A stretch of 64,000 nucleotides of DNA. Origin: an uncultured Verrucomicrobiae bacterium (GTDB lineage Bacteria; Verrucomicrobiota; Verrucomicrobiia; Chthoniobacterales; Chthoniobacteraceae). Location of the stretch: the NCBI GenBank assembly GCA_963836755.1, contig CAWIKF010000002.1, positions 1,120,001 through 1,184,000 on the forward strand, read 5' to 3'. The notes below the pieces were generated by a model. That model had not been told where the DNA came from. It ran no database searches and saw nothing but the letters and a program-made list of their open reading frames with translations. This document shows positions 1-64,000 of the stretch, one piece after another. Numbering within the stretch: position 1 is the first letter of the stretch; each line of letters begins with the position of its first letter. The position numbers and the translations under genes were made by a program.

Positions 1-134
1 ACGGCACGTTGGAGATCAAATCTGGCAGCGCTGGCACGGTCGTGACCTGTTTGTTTCCGTGCGCGGTCATGAAAAAATCGCGTCAAACAAAATCGAAATC
101 TTGTAAAAAGGGCGTCGCCGGCGAGAGCCGCTGA
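1..134 (+). CDS. 3' end of a probable sensor histidine kinase (HATPase C-terminus), truncated by the window edge
   Basis: Frame from nt 3 reads GTLEIKSGSAGTVVTCLFP...ESR*, resembling the G2 box and last strand of HATPase_c; TGA at 132-134. Confidence 0.55.
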   Translation, partial: GTLEIKSGSAGTVVTCLFPCAVMKKSRQTKSKSCKKGVAGESR

Positions 135-178
135 TTCTTGTTGCCCGGAAGAATCGGCGCGTCTTGATTGGCGCTCGC

Positions 179-1183
179 ATGAGCGGAATCGAAACGCAGA
201 ATCTCACCAAAATTTACCGCACTTATCGCAAGGAGCCGGGACTCCTCGGCGCGGTCAAGGGCCTAGCGAGACGGCGCTACGAGGAGACGCGCGCGGCGGA
301 AGGGGTGAGTTTCAAGATCGAGGAAGGCGAGTTCGTCGGGTTCCTCGGGCCGAACGGCGCGGGCAAGACGACTGTTTTAAAAATGTTGAGCGGTCTGCTG
401 AATCCCACCTCGGGCACCGCGCGCGTCCTCGGCTTCGTCCCGTGGGAGCGGCGCGATGAGATGAAGCGGCAGTTCGCGCTTTTGATGGGGCAAAAAAACG
501 CGCTCTGGTGGGATCTGCCGGCGCGTGAATCGCTCGAGCTCAACCGCGTCATCTACGGCATCGACCGCGCGAAATTTTCAAAAATCGTCGGCGGCATGAG
601 CGAGCTGCTCGACGTGACCGACAAGCTCGGCGTCATGGTGCGCGAGCTCTCGCTCGGCGAGCGGATGAAGATGGAACTCATCGCTGCGCTCCTCCACACC
701 CCGCGCGTCCTTTTTCTCGACGAGCCGACCATCGGTCTCGACGTCGTTTCGCAAAAAAAAGTGCGTGAATTCCTCCGGCTCTACAACGCGGAGAACCGCA
801 TCATCACGATGCTCACGAGCCATTACATGCAGGACATCGAGGAGCTGTGCGAGCGCGTCATCATCATCGACCGCGGTAAAATTTTCTATGACGGCGCGCT
901 CTCCGCGATCATCGACCGCTTTGCCACGCACAAAATGATCAGCCTCGTTTTTGAAAATCGTGGCGCCCGAGATTTCGCGCCGTTCGGTGAAGTCGTCGAG
1001 CAGACGCCCGAGTCAGTGCTGCTGAAAGTTCCGCGCGCCAATGTCGCGGAGACCTGCCGCGCAGTGCTGGCGCAGCACGCCGTGCGCGACATCAATGTGC
1101 AGGAACTCCCAATCGAGGAAGTGATTCGCCAATTTTTCGGCGAGCAGCACGAACCTAGTGCCGCAGCAGCAGCGCATCCTTGA
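179..1183 (+). CDS. ABC transporter ATP-binding protein (ABC-2/exporter type)
   Basis: Walker A GPNGAGKT, signature LSLGER, Walker B LFLDEPT, H-loop TSH; ATG at 179 preferred over TTG at 164. Confidence 0.92.
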   Translation: MSGIETQNLTKIYRTYRKEPGLLGAVKGLARRRYEETRAAEGVSFKIEEGEFVGFLGPNGAGKTTVLKMLSGLLNPTSGTARVLGFVPWERRDEMKRQFALLMGQKNALWWDLPARESLELNRVIYGIDRAKFSKIVGGMSELLDVTDKLGVMVRELSLGERMKMELIAALLHTPRVLFLDEPTIGLDVVSQKKVREFLRLYNAENRIITMLTSHYMQDIEELCERVIIIDRGKIFYDGALSAIIDRFATHKMISLVFENRGARDFAPFGEVVEQTPESVLLKVPRANVAETCRAVLAQHAVRDINVQELPIEEVIRQFFGEQHEPSAAAAAHP

Positions 1184-1424
1184 GATCGTGCGCGTAGGAA
1201 GGATTGATCTCAAAATGCGTTTTCAAAAGCCCTCCCGCCTCGACTTCCTCGCGCGGCGGCTCCGTCTCGACCAGGCCAATTTCCATCAAGCCATTCAGAA
1301 TATCCTGCGCTTCGTCCGCATGGATATTTGTCCGCTCGACGATGTCCGCTCCTGAGCTGCCGACGGCAAAATCGATGGCGCGCAACACTGCAAACTCGCG
1401 GCCGCTGAATTTCATTTTTCTCAT
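1155..1424 (-). CDS. Small hypothetical protein, possibly winged-helix-like
   Basis: C-terminal ~89 aa of ORF 1155..1724 is protein-like (MRKMKFSGREFAVLRAIDF...EAQDILNGLMEIGLVE); the upstream part is the antisense shadow of the 1512 gene; start 1424 or 1415. Confidence 0.6.
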   Translation of the reverse strand: MRKMKFSGREFAVLRAIDFAVGSSGADIVERTNIHADEAQDILNGLMEIGLVETEPPREEVEAGGLLKTHFEINPSYAHDLKDALLLRH

Positions 1425-1476
1425 CGCCTCGATGTAAGGGCAGGTTTCGTGCCGCGCGAAAACCGCGCCCTTCTCC

Positions 1477-1504
1477 TTGAACATCACGATTCGCGCCGTA
1501 ATCT
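1477..1504 (+). promoter_or_regulatory. Putative sigma70 promoter (TTGAAC-16-TAATCT) ending 7 nt before ATG 1512
   Basis: Hexamers read directly; the spacing implies a leaderless or near-leaderless mRNA. Confidence 0.4.
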
Positions 1505-1511
1505 TGAAACT

Positions 1512-1901
1512 ATGAAAGCCTCGCACAATCCGGTGGCCAAAATCATTCTCCACGCCGACGGACTCGGCGTTCCCTCGCCAGACACCGTGCGGCAGCGGGC
1601 CGAAGAACTCGCCAAAATTAACGGCCATCCCGAACCGACCGAGGCCGATTGGCTGCAGGCGCGTGCGGAATTGCACGGCGGCCATCCCCAGGATGGCAGC
1701 GACGGTGAAAGCGAAACGACTCAATACGTCTCAGAGCGCGACATGATCGCCACAGACCGCGGCCATCGGGCGGAAAAGTTTGCCGACGATACCGAAAACG
1801 CAGTCGAGGAACTCGTCGCCGAAGGCCTCGACGAAGCCGAGCACGATCAGATGCTTCAGGCGTCGATGCTCGAGGCTGACGACGTCATCGAGCCGGAATA
1901 A
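1512..1901 (+). CDS. DUF2934-like small acidic protein
   Basis: VRQRAEELAKINGHPEPTEADWLQARAEL matches the DUF2934 pattern (R-A...G...DW-x-x-A-x-x-EL). Confidence 0.7.
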   Translation: MKASHNPVAKIILHADGLGVPSPDTVRQRAEELAKINGHPEPTEADWLQARAELHGGHPQDGSDGESETTQYVSERDMIATDRGHRAEKFADDTENAVEELVAEGLDEAEHDQMLQASMLEADDVIEPE

Positions 1902-2022
1902 ATTCCACAGCCACCGGAACGGCCTCTCAATTTACCGGCGCTCACTACTGCGCCAGGCGATGTCGCTTTCTGGGATCGCCGGATGACAAAGTGGCGGAAG
2001 CGTGTGATAGCTTCGCATAAAC

Positions 2023-2961
2023 ATGCCTGCCGCCGGATTGGATTTGATCGAAGAAATTCTTGAGCTCAAGCGCGAGCGCAACGCGGTGATCCTCGCGCAC
2101 AATTATCAGGATCGCGAAATCCAGGAACTGGCGGACTTTGTCGGCGATTCACTCGGGCTGAGCTATAAGGCGCGCGACACGGACGCAGACGTCATCGCTT
2201 TTTGCGGCGTTCATTTCATGGCCGAGACGGCGAAAATCGTGAATCCCGCAAAGACGGTCATCCTTCCCGATCTCGACGCCGGCTGCTCGCTCAGCGATTC
2301 GTGTCCGCCGGAAAAGCTCGACGCCTTTTTAAAATTGCACGCGGCGGAAAATTATTACGTCATCGCCTACATCAATTGCAGCGCCGGCGTGAAGGCGCTC
2401 AGCGACGTGATCTGCACGAGCGGGAATGCCGTCAAAATCGTCGACGCTGCGCCGCGCGATCGGAATCTTTTGTTCGTGCCGGATCAAAATCTCGGCAGCT
2501 GGGTCATGGAGAAAACCGGCCGCGCGATGGAGCTCTGGCGGGGAAATTGTTACGTCCACGTCGAGTTCACGCAAAAGGCGATTCAGAAAATCAAAGCGGA
2601 ATTTCCCGGCGCGAAAGTTGTCGCACATCCGGAGTGCACATTCGCCGTGCGGTTGCTCGCGGACGAAGTTTGCTCGACCGAAAAAATGATTGGCTACTGC
2701 CGCGAATCCGCCGCGCGCGAATTCATTATCGTGACTGAATCGGGCATGCTGCATCGGCTGCGGCGGGAAGTGCCGGGCAAAGTTTTCATTCCCGGGCCGA
2801 CCGACGCCTGTGCGTGCGCCGACTGCCGCTACATGAAAATGAACACGCTCGAAAAGTTGCACGATTGCCTCGCGCGGCTTGAGCCGCGGATCGAGATTCC
2901 TGAGCCGGTGCGTGCGCGCGCGGAGCTGCCAATCCGCCGGATGCTCGAGCTGAGCGCGTAA
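2023..2961 (+). CDS. nadA: Quinolinate synthase
   Basis: ILAHNYQ, GDSL, FCGVHFMAE, AGCSL, YINCSA, CYVH, AHPEC, C-x-YMK motifs. Confidence 0.97.
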   Translation: MPAAGLDLIEEILELKRERNAVILAHNYQDREIQELADFVGDSLGLSYKARDTDADVIAFCGVHFMAETAKIVNPAKTVILPDLDAGCSLSDSCPPEKLDAFLKLHAAENYYVIAYINCSAGVKALSDVICTSGNAVKIVDAAPRDRNLLFVPDQNLGSWVMEKTGRAMELWRGNCYVHVEFTQKAIQKIKAEFPGAKVVAHPECTFAVRLLADEVCSTEKMIGYCRESAAREFIIVTESGMLHRLRREVPGKVFIPGPTDACACADCRYMKMNTLEKLHDCLARLEPRIEIPEPVRARAELPIRRMLELSA

Positions 2962-3014
2962 CATTTTCGCAGCGGCGCATTGACACGGCTTCGGTTCGTG
3001 TTCTCCAATCCAGC

Positions 3015-3833
3015 GTGACCCGACTTCCCCGCATTTGCAGCGTTATCACGCTTGTTTTCGCGCTCGTGGGCTGCGGAAAAAATGCGGACCCGGTAGCAGC
3101 GGCGACTGCATTTTTCACCACACTCGGCCACGGCCAGCCCGGCCCTGCGTATGAAAGCGCGAGCTTTGCATTCCAGGCGCAGCAAAGTTTTGACGCATTC
3201 CAAGCGACTGTCTCGGCGCTCGGGCTGCTCGATTTTTCGTCGATCGAATGGACGCGTCACTCGGAGCGCGGCGACGAGGTGGACCTGAACGGCGTGGTGA
3301 CGGCGCAGAACGGGCAGAAGATTCCGGTCAACGTGACGCTCACGCGCGAGGGCGGGAAGTGGAAGGTTTTTTCCCTACACACCGGCGGCACTGACGGAAC
3401 TTTGACGGCACAAAACAATTTCAGTCAGGTGGGGAAGGGAGCTGGATTCAACGACGCCTTCAGTCACGAAATCCCCCCAAAGTCCGAGGTGGTGGCGCTC
3501 ACGCGTGAGACTTTTGAAAAATTCGCCGAGGCGCTGAAGGAAAAAAGCTTCACCGATTTCTACAACTCCATCGCGCTTGGATGGCAGTCGCAGATCAGCA
3601 AGGCCGATCTGAAGCGGACATTTCAGCCGTTCATTGATGCCGGCGTGAATCTCAATCCAATCCACGACATCGAGCCATTGCTCAACCCGCCGCCGCAGCT
3701 CGATGCGGAAGGTCTGCTGATTGTGAACGGTTCTTATTTTGCGCCGCCGAACCGAGTGATTTTTTCGCTCAAATACGCTTACGAAATGCCGGGCTGGAAA
3801 CTTTTTGGCATGTCCGTGCGCATCGCGCGTTAG
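3015..3833 (+). CDS. Hypothetical lipoprotein with two similar NTF2-like halves
   Basis: Lipobox LVGC after a hydrophobic stretch; both halves end in a WK(V/L)F strand. Confidence 0.7.
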   Translation: MTRLPRICSVITLVFALVGCGKNADPVAAATAFFTTLGHGQPGPAYESASFAFQAQQSFDAFQATVSALGLLDFSSIEWTRHSERGDEVDLNGVVTAQNGQKIPVNVTLTREGGKWKVFSLHTGGTDGTLTAQNNFSQVGKGAGFNDAFSHEIPPKSEVVALTRETFEKFAEALKEKSFTDFYNSIALGWQSQISKADLKRTFQPFIDAGVNLNPIHDIEPLLNPPPQLDAEGLLIVNGSYFAPPNRVIFSLKYAYEMPGWKLFGMSVRIAR

Positions 3834-4765
3834 CTCGTGCGCAACGCCGCGACTGCGCTCGGCAGCGAGTCTGCGCCGCTGACGGAAATGACCGGGAATC
3901 CTTTGCGGGTGCGGTTCACCAGGCCGGCGAGCACCGCGCCCGGGCCGAGCTCGATGAATTGCTCACACCCTTCAGTGTCGATCAAATACTCGATGGTTTC
4001 TGTCCAGCGCACGGTGCCGGTGACTTGCTCGCGCAATGTTTCACGGATGCGGCTGGCCTCGCTCACGGGTCGCGCGTCAACGTTGCTGATGATCAAAAAT
4101 CGCGGCGTCGCCAGCTCGGTGCGCTGCAATTCTTCGCCGAGTTTCACATAAGCCGGCTGCATCAAGCGCGAGTGATATGCGCCCGCGACGTTCAGCATCG
4201 TCGCGCGTCGCGCGCCGGCTTCTTTCGCCAGCGAAACGGCCAGCGCGACCTTTGCGGATTCGCCGGAGATGACGACCTGGCCGGGGCAATTCAAATTCGC
4301 CACGTCCACATCGGTTTGCGACGCGAGATCGCGCACGGCATTTTCATCCGCGCCGATCAAAGCCGCCATCGCGCCCTCGGTGCTGTCGCAGGCTTCCTGC
4401 ATGAACTGCGCGCGCTGCTCGACCAAACGCAGGCCCGTTGCAAAATCAAAAGTTCCCGCCGCCGCGTGCGCGGTAAATTCACCGAGCGAAAGGCCGGCCG
4501 CCGCATGCACAGGAAATTCGCCGAGCTCCTGCCGCAGCGCGGCGAGGCAGGCGAGACCATGCACGTAAAGCGCGGGCTGGCAGTTCGCGGTTTTCGTCAG
4601 CTCCTCGTCCGGGCCATCAAACGCGATGCGGCTGAGATCGCGTCCGAGGATTTCATCCGCGCGGCGAAAAAGTTCGTCAGCGGCGGGAAACGCCGCGCTT
4701 AAATCCTTTCCCATGCCGACCGTCTGCGCGCCTTGTCCCGAAAAAAGTAGTGCGGTTTTTTTCAT
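3830..4765 (-). CDS. fabD: Malonyl-CoA:ACP transacylase
   Basis: LFSGQGAQ, GLSLGE active-site Ser, AYHS, ELGPG. Confidence 0.96.
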   Translation of the reverse strand: MKKTALLFSGQGAQTVGMGKDLSAAFPAADELFRRADEILGRDLSRIAFDGPDEELTKTANCQPALYVHGLACLAALRQELGEFPVHAAAGLSLGEFTAHAAAGTFDFATGLRLVEQRAQFMQEACDSTEGAMAALIGADENAVRDLASQTDVDVANLNCPGQVVISGESAKVALAVSLAKEAGARRATMLNVAGAYHSRLMQPAYVKLGEELQRTELATPRFLIISNVDARPVSEASRIRETLREQVTGTVRWTETIEYLIDTEGCEQFIELGPGAVLAGLVNRTRKGFPVISVSGADSLPSAVAALRTS

Positions 4766-4817
4766 CGAGCTGACTCAAAACAAACGCGGCGGGAGCGACA
4801 AGAAGTTTTGCGCGCGC

Positions 4818-6374
4818 TCAACTTTTCTGCGCGAGAAATGCGTGGACTTGCTCGGCGAGTCGCTGGCCGATGCCTTCCGTGCTCGCAATTTCCTCGACGC
4901 TCGCTTTGCGCAGCCGCTCGACGGAGCCGAACTTTTTTAGAAGCAGTTGCTTGCGGTGTTCGCTCACGCCGGCGCAATCGTCGAGGATGCTCTCGGCGAT
5001 CCGGCGTTTCATCAAAAGCTGGTGATAGCCATTCGCGAAACGATGCGCTTCGTCGCGAATGCGCTGGAGGAGTCGCAAAGCGCCGGAATCCTCGGGAAGC
5101 CGCACGGGCAAAGGATTCGCGGGTCGATAGATTTCCTCGAATTCTTTTGCGAGGCCAATGATCGGCAGCTCGTGCAGGCCGAGCCGCTGCAGCTCATTGC
5201 ACGCGCTGGAGAGTTGGCCTTTGCCGCCATCGACGATGATCAAATCCGGCAGCCGGACCGGTGCGGGTGAAAGTCGCGCGAGCGCTTCGCGAGGATTTTC
5301 CTGCGAAAATTCCGCGGCGTCGGGATTTGCGTCGCGCGCTTCGAGCAGCACGCGTGCGTAGCGGCGGCGGACGACCTCGGCCATGCTCGCAAAGTCGTTT
5401 TGGCCGGCGACGGTGCGGATGCGATAGCGGCGGTAATTTGCTTTGTCGGCGACGCCGTCGCGAAAGCAAACCATCGAGGCGACTACGTGGGTCGTGGAAA
5501 TGTTCGAGATGTCGAAGCACTCCATCACGCGCGGCGCGTGCGGGAGTTGCAACGCATCGCGAAGCGCCTGCACATCAGCCACGGGATCGATCGCGCTCGG
5601 CAAGCGATGGCTGATTTCGCGGGTGAAACGCCGCATGGATTTGGTCGTCTGGCGCAGATCGTCGAGCATGTTGCGCAGCTCGGCGGCTTTTTCAAAATCG
5701 AGCGCAGTTGCTGCGGCTCGCATCTCATCTTCAAGCTGCGCGAGCGCTTCGCGCGATTCGCCGGCGAGAAATTCGCATGCGCGCGCGACCCGTTCGCGAT
5801 ATTGCTCGGCGGTGGTATCGGCGAGTTTCATCGGGACTTGATAGGTCGATGATTTCAGCTCGCGCGGCGTCGGCGAACCGCGCCCGAAAGTGAGCACGCC
5901 AAACTTTTTCCGCATAAAAGTCAGCGTCTGCCGCAGCGCCCCGGCGTGCGCGAATGGACCGAAGTGCCGCGCGCCGTCGCCTTTGTTGATGCGGGTCAGG
6001 CGAAAGCGCGGCCACTCCTCACGCTCGTCGACTTTCACGAGCAAAAACCTTTTGTCGTCGCGAAAGCTGATGTTGTAGCGGGGGCGATATTCCTTGATGA
6101 GGCGGCCCTCGAGCAACAGCGCCTCGGGTTCGCTTTTGACGGTGTGCACCTCGAAATTCCAGATGCTGTCGAGCAGCGCGCGCGTTTTCAGATCCGCGGT
6201 CATCTTGCGCGAGGGCATGAAATATTGCCCGACGCGTTTGCGGAGGCTGCGCGCCTTGCCGACGTAGATGACGCGGTTAAAGCGATCGCGCATGAGATAA
6301 ACGCCGGGCTTGTGCGGCAGGTCGTGGATTTTTCCCGCAAGGTCGGGTTTATCTTTGTGAACGGAGGGTGTCAT
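4818..6374 (-). CDS. uvrC: Excinuclease ABC subunit C
   Basis: GIY-YIG (PGVYLM...YVGKA), UVR (LDFEKAAELR), RNase H-like (ECFDIS, VDGGKGQL, RDEAHRFA), HhH C-terminus; ATG at 6374 preferred. Confidence 0.95.
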   Translation of the reverse strand: MTPSVHKDKPDLAGKIHDLPHKPGVYLMRDRFNRVIYVGKARSLRKRVGQYFMPSRKMTADLKTRALLDSIWNFEVHTVKSEPEALLLEGRLIKEYRPRYNISFRDDKRFLLVKVDEREEWPRFRLTRINKGDGARHFGPFAHAGALRQTLTFMRKKFGVLTFGRGSPTPRELKSSTYQVPMKLADTTAEQYRERVARACEFLAGESREALAQLEDEMRAAATALDFEKAAELRNMLDDLRQTTKSMRRFTREISHRLPSAIDPVADVQALRDALQLPHAPRVMECFDISNISTTHVVASMVCFRDGVADKANYRRYRIRTVAGQNDFASMAEVVRRRYARVLLEARDANPDAAEFSQENPREALARLSPAPVRLPDLIIVDGGKGQLSSACNELQRLGLHELPIIGLAKEFEEIYRPANPLPVRLPEDSGALRLLQRIRDEAHRFANGYHQLLMKRRIAESILDDCAGVSEHRKQLLLKKFGSVERLRKASVEEIASTEGIGQRLAEQVHAFLAQKS

Positions 6375-6438
6375 CGCGTAGTCAATGCCCACAGTTGCAA
6401 CAGCAGGCGCTATAGCTAATATAGAACACTTTAACCAA

Positions 6439-7215
6439 ATGAAATTCATCGCCTTTCTGCTCGTGGCGTCGACCGCCGTCGCGCAGGACGTTCCCGACGC
6501 CGCGCCGCATCCCACGGTCCCGACCACTTTGTGGGATATGATCAGCTCCGGCGGCTGGGCGATGATCCCGCTCGCGCTGCTCTCGGTTTTGACCGTGATG
6601 CTCGTGCTCGTTTATCTTTTTACGCTGCGCCGCGGCAGCATCGTATCGGCCCATTATATGAACACGGCCGATGTGCTTTTGAAAAAACGCGACTACCTCG
6701 GCCTGCTCGCCATTTCCAGTCGGCACAGCGAAGCAATCGCTCGCGTCGTGCAGCGGACGCTCGATTTCGCCACGCGCAATCCCAGCACCGACCTGCAGGT
6801 CGTGCGCGAAATCGCGGAGACCGAGGGCGGCACGCAAGCAGCGGCATTGCAGCACCGGATCATTTATCTGGCGGACATCGGGATGCTCGCGCCGATGATT
6901 GGACTGCTCGGCACCGTGCTCGGCATCATCAAATCTTTCGGCGTCCTCGCGAGCAAGGCGACCGCTGACAACTCGCGAAATATGCTGCTCGCTTCCGGAG
7001 TTTCCGAGGCGCTCATCGCGACGGCGAGCGGCCTTATTTTGGGCATCACCGCAATGGCGTTTTACGCGATCTTTCGCGGGCGCGTGCAGAGCTTGATCTC
7101 AGACCTGGAAATCGCGACGACGCATGTGATGGGGCTGATCGCGCTCAATTACAACACGCGCAAACGCGACCGGGAACGCGAGCAATCGCGCGTGGCGGTG
7201 GACGATGATTTTTAA
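6439..7215 (+). CDS. MotA/TolQ/ExbB proton channel protein
   Basis: APMIGLLGTVLGII...GVSEALIATASGL signature; ATG at 6439. Confidence 0.92.
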   Translation: MKFIAFLLVASTAVAQDVPDAAPHPTVPTTLWDMISSGGWAMIPLALLSVLTVMLVLVYLFTLRRGSIVSAHYMNTADVLLKKRDYLGLLAISSRHSEAIARVVQRTLDFATRNPSTDLQVVREIAETEGGTQAAALQHRIIYLADIGMLAPMIGLLGTVLGIIKSFGVLASKATADNSRNMLLASGVSEALIATASGLILGITAMAFYAIFRGRVQSLISDLEIATTHVMGLIALNYNTRKRDREREQSRVAVDDDF

Positions 7216-7227
7216 CGCACTGCCGCG

Positions 7228-7641
7228 ATGAATTTTCGCCGCCGCGCCAAGCCCGAAATCTTCGGGTTTCAGATCGCACCGATGGTGGACATCCTGCTGG
7301 TGCTGCTGGTTTTTTTCATCGTCACGTGGAATTTCGCTCTCAGCGAAAATGAGCTCGACGTCAAAATTCCGAATGCGAGCAAGGCGCAGGCGCAACGGCC
7401 GTATGTCGGGCAGGTCGTCGTCAATGTGAAGGCCGATGGAACCATCGTATTTCAGCGCAAGCCGATCACCGGACCGGAGCTGTTGAAAAAACTGCAGGAG
7501 CTCGCAAAACTTTTTCCAGATCAAGCCGTGATTTTGCGCGGCGACCAGCGCGTTGATTACAAACACATCGTGGACGTGCTCGATCTTTGCCGCTCGGCAA
7601 ACATCTGGAATGTGGCATTCGCGACCGGCAAGATCGACTAA
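7228..7641 (+). CDS. ExbD/TolR family protein
   Basis: IAPMVDILLVLLVFFIV transmembrane helix with the conserved Asp; VILRGD. Confidence 0.92.
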   Translation: MNFRRRAKPEIFGFQIAPMVDILLVLLVFFIVTWNFALSENELDVKIPNASKAQAQRPYVGQVVVNVKADGTIVFQRKPITGPELLKKLQELAKLFPDQAVILRGDQRVDYKHIVDVLDLCRSANIWNVAFATGKID

Positions 7642-7667
7642 CGCTGCGTCAGCAAAAGATTAACAAC

Positions 7668-10139
7668 GTGCGCACAGGCCCAATTCTCATCTTTCGTGCT
7701 GCCGCGGCCTCTGCGCTCGCGCTCGCCGTCGCGCACGGCCAGGAAGTTCGTCGCGCGCTTCCCGTCAACGAACCGCCGACGGCGACGGCCGTGCCATTTG
7801 ATTTTGACAAGGCTTCGCCGAAGCCGCACTCGGAGCGGCCAACGATCCTGGACGAAACCGGCCCGCGCAGCGCGCCCACGCCGCTGGACACAACGGTGAG
7901 CGCGCCTTCGCCGGATCAAGTTCAGCTCGACTTCGCGAACGGATTTTACGCGCGCAAACTTTATGATCTCGCCGCGCCGGAATACGAAAAATATCTCGGC
8001 ACCTACGCGAATCAGCCCCAGCGTGCGTCGGCACTTTTTCGGCTCGGCGAATGTTATCGCCTGCTCGGAAATATCACCGCGGCGAAAAACGCCTACGAGA
8101 CATTGATCTCCAGTTTCACGATCGGTGAATTTGTCGGCCCGGCTGCGTATCGTCTTGGCGAATTACTTTACGCCGAGAAAAATTATACCAGCGCTCTCGC
8201 CGCATATCGGAAAGCATCGGTGCGGCTGAAGGATCCCGCTGTTGTTCTTGCCGCAAAATATTACAGCGCGCGCTGTCTCGAAAATCTCAGGTCGCCGGCG
8301 GAGGCGCGGCTGCTTTTCGAGGACATCATCGCGGCGAAAGGCGACAATGAATTTCGCGACGCGAGCCATCTCGCTCTTGCGGAAATCTTTGTCGACAGCG
8401 ATCACAAGGAGGAGGCGCTCAAGCAGCTCGAGGCGCTGCAACAGGAAACGACAAAACCAGATTTAAAAGTCGAAGCGCTCGTCCGCGCCGGGCTGCTAAA
8501 AATCGAACTCGGGCTCGCGGAAAAAGGAGCTGTCGATTTAAAAAAAGCGCTGCAGATGCCCGCCATCGGCCGCTGGCAGCCGATCGCCGAGATCGGATTG
8601 CTCCGCGTGCTTTACGAAACGGGTAAATATCAGCAACTGCTCGACACTTACGAAAAAGCGGCAAAAAACTTTCCGCCGGATGCGAAGCCGGAAGTGTTGC
8701 TGCTCGCGGCGAACTCGATGCGGCAGCTCGGCGATCATAAAGGCGCTCGCGCAATTTACGAGCAGATCACGAAAGATTTTTCGGATTCGGTTTACGCGCA
8801 GGATGCGGCCTACGAACGCCTGGTCAGTCTTTACAACGCCGACGAACCGAACCTCGTGCAGGAAGTCGACAGCTACATCGCGCAGGAAAACCTTGATCCC
8901 GAAAAACGCGCCCGCGCTCAATTGATCAAGGCCGAGTGGTTATTCAAACAAAAGAAATTCCCGGAGGCTGCGGCAGTTTATGCCGAGCTGCAGAATTCGA
9001 AGCTGCCGTCGAACCTGAAAGCCGAGGCAATTTTTAAGCTCGGCTGGTGCCTGATGCAGACCGGCGAGAACGAGCGGGCGATTGGAGCGTTCAGCGATTA
9101 CCTCAGCGGATATCCGCTAAACAAGCTCGTGCCGGCCGCGCTGGCGCAACGCGCGATCGCCTATCAACGGAGTCAAAATTTCAAGATGGCGCTGAAGGAT
9201 TTCAACGAGGTCATCACGCGGTTTTCAAAAGCGCCGGAGCGCGAACTCGCGTTTCAGCAGAAGGCGCTCGTGCTCGGCCAGCAGCAGGACAACGCGGGCA
9301 TGGCCGACACATTCAAACAATTGCTGAAAGATTATCCGCATTCTGCAGCGGCGGCGCAGGCGAATTACTGGATCGGCTGGGCGGCCTTTGAGCAGAAGGA
9401 TTACAAGGCGGCGCTTCCGCCGCTCGAGGCCGCGCGTAAGCTCGACCGGGAACAGTTTTTTGAGCGCGCTTCGCTGCGGATCATGCTCGCGCATTACTAC
9501 CTCGAAAATCGCGACGCGCTTGCTACGGATATTGATGAATACATGCGCGGCGCGCCGAAGGGTAAGGTGCCGGCCGAGGTGCTGCGCTGGCTTGGCACTG
9601 CGAGTTTGGCGGACAAGAATTTCGCAGCCGCGGACAAATATCTCACGCAACTTTCTCAGCGCGATGGTGAGACGGAGATGGATGACTGGCTCAATCTTGG
9701 ACGCGCGCAGCTTCAGGAAAAAAAATATGCGGAGGCCGCGAAGTCGCTTCATTCCTACCTCAATGCCGCAAAGCAACCGGCGCCGCGCGCTGCCGGCCTG
9801 CTCGCGCTCGGCCAGGCGCAGCTCGGGCTTGAGCAATATGACGACGCGCAAAAATCTGCGGACGAAGCCTGCACGCTACAGACGGAAGGAAAGCTGAATG
9901 CGCAGGGGCGTTTGCTTTCGGGCGACATCGCCGCTGCCCGCGGTGAAAACGAACAGGCGTCGAAGATTTACCGCGGAATTTCGGTGATCATCGATGATCC
10001 CGAGATCACGCCGAAGGCTTTGGAGAAAGCTTATCTCATCTTGAAAAAGACCGGCGACGAGGCAGAGGCGGCAAAAATCCTCAACGATCTCCAGACGCGC
10101 TATCCGGAGTATCAATTGACCTCCGCGCAGACGCATTAA
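7668..10139 (+). CDS. Exported tetratricopeptide-repeat protein
   Basis: Signal-peptide-like N-terminus (GTG at 7668), Pro-rich linker, many TPR units (ALFRLGECY, AAYRLGELLY, AIFKLGWCL). Confidence 0.88.
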   Translation: MRTGPILIFRAAAASALALAVAHGQEVRRALPVNEPPTATAVPFDFDKASPKPHSERPTILDETGPRSAPTPLDTTVSAPSPDQVQLDFANGFYARKLYDLAAPEYEKYLGTYANQPQRASALFRLGECYRLLGNITAAKNAYETLISSFTIGEFVGPAAYRLGELLYAEKNYTSALAAYRKASVRLKDPAVVLAAKYYSARCLENLRSPAEARLLFEDIIAAKGDNEFRDASHLALAEIFVDSDHKEEALKQLEALQQETTKPDLKVEALVRAGLLKIELGLAEKGAVDLKKALQMPAIGRWQPIAEIGLLRVLYETGKYQQLLDTYEKAAKNFPPDAKPEVLLLAANSMRQLGDHKGARAIYEQITKDFSDSVYAQDAAYERLVSLYNADEPNLVQEVDSYIAQENLDPEKRARAQLIKAEWLFKQKKFPEAAAVYAELQNSKLPSNLKAEAIFKLGWCLMQTGENERAIGAFSDYLSGYPLNKLVPAALAQRAIAYQRSQNFKMALKDFNEVITRFSKAPERELAFQQKALVLGQQQDNAGMADTFKQLLKDYPHSAAAAQANYWIGWAAFEQKDYKAALPPLEAARKLDREQFFERASLRIMLAHYYLENRDALATDIDEYMRGAPKGKVPAEVLRWLGTASLADKNFAAADKYLTQLSQRDGETEMDDWLNLGRAQLQEKKYAEAAKSLHSYLNAAKQPAPRAAGLLALGQAQLGLEQYDDAQKSADEACTLQTEGKLNAQGRLLSGDIAAARGENEQASKIYRGISVIIDDPEITPKALEKAYLILKKTGDEAEAAKILNDLQTRYPEYQLTSAQTH

Positions 10140-10196
10140 CGTCTGTTTAAATAATCGTGGCGTATCTTTTCCGCCTCGTCTAAAACGGCAGGTGGA

Positions 10197-12491
10197 ATGA
10201 GGTTTTGGGTCCAGCCGCGCCAGCCTTGCATCGGGCTCGTGGTTTGCGCGACCGCGGCGATTCTGGCTGCGGATCATTTTGCGCCCGACCCGCTCTGGAT
10301 CTGGATTCCGCTGGTTTTGAGCGCGGTCTGTTGGTGTCTCAGGCGGCGCCTCGCTCTCTTTTGGATACTTGCTTTCTGTGCCATTTTCCTGAGGCATGAA
10401 TTGAAGCGAGACAGCGCCGGCAAAACGCTCTCACACGAATTCGACAGCGGCGCAAGACCGGTGCACGGAATCGGAATCGTCCTCGACGACCCGAGGCCAA
10501 TCGAGAGTTCGCGCGGCATTCCGCGCTCGCGTTTTGCGATTCACGTCGAGTCGCTAACCGCGGAGGCGTCCGAATGTCCTCGTGGTGCAAAGGCAGTGAT
10601 GATTTGGAAGGGATCGCCGCCGGAGTATGGCGACCGTGTGATTTTTAGCGGTGATGCCGAGAACATTCCGCCGGTGCGAAATCCCGGCGAATTTGATTTC
10701 ACGAATCTTCAGCATCGGCGCGGAATTTTTTCCGAAATTCACATTCGCTATGCCAATGACGCCAAGGTCGAAAGTCATGGCCACGGGAATCCTCTGATCG
10801 TTTTTGCCAGCCATGCGCGAAGTTGGATGCAGCAAAAGTTGACGGTCGATTTGCACGAGGCGCCGGACGTCGCCGGCCTCGTGCAAAGCATGGTGCTTGG
10901 GCTGAAGGACGAGACGCCGCTGGAAACGCGCGAGATGTTTCAACGCACCGGCACGCTGCATCTGTTCGTCGTCAACGGACTGCACGTCGGCATGTTCGGG
11001 CTCATCGCGTGGTTCATCCTCAAGCCGCTCGGCATCAGGCGTCGCGCCTCGGTCTTCATCATCGTGCCGTTGCTCGCGTTTTATTCGCTGGCGACGGGTT
11101 TCAGTCCCGGGAGCATTCGCGCTACGGTCATGGCGGCGATATTGCTGGGCGGTTTTCTGGCCGATCGCGATCCACTTTCCTTCAACAGCCTCGCCGCCGC
11201 GGCATTCATCATTCTGATGTGGGATTCAAACGAACTGTTTATGCCAGGCTTCCAATTTTCCTTCGGCGTCGTCTTTACGATTCTGCTGCTCTCCGCGCGG
11301 CTACGGCGCCGGTTGCTGCCGCTCGCGCAGCCAGATCCGTTTTTACCGCGGCTGCTTTGGACGCGGGTTCAAAACGGACGCGTATGGCTTTGGCAGCGCA
11401 TCGCGACGCTCATCGCGGTCACGACCTCGGCAAGTGTCGGTTCGAGCCCGTTCACCGCAACATATTTCCATCTGCTCGCGCCTTCCTCATTGCTCGCAAA
11501 CCTTTTGGTGGTGCCGCTCGCGCTCGGAGTTTTATTCGAGGGAGTGCTGTCCATGGTCGGCGGAATTGTCAGCAATGCGATTTCCGCTCTGTTTAATAAT
11601 GTCAACTTTGTGTTGGCGCATATGATTTTGAGCCTGGTGCACCTTTTTGCTGAAATTCCTGGGGGACACGTTTTTCTGGAGCTGCCGAAAAGGCATTCAG
11701 CTTGTGAAATAACGGTCCTCGATCTCGGGGCGGGCGGCGCGGCTTATGTCCGCGGCGGAGGCTGCAATTGGCTAATCGATTGCGGGAATGATTTTGCCTA
11801 CGAAAACACAGTCCGGCCGCTGCTCCGCTCGCGCGGCGTGAATCGTCTGGATGGGCTCGTGCTCACGCATGGGGACGTCGCGCATATTGGCGCGGCGCCT
11901 TTCACGCTCGCTGATTTTTCGCCGCGAGAAATCGTCGATTCCGCGTTGGTCGATCGTTCCCCGAGCAGGCGCGCGATTCACGGGATGCTCGCCGCGAAAC
12001 GGCTCGGGAAGAGCATCTGCGTCGCGGGCGATGTTTTGTCACTTGGCGAAAATATCAGCGCGCGTGTCCTGTATCCATCGCCTGACAATCAGGGACGGAC
12101 GGCCGATGACAAGGCGCTGGTGCTGCAAATCGAAAGCTGCGGAACACGCGTCTTGTGCATGTCTGACAGCGGTTTTCCGACTGAACAATGGCTGCTGAAT
12201 CACGAGGCCGATTTGCGCAGCGACATCCTCGTGAAAGGCCAGCACGCATCCGACATTTCCGGCTCGCCGGATTTTCTCGCGGCCGTAAAACCGCGCGTGA
12301 TCATTTGCTCTGGCGCGAGTTTTCCGCGGCGCGAGCAGGTGTCGGAAGATTGGGCGCATGCGGTCGCGGCGCACGGCATCGCATTATTCCGGCAGGATCA
12401 AACGGGAGCGGTGGAAATTGCGATCGATTCTGATGGTTGGAACGTCAACAGCTTCCTCGGACATCAGGTCTTCACCAATCGCAGCCGGTAA
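10197..12491 (+). CDS. comEC: ComEC/Rec2 competence protein
   Basis: RNPGEFDF, GTLHLFVVNGLHVG, GFQFSF, C-terminal metallo-beta-lactamase-like domain (LTHGDVAHIG). Confidence 0.93.
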   Translation: MRFWVQPRQPCIGLVVCATAAILAADHFAPDPLWIWIPLVLSAVCWCLRRRLALFWILAFCAIFLRHELKRDSAGKTLSHEFDSGARPVHGIGIVLDDPRPIESSRGIPRSRFAIHVESLTAEASECPRGAKAVMIWKGSPPEYGDRVIFSGDAENIPPVRNPGEFDFTNLQHRRGIFSEIHIRYANDAKVESHGHGNPLIVFASHARSWMQQKLTVDLHEAPDVAGLVQSMVLGLKDETPLETREMFQRTGTLHLFVVNGLHVGMFGLIAWFILKPLGIRRRASVFIIVPLLAFYSLATGFSPGSIRATVMAAILLGGFLADRDPLSFNSLAAAAFIILMWDSNELFMPGFQFSFGVVFTILLLSARLRRRLLPLAQPDPFLPRLLWTRVQNGRVWLWQRIATLIAVTTSASVGSSPFTATYFHLLAPSSLLANLLVVPLALGVLFEGVLSMVGGIVSNAISALFNNVNFVLAHMILSLVHLFAEIPGGHVFLELPKRHSACEITVLDLGAGGAAYVRGGGCNWLIDCGNDFAYENTVRPLLRSRGVNRLDGLVLTHGDVAHIGAAPFTLADFSPREIVDSALVDRSPSRRAIHGMLAAKRLGKSICVAGDVLSLGENISARVLYPSPDNQGRTADDKALVLQIESCGTRVLCMSDSGFPTEQWLLNHEADLRSDILVKGQHASDISGSPDFLAAVKPRVIICSGASFPRREQVSEDWAHAVAAHGIALFRQDQTGAVEIAIDSDGWNVNSFLGHQVFTNRSR

Positions 12492-13072
12492 ATCTCAAGG
12501 CCTTTCGCGCGAAAGCGCCGCTCGAAATTTGTTTGCGGATAATCTGGATCCTCCGGCCATTCGATCTGCTGGAAGCAAAAATTCTCTGCAAGTGTCTTGC
12601 GAATGGCGTCAAAGTAAACTGCATCGTCTGTCTTGATGCGGAGCTCGCCGCCTGTCTGCAGTGCAGCGGTTACGGCGGCGAGAAATTCCGCGTTGAACAA
12701 ACGTCGCGGCCAATGTTTGCGCTTCGGCCACGGATCGGGAAATGCAACGTGAAAGGTGGACACCGAATCGGATGGCAGCAGGTGGCGCACGGCATATGCG
12801 CTTTCCAAACGCAAAATCCGCACATTGCACAGATCAAGGCGCAGAGCGGCTTCGCAGGTTTTTCGCACGCGACCCACCAGTCGCTCGATTCCTAAAAAGT
12901 TGCGGTCGGGAAACTTTCTCGCCATCGCCAGCAGGAATCGGCCGGGGCCGGAGCCGATGTCCACTTCCAGCGGCGCGGGTTGTGAAAAAAGTGCATCGAG
13001 TGGGAGATGCGCGAAATAGTTTTCAGGAAGGAATTCCACCGCGTTAACCTGATTCACGGTCGACTCGGTCAC
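12464..13072 (-). CDS. trmB: tRNA (guanine-N7)-methyltransferase
   Basis: VDIGSGPG, FLGIE, FPDPWPKRKH, IKTDD, TNFE. Confidence 0.95.
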   Translation of the reverse strand: MTESTVNQVNAVEFLPENYFAHLPLDALFSQPAPLEVDIGSGPGRFLLAMARKFPDRNFLGIERLVGRVRKTCEAALRLDLCNVRILRLESAYAVRHLLPSDSVSTFHVAFPDPWPKRKHWPRRLFNAEFLAAVTAALQTGGELRIKTDDAVYFDAIRKTLAENFCFQQIEWPEDPDYPQTNFERRFRAKGLEIYRLRLVKT

Positions 13073-13860
13073 GGCGTGCGTCCCGCAAATTTGACGCTGT
13101 TAAGTTCGGCCCAGGCGCTTCCGACGAAAATACTCGCCTGCACTTTCAAAAGCAGCCGATCGCCGTCATCGGATAGCCACGCAAATGCCCGTTTGAATTT
13201 CTGGTGCGGCTCGAGTTTGAAATCTCGCGTGATGCGCTGGAGACCGAGTTCCAGCTTGATTGCAGGGTAGCGTCCGCATTTCACCTGCACGCGATCGTGC
13301 TCCAGCACGCGGACGGTGGCGAGATAAGGAGTGCTCGCGGGATAAACCACAATGTTAAGCACCTCGTTATCTTTCAGTCGCTGGCTGCGCAAGAAAAGCA
13401 ACGCACTGTGCAGATCATAAAGATTGGGATAATCGAAGCGCCTGCGTTTTGCCGGCGTGGGATCAGCCGGCTTTGATTCGCGAAAGCGCGTCACTCCATC
13501 CGCGGTGAAACTGAGCTCCGTGCGAAGCGTTTTGCCGTGATAAATCTCGAGTTGATTCATGCTGATCGGGAGCAGTGTCGCGGAATTCGCTCGCGCGCGG
13601 TGTGTGGCGTCCATCGACCAAAGCGTCCGCACAAAACCTGTGGTGCCGCCTTTCGCCTCAAGCTCAGCCACGCCGGGCGCGTGGGAAAAATCCACTTGGA
13701 TTTCCCCCGCACTCAATGCCGCCCAGCCGCAGCGATACGTCGCGTGCATCGGGCGCGGGAGCGGGAAATCTCCCGGCGTGGGCGGAGTGACCTGACTTTG
13801 CCAATCGCCGAATGCAGCAGCGGCTGGGAGTGCCAACAGCGCGAGTGCGCAGCGAATCAT
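13069..13860 (-). CDS. Exported DUF3108-like protein
   Basis: Signal peptide from ATG 13860 (ATGA overlap with the upstream stop); beta-rich; WLSDDGDRLLLK C-terminal pattern. Confidence 0.7.
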   Translation of the reverse strand: MIRCALALLALPAAAAFGDWQSQVTPPTPGDFPLPRPMHATYRCGWAALSAGEIQVDFSHAPGVAELEAKGGTTGFVRTLWSMDATHRARANSATLLPISMNQLEIYHGKTLRTELSFTADGVTRFRESKPADPTPAKRRRFDYPNLYDLHSALLFLRSQRLKDNEVLNIVVYPASTPYLATVRVLEHDRVQVKCGRYPAIKLELGLQRITRDFKLEPHQKFKRAFAWLSDDGDRLLLKVQASIFVGSAWAELNSVKFAGRTP

Positions 13861-14603
13861 GCGCTGGGGATTACTTTCTCGATGTCCTTTGCGGCGATCC
13901 AGGCGCGGGTTTGGTTTGGCAACTCGCAATAAGTCCACGCGCCGCGTTCGCTCAAAATTTGCACGTGGCTCGCGGTCGCAAGCGTGTCGGCGAGCGTCGC
14001 GGTGTCAGCGGGGGCAAAGCGTGCCTCGGCATGACGGGCCGTGACCACTGCGAGCGTGTCACTTTTTTTCAAACGCCAGATCGCCGTCCCAGCATAGGCG
14101 CAGACAGCCAGGCAGATGCACGCCGCCGACAATAGCGGCGCAGTGTCGCGCGGCTTGCGCAAGGCGAGCACGACGAAACAGGTCAGCGCGAGCCAGCCCG
14201 CCACCGCTGCGACGATGCTGTAACTGCTCGCATTCAATGCCAAAAAAACTCGGTCCATCCACAACGAATTTTCCACGGCCGCACCAGTTTCGTTGCGGAG
14301 AAAGGCGAGATTCGCGCGCGCCTCCGGATGCGCCGGATTGAGAATGAGCGCGCGTTCATAATCAGCGGCTGCAGAGCCGAGATCGCCGAGCCGCACCTCA
14401 TCGTTGGCGAGATTGTAAAATAGGTTCGCGCTGTAGTTTCCCGACTGCACGACCGACTCGTAGAGTTTTTTGGCCTCGGCGAATTTGCCTTCATCGTAGC
14501 GCTGGTTCGCGAGATCGAAATCCGTTGGATTGGCCGCGAATGCATTGCCTGCGCAGATGAGCAGAGCCAGAAGGCAAAACCGGGAGAGCCGTGATGGAAT
14601 CAT
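13857..14603 (-). CDS. BatE-like TPR / TM / SH3-like protein
   Basis: FDLANQRYDEGKF, LFYNLAN, YERALILNP..ARANL, two TM helices, SH3-like C-terminus; position in the Bat operon; start 14603 or 14615. Confidence 0.8.
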   Translation of the reverse strand: MIPSRLSRFCLLALLICAGNAFAANPTDFDLANQRYDEGKFAEAKKLYESVVQSGNYSANLFYNLANDEVRLGDLGSAAADYERALILNPAHPEARANLAFLRNETGAAVENSLWMDRVFLALNASSYSIVAAVAGWLALTCFVVLALRKPRDTAPLLSAACICLAVCAYAGTAIWRLKKSDTLAVVTARHAEARFAPADTATLADTLATASHVQILSERGAWTYCELPNQTRAWIAAKDIEKVIPSA

Positions 14604-14607
14604 GTTG

Positions 14608-16431
14608 TTAAACATTCGCAGGTGCGTGCTCAAACCGCCGCACGACTTCCAAAATTTCGCCGCGCCTTTTCGGCGAAATCATGCCCGTGCCTTTTGCCGA
14701 GCCCGCGTAGTGCCATTCCGAATGCTCGTCAAAAATCTCCTGCACATGCGCCGCCGTCTCTTCGTCGAGGTTTCGCGCCGCACAGATTTCATGGACATCG
14801 AGCAAGTTGGGATCGCGCCCGAGCTGCAGCGCGGTGTCGAGTTTGAAAATGCGCGTCACCGTTTCGAGAAAGGCAGCTTCGCTCGCTTCGCGGCCTGCTT
14901 TTTTGAGCAGCTCCGCCTTTTCGCGGCGCAGTTCAATGCTCCGCCGCGTGGCTAGATCACGCTGCCGCGCGCGCGACTTTTGCACGCCGACGAATCCAAT
15001 CAGCGCCATCAGCGGCGCAAACTGCGCAATCCAGAAAACGGGTCGTCGATAAAGCGCAACGAAACTTTCACCCCAATGCGCGGACCCGGTGCGAATGTAT
15101 AAAATGTCGTTCTTCGGCGCAGGGTTGTCGCGCGGAGAGGCAGCCGGAGTCGCCGCGGCCGCGACGCCTGCGGATGGCGTTGGCACCTGGCCTTCGACGG
15201 CGATCGGGATGGGTTTGCCGAGCAGCGTGACGTATTTTTCAGTGAGCGGGTCGAAGTAGGAAAATCGCACCGGCGGCAATTTTGTTTTCGGTTCGTTCGG
15301 AATCAGCGCGGTCGCAAACGTCTTCGTCCCGCTCGTGCCGACGTCGTCATCGGCTTCGAATTTTCCCGACGCCGGATAAGTTCGCCAGCCACTTTCGTCT
15401 TCGAATTCTGGCGCTTTCACGCGATCAAAGTTTCCGCGCCCGTTGATTTTGGTGGTTACCGTGATTGGATCGCCGGCCTTGACGTGGAGCGGGTTTGCGG
15501 ACTCCTCGAGCGTAAAAATGCCGACTGCTCCGGAAAAACTTTTCGGCTGCTGCGCGGTCGGCAGCGGCTTTACGTTGATGGTGACTGGTTCACTTTTGAT
15601 CGTGAGCTGCTGCTGCGTGCCGAAGCCAAAACCGGGGAACGCATCATCGAAAAAATCGAACGGGTCAGCGCTGCGCCGGTGCCGCTGCTGTGGGATCACC
15701 GCGACGCATTCGAGCTCTGCCGGGCCAAGTGTGAGCGTGCCAGCTTTTGCGGCCGTGATCGCAGTTTTAAATGTGACGAGATCGAAATCGCGGCCGTCGC
15801 GCGTGACCTGGTTTTGCTGCGGCTTCGTAATTTTTTGCACCGTGAAACCGTCGCCACCGATCGTCGGCACTTGCTGCGCGTTCCAGCGAATGCGCGAATC
15901 AACGTAAACGCGAAACTCCACCGGCACGACCTCACCGACAAACGCAGTTTGCTTCGGCACGACGAGCTCCGCAAAAATGTCACGCGACGTCGCCTTCCCG
16001 CCAGTCGCCGCGCCGGTTCGCGCGGAATGCGTGCTGCCGCCGCCGACATCGAGATCGACCGCATTGGTTGTAAATTTTTTCCCGCCGACCTCAACCGTTT
16101 GCGGCGGAATCGTGAATTTTCCCCCGCGTTGCGGGACGACGAGATACGTGTGCACGACGCTCATCGTCACCGTGAAATTGTCCATCTGCACTTGCGTCGA
16201 TTGCCCGCTGTAATTGATGCCAAGCCCATCCACGCTGATTTCGCGCGGCGGATTCGCGGAGCGCGCGCCGGTAATTTTGATTTGATATTGCACCGGCTGG
16301 CCCACATCCGTGGTGGTATCGGTGAGGCTCGCGCTCACCTCAACGCCCGCTGCGCGCGCGGCCGGCGCGAAGCAAAGCAGCGCGAGAAAAACCGCGAGCA
16401 CGGCAGAAGTTGGAAACGCTTTTTTTGTCAT
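14608..16431 (-). CDS. BatD family protein
   Basis: Signal peptide, repeated Ig-like blocks, FSGAVG, FSYFDP, C-terminal TM; TGATG coupling to the upstream gene. Confidence 0.88.
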   Translation of the reverse strand: MTKKAFPTSAVLAVFLALLCFAPAARAAGVEVSASLTDTTTDVGQPVQYQIKITGARSANPPREISVDGLGINYSGQSTQVQMDNFTVTMSVVHTYLVVPQRGGKFTIPPQTVEVGGKKFTTNAVDLDVGGGSTHSARTGAATGGKATSRDIFAELVVPKQTAFVGEVVPVEFRVYVDSRIRWNAQQVPTIGGDGFTVQKITKPQQNQVTRDGRDFDLVTFKTAITAAKAGTLTLGPAELECVAVIPQQRHRRSADPFDFFDDAFPGFGFGTQQQLTIKSEPVTINVKPLPTAQQPKSFSGAVGIFTLEESANPLHVKAGDPITVTTKINGRGNFDRVKAPEFEDESGWRTYPASGKFEADDDVGTSGTKTFATALIPNEPKTKLPPVRFSYFDPLTEKYVTLLGKPIPIAVEGQVPTPSAGVAAAATPAASPRDNPAPKNDILYIRTGSAHWGESFVALYRRPVFWIAQFAPLMALIGFVGVQKSRARQRDLATRRSIELRREKAELLKKAGREASEAAFLETVTRIFKLDTALQLGRDPNLLDVHEICAARNLDEETAAHVQEIFDEHSEWHYAGSAKGTGMISPKRRGEILEVVRRFEHAPANV

Positions 16432-18536
16432 CACCAGTCCTTTAGGACTTCGCTCGAGTGTGGATGTTCATTTAATTGCACGCGCGCTTCCTCGCCCTGA
16501 AGCGAGTCGATGAGCGCGCGTGCCTGCTCCTTGCTCATTTCGCCGGGTTTCACCGGTTCGGCTTCGGCACTTTCATCGCCTTTCTGCTCGCCAGATTTTT
16601 GTCCCGACGGCTGGGCCTTGATGTCGCCGGAAAGTTTTTGATCGCCCGGCGAAGGCGCGGCGCTCGGGGCCGGGCGCTGATTTCCCGGCTGCGAATTTGC
16701 CTGCTGCTGCGACTCATCTCCCGGCTTGGGCTGATTCTGCTGCGGGTTGTTTTGATCCTGACCTTTTTGATCGGACTGGGAAGGATTTTGCTGCTGCTGA
16801 TTTTGCTGAGAACCTTTCTGCTGCTGGTTTTGCGGCTGATTCTCATTTCGAGATTTTTGCTGGTTTGATTGCCCGGCGTTCTGCTGCTGGTTCTGGCTTT
16901 GCTGATTTTGTTGATTCTGATTCTGCTGATTCTGCTGCTGTTGTTGATTCTGGTTTTGTTGCGATTGGTTTTTCTGCTGCCCTTGATTCTGCTGATTTGG
17001 CTGGCTCTGGTTTTGTTGGTTTTGCTGCTGATTCTTTTGCTGGTCTTGCTTCTGGTTCTGTTGATTTTGGTGCTGCTGTTTCGGCGGCTCTTTCTCGAGT
17101 TCAGCGATCAATTTTTGCACCGTATCACGGTTAATCTTTGTGTTCTCGTCGTTCGGCTCGGCTTTCAGCGCCTCATCGTAATGCTCGATCGCATTGCGCC
17201 ATTCATGAATCTTCGCCGGCTTCTCCTCCTGCTTCGCGCCGCGCTGAAACAATGTGTTCCCGATGTTGTATTCCGCTTTCGCTCGCGTGCCGGGATTCGG
17301 CGTGGTCACCGCCTGGCCGAAGGCCTCGAGCGCTTTGTCGTAATCGCCAAGCTTGTAGGCGGCAGTGCCTTCGTCGAAATGCAGCGCGTCTGATTTCGGG
17401 TCGCGCGCGAGCTGCGTCTGGAACTCATCCAGCGCTTGTTTAAAATCATGTTTGTCATACATCTCGACGCCCGGATTCGCGCAAAAGGCGCACGGCGTCA
17501 TCATCAGCAACAGCGCCGTCGCCAGCGCGAGCGAGCGTGCTCTCCGCTTGCGTTCGCCGATCAAAAGCGACCACGCGAGCAGTGCGAGGCCGAGCGCGAG
17601 CGGCCATTGATAACGCTCGATCGGCTGGCGCGAAGTGCGCGCATCGATGTCGTGCTCGCGCATCGGTTCAAGTCCTTTCATGAAAATTTCCTGCATCGCC
17701 GCCGGACCGTTTTGCAGCGAAACGTAGAAACCCCCGGCGGCCTGCGCGATCTCCCGCAGCCGACTTTCATCGAGTTTTGTTTTCACGATCTGGCCCCCGG
17801 AATCTTTGACAAAAGTTGTGCCGCCTTGTTCGTCAGGCAGGGGGATGACCGAACCTTCGCCCGATCCGATCCCGACCGTGAAAATGCGAAACGAGCTCGC
17901 GTTATCACGCGCGGACTGCACCGCGTTTTCCTCCAGATCCTCGCCATCGGTCATGATGATCAGCGCGCGATTTTCGCTCTCGCCTTTGCCAAAAGCTTCC
18001 GCCGCTGTCTTGATCGCGGCCGTAATATCGGTGCCGCCGCGGGGAATTATTTTTGTGTCGAGTTCGTTGATCGAATCGAGCACCGCGGAATAATCAATCG
18101 TCAGCGGCGCCTGCAAAAATGCATCACCCGCGAACGCGATCACCCCGACGCGATCGCCCGGCAGCAGGTTGATCAAATCCTGCGCGGCGAGCTTCGCGCG
18201 CGTGAGGCGATTCGGCGGCAGATCCGTTGCGAGCATGCTTTTCGAGGTATCGATCGCGATGATGACGTCGCGGCCTTTGCGCTGCGTCTGCTGCCACGTG
18301 TAGCCGAGCTGCGGCCGCGCGAGCGCGACGATCACGCACGCGAGTCCGGCGAGCAAAATCAAAAAACGAAAGCGCCGTTTGCTGCTGCTCACGCTCGCCG
18401 CAAGGTCCGACATCAACCGCGCCGCGACAATCTTTTGCAGCAATCGCGCGCGGCGATTTTCATTCCAGAAAAAAAGCGCGAGAGCCGCCGGCAAAAGCGC
18501 CAGCGCCCAAAACCAGAGCGGCGCGCCAAAGCTCAT
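16431..18536 (-). CDS. BatB/BatC-like fusion: VWA + TPR + Q/N-rich tail
   Basis: MIDAS DTSKSM, PLTID, TDGED; TPR (YNIGNTLF); Q/N tract; ends in KDW as BatC-type proteins do. Confidence 0.88.
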   Translation of the reverse strand: MSFGAPLWFWALALLPAALALFFWNENRRARLLQKIVAARLMSDLAASVSSSKRRFRFLILLAGLACVIVALARPQLGYTWQQTQRKGRDVIIAIDTSKSMLATDLPPNRLTRAKLAAQDLINLLPGDRVGVIAFAGDAFLQAPLTIDYSAVLDSINELDTKIIPRGGTDITAAIKTAAEAFGKGESENRALIIMTDGEDLEENAVQSARDNASSFRIFTVGIGSGEGSVIPLPDEQGGTTFVKDSGGQIVKTKLDESRLREIAQAAGGFYVSLQNGPAAMQEIFMKGLEPMREHDIDARTSRQPIERYQWPLALGLALLAWSLLIGERKRRARSLALATALLLMMTPCAFCANPGVEMYDKHDFKQALDEFQTQLARDPKSDALHFDEGTAAYKLGDYDKALEAFGQAVTTPNPGTRAKAEYNIGNTLFQRGAKQEEKPAKIHEWRNAIEHYDEALKAEPNDENTKINRDTVQKLIAELEKEPPKQQHQNQQNQKQDQQKNQQQNQQNQSQPNQQNQGQQKNQSQQNQNQQQQQNQQNQNQQNQQSQNQQQNAGQSNQQKSRNENQPQNQQQKGSQQNQQQQNPSQSDQKGQDQNNPQQNQPKPGDESQQQANSQPGNQRPAPSAAPSPGDQKLSGDIKAQPSGQKSGEQKGDESAEAEPVKPGEMSKEQARALIDSLQGEEARVQLNEHPHSSEVLKDW
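16700..17085 (-). repeat. Low-complexity Gln/Asn-coding tract (CAG/AAT/AAC-rich)
   Basis: About 125 codons of QQNQQQNQ-type sequence inside the VWA-TPR gene. Confidence 0.9.
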
Positions 18537-19573
18537 GGCAGCTTCCTCCAGACCGTTTGCGCGAGCACGATTTCCACCGAGAGCAGCGCGAATCCCGCGC
18601 CGAGAAGCCACGGAAAAAGATCGCGGAATTGTTTGTATTGCGTGAGCTCGACCTTCGATTTTTCCATCTTGTCGATCTTCGCGAAAATGTTTTCCAGCGA
18701 GCGCGTGTCGCCAGCGTAGTAAAAGTTTCCGTCAGCGATCTGCGCGATTTTTTTCAAGCCCGTCTCGTTGAATTCCACGCGCTGGTCTTCGTAAAGTTTC
18801 TGCCCAAACATGTCGGTCGCCTGCTGTCCGGAATTGTCAAACACCGGCACCGGCGCCACGCCGTTCGTTCCCGCGCCAATCGCGTGAAGCTTGATTCCAA
18901 GCGCCTTCGCGGCCTCCGCGGCAGTTTCCGGCGTGACTTTGCCGGCGTTGTTGTCGCCGTCGGTGAGGAGAATCATGACTTTGCTTTTGGAATTTTTGTC
19001 GCGCAGCCGATTGCAGCCCGCGGCGATCGCGGAGCCGATGGCCGTGCCATCCTCGACGAGCCCGATGCGGACGCGCTCGAGGTTTTGCAAAAGCCAATCG
19101 TGATCGAGCGTAAGCGGGCTCACGAGATACGGCTGGCTGCCGAATGCGATGATGCCGATGCGGTCATTCGGGCGGCGCTCGATGAACTTGCGCGTGACCT
19201 CCTTGATCGTGTCGAGCCGGTTCGCGCGATGCCCGCCGATCGTGTAATCCTCAGTCAACATCGAGCCGGAGACGTCGATCAAAATCATGATGTCCACGCC
19301 GCTCGCCTCCACGTGGCTGATCGAGCGACCGAGCTGCGGGCGCGCGAGGCCGAGCACCAGCGATGCGAGCGCGAGAAAAAGGAGACTCGTTAAAAAATTT
19401 CCAACTCGCGATTCCGAGATCCGGCCGAGCGCGCGCAGTGGCGCAGTCGAGGAAAAAACGACCGCAGGCACGCCACCGCGCTGCCCGCGAAGCCAGGCCA
19501 GCAAAGGAATCACGAGCAACAGCAGCAAAAGCCACGGCTGCGCAAAAGTTAATCCCCAGTCGTGGAAATTCAC
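18533..19573 (-). CDS. BatA-like VWA domain protein
   Basis: N-terminal TM (FAQPWLLLLL), LARPQ, MIDAS DVSGSM, GTAIGSA, LTDGDNNAG. Confidence 0.92.
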   Translation of the reverse strand: MNFHDWGLTFAQPWLLLLLLVIPLLAWLRGQRGGVPAVVFSSTAPLRALGRISESRVGNFLTSLLFLALASLVLGLARPQLGRSISHVEASGVDIMILIDVSGSMLTEDYTIGGHRANRLDTIKEVTRKFIERRPNDRIGIIAFGSQPYLVSPLTLDHDWLLQNLERVRIGLVEDGTAIGSAIAAGCNRLRDKNSKSKVMILLTDGDNNAGKVTPETAAEAAKALGIKLHAIGAGTNGVAPVPVFDNSGQQATDMFGQKLYEDQRVEFNETGLKKIAQIADGNFYYAGDTRSLENIFAKIDKMEKSKVELTQYKQFRDLFPWLLGAGFALLSVEIVLAQTVWRKLP

Positions 19574-20127
19574 GCCGCCACCTCCGCCGGCGACGCCGGA
19601 TTTTGTGTCGCGCCGCTTCCTTCGACGAACGCAATCGCCTGCTCGAGCAACGCTTCACTGTCAGCTTGCGACGCATCGATGCGCGCGAATTTGATCAAGT
19701 CACTTTTCTCCAAAAACAGACCGAGCAGCTCCTTTTCGGCCTCGGTAAAGTTTTGCGAAGCCGCGGCCTCCGCGAGAAATTCCGGGGAAGTTTGCCGCGT
19801 CGCGCGCAGTCCGAAATCCGCGGTGACAAAACGTCGTAAAACATCCGAAACCAAAATGCTGAACTCATACGGCGCCATCTCCGTCACGCGCTTGCGCGCT
19901 TCTTCCAGCTCGCGCAGCGCGACCTGCCTCGGCGTCGGCGGAGGCGGCGCGGGTCTCCGTTTCACCCAGCGCCAGATGAGCCAGACTGCCAGCAAAACCA
20001 GCAGCAGAGCCACTCCGCAGGCAGTCGCCACCATCCACATCGGATAGGGAAACACGTCGATCGGCGGCGCGATATCGCGGATGCTCGGCATCGGCGTCGC
20101 CATTTGCGCGAAAAACATTCCGCTCAT
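19570..20127 (-). CDS. DUF4381-like membrane protein of the Bat operon
   Basis: IRDIAPP, single TM, TSPEFL, DLIKFAR. Confidence 0.75.
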   Translation of the reverse strand: MSGMFFAQMATPMPSIRDIAPPIDVFPYPMWMVATACGVALLLVLLAVWLIWRWVKRRPAPPPPTPRQVALRELEEARKRVTEMAPYEFSILVSDVLRRFVTADFGLRATRQTSPEFLAEAAASQNFTEAEKELLGLFLEKSDLIKFARIDASQADSEALLEQAIAFVEGSGATQNPASPAEVAA

Positions 20128-21011
20128 TGCAACGCCATCCTCCGCTCGCGTGTGCGGAAAAAGTTCCGCAGCGCCGGCAGATAATCCTGGTCCGTCCGCA
20201 GCGAGATCGTATCGATCCGCTTCTTCCGCAGACCGCGCTGGAACTCCGCGCGACGCCGCTCGACCAAGTGCGCGTAGGCCGCACGCAGCGACGCGCTCGA
20301 TGTATTCACCTCGATCTGCTCGCCGGTCTCCGCGTCCTCCAGCGTCACGATGCCGACCTCCGGCAATTCTTCCTCGCCCGGGTCCACAATCGGGATCGCG
20401 ATCAAATCATGCCGCCGGCTCGTCACCCCGAGCTCGCGTGAAAAGTCCGGAGCCTGGAAATCCGAGATCAGAAACGCCACCGAGCGCCGCGTCACCAGCC
20501 GGTTCAAATAATTCAGCGCCAGCGCCGGCCGTGTCCCGCGCCCCTTTGGCACAAAAAACAAAATGTCGCGGATTAATCGCAGCGTGTGCAGCCGGCCCTT
20601 CTTCGGCGGGATGAAAAGCTCCACCCGGTCCGAGAATAAAATCAGCCCGACCTTGTCGTTGTTCCGGATCGCGCTGAAAGCCAGCACCGACGCCACCTCA
20701 GCCGCGAGCTCGCGCTTGCTCAGCCGCACGCTCCCGTATTTGCCCGACGCGCTCACGTCCACGATCAACATCACGGTCAGCTCGCGCTCCTCGGTGAACT
20801 TTTTAATATAAGGATGCCCCATCCGCGCCGTCACATTCCAGTCGATCGCCCGCACCTCATCGCCCGGCGCATACTCGCGCACCTCCTCGAAATTCATCCC
20901 GCGTCCCTTGAACACACTCCGGTATTGCCCCGCAAACGCCGCGCTGACCAGCCCCCGCGTGCGGAGCTCGAGATGTCGGATCTTTTTTAAAATTTCATGC
21001 GGCGTATCCAT
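20124..21011 (-). CDS. DUF58 domain protein
   Basis: GQYRSVFKGRGMNFEEVREYAPGDEVRAIDWNVTAR, EEREL, DVSAS, ISDF; ATG at 21011. Confidence 0.93.
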   Translation of the reverse strand: MDTPHEILKKIRHLELRTRGLVSAAFAGQYRSVFKGRGMNFEEVREYAPGDEVRAIDWNVTARMGHPYIKKFTEERELTVMLIVDVSASGKYGSVRLSKRELAAEVASVLAFSAIRNNDKVGLILFSDRVELFIPPKKGRLHTLRLIRDILFFVPKGRGTRPALALNYLNRLVTRRSVAFLISDFQAPDFSRELGVTSRRHDLIAIPIVDPGEEELPEVGIVTLEDAETGEQIEVNTSSASLRAAYAHLVERRRAEFQRGLRKKRIDTISLRTDQDYLPALRNFFRTRERRMALQ

Positions 21012-21226
21012 CAGTGCGCTGAGATAAAGGCGGCACGTCGGGAGTGTGTAAAGCCCCTTCGCGCCTGAGACAAAGAGAGACACCACCGGCTGGGAAAAAG
21101 TTCAAAAAACCCGCCGCGCACTTGCCGATGCCGAATCAAAGTCTCGAGTGTCGAGGCCGGGAAACGCCCTTGCACTTTCCCCGCTTCCCGTGGAATCTTC
21201 GCCGCGCGCCAGCTTACGCATTCAAG

Positions 21227-22612
21227 ATGCCCGAAGATCCTCCTCATCGAGAAGTTTTCAGCAGGGGATGGGCGCGTCGCACGTTGGTTTCCCTCGTGCT
21301 CGGCATTTTTCTCGCGCGCGGAGCGGCTGGGGCGGAGCCGAGCCAGAGTCGAACTCCGACGCCGGCGCCGACACCTTCGCTCTCGCCAATGAAAGTGCCG
21401 TTGCTGAAATGGCCAGACCTTTCGCGCGGCCCAGGCCCGACGCCCACTCCGCCAATCCCGCCGCCCAAACTTCCGATCAAGATTCACCTCCAGCAAAACC
21501 CCGACAGCGACAACCTTTCGATCTACGTCGGCATCAATGGCCACCCACCTGTCGCCTATCTTCTCGATACCGGCTCCGATGCCTTCATCGCGGCGGGAAC
21601 CGCATGGCATCGGCAGAAAGTGGACTCCATCAGCAGGTCGAAAAAACCGGAGTCCGCGCTCTATGGCGACGGAACCTACGGCTACACTTACTTCCCGGTG
21701 ATGGCGCACCTCGCTTTCTACGATCCACATGCCGGCCGGCCTACGCTCGTGCTTCCGGCGCCGGAAGGTTACGTGGTCGGACGCATCGAGGAGCAAATCT
21801 TTGACCTCGAACCGAAGAAGCACATCAACGAAACCAGCAAAGTTACCACCGATGGCGGCATCTTCGGCGCCCGAATGCTCATCGGCGGCGCTGGCGAAGA
21901 CGTCGCGGACGGCTATCAACTTTCCAACACTCTCTATCAAATCCCCGGCGTGCAGGGACTCGTCGTCACCGACAACGGCCCACCCGGCACCGCGAGCCTC
22001 ACCGTCGGCCTGAACCAGGGAATCCGCGATCAGTTCAAGCAAAAGATCACTCTCACACCCAATGGCGGAAATTTTTCCCATTCAAACCTCCCGTCTTGCG
22101 ACGAAGCCGTGGTCAACCTCACTTTTTCCATGGAAGGCGAAAAGCCGGTCACCATCTCGACGAACCTCGGCCTCGATACCGGCTCGTCGACAGGCTATCA
22201 CGCCGGCTTTACTGCAGAGACCGCCAAGCTCCTCGCCCCGTATCTCGTGGATAGCCTCAGTAGCGTGGCCCATGACAAGGCATCGACGGCGAACAAGATC
22301 GTGAAGGCAGGCACGACCCTCACCTTTTCCTTCCCCGGCCGGCCCGATGGCTGGAAATATACTTTCCGCAGCAGCAGATCGTCCGCGCGCGGCGGAAACT
22401 CGGGCTTTATCCCCGTCACCAACCTCAGCAACGACGAGAATGACATCACCGTCGGCATCAGTTTCTTCGAGCACTTCGCCGTGATGTATGACATGGAAAA
22501 AGGCGAGCTCGGCCTGCGCGACAAGCCACCTGATCTTTCCCCCGCCATCCTGCATCCGGAAGAACATCCGGAAATCGCGCCGAAAAATCTCGTCGGTGGT
22601 CCGCACAATTGA
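21227..22612 (+). CDS. Secreted pepsin-like (bilobed) aspartic protease-like protein
   Basis: Two catalytic-type motifs LLDTGS and GLDTGS, flap-like YGDG, C-terminal VGISFFEHFAVMYD...LGL; signal peptide plus P/T-rich linker; start uncertain. Confidence 0.72.
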   Translation: MPEDPPHREVFSRGWARRTLVSLVLGIFLARGAAGAEPSQSRTPTPAPTPSLSPMKVPLLKWPDLSRGPGPTPTPPIPPPKLPIKIHLQQNPDSDNLSIYVGINGHPPVAYLLDTGSDAFIAAGTAWHRQKVDSISRSKKPESALYGDGTYGYTYFPVMAHLAFYDPHAGRPTLVLPAPEGYVVGRIEEQIFDLEPKKHINETSKVTTDGGIFGARMLIGGAGEDVADGYQLSNTLYQIPGVQGLVVTDNGPPGTASLTVGLNQGIRDQFKQKITLTPNGGNFSHSNLPSCDEAVVNLTFSMEGEKPVTISTNLGLDTGSSTGYHAGFTAETAKLLAPYLVDSLSSVAHDKASTANKIVKAGTTLTFSFPGRPDGWKYTFRSSRSSARGGNSGFIPVTNLSNDENDITVGISFFEHFAVMYDMEKGELGLRDKPPDLSPAILHPEEHPEIAPKNLVGGPHN

Positions 22613-22914
22613 GACAGCGACGGCCATGAAGGCATTCCGTGCTGCGCGGATTCGGTGCTGCTTCGCGCAAAACCTCGTATAATCGCAAAAAATATTGCTT
22701 GCCATCCCTCGCGCATGCCGCCAGTCTCGTCGGCGGGATGCGGGGTTTGATCGAATGCGGGTGCGGGTTTGCCGGACATTGGAACGTTCGGGCCGGAAAA
22801 GCGTGCCGCCTGCCGATTTCCAAAGCTCGCTGTCAAAAATCTCCCGCTGCCGGTCGCGGACTCGCCGTCAAAACTCGCGCACATCTCTGCCGACCCTTCG
22901 AAAACTGCGCTTGG

Positions 22915-23229
22915 AGTCGATTTTTTGCCACTTCGACGCGATCTTTTGCCAGTCCAACTCCATTTTTCAATGCTCAGTGTTTATTTTTCGTCACTTCGCC
23001 TCTCTTTTCTTCCGCTCAGAGTCTATTTTTCACCTCTCGGACTCCATTTTCTTCCGCTCAGATCCCCTGTTTTCAAGCGCCGACAAAGTTTTCTAACGCT
23101 CGGACTCTACTTTAAGACGCACTGAGTCGGTTTTACGACGATACAAATCCCTTTTCTTCCCCTCCGGCCTAATTTCACTCCTCTTCGACCCTCTTTTCTC
23201 CCGCTCCCACTCCATTTTCACCTTCTCGC
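22915..23229. repeat. Degenerate tandem array, 15 x 21 bp, approximate consensus ACTCYATTTTYWYCCGCTCRG
   Basis: Units start at 22915+21n with no indels, e.g. actccatttttcaatgctcag (22957), cctctcttttcttccgctcag (22999), actccattttcttccgctcag (23041), actccattttcaccttctcgc (23209). Confidence 0.85.
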
Positions 23230-23302
23230 GCAGCGTTTCTGAGCCCGCGCCGCGCGTTACACCCAGCTGGGCTCAAAGTTAATTACCAAACAAAAACAAA
23301 AA

Positions 23303-24025
23303 ATGAACGATACCCAAGTCAACAAAATCAACAGCTATCAGGCGACCAACCTCGTCCTGACCGCCCCCGCCAACGCCCCGCTCTGGAGCCCACTCGCCGC
23401 CTTCGTCCGCGGCCAGACGAGCCTCGCAGGCAGCATCAACATCCTGAACGCCCTCGGCCAGAGCCAGGGCAACGTCCTCACCGGCATTGCCGTCGATAAA
23501 GATCGCCTCCAGCAATCCGTCATCAACCGGATGCTCATTGTCGCAGGCGCGGCCGGCGGTTATGCCTACGAAACCGGCAACCAGACCCTCGCCGCACAGT
23601 GCGCCACCACCGAGAGCAAACTCAAGAACACCCGCGACGCCGTCCTCGACGACCTCGCACAAGCCTTGCACGACACCGTCGCCCCATTCGTCACCGCACA
23701 GCCCGCGAAACTCGCCGAATACGGCCTCACGCCCGCCATGCTCACCGATCTCCAAAGCGCCATCACCGCCTACGCGGCCGTCGTCGGCACTCCGCGCGCC
23801 GCCATCGCCGCGCGCGCAGCCACCACGACAGCTATCGATGCCGAGATCGCCCGCGCCGACGCAAACCTGACGAGCCTGCTCGACAGACTCATGCTGCAAT
23901 TCAAAGCCGCGCACCTCGACTTCTACAATGCCTACCTAAACGCCCGCAAAATCATCGACCTCGGCAGCAATCCCGGCAAACCCGCGCCCGCGGAGCCGGA
24001 GCCTGTGGTGCCAGCGGCAAAGTAG
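23303..24025 (+). CDS. Uncharacterised alpha-helical Ala-rich protein (240 aa)
   Basis: Clean ORF with strong C-ending codon bias; A-rich leader CAAACAAAAACAAAAAATG; motifs MNDTQVNKINSY, LAEYGLTPAML, DFYNAYLNARKIID. Confidence 0.85.
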   Translation: MNDTQVNKINSYQATNLVLTAPANAPLWSPLAAFVRGQTSLAGSINILNALGQSQGNVLTGIAVDKDRLQQSVINRMLIVAGAAGGYAYETGNQTLAAQCATTESKLKNTRDAVLDDLAQALHDTVAPFVTAQPAKLAEYGLTPAMLTDLQSAITAYAAVVGTPRAAIAARAATTTAIDAEIARADANLTSLLDRLMLQFKAAHLDFYNAYLNARKIIDLGSNPGKPAPAEPEPVVPAAK

Positions 24026-24043
24026 AATGGTTGATCCAATCTC

Positions 24044-24286
24044 CTACTTTGTTGCCGTGAATTTGTAGAGCATGACGCCGTGCGGCGGCAGGGTCATCGG
24101 CAGCGTGTCGGCGGCGGTGTCCACTACGGCTACGTCTTTCTGCCGCCACAGGTCGCGGACTTGCTGCCGGCCGGCGAGGTGGAGCTGCGCGAAGTGGTTG
24201 AAGTGTAGGTCGGCGGCCTTGTCACCGAGGTTGAAGAAGCCGAGCGCGCGGCCGCCGTCGGCAAGGTCTTTTTCATAGACACTCAC
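24044..24286 (-). pseudogene. Orphan C-terminal beta-sandwich of a GH27 alpha-galactosidase (gene remnant)
   Basis: VYEKDLADGGRALGFFN...VRDLWRQKD...LPPHGVMLYK is the typical melibiase C-terminal domain; no catalytic barrel upstream. Confidence 0.75.
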
Positions 24287-25323
24287 GGAGCTGCCTTGAG
24301 CAGCTTTGAGATGTCATCGATCTCTGCAACGCCTATCCACTTGTCGGCTCCGCCGTAGTAGAATCGCCAGAGACCTTTGAAGTGCGCCGCACCTTCGGTA
24401 AAGGTAAACACGTGGCGCCCATCGATTTCATACTTAAACTGAGGTTCGATGAAAGGAGCTTCGCAGCGTTTCAATAGCTTTGAAGGATCGTCCTTTGAAA
24501 ACAAGGCCCAGCCTGTCTTGTGGACATGGGCACTGTTCCACCCATTGTAGATGAATAGGATTCCTTCCGGCAGCATGATAGGTGTCGGGCCAGGCTCGAC
24601 TCCCAGGCTATCGAAATGATCCGGGCGCGCACTCATGAGCGAGTGGTCGAGTGGCTGGCTCCAGTGGATGAGATCGTCGGATACGGCCATGCCAATGGAA
24701 GGCTGCCACGCCGTCAATTGTCCGGCGAAATACATGATGTATTTGCCGCCGATTTTTTCCGGCACGATGACGCCGGCTTTGACCTGGTCTTTGTTCCATC
24801 TCTCAGGTTCGAGGATGACACCTTTCTTATCCCAATGAATGAGATCGGGGGAGGTGGCAATGCATTGCACGTCATGTTGGCTGTCCTTATTCCCTACATA
24901 GGTCAGGTAGTAAGTTTCGTTGAACCGAACGAGACGAGGGTCTTCGCAGCCATTCTGATCGTAAGGCTTGTCGGGAACCATCACGGGATTGTTGGCGTAA
25001 GGGACAAAGCTTCTTCCATCATCGCTAAAGGCCAATTGAAGGCGCGATCCGATAGGGCCATGAGTATTCCTCCGATAGATCATGGCTAAACGGTCGCCTA
25101 CTTTGATGACGGTGGGATTGAAGACAAGGTTGTCGCCCAGCGCCTTGTCGGGCGACAGGATCGGTTCGGAGTAGCGGACGACGCCGTTTGGCTCATGGAC
25201 TTGGAACTTTGTAAAATCCCGCGGGGCCTGCGAACTGGCCGGAGTGCCGGTGGCGTTCTGCGAATGGAGCCGGGGAACGAGCGAAATCGCCGCCAGAAGC
25301 GGCGCGAGAAGTTTTTTGTGCAT
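24283..25323 (-). CDS. Secreted GH130-like glycosidase/phosphorylase (five-bladed propeller)
   Basis: Signal peptide from ATG 25323; VFNP, GCEDPR, YYLTY, VEPGP, YYGGAD. Confidence 0.87.
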   Translation of the reverse strand: MHKKLLAPLLAAISLVPRLHSQNATGTPASSQAPRDFTKFQVHEPNGVVRYSEPILSPDKALGDNLVFNPTVIKVGDRLAMIYRRNTHGPIGSRLQLAFSDDGRSFVPYANNPVMVPDKPYDQNGCEDPRLVRFNETYYLTYVGNKDSQHDVQCIATSPDLIHWDKKGVILEPERWNKDQVKAGVIVPEKIGGKYIMYFAGQLTAWQPSIGMAVSDDLIHWSQPLDHSLMSARPDHFDSLGVEPGPTPIMLPEGILFIYNGWNSAHVHKTGWALFSKDDPSKLLKRCEAPFIEPQFKYEIDGRHVFTFTEGAAHFKGLWRFYYGGADKWIGVAEIDDISKLLKAAP

Positions 25324-25398
25324 CGATATGGCTTTTAAAGTGTTCTTCCATACCCGACGAGTGAATGGAATGCATGAAAGTTGTCCCCAATATTTAAA

Positions 25399-27853
25399 AT
25401 GAACCTCCGATTTTTCGTTGTCTGTATCGCCTTTGCTGTTGCCGGCGCCGCGCCTCATCTCGCCGCTGCGGAGGCGTCGCCGCACGAGCATCTTTCGCTC
25501 GACGCGAACTGGAGATTCCACCTCGGCGATGACTGGCCGGACGCGCTTTATCTCAACAAGGCCGGCGTCAATAAAGGGCCGGCTGCGGCGAACTTTGACG
25601 ACACCGCGTGGCGGACGATCCACCTGCCGCACGACTGGGCGGTCGAGTTGCCGTTCGACCCGGCGGCGGATCCGGGGCACGGGTTCAAGCCGGTCGGCCC
25701 CGGATTTCCGCGGACAAGCGTCGCCTGGTATCGCCGGACATTTGAGCTGCCGGAGAGCGACAACGGGAAGCGGTTCTGGCTGCAATTTGACGGCGCGTTT
25801 CGCGACGTGACGGTTTACGTCAACGGCTGGTTCGTCGGGCATTACGAGAGCGGCTATTATCCCTTCCGCGCGGACATCAGCGATCTCGTCCGCTTTGGCA
25901 AAAAGAACACGATTGCCGTGCGCGTGGATGCGAGCCGGTTCGAGGGATGGTTTTACGAAGGCGCGGGGATTTACCGGCACGTCTGGCTCGATAAAGCCGA
26001 GCCGGTCGCGATCGCAGCCGACGGCATTTTTGTTTACAGCAAGTTCGCCAAGAATGTGCCCGAGGGTGCAGCGGAGTTGCATGCGGAGGTGCGGTTGGTT
26101 AACGCGCTCGACAAGCCGGCGGAGGCGAGTGTGGTGCAAACTTTTTTTGATCCGAACGGGAAGCGAGTCGGCGAGATGAAGGAACAGGTGAACCTGGAGC
26201 CGCTCTCGCAAAAAGATTTCACATCCGATGCGGCAAATCAGCATCTCGCGCTGGACAAATACGAACTCTGGTCGCCGGAAACGCCGCGGCTCTACAAGCT
26301 GGTCACAACCGTGTCGGTCGGCGGCAAAGTCGTCGATCGGCAGGAGACGGCGTTTGGCATTCGCACGGCGACCTTTGATGCAAAAGAGGGATTTCTCCTC
26401 AACGGCAAACACTACGAAATCTGCGGCACCTGCAATCATCAGGATCACGCGGGAGTCGGCGCGGCATTGCCGGACGCGCTGCAATATTTTCGTATCGCGA
26501 AGCTCAAGGAATTCAGCAACGCGTATCGAACCGCGCACAATCCGCCGACGCCGGAACTGCTCGATGCGTGCGACCAGATCGGCATGCTGGTGATGGATGA
26601 GAGCCGGACGCTCGGCAGCGACGAGGCAAATATTCATCGCTGGGAATCGCAGGTGCGGCGCGACCGCAATCACCCGAGCGTAGCCTTCTGGAGCCTTTGC
26701 AATGAGGAGCCGATGCAGACCGATGCGAATGGCGGCAAGGTCGGCGGATCGATGCAGGCGCTGGTCAAGAAGCTCGACCCGACGCGAGCCGTCACGGCGG
26801 CCGAAAATGTGGGCGATGTTTACACCGGCCTCGAGAGCACGCTCGAAGTGCGCGGCTGGAACTACAACATTACGCCGGAGCGTGCGGTCCAGGTGGGAGC
26901 GTATCGCGCGAAACATCCCAACCAGCCGAACCTCGGTAGCGAGCAGGGGGCCAATCGCGGCACGCGCGGAATTTACACCAGCGACGCGGCGAAAGGCTGG
27001 GTTAGTTGCCGGCCCGGCAACATCGAAAGATGGTGGCCATTTTTTGCCGACCGTCCGTGGCTCAGCGGCGCCTTTGACTGGACGGGCTTTGACTACCGCG
27101 GAGAACCGACGCCGTATCATTGGCCCTGCATCAGCTCGAGCCCCGGGATTTTGGACACGTGCGGCTTCCCGAAGGACAACTTTTATTATTTCCAATCCTG
27201 GTGGACGAATAAGCCAGTGTTGCATCTCGAGCCGCATTGGAACTGGCCGGGCAAAGAAGGTCAGGAAATTGAAGTGGATGCGTTGAGCAACGCGCCGGAG
27301 GTCGAACTTTTCCTCAATGGCGAAAGCCTCGGTCGCAAACCGGTGCCGCGTAACTATCACGCCACGTGGCAGGTGAAATACGCGCCGGGAACTTTGAGCG
27401 CGAAGGGTTACGACAACGGTAAGGTCGTCTCGGAAACCAAGGTCGAGACGACCGGCCTAGCCGGCGTCGGTGGAGTTGACGCCCGACCGATCGAAGATCA
27501 ACGCCAACGGCGAGGATCTGAGCGTTTTCACCGTGTCGGTGAAGGATGAGAAAGGCCGCGTCGTGCCGACTGCGATGAACGCGATCCATTTCCAACTCGA
27601 AGGCGCAGGAAACATCATCGGCGTCGGCAACGGCGACCCGAGTTGTCACGAGCCGGATACCTATGTGGCGCAAGCGCCCGTGATGCAGCCGTCGCCGTGG
27701 GTGCGAAGCGTCTTCAACGGCTTCGCGCAAGTCATCGTGCAATCGACGAAAGAGCCCGGCACTCTCACGCTCACCGCGATCAGCGAGGGATTGAAATCCG
27801 CCACCGTCTCAGTGCAAAGCCAGCCGTGCACTCCGCGCCCGAGCGTGCCGTGA
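25399..27853 (+). pseudogene. GH2 beta-galactosidase-like gene with a +1 frameshift at ~27457-27460
   Basis: LPHDW, YEGAGIYR, NHQDH, RTAHNP, WSLCNEE, GFDYRGEP in frame 1; the C-terminal domain (PASVELTPDR...VGNGDP) continues in another frame to 27853; could be an assembly error. Confidence 0.8.
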
Positions 27854-27873
27854 CAACACGAAGATTTTTCCCA

Positions 27874-30192
27874 ATGAGAGCCAGTTTCGTGGCGATGATG
27901 TTCGCAGCCGTTGCGTTGACGGCAAAACTTTCCGCGGACGAAGCGCCGGGGAATTCGGCTTTTCGCACCATCTTCACGAAACCGCCGCAGCCGCTGCCGC
28001 TTTACGAGCAGATCGACTCGCCATTGATGGGAAATGGCGACATGGCCGCCGCGATCTGCGGCAATCCGGAAAACCAGCAGTTCTGGCTCAGCAAAAATGA
28101 CCTGTGGGAATTGCGTCCGGTCTGGTGCATGAGCGGCCCGCGCCCGTTCGGCCATCTCGACATCCAGATTCCGCAGCTCAAGAACGCGAGCTATCACGTG
28201 GAGCAAGATTTGTTCGACGCAACGACGGTCGCGACTTTTAAAACAGGCAAATCGAGCGTGAAGATGCGTTCATGGGTTTCGGCAACGGAGAATTTTCTCG
28301 TGGTCGAACTGAGTTGCGCAGGGGCGCCGGTGAGCGGCGATGTGCGGATGTGGATTCCCGCGAAGGCCAGAACCACGCCGCAGTCCGATCATCGCCCGAA
28401 ACACGGGACGGCCGATGATTGGGTGGGAGCGCCCGCCGCGCCGGTGAAGGAAAATGGCCACGGAACTTTCTCCGGCGTGAGAGCTTTCGTCGAAAATGTC
28501 GAAGTCCCCGCCGCGGTCGCCTGTGCGTTCCGATTGCAAGGCGGGGAAGGGGAGCATTTCACCCTGCGACCGGGAAAAGCGGTGGTGCTCGTCGCGGCAA
28601 TGAGGAGTTTGCGTCAAAGTAAAAACTATCTTCCCGAAGCGATTGCATGTGCGACCTCCGTGACGTCGGCCGATTTGACGAAACTTTACGCCGCGCATCA
28701 AAAATGGTGGCGCGGATTTTGGGCGAAGTCATCGGTCGAACTGGGCGATCCCGAGTTGGAATGGCGATACCATGTTTCCAACTACATCCTCGGCTCCTGC
28801 AGCCGCGACCCGGAATATCCGCCCGGCATCGCGGGCACGTGGGTCACGACCGATCAGCCGATGTGGACCGGCGCCTACACGCTCAATTACAACCACGAGG
28901 CCTGCTTTTACGGCCTTTATTCCAGCAATCACATCGAGCAGGCCGATCCCGAGGACGCGCCGATCCTGGATTTCAGGAAGCGCGGCGAATTTTACGCCGA
29001 GGTTGTTTTCAAATGCCGCGGGGTGCTTTATCCCGTCAAAATCGGCCCTGTCGGAGTCGAGACTACCGGCGATTCTCTCCATCCGAATATCGTCACACGG
29101 CCCAACGACGCGCCGTGGCTTCGGCAGAAAGGCGGACTTTTTCTCGGACAAAAAAGCGACGCCGCGTTTGGAGCGATGGATATGGCGCAGCGTTGGTTTA
29201 CGACGCGCGACCCGGCTTATGCTGAAAAAGTGTATCCGTTCGTTCGCGACGTGGCGCGGTTTTGGGAGGATTATTTAAAGTTCGAGCCGACCCCGCCCGC
29301 AATGATCAAGGCGACGGCGAATTTGCCCGAGCTTTTGCGACAACCCGCCGACGGCCGGTATGTGATTTACAACGACGGCGCGAACGAAGGCGGCCAGGAC
29401 ACGAATCCGACCTTGTCTCTGGCGATGTTGCGGACGGTTTTGAAACTCGCGACCGACCTGAGCAGCGAGTTGAACGTTGACGCGAAGGAACGGGAGAAAT
29501 GGCATTACATTCTCGCCCACCTGAGCGGCTATTCGACGCGGGAGGTCGATGGCAGAGTTATCTTTGCCCGCACGGAGAAAGATAATCCGCAAAGGACGGG
29601 GCATCATGGCTTCGGTTCCAGTATCAGTCCGATTTATCCGTCGGGCACGATCGGCCTCGGGAGTGATCCGAGGTTGCTCGAGATCGCGCGCAACACCATT
29701 TCGCAGCAGAACCAATGGGTTTCGACGAACAGCGAATCGGGTTTTTTCCCGGCCTCGGTTCGCGTCGGATACAACGCCGACATCGTTTTTAAAAAGCTTC
29801 ACGAAATGGTTTTTCAAGCCAACGGCGTCGTGTCGAATCCGATGCACATGCTGGAGAACAGCAGCATCGTTCCGAACACCGTCGACGAAATGCTGATGCA
29901 GAGCCACGAGGGAATCATCCGGTTGTTCCCCGTCTGGCCGAGGCAACACGATGCGCGATTTCACACGCTGCGGGCGTATGGAGCTTTCCTGGTCAGCGCG
30001 CGGCTCACGAACGGCAGGACGGCAGATGTCTCGATTCTGAGTGAAAAAGGAATGCCGTGCGTCGTGCAAAATCCTTGGCCCGGCTCTCGCGTATCCGTGA
30101 TCTGCAACGGCGAGACTCGGAATCTTGCGGGTGCAAAGCTCAGTTTTAAGACATCGCCCGGCGACCTGATCAAACTCGTCCCGGTGGAATAA
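27874..30192 (+). CDS. Secreted GH95-like glycoside hydrolase ((alpha/alpha)6 barrel)
   Basis: PLMGNGD, HQKWWRGFW, YTLNYN, EMLMQSHEGIIRLFPVWP, LRAYGAFLVSA; start 27874 or GTG 27850. Confidence 0.8.
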   Translation: MRASFVAMMFAAVALTAKLSADEAPGNSAFRTIFTKPPQPLPLYEQIDSPLMGNGDMAAAICGNPENQQFWLSKNDLWELRPVWCMSGPRPFGHLDIQIPQLKNASYHVEQDLFDATTVATFKTGKSSVKMRSWVSATENFLVVELSCAGAPVSGDVRMWIPAKARTTPQSDHRPKHGTADDWVGAPAAPVKENGHGTFSGVRAFVENVEVPAAVACAFRLQGGEGEHFTLRPGKAVVLVAAMRSLRQSKNYLPEAIACATSVTSADLTKLYAAHQKWWRGFWAKSSVELGDPELEWRYHVSNYILGSCSRDPEYPPGIAGTWVTTDQPMWTGAYTLNYNHEACFYGLYSSNHIEQADPEDAPILDFRKRGEFYAEVVFKCRGVLYPVKIGPVGVETTGDSLHPNIVTRPNDAPWLRQKGGLFLGQKSDAAFGAMDMAQRWFTTRDPAYAEKVYPFVRDVARFWEDYLKFEPTPPAMIKATANLPELLRQPADGRYVIYNDGANEGGQDTNPTLSLAMLRTVLKLATDLSSELNVDAKEREKWHYILAHLSGYSTREVDGRVIFARTEKDNPQRTGHHGFGSSISPIYPSGTIGLGSDPRLLEIARNTISQQNQWVSTNSESGFFPASVRVGYNADIVFKKLHEMVFQANGVVSNPMHMLENSSIVPNTVDEMLMQSHEGIIRLFPVWPRQHDARFHTLRAYGAFLVSARLTNGRTADVSILSEKGMPCVVQNPWPGSRVSVICNGETRNLAGAKLSFKTSPGDLIKLVPVE

Positions 30193-30253
30193 GCGCGAAG
30201 TTTGCGGAAAAAAGTTTCTCTCTTTTTCGCAAAGAGAAACATAGTTTTTCGCG

Positions 30254-30517
30254 ATGAAATTCACATCTCCCCTCGCCATCGGCGTTGCGCTTTTATGCGT
30301 TGGCTGTTCCGAGTCCAAGAAGCCTTTGGACACGGGCAACGCCGTCTCGGGAACGATCTGGGATCATCCGCCGTCAGCCGGTGGCTCCAATTCGGGCTCG
30401 TCCATTTCTCAAGGAGCGCGGGTCGATGTGTATGAGAGGCTGATCATTGTTTCGCTCAAAGACGGCAGTCGGCAGGTGGTGCCGATGGAGGACGTGACCA
30501 ACCTGAAGTTGCAGTAG
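30254..30517 (+). CDS. Small hypothetical lipoprotein
   Basis: Lipobox CVGC after a hydrophobic core; 87 aa. Confidence 0.7.
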   Translation: MKFTSPLAIGVALLCVGCSESKKPLDTGNAVSGTIWDHPPSAGGSNSGSSISQGARVDVYERLIIVSLKDGSRQVVPMEDVTNLKLQ

Positions 30518-30584
30518 CCTCTGCTGCGCCGATAAAGGCTTTCCAGCGGCGGCGGAAACGGGGAAGTTTTGCGCCGGCCCCGCC

Positions 30585-32786
30585 ATGACGAATTGCAAAC
30601 CTGCGCTGCTCCGTTTCGCCGGCTTCGTTGCCCGCGTGGCTTATCGCGTGTCGGCGCACGGGCTGGAGCATTTGCCGGCCGGCGGCTTCTTGCTGCTGCC
30701 GAATCATGTGACCTGGGTGGATGCGATTGTTTTACAAATGGCATGTCCGCGCCCGATCCGGTTCCTGGTCTCGGAGCCGATTTTCAATCAGCCAGCGCTG
30801 CACTGGCTGTTCCGTTTGTTGCAGGCAATCCCGATTTCGCCGCGTCACGCGAAGGACGCGGTGCGCGCCGCGGTGGAAAAAATCCGCGAGGGCGAAGTCG
30901 TCTGCATTTTTCCGGAGGGAGAATTGTCGCGCTCCGGAGTGCTGCTAAGGCTGAAGCGCGGCTATGAATTGATCGCGCGGCAGGCGGACGCGCCGGTGGT
31001 GCCGGTCTGGCTCGACCAGCTCTGGGGCTCGATCTTCTCGTTTTACGGCGGCCGCTTTTTTCGAAAAATTCCGCGCCACGTGCCGTATCCGGTGACGGTG
31101 GCGTTCGGCGCACCGCTCGTGCCCGCGGAAGCGGAAATCGCGACGGTGCGGCAGGCGTTGCTAGCGCTGGGCGAATGGTGCTACGGGCAGCGGCCGATTT
31201 TGCGCGGGCACCTGGCGGAAGCGTGTCTGCGCGGCTTGAAGCACCGGCAATTTGACATCGCGGTGATCGACGGCATCGATGGGAGCAAAACTTCGCGCGG
31301 GACAATTCTCGCTGCTGGGATCGCGTTGAGCCGGGAGTTGAAAAAAATGATCGCCAGCAAACGTGTGGCGATTGTTTTACCCGCCGGACGCGCGGCGGTG
31401 GTCGCGAATCTCGCGGTGATGCTCGCGGACAAGGTGCCGGTAAATTTGAATTTCACCGCAGGCCGCGCGGCGATCGAGGCCGCATGCCGCATCGCACAAA
31501 TCGAGCACGTCATCACGGCGGGACCGATGATGAAAAAGCTCGTCGATTTTCCATGGCCGGAGCACGTGCTGAAAATGGACGAGCTGGTCTCACCGTTGAA
31601 AAAAAAGATCATTGCGTGGCGCGCGCTCGTCGCATTGATGCCGTGGCGCGCGCTCGCGCGGATGCTCGCCATTCCAAGGCGCGGCGGGCATCGCGAGGCA
31701 GTCGTTCTTTTCACCAGCGGCAGTGCAGGAGAGCCGAAAGGAGTGGTGCTCAGCCATCGCAACCTGCTGGCGAATGTATCGCAGTTTGCATTGATGCTGA
31801 GCATGTCGCGCGGCGACTCAATTCTCGCGTGCCTGCCGTTTTTTCATTCGTTCGGCTGCACGGTCACGCTTTGGTTTCCGCTCATTGAAACCATCCGGAT
31901 CGTCACGTATCCGAACCCGCTCGACGTTTCGAAAAATGCGGAGTTGATCGAGCGCCACGGCGTGACGCTGTTGCTTTCGACGCCAACTTTTCTCCGCGCA
32001 TATCTGCGCAAAATCGAGCCGTCGCAGATCGCGAGCCTGCAGCTCATCGTGACCGGCGCGGAGAAATTGCCGGACGAACTCGCGGACGCTTTTGCCGCGC
32101 GGTTCGGAAAAAAAGTCGAGCAGGGCTATGGCCTCACCGAGACGTCGCCAGTCGTCAGCGTGAACCTGCCGGAGCCAGCAATGGAGCGGGCTGGCGACGC
32201 GGTGCAGCCGACGAGCCGCCTCGGTTCCGCGGGCAAACTTGCGCCAGGAATCGCCGCGGAAATCCGTGATCCGGAAACGGGCGCGCCGCTTTCGCTGCAC
32301 GAAACTGGCATGCTTTGGGTGCGCGGCCCGAACATTTTCGAGGGATATCTCGACGATCCAAAACGGACTGCGGAAGTGCTCGTGGACGGCTGGTTTAAAA
32401 CGGGCGATCTCGCGCGTTTCGACGAGGACGGTTTTCTTTACATCGAGGGACGGCTCTCCCGTTTTTCAAAAATCGGCGGCGAGATGGTCCCGCATGAAAC
32501 GATCGAGGCGGCCGTGCGCGAAGCGCTCGCGCTCAGCTCGGATGAGCGGTCACTCGCGGTGACTGGCGTGCCGGATGAAGCGAAAGGCGAGGCGCTCGTG
32601 TTGCTGGCGAACGTGGAAATCGACGCGGCTGATTTGCGCGCAAAGCTGATGGCAGCAGGGCTGGCGAACCTTTGGATCCCGCGCAAAATCCGGCGCGTGG
32701 AGGCGATCCCGACGCTCGCCTCCGGCAAGCTGGACCTAAAAAAATGTCGCGAGCTCGCGATGGAATCGGCTGGAGATTCGGCGTGA
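30585..32786 (+). CDS. aas: Aas-like bifunctional lysophospholipid acyltransferase / acyl-ACP synthetase
   Basis: PlsC motifs NHVTWVD and FPEG; AMP-binding FTSGSAGEPKG, GYGLTE, TGD, SGKLD. Confidence 0.88.
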   Translation: MTNCKPALLRFAGFVARVAYRVSAHGLEHLPAGGFLLLPNHVTWVDAIVLQMACPRPIRFLVSEPIFNQPALHWLFRLLQAIPISPRHAKDAVRAAVEKIREGEVVCIFPEGELSRSGVLLRLKRGYELIARQADAPVVPVWLDQLWGSIFSFYGGRFFRKIPRHVPYPVTVAFGAPLVPAEAEIATVRQALLALGEWCYGQRPILRGHLAEACLRGLKHRQFDIAVIDGIDGSKTSRGTILAAGIALSRELKKMIASKRVAIVLPAGRAAVVANLAVMLADKVPVNLNFTAGRAAIEAACRIAQIEHVITAGPMMKKLVDFPWPEHVLKMDELVSPLKKKIIAWRALVALMPWRALARMLAIPRRGGHREAVVLFTSGSAGEPKGVVLSHRNLLANVSQFALMLSMSRGDSILACLPFFHSFGCTVTLWFPLIETIRIVTYPNPLDVSKNAELIERHGVTLLLSTPTFLRAYLRKIEPSQIASLQLIVTGAEKLPDELADAFAARFGKKVEQGYGLTETSPVVSVNLPEPAMERAGDAVQPTSRLGSAGKLAPGIAAEIRDPETGAPLSLHETGMLWVRGPNIFEGYLDDPKRTAEVLVDGWFKTGDLARFDEDGFLYIEGRLSRFSKIGGEMVPHETIEAAVREALALSSDERSLAVTGVPDEAKGEALVLLANVEIDAADLRAKLMAAGLANLWIPRKIRRVEAIPTLASGKLDLKKCRELAMESAGDSA

Positions 32787-32824
32787 TCTGGATAAATCTC
32801 GCGGTTTTGTAAAACCCAACACCC

Positions 32825-33373
32825 GTGAAAACAACCCTAACTCTTTTCATTTCCGCAATCGCCGCCATGGCTCTTTGCGGATGCCAGATGTTCGAGCAAT
32901 CGCGCTCCTGGAGCGTGATCATGCACTCGCGCCAATGGTTCCGCGCCAACGATCCGCAGGGGCTCAATTACGCGCATTCGCTGCAGCGCCAGCTCGCCGC
33001 GAATGGCGTCGAGGCGCATGTGGTGACTTTCCGCTACGGCGGCGGCGGCGCTTTCACACGGAGTGCGGTTGTTTATAAAAATGAAAAGACGCCGCACCTC
33101 CCGTGGTGGCTGATGGACTCGACGCTCGCGCGTCCGGTCTGGCTGCCGAATGGGACGCTCGAGCGGCAGATTCGCTTTGCCGAGGAATTGCCCGCGGTTG
33201 AGATCATCGGCGCTGAGAACACAACCCCGATCACCTCGCCGAATCGCGAATTTGCTGCATGGACGGCAACCGATTGGGATCAACTTTTCCAGCGCAGAAA
33301 CGGCACCTCCTTTGATCCACAAAGCTCGGCCGACCGCGAAAAAATGGCGGAGCTGAAACAATCGCGCCAGTGA
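32825..33373 (+). CDS. Hypothetical lipoprotein
   Basis: Signal peptide with LCGC lipobox; fills the gap between aas and lysA. Confidence 0.65.
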   Translation: MKTTLTLFISAIAAMALCGCQMFEQSRSWSVIMHSRQWFRANDPQGLNYAHSLQRQLAANGVEAHVVTFRYGGGGAFTRSAVVYKNEKTPHLPWWLMDSTLARPVWLPNGTLERQIRFAEELPAVEIIGAENTTPITSPNREFAAWTATDWDQLFQRRNGTSFDPQSSADREKMAELKQSRQ

Positions 33374-33419
33374 TTTTCGCGCGCGCAGCGGATGGCGCGG
33401 CGGAAAATGGGGGGAGACG

Positions 33420-34706
33420 ATGGAGCTGCTGAAATTCCTCACGCCCGAGCAGGCCGAGGCGGCGCGCGCGGCCTTCGGCACGCCGCTTTACATTTACGAT
33501 GAGAGGACTTTGATCGCGCAGGCTCGCCGCGCGCTGAGTTTTCCGCACGCGTTCGGCCTCACGGTTCGCTACGCGATGAAAGCGGCGCCGAACGCGGCTG
33601 TTCTACAATTATTCGCCCAGTGCGGTTTGCACTTTGACGCCAGCTCCGGTCACGAATGCTGGAGGGCGTTGCGCGCGGGCATTCCTGCGGAAAAAATTTC
33701 GCTCAGCACGCAGGAACTTCCCGCAGATTTTGCCGAGCTCCATGCGCGCGGCATTCGCTTCAATGCCTGCTCGCTCAGCCAGCTCGTCGAGTTTGGCGAA
33801 AAGTTTTCCGGCAGCGACACCGGCATCCGTTTCAATCCCGGCATCGGCTCCGGCGGCACCGTTAAAACAAACGTCGGCGGGCCGGCGTCGAGCTTCGGCA
33901 TCTGGCATGAATGGCTGCCGCGCGTGCAGGCGATCGTCGCCCGCCACCACCTGCGCGTCGTCCGCATTCACACGCACATCGGCTCCGGCACCGACCCTGC
34001 GGTCTGGCAGCGCGTCGCGCACTTGAGCCTCGGCATCGTCCGTCAATTTCCGGCGGCGACGACGCTGAATCTCGGCGGCGGTTTCAAAGTCGCGCGCATG
34101 AGCTATGAGCACGCAACCGATCTGCAGGAAATCGGTGCACCGGTGCGCGCGGCGCTGGAGGCTTTGCACGCGGAGACCGGCCGCGCGATTCATCTCGAGA
34201 TTGAGCCGGGAACTTTCCTGCTCGCAAACTCCGGGGCGCTCGTGACGACGGTGCGGGATATCGTCCACACCGGCGAGGACGGCTATCATTTTTTAAAACT
34301 CGACACAGGCATGACGGAAATCCTCCGCCCGTCGCTCTACGCCTCGCAGCACCCGCTCATCGTGCTGCCGCATCGCTCTGTTGGCAAAATCGTCCCGTAT
34401 GTCGCGGTCGGACATTGCTGCGAATCGGGCGATCTGCTCACGCCCGCGCCGGAGCATCACGAGGTGCTCAGCGTGCGCGAATTGCCTGAAGCGCAGATTG
34501 GCGATCTCTGCGTCATCGAGGGAGCGGGCGCGTATTGCGCGGCGATGTCGGCGAAAAACTACAACTCGTTTCCCGAGGCGCCCGAGGTGCTTTTGCGCGA
34601 AAACGGCGAGCTTCGCCTGATCCGGCGCCGCCAGACTCTCGATCAAATTTTGCAAAACGAACTGCCGCTCGAGCCAACTTTCGAATCCGATGGGAAAATC
34701 GATTAA
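33420..34706 (+). CDS. lysA: Diaminopimelate decarboxylase
   Basis: GTPLYIYD, YAMKA (PLP Lys), HTHIGS, NLGGG, EPG, CESGD, GAY, NYNS. Confidence 0.93.
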   Translation: MELLKFLTPEQAEAARAAFGTPLYIYDERTLIAQARRALSFPHAFGLTVRYAMKAAPNAAVLQLFAQCGLHFDASSGHECWRALRAGIPAEKISLSTQELPADFAELHARGIRFNACSLSQLVEFGEKFSGSDTGIRFNPGIGSGGTVKTNVGGPASSFGIWHEWLPRVQAIVARHHLRVVRIHTHIGSGTDPAVWQRVAHLSLGIVRQFPAATTLNLGGGFKVARMSYEHATDLQEIGAPVRAALEALHAETGRAIHLEIEPGTFLLANSGALVTTVRDIVHTGEDGYHFLKLDTGMTEILRPSLYASQHPLIVLPHRSVGKIVPYVAVGHCCESGDLLTPAPEHHEVLSVRELPEAQIGDLCVIEGAGAYCAAMSAKNYNSFPEAPEVLLRENGELRLIRRRQTLDQILQNELPLEPTFESDGKID

Positions 34707-35169
34707 CGTCCCGGTCTTCGCGCTCGATGAAGCATTCGGTTGGGACGATCTCGAGGATGCGATCACTGGCTCTGTCGAATACCAATCCACCCACCGCGGC
34801 ATCGTGCTGCCGGTGATGTTTTTTTGCCCAATGACCACGCCGGAAAACCTCGACGCATGGGAGCCGATGAAGGAATTTCCCGAGGACCTCTTCATCGTTT
34901 CCATCGAGCGGACGATGGATGACCGGATCCTGCGCGCGCTGCGTGCGGCGGAGCCGGTGATCGGAGTCACCGCACTCGCTGCCGAGTTTCCGGCAGTGAA
35001 GGTGAACGAAGACCTGCCGATCAGCGACGTCTATCACCAGATGCTCAAAGCAAACGTCGTGTCATTCGCAATGCCGCTGCCACACAAGGATGATCCCTCG
35101 TTCTTCTTGTTACAAGGATGGGACGCCGTGAATGCTTTCAACGAAGAGTTCAGCCGTCTGGAGAAGTAA
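34690..35169 (+). CDS. Hypothetical acidic protein
   Basis: 159-aa ORF with gene-like codon usage overlapping the lysA end by 17 bp. Confidence 0.65.
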   Translation: MGKSINVPVFALDEAFGWDDLEDAITGSVEYQSTHRGIVLPVMFFCPMTTPENLDAWEPMKEFPEDLFIVSIERTMDDRILRALRAAEPVIGVTALAAEFPAVKVNEDLPISDVYHQMLKANVVSFAMPLPHKDDPSFFLLQGWDAVNAFNEEFSRLEK

Positions 35170-35258
35170 ACGGGACAAAAGTGTTTGGAAAAATCTTCTG
35201 CTGGCAAAGGCGAGGACTTTGACGCTAAGGCAATGCGCGTGACGCATTTGTTTTTCCC

Positions 35259-36968
35259 ATGGGTATTGCGAGCCAGTCGATTTCGGTGACGTCTCCAGCG
35301 CCCGCGCGGCCGAGGTTTTACGCGCGGGAGAATGTGCAGTGGGCATTTTTTTTTACCGGCCTTTTCGTGCTGCGGGTGCTCGCGGCGCGTTCGGTGCAGC
35401 TGGATTCGGATGAGCCGCAGCATCTGCACGTGGTTTGGGCGTGGGCGAATGGCCTGCTGCAATATCGCGATGTCTTTGACAATCACGCGCCGTTTTTCCA
35501 GATGCTTTGTGCACCGCTTTTCCGGCTGTTCGGCGAGCGGGCGGATATTTATTTCCCGATGCGGCTGGCGATGCTGCCGCTTTTCGCGGTCTGTCTTTGG
35601 TGCGTCTATAAAATGGGGACGACGATTGCGACGCCGCGCATCGCGATTTGGACGGCCCTTTTTGCCGGGTTTGAGCCGACGTTCTTTTTCAAGTCGAACG
35701 AATTTCGCACGGACGATCTGTGGGCGGCGCTTTGGCTGCTCGGGCTCGTCCTGCTGGTTTGCCGGCCGCTGAACAAAGCGCGCGCCTTCTGGTTCGGCGT
35801 CGTGCTCGGAATGTGTTTTTCCACCTCGCTGAAAACAGTGCTGCTCACCGTGACGCTTCTCGGCGCTGGCTCGGTGGTCGTGGCTTTTCGCATCGCTTTT
35901 CGGCAGCCGCTCGATGTGCGAAAGCATTGCGCGCACGCCGCGCTGGCGCTGCTCGGGGCGGTCATCGTGCCCGGTGCCCTCATTCTTTTTTTCGCGTGGC
36001 ATCATGCGCTTCGGGAAATGTATTACGGCACGGTTCAGCACAATGTTGTGCCGGGCTTGAAGCGCTGGGGACATTTTCGTGCGCATTTGCTTTGGTTCCC
36101 GTGCTCGATCCCGCCGTTGCTCGCGGCGACGTATTTTCTTTTTCGCCATTCTGCCTCGGCGGCAATCGCCTCCCGTCGTGCGCTGCTTTTGATTTCGCCC
36201 ATCTTTTACATCACGGCGCTTTACAGTTACTGGCCTGATATCACCGTCGAGGATTTCATTCCGTTCGTGCCGCTCGCGGCACTGATCGTGGTGCCGACGG
36301 CCTTCGCGCTCGGACGTTGGATCGAAGTGCGCACGCGCATTTCGCTGCGGGCACTGCCGGTGATGGTGGCGGTGCTCGAGGCGGCGTGTCTTTGCAAGAT
36401 GCGCCCGTGGCACAAACGCGCGCAATACGATATGAAGTGGTTCGCCGACGTGCTCGCGCTGACGAAGCCGGGCGAATACGTGATGGATGCAAAGGCCGGC
36501 GCGATCTTCCGGCCACGGCCTTATTATTACGTCATCGAGACAATCTCGCGGATGCGCTTGAGCAAAGGATTGCTGGTGGATAATCGTGCGGAGCGGATGG
36601 CTGCGACGCGCACAGCGATCGCGAATACCAACGGGCTGACGGGATTTTCGCACGACTTCATCGACGAAAACTACATCGACATTTCCCCCGGAGAAAATCT
36701 CTGCATTGCTGGGAAAATGTTGACGCCGAAGGAGCCGGGCGGCCGTGAATACGACTTCAACGTCGCGATTCCCCAGCGTTATACAATGTGGGATGCGGCC
36801 GGATTTGTTCCTGGCACACTCGACGGCACACCGCTCGTGAAGGATCGCGATCTTGCCGTCGGGGCGCACGTGTTTATGCGCGACAGCGGGACGGGCCGCA
36901 TCGCGCTCTACTGGTCGCGCGCTGCGGAGAAAGGCTATTTGCCGCCATTCAATGCGAGCCGGAAATGA
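35259..36968 (+). CDS. GT-C-fold (ArnT/PMT-like) membrane glycosyltransferase
   Basis: DSDEPQH acidic motif after TM1, YRDVFDNHAP, EFRTD, multiple TM helices. Confidence 0.75.
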   Translation: MGIASQSISVTSPAPARPRFYARENVQWAFFFTGLFVLRVLAARSVQLDSDEPQHLHVVWAWANGLLQYRDVFDNHAPFFQMLCAPLFRLFGERADIYFPMRLAMLPLFAVCLWCVYKMGTTIATPRIAIWTALFAGFEPTFFFKSNEFRTDDLWAALWLLGLVLLVCRPLNKARAFWFGVVLGMCFSTSLKTVLLTVTLLGAGSVVVAFRIAFRQPLDVRKHCAHAALALLGAVIVPGALILFFAWHHALREMYYGTVQHNVVPGLKRWGHFRAHLLWFPCSIPPLLAATYFLFRHSASAAIASRRALLLISPIFYITALYSYWPDITVEDFIPFVPLAALIVVPTAFALGRWIEVRTRISLRALPVMVAVLEAACLCKMRPWHKRAQYDMKWFADVLALTKPGEYVMDAKAGAIFRPRPYYYVIETISRMRLSKGLLVDNRAERMAATRTAIANTNGLTGFSHDFIDENYIDISPGENLCIAGKMLTPKEPGGREYDFNVAIPQRYTMWDAAGFVPGTLDGTPLVKDRDLAVGAHVFMRDSGTGRIALYWSRAAEKGYLPPFNASRK

Positions 36969-37024
36969 TCTGGGCTTTGCGTCGTTCTTGCAATTTCGGG
37001 GTGCAACACTTAATCGTTTGACCC

Positions 37025-37981
37025 ATGCGTTCCCCAGTTCTCCTCGCCATCGTTTCGACCTTTCTCGGACTACTTTTACCTCATGCGAATGCGGCTTCGC
37101 CGAAGAAGCTTTTGGTGGTCACGACGACCACCGGGTTCAGGCACAGCTGCATTCCACTTTCCGAAAAGATATTGACCCAACTTGCCGAAAAGAGCGGCGA
37201 GTTCACGTTGGATTTTGTCGACCAGCCGCCAGGCAAACCGAATCCGCCGAAAAAAGTCGCGCCGCTAAAATCCGACGCGACTGAGGCGGAGAAAACCGCT
37301 TACGCCGCGGCGCAAGAAAGTTTTAAGACAAAGCAGGAGAGCTACGAGACGGCTGAGAAGGCATGGGACGAAAAGCTAAAGCAGGCATTGGAGAAGCTCA
37401 GTCCCGAATCGCTGAAGAACTATGATGGGGTGGTCTTTGACAGCACCACGGGCGATTTGCCAATTCCCGACAAGCAAGGGTTCTTGGACTGGATCAAGGC
37501 GGGGCACGCTTTCATCGGTATCCATTCAGCGGGCGATACGTTCCACGGCTGGCCCGGTTACATTGAGATGTTAGGTGCCGAGTTTAACCGCCACGGAGCG
37601 CAAGTCGGCTTCGAATGCATCGTCAAAGACCGACACCATCCAGCAACCGCGAACCTTGCAGCGACATGGGTCATTCAACAGGAAGAGGCTTATACGTTTA
37701 AAAATTACGATGCGTCGAAAGTTCACGAACTGCTCGTGCTCGACCATAATGCCAATGACAAGACGCCCGGAAACTTTCCGATGAGCTGGTGCAAAGACTA
37801 CGGCAAAGGAAAAGTTTTTTATACCGCACTTGGTCACCGCGAAGACCTCTGGGACAGCGACCCATCCATCAAGGATCGCAAGAATTCAGTGGAACTCAGC
37901 AAAGCCTTTCAAGCTCACGTTCTCGGCGGCATTGAATGGGCGCTGGGATTGAAGCCAGGCGATGCAACTCCGCAGAAGTAA
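37025..37981 (+). CDS. Exported ThuA domain protein
   Basis: TTGFRHSCI, FIGIHSAGDT, YGKGKVFYTALGH, GGIEWALG. Confidence 0.88.
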   Translation: MRSPVLLAIVSTFLGLLLPHANAASPKKLLVVTTTTGFRHSCIPLSEKILTQLAEKSGEFTLDFVDQPPGKPNPPKKVAPLKSDATEAEKTAYAAAQESFKTKQESYETAEKAWDEKLKQALEKLSPESLKNYDGVVFDSTTGDLPIPDKQGFLDWIKAGHAFIGIHSAGDTFHGWPGYIEMLGAEFNRHGAQVGFECIVKDRHHPATANLAATWVIQQEEAYTFKNYDASKVHELLVLDHNANDKTPGNFPMSWCKDYGKGKVFYTALGHREDLWDSDPSIKDRKNSVELSKAFQAHVLGGIEWALGLKPGDATPQK

Positions 37982-37990
37982 GGAGAGACT

Positions 37991-40630
37991 TTACTGGCTG
38001 GAGTAGTCGGGTGCGGTGGTGGAAGAGACGAGCTTCGATGGCTCGAGAACTTGCACCTCGGCGATGGACCATGGCTTATCTTTAATGGAACCTGTCTGGA
38101 TGATGCGAATGAGTTTGGCCCTGGCAGGAGTGAAAGGAATCTGCGTAATCCTGCCCGCACCTTTCCCTTCTGCCACCTTCTTCCAGCTTTTCCCATCGGT
38201 CGAAAGTTCTACTCTATATCCGCGTGGGTAGTCGGTGCTGTTGGAAGCATCGAGAGTCAATCCAGCGAGCAAGGTTGGCTGAGGTATCTCGATCCGGAGC
38301 CATTGACCCGGCGTTTGCGGAACTCCCGACGAGTAGCGTGTATGACTGTTTGCATCTACCGCAAGGGGAGCTTTCTCTGGATGAAGGCTCGCAGTGACTT
38401 TCCATTCCGACTGGTTGGAGAGTGGCTGCGGAACGATGTTCATTAATTCACTCAATGTCCAAGGTTGCGTTCTGCCCTTGATCGTCTGGCGCACTTGATC
38501 AACTTGCGCCGGAGTTACTACCCCGGAACTATTGCCGAAGCTATTGCGAACCAAGGAGGCGATCGACGCGATCCATTCATCGGTGTTACCACCCATCGGC
38601 GGCATTTGCGCATCATAGGTCTTGCCATGCATAGGGCCAGCGACACCATTCAGCAGCACCGAGACCATGCCTTGATACGGACCCTGCACGGTGGAGGATC
38701 CGGCCAAAGGTGGTGCAAGAGTAGTGCCCGACGGCTGGCCATCGATCGGCGCGCCCATCCCATCGACGCCATGACAGGCAAAGCACAACTGCTGAAATAT
38801 CACCTGTCCTTTTTGAAGCAGCTTGATTTCATTCCCCGCATATACGTGGGTATCGAAAGACTTCGGAGTGTAGAGTAACAGGTTGCCGATCTCCTTGACT
38901 CCCTTGGAAGTGCTGAACGCAATCGTGGCGGGAGCGGTGCGCTGCCAATCCGGCCACTTCAATACTTTGGAAGTTCCGATTGTTTGCAGCACTACGCCAG
39001 GATCGGGATCTTTCGCGAGCGCCATGATATCCGGCTTGAGTGTTTGATCCCCGCTTTTGATCAGAGACTCGCTCACGCGGATAGCTGTCGCGCGAACTTC
39101 AGGATTTTGATCCTTGAACTTTTCGCGCACGAGCCCTGCATCCAGCGCGTCCAGACCTTCGAGCGTCCAGAGCGCATGAATGCGGGTGAGATAGTTCGGA
39201 CTCGTCCGCGCCATCTGCGCCAGCTCGGGGGCTACCGACTTATCGCGGTGTAAAACGATCAGCTTTTGAGCCTGGTCCCGCCACCAGCCATTGGGATGAT
39301 CGAGATGCTTGACGAGTTGGGCGGGAGTTTCATCCAGCATGTGTGGCTGAGGGCCTGGCGCATAGTCCTTATGCACCAACCGCCAGATGCGTCCTCGGCC
39401 GACATTCTTATCGAAGCCGTATTGTTGCACGACTTTGCGCAAGTAGGAACCTTCACGCACCCAGTTTCCTTCCTGAATGATGCCGCGATACATATCCACG
39501 ATATAGATGCAGCCGTCAGGACCGTTAGCCGCCCAGATCGGCCGAAAGTAGGGATCGGTGGATCGTATGAATTCCGTGTGATGGGCCTCGTAGGGATTGC
39601 TAATGGTCGTGATGCCGTCTTTTACTGCTACTTTCGCGCGTCGGATGAGGCGACCGACAGGTTCCGGTAACAAAACGTCACCGCGCAGATCCTCCGGCAA
39701 ACGATCCACGCGCACTACTTCCTGTCCGCCACAACCTGTGAAATGGTTCAAAGTCTTATCGGGCTGGCGAACCCTGAGAAGACCTCCTTGAAAGTCGCCC
39801 ATGCCTATCGCGGGCCAGACTTCCATGAAACCCTTCTCCATTTGTTCCGGCACGTTGATGGCACCGTAAAGAATCGGCACTTGAAAGTTATAGATGCCTT
39901 TTTCCGCACCCGCATTAGACCACCACAGCTTCCCGATATTGTCCTGCGTAAGTCCCCATTGACCGCCATTCGACGGGGTCGGCTCACGCAGTGCGGTGCC
40001 ATCGGGAGCCATGCGCAGACGATAGGCGTTGTAGGTGGTGTAGAGCCAGTTATCCAACGCCCACATTAAGCCGCTCGGTTGATGCTCCATGTTTGCATCC
40101 AAGACCGTCCCTTTGAAAAATGGCACCACCGAATCTGAGATACCATCGCCATTGGTATCATTGTAGATGTTGAGATCGGTCGTGTTGGTAAGACCTATTA
40201 TCACTCTACCTTTGTCCAGCGGCAGCACCATTCGTGGCAGGAGAAGATTGCCAGCAAAGATGATGTGCTTGTCGAAATGCCCATCACCCTTGGTGTTCTC
40301 ATGGCGCGAGACGCGACTGATCGGAGCCATCTCATTGGTGCCGTCGATATCGTGCATATAACTGCGCATCTCGGCGACATACATGCGCCCGTTCCCATCA
40401 AAGACGCATTCAACCGGCTCCTGGATTTCCGGTTCGCTCATTACCAGTTCCATTCTGTAACCTTCAGGTAATTGGAAAGTCTTGAGCTCCTCTTCCGGCG
40501 ATAGCATCGGCGGTGTCGGTTGTGGCGGGAAAGTCAACGTCGGACCGCTTTGAGAAACCTCGGGCGCCGCAGCATAAGGCTGTGCCACGATACAACCGCC
40601 TAGCAAGACGGCCAGTAAGGTATGTTTCAA
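37991..40630 (-). CDS. PVC-type dehydrogenase-like protein: beta-propeller + HEAT + cytochrome c + discoidin (F5/8 type C)
   Basis: LSPEEE..TFQLPEGY, FRP...GPDG..YIVDMY, GRIWR, HALWTLEGL, CFACH heme motif with distal MPPM, C-terminal discoidin; TTG start. Confidence 0.87.
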   Translation of the reverse strand: MKHTLLAVLLGGCIVAQPYAAAPEVSQSGPTLTFPPQPTPPMLSPEEELKTFQLPEGYRMELVMSEPEIQEPVECVFDGNGRMYVAEMRSYMHDIDGTNEMAPISRVSRHENTKGDGHFDKHIIFAGNLLLPRMVLPLDKGRVIIGLTNTTDLNIYNDTNGDGISDSVVPFFKGTVLDANMEHQPSGLMWALDNWLYTTYNAYRLRMAPDGTALREPTPSNGGQWGLTQDNIGKLWWSNAGAEKGIYNFQVPILYGAINVPEQMEKGFMEVWPAIGMGDFQGGLLRVRQPDKTLNHFTGCGGQEVVRVDRLPEDLRGDVLLPEPVGRLIRRAKVAVKDGITTISNPYEAHHTEFIRSTDPYFRPIWAANGPDGCIYIVDMYRGIIQEGNWVREGSYLRKVVQQYGFDKNVGRGRIWRLVHKDYAPGPQPHMLDETPAQLVKHLDHPNGWWRDQAQKLIVLHRDKSVAPELAQMARTSPNYLTRIHALWTLEGLDALDAGLVREKFKDQNPEVRATAIRVSESLIKSGDQTLKPDIMALAKDPDPGVVLQTIGTSKVLKWPDWQRTAPATIAFSTSKGVKEIGNLLLYTPKSFDTHVYAGNEIKLLQKGQVIFQQLCFACHGVDGMGAPIDGQPSGTTLAPPLAGSSTVQGPYQGMVSVLLNGVAGPMHGKTYDAQMPPMGGNTDEWIASIASLVRNSFGNSSGVVTPAQVDQVRQTIKGRTQPWTLSELMNIVPQPLSNQSEWKVTASLHPEKAPLAVDANSHTRYSSGVPQTPGQWLRIEIPQPTLLAGLTLDASNSTDYPRGYRVELSTDGKSWKKVAEGKGAGRITQIPFTPARAKLIRIIQTGSIKDKPWSIAEVQVLEPSKLVSSTTAPDYSSQ

Positions 40631-40648
40631 TTTTTAGAGTAGGTTTGC

Positions 40649-42004
40649 CTAAAGTTCCGCCCCAGGCTGTGCAAGGGCGTCTTCGACATCGAGCTGCGCC
40701 GGCTTGTATCCGCCACGAGACTTGTCGTAAATCCATATCGCGCCGAAGACCAGCAGCAGGATTGCAGGCAAGATGGCTACGACGCGAAAGGAACTGCGCG
40801 AAGCAATCATCAGCACGTCATTAAGCTTCTCTCCACTCAACGATTTGAAAGCCTCATCGCCACCAGCGGCCGCGAGTTTTGCGTGATCGAAGACTTCTCC
40901 CATCTTGGGCAGGACAAAGTATATGGACAAAGTGCCCGCAGTTCCCATCAACCCCATCAACAATGCCCCACCACGCGGAAATCTTTCGGACGCAGCAGCC
41001 AGCATCGTCGGCCACATGTAGCACACGCCGGTGCCCCAAACGGTAGCTGCAAGAAGGCCAGTCGTTGGAGAGTTGGCAAAGCTTAAAGCAAGGAGACCTA
41101 GTGACGCGAGCAGACTGGAGATCCAGAGCAGACCTACTGGTGAAAACTTATGCGCAATCGGTCCGGCAAAATGTCGCATCACAAACATGATTCCACTGAC
41201 ATAGATCAGTAACCAGATTCCTTGCATGCCGACGGTGCGAGTAAGAGCCACGTCCACCCATTGTCCGGGAGCGAGTTCGGATGCGGCAGTCAAGAACATC
41301 GATAAAAACCAGAGAAGAAAGAAAGGATTGGCTACTTCTTTGAACATCGATGAAGTGGAGACACCGGCTGCGACGCGCTCGGTAGGTGGAAACTTCGTTC
41401 CAATCAACATGACTCCAAAGGTGATCGCTGGAACCAGCACGACGGAGAGCTTGCCCTGCCAGCCCAAGTTCATGTGACCGATTAGAAGTCCGATGAGTCC
41501 GCCCATCATCAAGCCGGCCGGCCACCATGCATGCAGCACATTGAGTCGATGAGTCTTCTCTTCGGGGTAAAGTGTAGCCGCCAGCGGATTGATAGTAGTC
41601 TCAACCAATCCCCAACCTATGCCTTGCAAACACATTCCGAGCCAGATCACACGATATGTAGACATAGCTGCGGCCAATTGTCCCACGAACAACACCGTCA
41701 AGGTGCCAGCCAGAAAGCAGGCACAAGCGATCGCGAGAACTCGCCCCATACCGATCGCATCAAGCAACGGACTGCCGATTGCTATTGAAACGGCAAAGCC
41801 CAGGAAAGCGACCCCCAGCACCGTTCCAACCATTCCAGCGGAGTTCAATGAATCGATTGGATCAAAAAAAATCGTCTTAATATCATTGGCAATGCTTGCG
41901 CGGATACTGGCCGCGATGCCAGCAGTCACCAGCGCGATGACACTTAGGATGAAAAGCTTGCTCTTGTTATATTCGGAGTGACGGTTTGGGCTGGGGGAGC
42001 GCAT
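40649..42004 (-). CDS. MFS transporter (sugar-type)
   Basis: About 12 TM helices, LLDAIGMGR motif A, INPLAATLYP, LHAWWPAG. Confidence 0.88.
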   Translation of the reverse strand: MRSPSPNRHSEYNKSKLFILSVIALVTAGIAASIRASIANDIKTIFFDPIDSLNSAGMVGTVLGVAFLGFAVSIAIGSPLLDAIGMGRVLAIACACFLAGTLTVLFVGQLAAAMSTYRVIWLGMCLQGIGWGLVETTINPLAATLYPEEKTHRLNVLHAWWPAGLMMGGLIGLLIGHMNLGWQGKLSVVLVPAITFGVMLIGTKFPPTERVAAGVSTSSMFKEVANPFFLLWFLSMFLTAASELAPGQWVDVALTRTVGMQGIWLLIYVSGIMFVMRHFAGPIAHKFSPVGLLWISSLLASLGLLALSFANSPTTGLLAATVWGTGVCYMWPTMLAAASERFPRGGALLMGLMGTAGTLSIYFVLPKMGEVFDHAKLAAAGGDEAFKSLSGEKLNDVLMIASRSSFRVVAILPAILLLVFGAIWIYDKSRGGYKPAQLDVEDALAQPGAEL

Positions 42005-42031
42005 GGAGGTTTTTGGTTACTGAAACTAAAG

Positions 42032-42490
42032 TTACTTCACTGTCATTACTCCATGCATGCCTACAGTCGCATGCGCCGGGAAGGTGCAAATGTAGTCATA
42101 CGCGCCTGCTGCGGGCGCGGTAAAAGTCACGGACTGCGACTCGCCCGGTCCTGCCATTTTCGTATGAGCAATGACTTTGTCCGCCATTTCCGGCGCAATG
42201 TAGTCATCGGCGGCGTGCGACATGCCAGCCATCGCGAAAGCAGCGACATCGGTGCCGGGTTTCAGCAAGACGAAGTTATGAGCCATCGCGACTTTGGGAA
42301 GCTTGCCGACATTCGTAATGGTGAGGGTCACCTTTTGCTCGGGCACCACGTCGAAAGCGGTCACGTCGTATTTCATCTGGTCGTTGCCGCTGATGGTGAT
42401 TTTCTTTTCGTCGTCTGCAAAGGTTGGGCAGATGACGGAGGCAAAACCAAAAAGGAGGAGCAAGGTTGAAACGGGTCGTGTTATTTTCAT
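42032..42490 (-). CDS. Azurin/plastocyanin-family blue copper protein
   Basis: Signal peptide, MAHNFV, CTFPAH...M type-1 copper ligands. Confidence 0.92.
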   Translation of the reverse strand: MKITRPVSTLLLLFGFASVICPTFADDEKKITISGNDQMKYDVTAFDVVPEQKVTLTITNVGKLPKVAMAHNFVLLKPGTDVAAFAMAGMSHAADDYIAPEMADKVIAHTKMAGPGESQSVTFTAPAAGAYDYICTFPAHATVGMHGVMTVK

Positions 42491-42547
42491 CGGTAGGAAC
42501 TGGCTTTTATTTCTATGATGTGTTGCAGCGACGCAAGTGAGGCAGAG

Positions 42548-44371
42548 TTACGTTTTCTTCGCAGTGCTTTGGATATAAAGCTCACGCAGCTGCTTGAATT
42601 CAACCTCCGCAGGCGATTGCGACATGAGATCGACCCCGCGATTGTTCTTTGGAAAAGCGATCACGTCGCGAATGCTTTCCGCGCCGCAGATCAGCATCGC
42701 CAGCCGGTCGAGCCCGAGTGCGACTCCGCCGTGCGGCGGCGCGCCGAAGCTGAAAGCTTTCAGTAAATGTCCAAACATCGACTTTTGCAGCTCCGCCGAA
42801 ACGCCCAGCACCTCAAACATTTTCGCCTGCAACTCCTGCTCGTGAATACGGATGCTGCCGCCGCCGATTTCCACTCCGTTTAACACCACATCGTAAGCCT
42901 GCGCGCGCACGTGAGCGAAGTCACCGGCCGCAAGTTTTTCCAAATCCTCTGCGTGGGGGCGAGTGAAGGGATGATGCACAGCGTTCCATTTCTGGTCTTC
43001 GGAGGAATAGGCGACCAGCGGGAAATCGACGACCCAAAGGAAGTTCAGCTTTTCCTCGAAATTGTCGTGAAGGTGCGCCGGCAAAGCTTCTCCGGGCAGC
43101 ACGCGGCCAGTCCGTTTTTGTCCGCGCTGCGTTTCCATGACGCGTAGTCGGATGCGGCCAAGGACTTCGCATGCGATTTCCCATTTGTCCGCGCCGAACA
43201 AAACCAGGTCACCTTCCTCGATCGCGAGCCGCTCGGTCAGCGCGGCTTTTTCCGCATCGGTGAAAAACTTCACGATGGGCGATTTCCATTCCCCATTCTC
43301 GACTTTGATGAATGCGAGACCTTTCGCGCCGAATGTTTTTGCCGTTTCGGTCAGCTCCTCGATTTGTCCGGTGGTGATGCTGGCAAATTGTTTCGCGTTG
43401 ATCGCCTTCACCACTCCGCCCACATCGAGTGCGCCGCGAAAAACTTTGAACCCGCTCTGCGCGAAGACGTCGCCGAGATCCGTGATTTCCATGCCGAAAC
43501 GCGTGTCGGGCTTGTCGCTGCCGTAGCGGTTCAACGCCTCCGCGTATGTGAGCCGCGGAAACGGCGTCGGAATTTCCACGTCCTTCGTCGCTTTGAAAAT
43601 GGCGCGCAGCAAACCCTCGACTAGCGCGTAAATATCCTCGGGCGTGACGAAGGAAGCCTCGATGTCGATCTGCGTAAACTCGGGCTGGCGGTCGGCGCGT
43701 AGGTCTTCGTCGCGGAAGCAGCGTGCGATTTGAAAATACTTGTCGAGGCCTGCGACCATCAACAGTTGTTTATACTGTTGCGGGGCTTGCGGCAGCGCGT
43801 AAAAACCGCCCGGCGTGAGTCGCGACGGCACGAGGAAATCGCGCGCTCCTTCCGGCGTGCTCTTGCTCAGGATCGGCGTCTCGATTTCCAGGAATCCGTG
43901 GTCGTCGAGAAAGTCGCGCGTGGTTTTCGTAAGCCGATGCCGCAGCTTCAGATTGCGCGCCATTCGCGCTCGGCGCAGGTCAAGGTAACGGTGCGTCAAA
44001 CGCAGATCTTCGTTGCCAATCTCCTCGTCGATCGGGAAGGGCGGCACGCCGGCTTTGCTCAAGACCTCGAGCGCCGTCGCCACCACTTCGATGTCGCCCG
44101 TTAAAAGCTTGGTGTTCTCGGTGCCCGGCAATCGCGACGCGACGCGACCGGTGACTTTAATCACGTCCTCGCTGCGCAAAACATGCGCCGCCGCCGCGAC
44201 GTCCGCATTTTCCTCGGGCCGAAAAACCACCTGCGTCATCCCCTCCCGATCGCGGAGGTCGATGAAAATGACGCCGCCGTGATCGCGGCGCGAATTAACC
44301 CAGCCGGCGAGAGAAACGGTGCTGCCGATGTCGGTTTGGCGAAGCTCATTGCAATGATGCGTGCGATACAT
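42548..44371 (-). CDS. aspS: Aspartate-tRNA ligase (probably non-discriminating)
   Basis: MYRTHHC, RRDHGG, LPQAPQ, CFRDEDLRADRQPEFTQ, PPHGG, AFPK; His in RRDHG is typical of ND-AspRS. Confidence 0.97.
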   Translation of the reverse strand: MYRTHHCNELRQTDIGSTVSLAGWVNSRRDHGGVIFIDLRDREGMTQVVFRPEENADVAAAAHVLRSEDVIKVTGRVASRLPGTENTKLLTGDIEVVATALEVLSKAGVPPFPIDEEIGNEDLRLTHRYLDLRRARMARNLKLRHRLTKTTRDFLDDHGFLEIETPILSKSTPEGARDFLVPSRLTPGGFYALPQAPQQYKQLLMVAGLDKYFQIARCFRDEDLRADRQPEFTQIDIEASFVTPEDIYALVEGLLRAIFKATKDVEIPTPFPRLTYAEALNRYGSDKPDTRFGMEITDLGDVFAQSGFKVFRGALDVGGVVKAINAKQFASITTGQIEELTETAKTFGAKGLAFIKVENGEWKSPIVKFFTDAEKAALTERLAIEEGDLVLFGADKWEIACEVLGRIRLRVMETQRGQKRTGRVLPGEALPAHLHDNFEEKLNFLWVVDFPLVAYSSEDQKWNAVHHPFTRPHAEDLEKLAAGDFAHVRAQAYDVVLNGVEIGGGSIRIHEQELQAKMFEVLGVSAELQKSMFGHLLKAFSFGAPPHGGVALGLDRLAMLICGAESIRDVIAFPKNNRGVDLMSQSPAEVEFKQLRELYIQSTAKKT

Positions 44372-44451
44372 GGAGCCGAGGATGTTAGCCGCTTTTCCCT
44401 GCGGTGCGAGGGGGAAAAAGCGCCTCGTGTTGCCGGCGGTCGACCCTTTAC

Positions 44452-44495
44452 AAAAAAAATACCGCCCCCCGCGGCCGACTGGCCGCGAAGGGCGG
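44452..44495 (-). terminator. Intrinsic terminator
   Basis: Minus strand CCGCCCTTCGCGGCC-AGTC-GGCCGCGGGGGGCGG followed by TATTTTTTTT. Confidence 0.75.
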
Positions 44496-44524
44496 ATGTT
44501 CCCCCCAGAACAATTCAAAAAGCT
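44452..44524 (-). ncRNA. Candidate ~70-nt small RNA (or aspS leader)
   Basis: Bounded by a sigma70-like promoter and a terminator; no plausible ORF inside. Confidence 0.45.
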
Positions 44525-44530
44525 GTGAGA

Positions 44531-44590
44531 TAGATACGTCGGCCTTGGAAAATTGGCAACAAGTATTTTTAAATTATTTTAATATTAGCG
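44531..44590 (-). promoter_or_regulatory. Sigma70-like promoter TTGCCA-17-TATCTA with an AT-rich UP-like element
   Basis: -35 at 44559-44554, -10 at 44536-44531, AATATTAAAATAATTTAAAAATAC upstream. Confidence 0.6.
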
Positions 44591-44687
44591 ACTTACCGCG
44601 CCTGTTCGCGCGTCGGTATTAAGGATTTTAATAGATTTAAGCTTTTTGAGTTCAGCGGATTGTGCCGGGGGACGCGCTTTATGAAGT

Positions 44688-45818
44688 TCACGCTTCCGTC
44701 GCTGCAAATTTTGCGACGAGTTCCGTGAGAACGACTTTTTCATCAAGCTGCGTCGTCACTATTTGCACATTTGCGCGGAGGCAGGCGTCTAAAAGAGCCC
44801 GCAGCGTCGGCGTGGAAAACCGATGCGCCTGCATCGCCGCAAGCCCGAGCGCGTAGCTGTTCACGGTGCCGTCTTTTTTCCGCGGCAAATGCTGCACAGA
44901 GCTTTCCGGCAATTGATTGAGAGCCGCCGAAAAGTGGAATGGCGCCTGCGGCGAACGCAGTTTGTGGCGTTGCATCAAATCTTTTGCCACGAGCAAATTC
45001 CGCACAGTCGGCACGATGGCGACGAGCAGGATGCCCACGGCATTTTCGCCTTGTTTGAGAAGTTGATCCACGAGCCCGAGCCCTTGCCGCACGTCGCGCC
45101 GCGCGAGCGCGTTGCCGAGTTCAAAAATCACGCCTGCGCGCGAAAGCGGCACAAGCATGCGGACGTCGTTCACTGTCGCTTCGCGACGTGCCGCGCCGAG
45201 ATAGAGGTCGATTTTTTCTAGCTCGTTCTCGACCTGCCGCGTCTCCCCGCCAGTTAGCAGCGTGAACAACTCCAGCGCCTCGCCGCTCAGCCGCAAGCCG
45301 CGCTCCTTCGCGCGCCGCTCGCTGAACCCCGCCGCTTCGTCCTCCCACCCGCTGCGGCTTGCATCAATCTTGTCGAAAACCTGGAGGTTCGCGAGCTTGG
45401 CGAGCGTCTTGTAAAAGCTCCGGCGCTTGTCGACATCGATTGCGCTGAGCAAAAACTTCACGCCATCCGGCAAACCCGCCGCGAGGATTTTTTGTAACTG
45501 TTCCAGCGCTTGTAAAACAGTTTCCGACCGCCCCTTCACGTCATCGGCGAGAAAATTTGTGCTGCGGAGCCAGACCAATTTTTCCCCGCCAAAAAACGGA
45601 AGCGTGAGCAAAGCCTCGATCGTTTGATGGATGCGCGTCGCCGCCTGCTCCGCATTGTCGGCGCATCCGTCGATGACATCGCGGCCAAAGTCTCCGGCGG
45701 CAGACGGCGAAAGCTCTTCCGCCAGTGCCGATGCCGCGCGCTTGACCTCAGCTTCATCGGAACCCGCGATCGCGAAGAATGATCCCGCAGCGACTTTTGT
45801 TTTTTTTGCAACAGCCAT
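44688..45818 (-). CDS. holA: DNA polymerase III subunit delta
   Basis: TLPFFGGEKLV, DKRRSFYK, ENELEKIDLY, IFELGNAL domain layout. Confidence 0.87.
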   Translation of the reverse strand: MAVAKKTKVAAGSFFAIAGSDEAEVKRAASALAEELSPSAAGDFGRDVIDGCADNAEQAATRIHQTIEALLTLPFFGGEKLVWLRSTNFLADDVKGRSETVLQALEQLQKILAAGLPDGVKFLLSAIDVDKRRSFYKTLAKLANLQVFDKIDASRSGWEDEAAGFSERRAKERGLRLSGEALELFTLLTGGETRQVENELEKIDLYLGAARREATVNDVRMLVPLSRAGVIFELGNALARRDVRQGLGLVDQLLKQGENAVGILLVAIVPTVRNLLVAKDLMQRHKLRSPQAPFHFSAALNQLPESSVQHLPRKKDGTVNSYALGLAAMQAHRFSTPTLRALLDACLRANVQIVTTQLDEKVVLTELVAKFAATEA

Positions 45819-46771
45819 TATTTGGAAAAGCGCTCGAATCTTTTAGTGAAGTCGTCGAAGTCCTTGACCTGGTCGCCGTAGATTTCCGTCGCCGCGTCTT
45901 GCAAACTTTTACCCGCGAGCACGGCATCGAAAAAACGGATGAACCGATCCTTCGGCAACTCCGTCATCATGAACCGCACCAGCTTTTCACCAGTCTCGTA
46001 GAGCTGCACCACCTGCAGCGTGTCCTGCGGATACTCGTCGATCTTCACGAGATCGTTTAAAGAAAGTTGCGCCATGTGCAGCGTTCGCTCGTGCCGCTTC
46101 ACCGTCTGATTTTTGCGGCCGGCGACACTCGCGCTGCCCATGTATTCCGCGAAACCTTCGCTCAGCCAAACTGGCGGCCGCTGTCGCGGATAAAGTCGAG
46201 CGACCACAGCGTGCGTCGTTTCGTGTGCCAGCAAATGCGAGTCGAATTGCCCACCGGCATCTGCCTGGCGGACGCTGAGAAAAAGTTCGTCGCCGCGCGC
46301 GAAACTTGCCGCCCATTGCGGCTCCTTGGTCTGCGAGAGAAAATCCTTCCACTCGCGCTCATCCTCGAAAATAAACACATGCGATTTCCGCTGGTAGCGG
46401 TCCTTCGTCGCGCCGAGCGTCTTCGCGACAAACCAAAGATCGTATTCGATTTCGCGAGCGACTTTTTCCGCTTCCGTCACGCGGCGATAATGCAAAATGA
46501 AATTCTCCGTCTCCGCGTGTTTCCATTTTTCCGGATTGATGCTGAGCGCGATTTTTCCCTCCGGGCTCACGTTCGTGTTTGCGAGCTGATCCCATTTTTT
46601 TTCGACGAGGGGAATGTCGCGCGCGGGCTCCTCGGACGGCGTCGCAGCGCCATACGGGAAAGGCGTTCCCTTCGGCGCCGGCGTTCCAAACGGCCACTCG
46701 GCTCTCACCGACAGGCAGAGAAAAATTGCCGTGAGCGCGACGAAAACTTTAATTTTGCAGCGTCGTCCCAT
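45818..46771 (-). CDS. Exported gluzincin (peptidase MA-like) protein, paralog 2
   Basis: Signal peptide, HETTH...WLSEGFAEY; ATG at 46771; TAATG overlap with holA. Confidence 0.78.
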   Translation of the reverse strand: MGRRCKIKVFVALTAIFLCLSVRAEWPFGTPAPKGTPFPYGAATPSEEPARDIPLVEKKWDQLANTNVSPEGKIALSINPEKWKHAETENFILHYRRVTEAEKVAREIEYDLWFVAKTLGATKDRYQRKSHVFIFEDEREWKDFLSQTKEPQWAASFARGDELFLSVRQADAGGQFDSHLLAHETTHAVVARLYPRQRPPVWLSEGFAEYMGSASVAGRKNQTVKRHERTLHMAQLSLNDLVKIDEYPQDTLQVVQLYETGEKLVRFMMTELPKDRFIRFFDAVLAGKSLQDAATEIYGDQVKDFDDFTKRFERFSK

Positions 46772-47660
46772 AATCTTTTGCGGCGTAAGTTTTGAACTCC
46801 GTCTCCAGCGCATCGATGCTGGTAAACCGCGCCCCATAAGCTTTCCAGAGCGCCGACTCGAACTTATTGCCCTTCGACATCGCATCGAAAAAGACGAGAA
46901 ATTTTTCTTTGTCGGTGGCGGCGAGAAATTGCACCAACTTTTCAGACTCCATGTAAAAGGTCGCCACTTGTTTTACGTCCGTCGGATATGTCATCAAGTC
47001 CGTGAGCGTCTTCAATGGAAGAAAAGTTTCGGGCGCGATCGCCGCCGAGGCCGGCTTCGCCTCGTATCCGCGCGCCCGCTGAAAGCTCGCGTAGCCGCGG
47101 ATCGAAACGTATTCCGCGTAGCCTTCGTCGAGCCAGAGCGGAATGCCGCTGCCAAAAAAACGATGCACCACGAGATGCGCCGTTTCATGCCCGAGCGTGC
47201 GGCCTTTGAATTTATATTCCGGATCGCGCTGGATGAACAAACTCCCGCCCGCATGAATCCCGCCGGTCCACGGATCGAGCTGCGCCTTTGTCTGAAACAG
47301 GCGCCAGTCGGCGGGATTTTCAAAAATGAAAATGTGGCATTTTCGCTCCCATTGCGACGTGTCGCGCTCGAGTTCTTCCGCGATGATCCGGTAGTAAAAT
47401 TCTGCCTCGACCGAGACGGGCGTCGTGATAAATGAGTGCGTAAAGTGGTAAACGAAATTCGTCGTTTCCGCGTGTTTCCATTCGTCGGGATGAATCGACA
47501 GCGCGATCGTGCCGAGTGGCGTCAAACTTTGGTCGGAAAGTTTTTCAAACGGGACTTCCGTGAGTCCGTTGAGCCCGCGCTGATCATCGGAATTTTGCGC
47601 GGCGGCAGAAATTGCGAGCGAGACGGCGCACAAAAAGCGGGTGAAAAAGCGAGAAGACAT
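46749..47660 (-). CDS. Exported gluzincin (peptidase MA-like) protein, paralog 1
   Basis: Signal peptide, HETAH...WLDEGYAEY; ATG at 47660. Confidence 0.78.
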   Translation of the reverse strand: MSSRFFTRFLCAVSLAISAAAQNSDDQRGLNGLTEVPFEKLSDQSLTPLGTIALSIHPDEWKHAETTNFVYHFTHSFITTPVSVEAEFYYRIIAEELERDTSQWERKCHIFIFENPADWRLFQTKAQLDPWTGGIHAGGSLFIQRDPEYKFKGRTLGHETAHLVVHRFFGSGIPLWLDEGYAEYVSIRGYASFQRARGYEAKPASAAIAPETFLPLKTLTDLMTYPTDVKQVATFYMESEKLVQFLAATDKEKFLVFFDAMSKGNKFESALWKAYGARFTSIDALETEFKTYAAKDYGTTLQN

Positions 47661-47802
47661 GAAGCGGCAGTGCGAACTCAATTTACGCGGAGCATGGAAA
47701 CGCGAAAGCGGCAGTGTCAAGAAGCACCGGCGAAGCGTTCGCTTGATTTTGTCTGCACGCGTGACACCATGACTTTGTGAAATTATTCACAACTTTGCTT
47801 CC

Positions 47803-48945
47803 ATGAATCTCGCGCTCATCCCCGCTACTCTGCGCCCCATTTGTGACAAAGTCCTTGACGGCGAGCGAATCTCCGATGCGGACGCGCTCGCGCTTTATCG
47901 CTCGAACGACCTGAACGCGCTCGGCGCGATCGCGAACATCGTGCGCGAGCGGAAAAACGGAAACGTCGCGACCTACATTCTCAACCGCTACATCAACTAT
48001 TCGAACCTCTGCATTCTTTCATGCCAGTTCTGCGCATTCGGCGCGCGGAAACGCGATGAGCACGCGTTTGCGTATTCCATTGACGAAATTGTTGGTGCCG
48101 TGCGCGACGGGCTGAGAGAGGGGATTACTGAAGTGCATATGGTCGGTGGGCTGCACCCGACTTTGCCGAAAGAATGGTATCTGGATTTGCTGACGAGCCT
48201 GCGCGCGCTCGATCCGGCGTTGAAAATCAAAGCCTTCACGGCTGTCGAAATCCGGCATCTGGCGCATCGTGTGTTTAAGCTTCCGTTGCGCGAGACGCTG
48301 GGGATTTTACGCGATGCGGGGCTCGCCGCGATCACCGGCGGCGGCGCGGAAATTTTCGACCAGGGCGTGCGCGACAAAATCTGCCGCGGCAAGGAGACAG
48401 CCGAAGAGTGGGCCGAGGTGCATCGGACTTGGCATCAAATGGGCGAGCGCAGCACGTGCACGATGCTTTACGGCCACATCGAAACGCTCGAGCAGCGCGT
48501 CGCGCATCTCCGTTTCCTGCGCGAGTTGCAGGATGAAACCGGCGGATTCACCGGCTTCATTCCGTTCGCTTTTGAGCCGGAGGGAGCCCGGCCCGAGCTT
48601 CGCCACATCCCACACGCATCGGCCTTTGAGGAACTGCGCAACCTCGCGGTCAGCAGAATTTTTCTCGATAACATCGGGCACATCACCGGCTATTGGGTCA
48701 GCCTCGGGTTGCCGCTCGCCGCGCTGTCGCTGAATTACGGCGTCGATGATTTGCACGGGACGATCGTTGTGGAAAAAATCTTCCATATGGCTGGTGCGAC
48801 GACGCCGCAGCGCCAGCGCGTCTCCGCGCTCGAAAAAGCAATCCGCGAATCGGGCCGCGAACCGATGCAGCGCGATAGTTACTACCAGCGCGTCGCCGGC
48901 AGTTCCCCCAAACCCTCGCGTCAGGCCGAGCTCGCCTGCGCGTGA
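47803..48945 (+). CDS. mqnE: Aminofutalosine synthase (radical SAM, CofH/MqnE family)
   Basis: CILSCQFC, VGGLHP, KAFTAVEI, GGGAEIF, MLYGHIE, EKIFHMAG; adjacent to mqnA. Confidence 0.87.
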   Translation: MNLALIPATLRPICDKVLDGERISDADALALYRSNDLNALGAIANIVRERKNGNVATYILNRYINYSNLCILSCQFCAFGARKRDEHAFAYSIDEIVGAVRDGLREGITEVHMVGGLHPTLPKEWYLDLLTSLRALDPALKIKAFTAVEIRHLAHRVFKLPLRETLGILRDAGLAAITGGGAEIFDQGVRDKICRGKETAEEWAEVHRTWHQMGERSTCTMLYGHIETLEQRVAHLRFLRELQDETGGFTGFIPFAFEPEGARPELRHIPHASAFEELRNLAVSRIFLDNIGHITGYWVSLGLPLAALSLNYGVDDLHGTIVVEKIFHMAGATTPQRQRVSALEKAIRESGREPMQRDSYYQRVAGSSPKPSRQAELACA

Positions 48946-49712
48946 GTTCGTATGCCTCGCTGGAAAAGTTGCGGATCGGCTGCGTTTCTTATCTCAACGC
49001 ACGGCCGCTGATTCACTGCTGTCACGGCAGCGTGGTTTTTGATCACCCGTCGCGGCTGGCGGAAATGCTTTCGCACGGCCATCTCGACGTCGCGCTCGTG
49101 CCTGTTTTTACGGCATTCAAAATTCCCGACTCGTTGATCGTGGATGGAGTCGCCATCGCGTCACTCGGTCCGGTTTTCAGCGTCTTCATGGCATACAACG
49201 GCGATTTAACGGACGTAAAATCCGTATCGCTCGATCCCGCCTCGCGCACGTCGTGTCATTTGCTGCAATGTCTGCTCGCGGAGTTCCACGACTTGCGTCC
49301 AAAATATTCCTCATCGGAGGAAGCCGATGCGCATTTGCTGATCGGCAATCAGGCGATCGAGTTTCGGCAGAAACATAGCGACGCCTTCCGCTACCTCGAT
49401 CTCGGTGAAGAATGGACGCGCTGCACGGGACTGCCGTTCGTTTTCGCCGTTTGGTTGCTGCGGCCGGGATTGGAGCAGCCGCTGGAAATTGCGGATTCGC
49501 TGCGCAGATTGAAACGCGACGGGCTCTGCCGGCTTGACGAAGTGATCGAAACGCAGCGCGATTTTCCGCCGGATTTAGCGGCGCATTATCTGCGGGAAAA
49601 TATTCGCTTTGAACTTGGCGACGCTGAAAAAGCTGGTCTCGAACGTTTTCGCGAACTGCTGGCGAAATACGGTTTCATCGGATCAGACGCCGCGACGCTT
49701 CGTTGGGTTTGA
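48942..49712 (+). CDS. mqnA: Chorismate dehydratase (futalosine pathway)
   Basis: IGCVSYLNARPL, SRTS, LLIGN, DLGEEW...TGLPFVFAVW. Confidence 0.87.
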   Translation: MSSYASLEKLRIGCVSYLNARPLIHCCHGSVVFDHPSRLAEMLSHGHLDVALVPVFTAFKIPDSLIVDGVAIASLGPVFSVFMAYNGDLTDVKSVSLDPASRTSCHLLQCLLAEFHDLRPKYSSSEEADAHLLIGNQAIEFRQKHSDAFRYLDLGEEWTRCTGLPFVFAVWLLRPGLEQPLEIADSLRRLKRDGLCRLDEVIETQRDFPPDLAAHYLRENIRFELGDAEKAGLERFRELLAKYGFIGSDAATLRWV

Positions 49713-49715
49713 AGT

Positions 49716-51911
49716 TCAACCCGGCAGCGGATAACGCTCTGTTAACGATTTGACCTGTTGTCGAATATTTGACAACGCATTCGTATCGCCGCCGCTCTTC
49801 AAAGCCGCATCGATGTGATCCGCGATCTCCATCATCTCCTCCTCCTTCATGCCTCGCGTGGTCACGGCAGGCGTGCCGAGGCGGATGCCACCGCCTTTAA
49901 AAACGGAAACGGTGTCGAACGGAATGCTGTTTTTATTCACGGTGATGCCAGCGTGATCGAGCAGGTCCGACGCGTCCTTGCCGGTGATTCCCTGCGGGCG
50001 CAAGTCGACGAGCATGAGATGGTTTTCAGTGCCGCCGCTCACGAGACGGTAGCCGTGATGTGCGAGGCGTGCGGCGAGCGCTTTTGCATTTTGCACGATC
50101 TGCCGCTGATACGCGCCAAAGCCCGGCTGGAGGGCTTCGTGAAAGCAAACAGCCTTTGCCGCGATCACGTGCATGAGCGGTCCGCCCTGAATGCCGGGGA
50201 ATGTCTGCGAGTCGATGCCTTTCGCATATTTTTCCTGGCAGATGATGATGCCGCCGCGCGGGCCGCGCAGACTTTTGTGCGTGGTGCTAGTGACGAAATC
50301 CGCGATCGGCACGGGGCTCGGATGAACGCCCGCGGCGACGAGGCCGGCGATGTGCGCCATGTCGACAAAAAGCATCGCGCCGACGCTGTCCGCGATTTGT
50401 TTCATGCGCGCAAAATTGATGATGCGCGGATACGCCGATGCGCCGGCGGTGATCATTTTTGGGCGAAAATCTTCGGCATGTTTTGCGAGCGCGTCGTAGT
50501 CGATGCGTTCGTCGTTCGGGCTGACGCCGTAATGCGAGACCTCGAAAAAGCGGCCGCTGAAATTTGCCTTGTTGCCGTGCGTCAGGTGGCCGCCGTGCGA
50601 AAGATCCATCGTCAGAATTTTGTCGCCGATCTCGAGCACGCTGAAATAGACGGCCATGTTTGCCTGCGAGCCGCTGTGCGGCTGGACGTTCACGTGATCG
50701 CCGCCGAAAAGTTTTTTCGCACGATCGATCGCGAGTTGCTCGACGACATCCACATTTTCACAACCGCCATACCAGCGTTTGCCGGGATAACCCTCGGCGT
50801 ATTTGTTCGTCAAACATGAACCTTGCGCCTCCATAACCGCGCGACTCACAAAGTTTTCGCTCGCGATCAACTCGATGTTTTCAAATTGCCGCTTCGCCTC
50901 CGCATCAATCGCGGCGGCGATTTCCGGATCGACTTCCGCGAGCGCGGCGCGCGAGTAATTTGGCACGCCGAGATGCTCGAGTTTGTCCACGCGCTCCGCG
51001 TGGCGTCCGCCGTCAAAGCTCGTCTGTAAATACGCGTCCACGATCCGTCGCGCCTGATCCTCGCCCACCTCTTTCGCGGCGAGGCAGAGGACGTTGGAAT
51101 TATTATGCTGACGCGTCACACGCGCGTCTTCTTCGCGGCTGACGAGCGCGGCGCGGATTTGCGGATAGCGGTTCGCGGCGATGCTCATGCCGACGCCGCT
51201 TTTACAAAAAAGAATGCCGTAATCGTAGCGGTTCGCGATGATCTCGCGGCAGACGGCGTCGGCGTAATCGGGATAATCGACCGACGCTTCCGAAAAAGTT
51301 CCGAAGTCGGAAACGACGAAACCTTTGCCGCCGAGATATGCCTGGATTTTGCGTTTCAATTCCACGCCGCCATGGTCCGCGCCGAGCGCGATGCGGAGCG
51401 GTTTGGTGGCGCTGGCGAGAGGTGGAGTGTTCATGGTTTTTGGTTTGGATTGATCGATGAAGTCGAGCACGGCAGGCAGCGCTTTTCGCAGCACGTCGCG
51501 GCATTGAAAATAGGCGTCGAGGCCGAGGCCGATCGGATCGGGAATATCGAGCGAGAACCGCGCGAGCTGCTCGTCAAATTCGCACACGAGATACGTCTTT
51601 TCCGCCGCATCGGGAAAAAGCATGTGAATCGTGTCGAGATGCGCGCGCGTCATCGCGAAAAGAAAAGTCGCGCGACGAGCGATCTCGTCGGTAAGCGGCT
51701 GGCTGCGGATGCGCGAAATATCGACGCTCCACGGCCGCAGCACCTCCAGCGCATGCGTGCTCGGCGGCTGACCATAACCGGCGCCGACGCCCGCCGACGA
51801 AATTTCGAAATCGTCGCGGTCGCTCGTCAGCTTTCGGAAAAGCCCTTCCGCCATCGGGCTGCGGCAGATGTTTCCCGTGCAAACGAAGACGATGTTTTTG
51901 CGCTCGGCCAT
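49716..51911 (-). CDS. glyA: Fusion: LMW protein phosphatase + RpiB + serine hydroxymethyltransferase
   Basis: CTGNICRS and [57 protein letters not shown] in one uninterrupted frame. Confidence 0.93.
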
Positions 51912-52011
51912 TTTGTGCGAGAGACCATGCACGGGAAAGCGGGCGCGGGCAAGCCAACGTGCGCCACATCCGCGCTTGAGGTGCGGCTGCCGCGCGGCTA
52001 CCTTCGGCAGC

Positions 52012-52416
52012 TTGGAACTGGCCGTTTTGATCGACAAAAAAATCGAGCCGCTCTACCGATTCGCGCTCCTCCTCACCGGCAACGCATCGGCGGCGGAACG
52101 CGCGCTGCTCGCCGTCTGCTCCGAAAGTGCGCATCACGTGGATGCCTTCCGAACCGAAGCCAGCGGTATCGCCTTTCTTGTTTCAAAACTCCGCACCCGT
52201 TGCGTGAAAAACTCCGTCAATCCGACGGACATCCCTGCGGAACAAAGTTCCGTCGCCACGAAATTTCATGCGCTGCCGGAGCCGGGTCGCAGCGCGCTGG
52301 CGCTGTTTTATCTCGGGATTTTTAGCGCGACGGAGATCGCGGCGATGCTGAATTTTACCCTCGAGGAACTTTCCGGTGCGCTTGGCGATGCGCGCGACCG
52401 ACTGCTCGCCGCATGA
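52012..52416 (+). CDS. Short/divergent ECF sigma factor-like protein
   Basis: [14 protein letters not shown] (region 2) and [13 protein letters not shown]....ATEIAAML...ARDRL (region 4); start uncertain (TTG 52012 or 52027). Confidence 0.65.
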
Positions 52417-53174
52417 ACGCACAGTCCGCCGAGATTTTTCTCCGCTGTCACCGCTCCGGAGCGCGCAACGAAGATTCGCGGATTCAAAAAGCTCTGAAGG
52501 TCGTGGCGCGCGACGAAACACTGAAAGCGCGACTCGCCGCACAGGCCGCACTCGACGAACATTATGAGCGCGAAATTGCCGCGCTCCATGTCCCGGGCGA
52601 TCTCGCGGAAAAACTCGATGCCTGTGTCCCTGCGGGCGAACGCGCACCCGTCGATTGGCGCGGCGCATTTCGCCAGCCGGTTTTTCTCGCGATTTTCGCG
52701 GGAATTTTGTTCGTCGTCGGCTGGGGCGCTTATTTCGGGTGGAATCGCATGCAAAGTTTTCCTGGCAAGGAAAACGTGACGCGCCTGGTCGAAATCAACG
52801 ACGCCATGAGCGGGATGGAACTCGAGCCAAAATCCGCACAGCTCGGCAGCCTCGAGGATTGGCTGTTTTCAAAATACGGATTCGAGGACTTTTACGTTCC
52901 GCCAACGCTGGGCGCGTTCAAAACGGTTGGTGCTCGTGTGTTCAAACAAGATGGGGATCCCGTCGCGCAGTTCGCGGTCGAGCAAAACAACATGATTTGC
53001 TATATGTTTCACGCCGACGATTTAGGCGTGCATCTCGATCCGCAGGACAAATGGCGGGTTTTCGTCGACGATGATTGGGTTGCCGCGTTGCAACAACATG
53101 ACGACAGTTGTTTTATGATCGCTTTCCGCGGAACGCGGGAGGAAATGGACAAATTCCTCGCGACGCTCCGCTAG
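52413..53174 (+). CDS. Putative anti-sigma factor (single TM)
   Basis: ATGA-coupled to the sigma-like gene; helical N-domain, one TM, periplasmic domain. Confidence 0.6.
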   Translation: MNAQSAEIFLRCHRSGARNEDSRIQKALKVVARDETLKARLAAQAALDEHYEREIAALHVPGDLAEKLDACVPAGERAPVDWRGAFRQPVFLAIFAGILFVVGWGAYFGWNRMQSFPGKENVTRLVEINDAMSGMELEPKSAQLGSLEDWLFSKYGFEDFYVPPTLGAFKTVGARVFKQDGDPVAQFAVEQNNMICYMFHADDLGVHLDPQDKWRVFVDDDWVAALQQHDDSCFMIAFRGTREEMDKFLATLR

Positions 53175-53204
53175 CTTCCGCGTTTCCGATTCTCCTCTGA
53201 ACAA

Positions 53205-53810
53205 TCATGGCGTGCGAGTCGGAGTCGCGATCGATGTTGAGTCTACCGCGACAGCACGCCGCACAGGCACGTTGTCGGGAATGACCGCCGCTTGTTCAGC
53301 AATCCTCGCAGGAGCAGCATCCGAGACAGGGATCGCCCGCATCACAGGAACATCTTGTTCAGCCGCGGCAGGAATCGGGTATGCGAGCACCGCAGGATTT
53401 GCGCGGGGCGATTTGCCTTTCGATGAAACCTTCGTCGCTGCGAGAACAGGCACGTCAACAACCGGTTCACGAAACCGTTGCAAGTCTGCCGCGCGGCCAC
53501 TCTCCAAGCCTCCGATGTCAAAAAGCAGTTGCGCCTTTGCATCAGCGCCGACCACTTCTGCGCGATCTTTCATTTGCTGAATCCGCTCCGCCAACGCGGC
53601 ATCTTCGCGATTCACCGCATCCTTATTTTCGCGCGATGGATTGAGCCGATACAGGTCGACCGCGTGACGCAACCTTTCGCAGCTGCAGTTTTGTGTGAAA
53701 AGCTTTTCCGATTTAGCGTCTGGCTTGTGGCAACCGGTGAACCACAATCCGTTGCACGCCGCGAAAAAAATAAGTGCAGGCATTGGTGCGCGCATCTTTT
53801 CAGGCAACAT
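53205..53810 (-). CDS. Hypothetical exported protein or lipoprotein with a Pro/Ala/Val-rich tail
   Basis: FTGC lipobox-like motif, helical middle, low-complexity tail; start uncertain. Confidence 0.5.
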   Translation of the reverse strand: MLPEKMRAPMPALIFFAACNGLWFTGCHKPDAKSEKLFTQNCSCERLRHAVDLYRLNPSRENKDAVNREDAALAERIQQMKDRAEVVGADAKAQLLFDIGGLESGRAADLQRFREPVVDVPVLAATKVSSKGKSPRANPAVLAYPIPAAAEQDVPVMRAIPVSDAAPARIAEQAAVIPDNVPVRRAVAVDSTSIATPTRTP

Positions 53811-53917
53811 AACGCCTGTTTCACTCTTGTCGCGGTGAAAGTGCGCCGCTGACTGCGTCAGACTCAGGGCGAATCTGTTACTTTTTCGACGCGCAGGCCG
53901 CAGATTCAACAAGCGCT

Positions 53918-55261
<1,344 letters not shown>

Positions 55262-56680
55262 CTACTCGCGCTGGTATTCGAAAAATCCGTGCTCTTTGAT
55301 GACCTGCGCGACACCGCCCGGCACCATTGTCTCCCATGAATTGTCGCCGGTTTTTATTTTCTGAAGCACGTCGCGCGAAAAAATCGGCAGGGCTTGCGGG
55401 TCGTAATTATCGAGCGCGACGATGCCGTCGCGGCCGACAAGGTAATTGTAAAGCGGCCGCAGCTCATCGGACATCGGGAGATTTTCGACGGTCGTGAGCT
55501 GGCCGCTGGCTTGGTCGCGCAACGGATAGACGTAGAGCTTGAGGTCGTTTTTAAAAAGGCGCCCGAACGATTCGAGAATGCCGCCATCGAGCTGCGTGTA
55601 ATATTTTTCGTCGAACAATTCCACGAGGCTCGCCGCGCCGAGCGTGATCGCGATTTTGTTTTTCGTGTAGCGCGCGAGATAGGCGGCGAGGCGGTAATAC
55701 TGAAAATAATTCGAAATCAAAACCGTCATCCCGCACGCCGCGAGCACGTCCGCGCGCGCGAGAAAATCGCGATGGTCGAGCTTGCCGGTCGCGAGCAGAT
55801 TTTTCATCGTAATTTCCATCAACTGGACGACCTGGCCTTCCTCGACGCCGGGCATTTTCGTAAATTTTTCGTGCGCGCATCGGAGCATGTCGATGTTGAC
55901 ATTGCAGACGGGCCGGAAGCTGCCGCGCTCCACGAGGATCGGCTTTTTGTGCAGCACTTCGGACGGTTGTAAAACAGAGCCATCGGCTGCGAACATCGCC
56001 GCGTTGCTCAGGCCGAGCTGCACGAGAGTCAGGCTCATGATCCGGTTGTCGACGTGCCGGAACTCGATGCCGGAAAACTCGATCATGTCGATTTCGATGC
56101 GCGCCGTGGAGAGATTATCGAGCAGCGATTCCATCAGCTTGTCCGGCTCGTGATGATGGAAAAACGCGCCGTAAAGCAGGTTCACGCCGACGATGCCAAG
56201 AGCTTCCTGCTGCAACGCAGCCTCCGTATCGAGCATCCGCACGTGGAGCAAAATCTGGCTGTCTTCATCGCGCGGATGCGCTTGAAATTTCACGCCCATC
56301 CAGCCGTGGCATTCGTTGGTGCCCTCGTAATTTCGCGCTGAGACCGTGTCGGCAAATGCGAAAAAAGCCGTCGTGTTGCCGCGGCTGTCTCGCAGCCGAT
56401 TCATGTTCAGGCCGTGCTCGTAATCGAGCATGCTTTCGAGCCGCTCCCGGCAGACATAGCGTTTTCCTTTGCCGTAAATCGCGTCGCTTACCGTCATATC
56501 GTAAGCGGAAATACTTTTCGCGATCGTGCCCGAGCCGCCGCCGACGCGGAAAAACCAGCGCACCACTTCCTGGCCCGCACCGATCTCGGCGAACGTGCCG
56601 TAGCGGCGCTTGTCGAGGTTGACCTTCAGCGCCTTCCAATGCGTATCCAGCGTATCAGCGACCGTGTTCGTCATGACCAT
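55262..56680 (-). CDS. Conserved uncharacterised cytoplasmic protein with a nucleotidyltransferase-like C-terminal half
   Basis: KALKVNLD..YGTFAEIGAGQE, SAYDM, FADTV, ERGSFRPV; no signal peptide and no beta-barrel pattern. Confidence 0.75.
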   Translation of the reverse strand: MVMTNTVADTLDTHWKALKVNLDKRRYGTFAEIGAGQEVVRWFFRVGGGSGTIAKSISAYDMTVSDAIYGKGKRYVCRERLESMLDYEHGLNMNRLRDSRGNTTAFFAFADTVSARNYEGTNECHGWMGVKFQAHPRDEDSQILLHVRMLDTEAALQQEALGIVGVNLLYGAFFHHHEPDKLMESLLDNLSTARIEIDMIEFSGIEFRHVDNRIMSLTLVQLGLSNAAMFAADGSVLQPSEVLHKKPILVERGSFRPVCNVNIDMLRCAHEKFTKMPGVEEGQVVQLMEITMKNLLATGKLDHRDFLARADVLAACGMTVLISNYFQYYRLAAYLARYTKNKIAITLGAASLVELFDEKYYTQLDGGILESFGRLFKNDLKLYVYPLRDQASGQLTTVENLPMSDELRPLYNYLVGRDGIVALDNYDPQALPIFSRDVLQKIKTGDNSWETMVPGGVAQVIKEHGFFEYQRE

Positions 56681-56744
56681 TTGCGGAAAATGCCAAGACC
56701 GCGCCAGAAGCGCGAATGAAAATTTTTTGCGAAAAAAAGCGCGC

Positions 56745-58601
56745 TCAGCCTTCCACGCTGACGGGCTCCGGCGTGATTTGCGCCTGTTTGATCTCGAGAA
56801 TTTCCACCCGACGCGGCGTGCTGAGTTCTGTCGGCAGATCGATAATTTCGCCGACTTTGTGGCCGAGCAGCGCCTGGCCGATCGCGGTCAGATACGAGAG
56901 AATGCCGCTGTCCGGATCGCTGTCCCACGCGCCGAGCAAAGTGTAAACTTCGCTCTCGCCCGAATCGACATTCTTTAAACAGACCGTTGTCCCGATGGAA
57001 ACCTGCGTGGTGTCCGGATTTTCGAAATTCGTCCCGCGCGCGCGCGAAAGGCCCTGCTCCATTTCGGACTTCCGGCGCATCAGCACGCGCTGCATTTCCT
57101 TCGCCGCCTTGAATTCAAAATTCTCGCGCAGATCGCCGTAGCTGCGCGCGATGGAAATCTCCTTGGTGTTCTCCGGAATCTTTTTCGTGATCAACTCCTC
57201 GTATTCGTCCTTCCGCTTCTCGAGGCTCGACCACGAGACGATCAGCGCCTCCTGCTTCTCGCTCGTCTCGCCCGTGAGCAGTGATTCGAGCTCGGGATGA
57301 TTTCGAATGATTCTGCCAAAGAGCGACCGTTTATTTAACTCCTCGAAAACCGGCGTCAGCATCAGCTTTCGCATCGAATCGCGCAGCACGCTCGGCTCCG
57401 CGCCATCGAGCAAATCGGGTAAAAGTTCGCGATCTTCGACGAGCAGATCGTGCAATTTCCCGCCGCGCTTGATCTCGCTGAATTGATCGCGCTCCAGCGC
57501 TGCGAGGATGGCTCCGAAAACCTGCGGCGTGACGAGATCGCCGAACGCGCCGGTGTTGCGTTCCTTGCACAGCCAGTAAAGCACTTCTGTCGTGACCGAA
57601 TGCTCGCTGATCCAGCGGTCAAGCGCGCGACGCAGCTCCTCGTGTTTGCCCTGCTCCTGCAACAGCCGCCCGATTTCTGCGACCACGCGGACGCCGCTGC
57701 GAAGCATCAGCGCCAGCGCGCGCACGGCCCAGCCCTCGCCGAATGCCGCGGGCAAATCTCCCAGCACGCGCTTCTGTTTCGCTGCCGGGATTTCGGGTAA
57801 AATTTCGCTCAGCCGGCGATCTTCGTCCTGCATCAATTGCGCGAGCGTGATCGCATCCGCGCCACGGGAAAGGTTTGCTTTTTGGCAAATTTCATCGCGC
57901 GCAATCACGAGTTCAAATGCCTGCGCGCTGTTGAGCTTTTGGCTTTTGCGCGCGGCATTTTCGATTGTTAAAACAACTGGCTGCAAATGTGCGGCGTCGC
58001 CAAACGCGTCAAGGTTCTTGATGATCTGGTCAAGCGCCGCCAGCTGATCCTTGAGCCGGCGCGCCTCGGAGAATTTCGCGAGCAATTCATCGCCGCGCGC
58101 CACGGCTTCCTCGCGAAGCTCGATCGGCTCATTTTTTTTCGACGGCAAGCTGAAGTGGCCATCTTTTTTCAAAGTCTTCTTCGTCGCTTCCCACCAGCGT
58201 TTGAAGTCCGCCTCGTTCATCACTTCCGGCATGAGCGACTGCGCGATTTGGTCCTGCGTCGCCTTGCCGCCGTAGCTTTGCAAAATCTGCCGCACGAGCT
58301 CGACCGGCTCACTTTTCGCGGCAACTTTGACGCCGTCGAGATCGGTGACTTTGCGCGCGAGAATGTGCGAATCCGCAATCGGCTGCAGCGATTCCGCTGC
58401 ATAAGCGAGCTGCATCGTGTGGGCTTTTTTCGTTTTAAAATCGATCGTCATTTGGCTGACGAGAAAGTTGACCGATTCGACGCGGCCAAAGCCCCAGCTT
58501 TTGTGCATGCAGTAAGAGCCGGGCGTGAGTTTTTCCAGCGTCTCACCGGCTTGTTTCGTGAGTTTGCCGGCATCGACGGCTTTTTGAATTTCGGCATCCA
58601 T
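56745..58601 (-). CDS. Long GreA/GreB-domain transcription factor
   Basis: C-terminal ARSYGDLRENFEF, YTLLGAWD, SYLTAIGQALLG; ~460-aa N-terminal extension (HKSWGFG). Confidence 0.88.
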   Translation of the reverse strand: MDAEIQKAVDAGKLTKQAGETLEKLTPGSYCMHKSWGFGRVESVNFLVSQMTIDFKTKKAHTMQLAYAAESLQPIADSHILARKVTDLDGVKVAAKSEPVELVRQILQSYGGKATQDQIAQSLMPEVMNEADFKRWWEATKKTLKKDGHFSLPSKKNEPIELREEAVARGDELLAKFSEARRLKDQLAALDQIIKNLDAFGDAAHLQPVVLTIENAARKSQKLNSAQAFELVIARDEICQKANLSRGADAITLAQLMQDEDRRLSEILPEIPAAKQKRVLGDLPAAFGEGWAVRALALMLRSGVRVVAEIGRLLQEQGKHEELRRALDRWISEHSVTTEVLYWLCKERNTGAFGDLVTPQVFGAILAALERDQFSEIKRGGKLHDLLVEDRELLPDLLDGAEPSVLRDSMRKLMLTPVFEELNKRSLFGRIIRNHPELESLLTGETSEKQEALIVSWSSLEKRKDEYEELITKKIPENTKEISIARSYGDLRENFEFKAAKEMQRVLMRRKSEMEQGLSRARGTNFENPDTTQVSIGTTVCLKNVDSGESEVYTLLGAWDSDPDSGILSYLTAIGQALLGHKVGEIIDLPTELSTPRRVEILEIKQAQITPEPVSVEG

Positions 58602-58712
58602 AGAAGCGGTGAAGATAGGAGAGCGGCAGCGCGCGGCCAAGGGGAATTTGTCACGGCGCCGCGCGTGATTTGCACTTTACTCGGCATGCAGCGCGCTCGA
58701 ATCTCGCTTCTC

Positions 58713-59339
58713 ATGATCAGCTCTCCAACGCTCGACGAGCTCCTCGCGCGCATCCCGGCGCTGCGCATTTGCGGGCAGGAAATCTCGGACGCATTCGAGT
58801 TGCTGCACTCGTCGCTGCTCGCCGGCGGCAAGCTGCTGTTGTGCGGAAACGGCGGCAGCGCAGCCGACGCGGAGCATTGGGCGGGCGAGCTGCTCAAGGG
58901 CTTCATGCATCCGCGGAAGCTCTCGGCGGAAGAGGCGAAAAATTTACCCGATGGCTTGCGAAAGGGCCTGCAATGGGCGCTGCCGGCCATTCCGCTCACC
59001 GGCTTTCCGTCGCTCAGCAGCGCATTTGCCAATGACGTCAAACCGGAATTCGTCTTCGCGCAGCTCGTCTGGGCATTGGGAAAAAAAGACGACGTCCTCA
59101 TTGCCATCAGCACTTCCGGCTCCTCCGCAAACGTCTGCCACGCGGCTGAGACCGCGCGCGCTCTCGGCGTGCGCGTGCTCGCGCTCACCGGCGAAACCGG
59201 GGGGAAATTGCGCGCGCTTTCCGATGTTTGCATCAGTGCTCCCAGCAGATCGACACCACTCGTGCAGGAATTTCATCTGCCCATCTATCATTGTCTTTCC
59301 ATCATGCTCGAAAATGCATGGGCGGAAATTCACGGGTGA
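58713..59339 (+). CDS. gmhA: Phosphoheptose isomerase (SIS domain)
   Basis: CGNGGSAADAEH, AND, ISTSG, QEFH; start 58713 or 58686. Confidence 0.85.
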   Translation: MISSPTLDELLARIPALRICGQEISDAFELLHSSLLAGGKLLLCGNGGSAADAEHWAGELLKGFMHPRKLSAEEAKNLPDGLRKGLQWALPAIPLTGFPSLSSAFANDVKPEFVFAQLVWALGKKDDVLIAISTSGSSANVCHAAETARALGVRVLALTGETGGKLRALSDVCISAPSRSTPLVQEFHLPIYHCLSIMLENAWAEIHG

Positions 59340-59368
59340 CATTTTCCGCTCCGGAACTTTGGCGGCAA

Positions 59369-59449
59369 TGCTCGGGGGGGGACTCGAACCCCCATGCCTT
59401 GCGGCATGCGCCCCTCAAACGCACGTGTCTGCCATTTCACCACCCGAGC
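59369..59449 (-). tRNA. tRNA-Leu (GAG)
   Basis: Acceptor stem GCTCGGG/CCCGAGC, D-loop GAAATGGCAGAC, anticodon loop TT-GAG-GG, long variable arm, GGGGGTTCGAGTCCCCC; CCA not encoded. Confidence 0.96.
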
Positions 59450-59549
59450 AACTTTTCCGCAAAGAGAGCGTATGTTTAGCATGGCAAGGGTGACCTGCAA
59501 GCGTTCTTTTTCCTTCCAAAGAAGCCGCGCGAACCATAGTGATGCGCGC

Positions 59550-59990
59550 ATGCTTTTACGCCTGTGCCTCATTTTTTTTGTAACGCTGGCGCTCGCCTCG
59601 TGCAGCAATCCTGAACACAAAAAAAAGCCGAAAAAGCCGCCGGAGCCGTCGATGAAAGATGCCAGTAGCGACGTCTCGTTTCAGTCTTTTCTAGGACAAC
59701 TGCGCGTAGCTGTGGCCAATCACGATGTGCGAATGATCGCCTCGATGATGACTTCGAATTTCGGTTACCGACTCGATCCGCCCGGCGAAGGCGAAGGTGT
59801 GTTTCAATATTGGGACGACAAAGGAGTTTGGCCCGAGTTAAAGCTCGTGCTGCGCGATAGTTTTGTGCCGAAAGGGAATTACATGGTTTCGCCGAAACAG
59901 TTCGCCACCGATCCGAATTATCATGGCTATCGCGCGGGCATAGCTTTGGTTGGGGGGAGTTGGAAGTTTGCTTACTTTGTCACCGACTAG
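59550..59990 (+). CDS. Hypothetical lipoprotein
   Basis: LASC lipobox, K/P-rich linker, globular domain ending WKFAYFV. Confidence 0.75.
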   Translation: MLLRLCLIFFVTLALASCSNPEHKKKPKKPPEPSMKDASSDVSFQSFLGQLRVAVANHDVRMIASMMTSNFGYRLDPPGEGEGVFQYWDDKGVWPELKLVLRDSFVPKGNYMVSPKQFATDPNYHGYRAGIALVGGSWKFAYFVTD

Positions 59991-60407
59991 ATGGGATCGC
60001 TGGATCCGATCGCCTACGGCTTACCGCACCGCGCGCCGTTCATTTTTGTCGATGAGGTTCGCGAAATTCAACCCGGTGTCGCCGCGACCTGCGTCAAATT
60101 TTTCTCTGCCGACGAGCCTTTTTTTGCAGGTCACTTCCCGGGCCAGCCGCTTGTTCCCGGCGTGATCCTGGCCGAAGCAATGGCGCAAACGGCGGGAATT
60201 GCCGCAGGTCAGAAAGGCCGGTCGTTCCGGCTTTCCGCGATCAAGCAGATGAAATTTCTGCATCCAGTCCTTCCCGAGAGCAGCGTCATTTTTACAGCGG
60301 AAAAAATGGCCGAGTCGGGAACGCTGCAACAATTTCGCGCGAGCGCTTCCGTGGAAGAGCGATTGGTCGCGGAAGGTGTGCTCGTCCTAGCTGAAGCTAG
60401 TCTTTGA
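59991..60407 (+). CDS. FabZ-like 3-hydroxyacyl-ACP dehydratase
   Basis: LPHRAPFIFVD, GHFPGQPLVPGVILAEAMAQ. Confidence 0.87.
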   Translation: MGSLDPIAYGLPHRAPFIFVDEVREIQPGVAATCVKFFSADEPFFAGHFPGQPLVPGVILAEAMAQTAGIAAGQKGRSFRLSAIKQMKFLHPVLPESSVIFTAEKMAESGTLQQFRASASVEERLVAEGVLVLAEASL

Positions 60408-62130
60408 GCTGGTCGATGCCGGAGAAGTCGTAGATTTTTCCCCAAGAGCCGCTGGCAAAGATCGGGCACTCCTTTTGCCAAGGCTGCAAGGAATCGGGAT
60501 AATGTTCCTGCTCTCGCGAACCCCAAAAGAGATAGCGGACGTGCAACGCGCGCACCGTTGCGCGCCATGAAGTTTCACCGTCCATTAACGCCTCGAGCTC
60601 CGCAAGGCGCGGCTTGTAGTCGATGCCATGGCTGAACAAGTGGCCGTCATAGCCTTCCACCAATTTGTGGCCGCATAAAAGCAATGGATGATTGTAGGTG
60701 GGATAAGCCGCCAAGGTTTCGTCAACGTTGATTCGCTGGGTTGCGTGAATGACTCCATCCAATTCGGATCGAGTCGCCAGCACATAATCGGAGTGCGGCC
60801 GACCCATCCCGGCACATAGGGAAATAAATCCGGAGAAAAATAGAAGAAAGCAAGACAAGGCTTTGCAAGCCAACGGCAGCTTTCCAATGACGATCTCCCA
60901 AAGAAATGGGAGAAGGATAAGGTAGCACCAAATCATCACCTTGGTGTTGTCCCAATCCCAAGGCGCGAGCATCACAAAACAGGAACAAAGGAATATAGCT
61001 ACGCTTGGAATAACGAACGCCGCCGCCGCGCGAGCTTCGCAAGAAACTTGGCATTTTTTTACGATGAGGTAGACCAAAACACCTACCAGAAGCGGAAGCA
61101 CGCCAAAGTTCATGAACCAGAATGGGAGGAATGCTTCCTTTCCTTGCATCCAGCCCGCAGTGAGATGAATGACTCGACTCATACTCGTTGAGTCAGGTCG
61201 AAATAAACCTGTCACAAGACTTACAAAAAATGTAGCCGGGACAAGTGCGCTAGCTAGTAGCATTGCAGCCCCTTTTCGGCTCATTCCCGCATCTGTTACA
61301 GCCCAGACTGCCAGCAAGATACCGAGAACTAAAAACGTGTGCACGTGGAAGAGCGGAAGCGTCGAAAAAACCAGCAGCTCTATTGTAAAAGGCAGCTTGT
61401 AGTTTTGCCCGCCGGGCTTGAACCATTTCTCGCGCCAGCTGGCGAGCAGCACAAGACCCGCAGGGAGCGCGTAAAGCAAACCCCGCTGTGTCACGAACAT
61501 AGATAGCGGAATACTTTTCCAAGCCATGGCATCATCGTAGTCGGCGATGCGGAAGCGCTTGAAAAATAACCAGCCGGCAAGGCCGCCGTTGAACAAAAAT
61601 CCGGCGATCGCAAAAGACTTTCCCCAACGCCAAAGAGCCATTCCGGTGAGAAGGCCGCACACGAGGCCAGCCCAAATCAAACTGCGGTCCACACTCATGC
61701 CCATGAGGACTAACAGCGCGTTGAACAAATCCATTCCCAGCGGATAATGAAGCGGAATGCCGGCAAATATCGGATTATCAGGCCAAAACTTCGCGCCCTT
61801 CGCGAGATAGTTGATGTAGGTGATATGTAGCGATAAGTCTCCGAGGTTGTTGGAAGTAAGAAAGCGGATCTCATCGTCGCTGAAGTAGATGAGCCAGCAA
61901 AACGCTTTCAAGGTGAACAAACAAAAGACGGCGAGAACGAAGGTGTCCCAGAGCGTCAGTTTCAATTGCAAAATCTTCGGTCGCCGGACGCTTCCCATTC
62001 CGGCAAGCGCGCCAACGAGCAGCGCTGCCGCCGCGTTCGCGTGCGTCAACCGGCCTTCAATGATGGCAAGCAGCACGGAGCAAACCGTCGAGCTACAAAT
62101 CGCCACGAGTAGGGGAACCAGCATCGGCAA
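60397..62130 (-). CDS. Polytopic membrane protein, probable GT-C fold
   Basis: Many TM helices; NLGDLSLH, WPDNP..AG.PLHYP loop; soluble C-terminus. Confidence 0.7.
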   Translation of the reverse strand: MPMLVPLLVAICSSTVCSVLLAIIEGRLTHANAAAALLVGALAGMGSVRRPKILQLKLTLWDTFVLAVFCLFTLKAFCWLIYFSDDEIRFLTSNNLGDLSLHITYINYLAKGAKFWPDNPIFAGIPLHYPLGMDLFNALLVLMGMSVDRSLIWAGLVCGLLTGMALWRWGKSFAIAGFLFNGGLAGWLFFKRFRIADYDDAMAWKSIPLSMFVTQRGLLYALPAGLVLLASWREKWFKPGGQNYKLPFTIELLVFSTLPLFHVHTFLVLGILLAVWAVTDAGMSRKGAAMLLASALVPATFFVSLVTGLFRPDSTSMSRVIHLTAGWMQGKEAFLPFWFMNFGVLPLLVGVLVYLIVKKCQVSCEARAAAAFVIPSVAIFLCSCFVMLAPWDWDNTKVMIWCYLILLPFLWEIVIGKLPLACKALSCFLLFFSGFISLCAGMGRPHSDYVLATRSELDGVIHATQRINVDETLAAYPTYNHPLLLCGHKLVEGYDGHLFSHGIDYKPRLAELEALMDGETSWRATVRALHVRYLFWGSREQEHYPDSLQPWQKECPIFASGSWGKIYDFSGIDQLKD

Positions 62131-62133
62131 ACC

Positions 62134-63645
62134 CTAGAACAAAGCTACGTCAGGCGTAAATCCTGGCTTGCGCGTGGGAAAAAGACTGCCGAAACGCTTT
62201 ACGTTGAAGTATAACTTCGAACGCTCCTGTGAGGAGCGCAGCCTGATTGTTTCGGTGAAGTAAGTGTCGTGAAGAGACTTCTCGACTTCTTCGACGCGAG
62301 AGTCCTCCACGATCAGGCAGTCAGCATCGAAGTGATCAGGCTTGCGGTCGTCGTCATAGTATCCAACGTGCGTAAAATCTCCCAGCAGCCACGGTAGCGG
62401 GTGGTAGCTGGAGAGAATGATGTGGATATCCATGTGGTAGTTCTCCGGGTTCCGTGTGGCGAGTTGGTTCAACGGATTCACCATCTTGTAAACATCCTTT
62501 AGCGTTTGAACATAGACATACGGTTCGCGGTCGTCTGTGTAGCGAAAAAAGTTGAGCCTGATCGTCCAGACAAGACTTCCGCAAAGAAGTATTGAGACTA
62601 GTGCGATGGTGGCACGCGGAAGTCGCCTCAAAAGTTTGTCCGCGAGATGGGCGAACACAAAGAAGAACGGCCACAGCAACGAAATGATACACCACGGCGT
62701 TTTATACGGAATGATGCTGTAAGCGGTCAATGCTCCGCAGCCGTAGATCGCGATGAAGCGAAACAACCGGTCAGTGCGTGGCAGGATGAAGTAAAAGCTC
62801 CCGATTACGGCAGCGACCGTAGTCCATTCATAACGCACGATCAGCGGGTAAAACCAGTAGTAGAGAGCTTTCTCGTGGCCGTTTCCTTTTTCGCCAGTAT
62901 GAAACCACTCGACGTAGGTTTGGAAGAGTCCGCGCAATGACTTGAAATCCAAAAAAGCTCCCGAATAGAAGAATAGAATGAGCACGAGTAACGTAATGAA
63001 ACTCAGGCATAGGTCGCGGCCTGACCATCGTTGCGGCACGGCCGGTGCTGCGTTTTCGGAAGGTGAAACTTTTTCCAGCAGGCATAGGCAGATCGCGGCA
63101 AGGATGAACGACGCAAGGTGGATGATGTAGGTCTCCTTTGTGAGAATCATTCCGGCAATTCCCAACATCAGGCACCAGAGGTAAGCTTTGGTCCCAAGTC
63201 GCCACATTCCGACAACTCCGAACAAAGTAAGGATCAGAAAAAATACCAACCAGGATTCGTGAATGGCGTAGCGTCCGTAGAAGACTGCGCCGGGCGACAC
63301 GGCCATCGCGAGTGCAGCCAACTCACTCGCGCGGCGTCCTGTAAAAGGCTCGAAAAGAAGCAAGAGATAAACCGTTGCGAAACTTACCATCGCAAGCGGC
63401 AGTCTTAGTGCCCATAGGTTTCGCCCCAGCAGTGTCTGTGAAATGAAAAGAACGTAGAAGTGAAGCGGTCCGTGGTAGTTGGTTGGATCGTAATGGTAGT
63501 AGCCAGTCCTTGTCATCTGATCGACGAACCAGCCGTTGACACCTTCATCGAAGTGCGGTGGCTTGATCGCGAGAAGGAGCACGCGCAAAATCAGCGCGAG
63601 GCTGAGGATCGCGAGCGTAGTCCAACGGATTTTTGGAATGGACAT
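62134..63645 (-). CDS. PMT-like / TIGR03663 (Agl23-like) membrane glycosyltransferase
   Basis: PPHFDEGVN, YHYDPTNYHGP, YGRYAIHE, YKTPW, YVYVQT; ATG at 63645. Confidence 0.78.
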   Translation of the reverse strand: MSIPKIRWTTLAILSLALILRVLLLAIKPPHFDEGVNGWFVDQMTRTGYYHYDPTNYHGPLHFYVLFISQTLLGRNLWALRLPLAMVSFATVYLLLLFEPFTGRRASELAALAMAVSPGAVFYGRYAIHESWLVFFLILTLFGVVGMWRLGTKAYLWCLMLGIAGMILTKETYIIHLASFILAAICLCLLEKVSPSENAAPAVPQRWSGRDLCLSFITLLVLILFFYSGAFLDFKSLRGLFQTYVEWFHTGEKGNGHEKALYYWFYPLIVRYEWTTVAAVIGSFYFILPRTDRLFRFIAIYGCGALTAYSIIPYKTPWCIISLLWPFFFVFAHLADKLLRRLPRATIALVSILLCGSLVWTIRLNFFRYTDDREPYVYVQTLKDVYKMVNPLNQLATRNPENYHMDIHIILSSYHPLPWLLGDFTHVGYYDDDRKPDHFDADCLIVEDSRVEEVEKSLHDTYFTETIRLRSSQERSKLYFNVKRFGSLFPTRKPGFTPDVALF

Positions 63646-63673
63646 GCGCGAATTCTTAAAGCATCCCGCCAGC

Positions 63674-64000
63674 ATGTCCGCCGCCAGTCCGCCCCGCCTC
63701 TCGATCGTGGTGCCCGCTTTCAATGAGGCGAAAAGACTGCCGCAAAGCCTCGCGCGGATGATTGACTTTTTCTCGGGCTTTGCTTTTTCGCATGAGGTTC
63801 TGGTTGTGGTCGAGCATGGCCGCGATGGGACGCTGGAATTAGCTGCGGAGTTGTTGGCGAAACAAGAGAATTTTCGCGTAATTGACAACCGAGTGCAGCG
63901 CGGAAAAGGCTTTGCGGTCCGCTCCGGAATGCTGCAGGCGCGCGGCGACTTTGTGTTTTATATGGATGCGGATTTGAGCGTGCCGCTCGAGGAAGTCGAA
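63674..64000 (+). CDS. GT2 polyprenol-phosphate glycosyltransferase (5' part, runs off the window)
   Basis: MSAASPPRLSIVVPAFNE...RGKGFAVRSGM..ARGD...MDADLS; absent from the ORF track because no stop falls in the window. Confidence 0.88.
   Translation, partial: MSAASPPRLSIVVPAFNEAKRLPQSLARMIDFFSGFAFSHEVLVVVEHGRDGTLELAAELLAKQENFRVIDNRVQRGKGFAVRSGMLQARGDFVFYMDADLSVPLEEVE

Follow-up and report, generated by a model that had tools for sequence, protein, structure and literature searches.

A non-coding array of phased 21-bp units is tied to the gene of a 240-aa helical protein downstream of it, and this array-gene unit is widespread across the order, with a patchy, multi-copy distribution. From homolog to homolog the array keeps its period and its size while its sequence changes together with the adjacent protein, and the conserved columns of its units recur with a rhythm of 10.5 bp. 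The source genome holds about 20 counterparts of the module and many copies of arrays without a gene. These properties could be those of a cassette in which the encoded protein coats the neighboring array, a reading that is weighed below against several others. The cassette is part of a widespread class of elements that is apparently unpublished.

The Focal Array and Its Gene

The array (Table 1) gives the strongest period-21 signal of the window, the whole 64-kb stretch of DNA that was analyzed. Its self-identity at lags of 21, 42, and 63 bp is 0.54, 0.55, and 0.54, and the mean over five lags (0.544) lies far above that of 2000 dinucleotide shuffles (0.292 ± 0.013, maximum 0.339; z ~20). In a leave-one-out profile all 15 units claimed by the initial annotation score above background (p ≤ 0.006), while the weak 16th unit that it had proposed at 23230-23250 does not (p = 0.11). 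The T-run that it described at columns 7-10 is found in 13-15 of the 15 units and the A at column 1 in 12, and the inverted repeat that it placed between array and gene is present. Its judgement that this is not a CRISPR agrees with the head-to-tail arrangement of the units, which have no spacers, and with the lack of any CRISPR family match in Rfam. As it also stated, no ORF spans the array: the plus-strand frames end at 23094 (TAA), 23113 (TAA), and 23123 (TGA), and stops occur in all six frames, those of the minus strand being of mixed types. The array ends 73 bp before the ATG.

Table 1. Features of the focal module, in positions of the window.
Feature	Position	Strand	Basis or remark
Array of 15 consecutive phased 21-bp units, indel-free, non-coding	22915..23229	.	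Shuffle statistics, leave-one-out edges, stops in every frame
Conserved patches per unit: TTTT at columns 7-10, CTC at columns 17-19			About one helical turn apart
Inverted repeat TGAGCCC...GGGCTCA (7 bp) between array and gene	23240..23275	.	Sequence
A-rich leader preceding the ATG	23276..23302	+	Similar A/C-rich leaders before many other array-linked genes
Gene of a 240-aa all-helical protein, candidate reader of the array	23303..24025	+	ORF, predicted structure, family comparison

A sigma-70 scan called no promoter upstream of the gene. At 22678-22683, 230 bp before the start of the array, there is a perfect TATAAT that lacks a matching -35 element and that the scan did not call; if it is used, the array would fall within the leader. 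Contigs from four soil runs, compared with positions 16000-32000 of the window, gave thin coverage of the array, with no joint across it. On the upstream side, a 522-aa ORF (21044-22612) has no Pfam match and carries two LDTGS motifs, which we take to be suggestive of an aspartic-protease fold, and directly downstream of the focal gene a short minus-strand ORF (24044-24286) resembles a C-terminal piece of a glycoside hydrolase.

The product of the focal gene is predicted to be all-helical (pLDDT 96.5), and C makes up 0.71 of its four-fold third positions, the 99th percentile among 1945 likely genes, which bears out the earlier description of a helical ORF with strong codon bias. Pfam and NCBIfam gave no match above cut-off. 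The protein belongs to a family of 6275 clusters at 50% identity that has no family name; its nearest atlas clusters are unnamed proteins of Bacteroidota and Verrucomicrobiota, and its named relatives come from Luteolibacter, Akkermansiaceae, and Verrucomicrobiaceae. Basic residues are conserved in the family at K8, K66, R111, R165, R171, R195, and R215, with K66, R165, and R215 near-invariant, and the family core is close to neutral (median net charge -1.5). Fold searches with the focal model returned generic helical bundles only (best Z 9.5) and no known DNA-binding fold; compared with helix-turn-helix and ribbon-helix-helix proteins, the model is a long helical bundle with generic matches. 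Many relatives bear an Ig-like or Fn3 domain. A search with a partner protein of the Fn3 type matched only the Fn3 domain, and thereby barely tested the helical part. In profile comparisons the C-terminal half of the focal family resembles one group of array partners (86%, E 5.5e-6), which in turn resembles three more (83-97%), and links to five other partner groups are weak or absent.

Other assignments were tried and set aside. The link to DUF6261 (PF19775) is a lead at the level of features only (0.86): the focal protein has no Pfam match, and the family is absent among the 25 of 37 families listed for 150 members. The helix pattern suggests an internal duplication of the 240-aa protein, but comparison of the profiles of its halves does not support one (probability 0.3%). 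A close-alignment scan of viral contigs gave no relative, and PADLOC gave two weak matches in one relative, which we take as chance.

Linkage of Array and Gene Across Homologs

Periodicity upstream of homologous genes had been named beforehand as the test by which the initial annotation could be refuted. Order-wide, an array of 21- or 42-bp period lies upstream of 45 of 55 homologs and downstream of one of 52, the single downstream array belonging to a following gene, and the proposed two-part module of array plus gene is thereby supported. The set comprised 56 matches that reach the N-terminus, of which 55 were counted, with partial matches excluded; one of the ten homologs scored as lacking an upstream array is a slicing error at a contig end. 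A first set (26 rows with two duplicates, the focal locus counted) comprised 24 distinct loci, 18 of which had an upstream array of 20-21 or 41-42 bp; among 1498 control upstream regions the share was 2.9%. The six negatives of this set include a pseudogene, a short flank, and an uncertain start.

Across the order, the gene turned up in 28 of the 300 other genomes searched, with no more than nine matches in any one of them. Its neighbors were unrelated at eight of the nine loci listed, the ninth having almost no flank, and the only neighbor families to recur beside it were those of one cluster of four near-identical loci and of one minor cluster.

Conserved Period, Size, and Helical Rhythm

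Unit parsing over 45 arrays, in which one failed parse gave three units, found steps of exactly 21 bp in 532 of 562 cases and of 20 or 22 bp in the remainder. Array size is similarly confined, with a median of 14 units and a 10th-90th percentile range of 10-17. The earlier suggestion of selection on spacing is supported: period and size are conserved and sequence is not. T-tract curvature, pyrimidine skew, palindromicity, and RNA folding were each tested across arrays as conserved traits and rejected. A4/T4 tracts are found in most units of the focal array and of most Luteolibacter-type arrays and in 0-16% of the units of seven other arrays; in 43 of 45 arrays they occur in at most 30% of units. 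DNA bending by phased T-tracts, one of the functions first proposed, is not supported as the conserved one, given the scarcity of such tracts in most homolog arrays. In Luteolibacter-type arrays, units of 20 bp stand among those of 21 bp with nothing to compensate for them (five to seven 20-bp units per array in L003, L006, L036, and L038), and strict 41- and 42-bp arrays occur in the source genome (G000); together these rule out a reading frame.

The sequence of an array follows the protein beside it. The more alike two proteins are, the more alike are their arrays (Spearman 0.77). Where the proteins are at least 40% identical, all significantly similar arrays share orientation, and the focal array resembles Luteolibacter-type arrays at 57-60% protein identity. 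Paralogs of one genome that are less than 50% identical have unrelated arrays (about one of 54 pairs similar), and at low protein identity arrays are as unlike within a genome as between genomes (likeness 0.198 vs. 0.206). There are exceptions at close range: the proteins of L037 and L039 are 79% identical and their arrays unrelated, and by eye the same is true of paralogs at 75% and 80% identity. In L037 (upstream 60-350) and L043 the unit type shifts along the array, the gene-proximal units keeping a CGTTTT-type core or being more diverged and the distal ones being newer or identical, which hints at polar turnover.

Conservation within the unit has a helical rhythm. In 32 strict-21-bp arrays the relative power of column conservation at 10.5 bp is 0.27, against 0.10 for permuted columns (z = 10) and 0.10-0.11 in simulated neutral arrays, and 10.5 bp is the top harmonic in 14 of the 32. 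Three larger array sets gave z values of 12, 11, and 5; kin within the sets and overlap between them inflate these z values. For the focal array by itself the harmonic has p = 0.04, with its two patches as in Table 1. The period-7 harmonic of conservation is not raised, so that a single broad patch does not explain the rhythm; the period-3 (codon) harmonic is below expectation, and the A/T-versus-G/C signal has a period-7 harmonic (z 2-6). The rhythm supports the idea, among those first put forward, of an array bound by protein. From the geometry of DNA, a protein reading one face of the B-form helix would leave two such patches per unit of two turns, separated by one turn.

Arrays Across the Source Genome

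The focal array is not unique in G000. A scan found 61 segments of period 21, against 0-4 at periods unrelated to 21, and with periods 41 and 42 included the total is 73, or 69 after four were dropped. Those dropped were two segments that are native coiled coils of chemotaxis-type proteins, a weak match inside a gene, and C2:1718408, which is short but upstream of a partner-type gene, so that 69 is a slight undercount. About 21 of the 69 arrays precede orphan genes, as assigned by reading their neighbors, and the partner proteins are either all-helical or helical with a C-terminal beta domain (Fn3 in three). Two near copies of whole cassettes, with array, leader, and gene start, were seen: at C1:273679 the gene diverges after a few codons, and at C2:923919 it looks broken. 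Two related orphan genes of 159-169 aa (C2:1046063-1046542 and C1:161195-161704; L081 and L091) have short 21-bp arrays downstream rather than upstream.

The other arrays of G000 are mostly gene-less, and many of them are built of the same units as a gene-linked array. There is no gene-less copy of the focal array in this genome; the array of the focal paralog has two, without common flanks. Homogeneity within the array is somewhat higher in gene-less copies than in gene-linked ones (median 0.77 vs. 0.71; p = 0.03). Gene-less arrays are often found immediately 5′ of an ordinary gene. Of the arrays at C2:764656 and C2:1528776, one comes right after a gene that ends like an integron-type tyrosine recombinase, and the other ends just before a tmRNA-like 3′ end.

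Six arrays lie in frame within long genes, which, as read from their sequences, appear to encode alanyl-, valyl-, and leucyl-tRNA synthetase, IspG, ribonucleotide reductase, and an RND pump. In the three genes checked, the insert is absent from the orthologs (IspG 5/5, AlaRS 5/5, reductase 4/4). The insert in AlaRS has the same unit as a gene-linked array and, judged by eye, the same edges; that in IspG has the unit of another such array. No target-site duplications were seen by eye, at junctions that relatives this distant do not fix. The AlaRS frame (C1:58953-62516, L051; 1187 aa) holds the array, a Y1 transposase-like segment, and in-frame REP-like peptides; this segment is one of two Y1 transposase matches in G000. 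G000, at 96% completeness, yielded no reverse transcriptase (PF00078), and no mobilizing enzyme linked to the cassette was found.

Short motifs recur beside the arrays. A motif shared by different array families, ACAGAGTAAA or in its fuller form (A/T)ACAGAGTAA(A), stands beside about 20 of the 69 arrays (e.g., C1:228984, C1:630456, and C2:751975; loci L095-L120), and 10 of the 11 copies of its 10-mer in G000 are within 120 bp of an array. We take it to be loosely similar to an IHF box. The focal array lacks it, as do the homolog arrays that were scanned. It flanks arrays in seven of eight matches in G401, four of seven in G402, and none of 11 in three other genera, where three of the matches abut apparent tRNA or tmRNA 3′ ends. 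An element of about 17 bp with TAACACTAAA lies beside three arrays (C2:1903757, C1:228723, and C2:2228730), at two of them within an inverted repeat.

A Second Class of Partner Genes

Arrays also accompany a subfamily of ArsR-like genes, whose products have a winged helix-turn-helix, a known DNA-binding fold. The array lies directly upstream of all 13 copies of this subfamily and downstream of none of 12, and these arrays likewise show the 10.5-bp rhythm (z = 3.3). At further ArsR-like loci an array was found for two of three strong and two of 21 weaker matches.

Candidate Mechanism and Alternatives

The reading that we favor, with our confidence evenly balanced for and against it, is that of a self-binding, dispersing cassette: its protein would coat the adjacent array and so control expression of its own gene. 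Array and gene would together form a cassette of about 1 kb. The 10-17 units of the array would serve as double-stranded DNA sites, spaced by two turns of the helix, and a protein would touch each of them at two patches on the same face. The likeliest reader would be the adjacent protein, coating its own array cooperatively and thereby autoregulating its gene. Unit sequences specific to each cassette lineage would allow about 20 cassettes to coexist in one genome. The cassette is found at unrelated sites, and its array also exists in copies without the gene; as a purely hypothetical route, segments of whole-turn multiples could excise and re-enter as unstrained circles.

The one-face rhythm, the fixed size, the tracking of array and protein, the conserved basic residues, and the parallel family with a winged helix-turn-helix all argue for a cassette that binds itself. 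Against it stand the lack of a known DNA-binding fold in the helical protein and its near-neutral charge, the array swap under close proteins at L037 and L039, and the ten of 55 homologs scored without an upstream array. The Ig-like or Fn3 domain of many relatives would also be unusual in a DNA-binding regulator, and covariation of array and protein is expected from plain co-inheritance as well, among kin that are not independent.

The main rival, which we rate as unlikely although far from negligible, is that a host factor, either a nucleoid protein or one associated with the polymerase, reads the helical rhythm of any array. Arrays would then be portable promoter or anchoring elements, with the helical, Fn3, and ArsR-like genes as their cargo. 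A host factor would also account for the one layout common to two unrelated protein classes, and the position of gene-less arrays before ordinary genes, the occurrence of ACAGAGTAAA beside different array families, and the swapping of arrays under close proteins point the same way. However, ACAGAGTAAA is absent at the focal array and the scanned homolog arrays, and array sequence follows the adjacent protein. The equal unlikeness of arrays within and between genomes would moreover make such a reader nearly blind to sequence, yet the units keep specific patches.

It is distinctly improbable that the array acts as RNA, in the form of a long leader or a repetitive non-coding RNA that is bound by protein or controls translation, an idea also raised for such repeats in the covered parts of PMC8161180. 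Orientation is fixed relative to the gene, and at several loci of the Luteolibacter type 10-37 bp separate the array from the ATG, so that the array is probably transcribed. The earlier annotation had considered an RNA, but folding gives no support to a structured one, with z values of +0.5 and +0.8 for the focal array and four of 34 strand tests beyond ±2 across arrays, one of those positive. Rfam gave no match at gathering score, and we take its one sub-threshold snoRNA match as chance. The distance from array to ATG varies from 26 to 514 bp among homologs. A-form duplexes have about 11 bases per turn, and the rhythm of 10-10.5 bases fits B-form DNA.

The ArsR-like winged-helix protein could instead be a trans-acting reader of all arrays in a genome, with the helical genes as its regulon, but we give this a slim chance. 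In its favor are its DNA-binding fold, its own array at every copy, and the presence of the helical family in 12 of the 13 genomes with a strong ArsR-like match, as compared with 29 of 301 genomes overall (nominal p ~7e-13, with kin not independent). Conversely, a strong match is absent in 17 of the 29 genomes with the helical family, so that the ArsR-like protein is not a universal reader. G401, G168, and G387, all with arrays before partner genes, likewise lack a strong match, and the single copy of G000, at C2:2144803-2145120, would have to serve dozens of unrelated unit sequences.

A neutral minisatellite, hitch-hiking on a mobile gene and renewed by slippage, is very improbable. Some arrays are young and homogeneous, as at the C4:56330 paralog (93% identity), differences are mostly transitions (377 of 628), and the AlaRS of G402 carries a different 21-bp insert in the same loop, of which no second copy was found. 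Slippage, however, gives no reason for the single period in G000 or for persistence at less than 30% protein identity, and neutral simulations lack the 10.5-bp rhythm. For gene-linked arrays the minisatellite reading is largely refuted, and it may describe the fate of some gene-less copies. An encoded heptad-repeat peptide on one strand (antisense in the initial annotation), possibly through stop read-through, is scarcely credible: 21 bp equal seven codons, one plus frame in register with the gene has two TGA stops only, and there is the A/T-versus-G/C harmonic at period 7, but stops of mixed types occur in all six frames, uncompensated 20-bp units and strict 41-bp arrays break the frame, and the codon harmonic is depleted.

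Returning to the self-binding cassette, a bolder version, which we regard as doubtful, would have the helical proteins polymerize on their phased array into a rod-like nucleoprotein, often with the Ig-like domain outward, in a complex that promotes copying or transfer of the array. This would be selfish DNA without transposase, integrase, or reverse transcriptase, with dozens of orthogonal protein-array pairs per genome, and it would explain constant-size 20-21-nt repeats across bacteria.

Comparison With Known Systems

Iterons with their Rep initiators are units of about 20 bp in helical phase beside the cognate gene, and their specificity differs between lineages. The present arrays share the unit length of about 20 bp, the helical phasing next to a gene, and the lineage-specific sequence. 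Unlike a Rep protein, the focal protein has no likeness to a winged-helix initiator and no Pfam or NCBIfam match above cut-off, and no Rep family is among the 25 of 37 families listed for 150 members. The units are also only about 60-80% alike, and no plasmid or phage context was found.

Rickettsia palindromic elements (RPEs) are repeats that enter genes in frame. MITEs and REP/REPIN sequences with RAYT are non-autonomous repeats, according to the covered parts of a review (PMC3184786). As in these systems, copies with and without the gene occur side by side, some of the gene-less ones are translated as part of housekeeping proteins, and filled and empty sites occur among relatives (IspG, AlaRS, and reductase). 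In contrast to them, the arrays are direct tandem repeats with no folding signal and are not palindromic (0.18 vs. 0.175 for the null), and the gene linked to the cassette, unlike that of REP/RAYT-type elements, is no recognizable transposase.

Plasmid centromeres such as parC, with the centromere-binding protein ParR, have the same arrangement as tubC/TubR. In tubC/TubR, direct repeats lie upstream of the gene for a protein that spreads on them and represses its own promoter, as described in the covered parts of PMC6009700. The present module likewise has direct repeats upstream of the gene for a candidate binding protein (45 of 55 homologs), a likeness of position only. By analogy, the module would most likely work like tubC/TubR. 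It differs from both systems in that the helical protein appears to have a different fold and that cassettes are chromosomal, number up to about 20 per genome, and have arrays that also occur alone. Unlike tubC/TubR/TubZ and parC/ParR/ParM, it has no linked motor ATPase or GTPase, the two ParA-like ORFs of G000 being 15 and 97 kb from the nearest array, and because it has no motor gene it falls outside the class of partition systems. As a module of array plus gene, it fits none of the known families compared here.

The nearest description is that of Subirana and Messeguer, who reported bacterial tandem repeats of constant size (20-21 nt) and variable sequence, with data from Bacillus; in the passages covered they pointed out the two helical turns, suggested a protein polymerizing on DNA, and left the constant length as an open question in print (PMC8161180). 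Descriptively, repeats of the focal type fall in this class, as far as those passages define it: they have a fixed 20-21-nt period with variable sequence, several families per genome, and short conserved cores, and they are mostly non-coding, with a minority of G000 arrays in frame in genes. The same passages describe no partner gene and no 10.5-bp rhythm for the published repeats, and no in-frame copies of their non-coding families (PMC8161180). No paper on the array-gene pairing was found in the openly accessible articles covered; the supplements of PMC8161180 and the tables of an earlier 1241-genome survey cited there may list such arrays. The repeats alone are thus already catalogued, and it is the function of the array-gene module that we infer here. 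By it, constant-size repeats are given proteins as candidate partners, a one-face signature that can be measured, and naturally occurring pairs, cognate as well as non-cognate, and the question of the 20-21-nt length becomes testable by one binding assay. A large protein family without a named function is concerned, and if each protein reads its own array only, the cassettes would be a natural library of orthogonal DNA-coating pairs. Gene-less copies, which add 70-90 residues to essential enzymes, extend the reach of the element to the shaping of host proteins.
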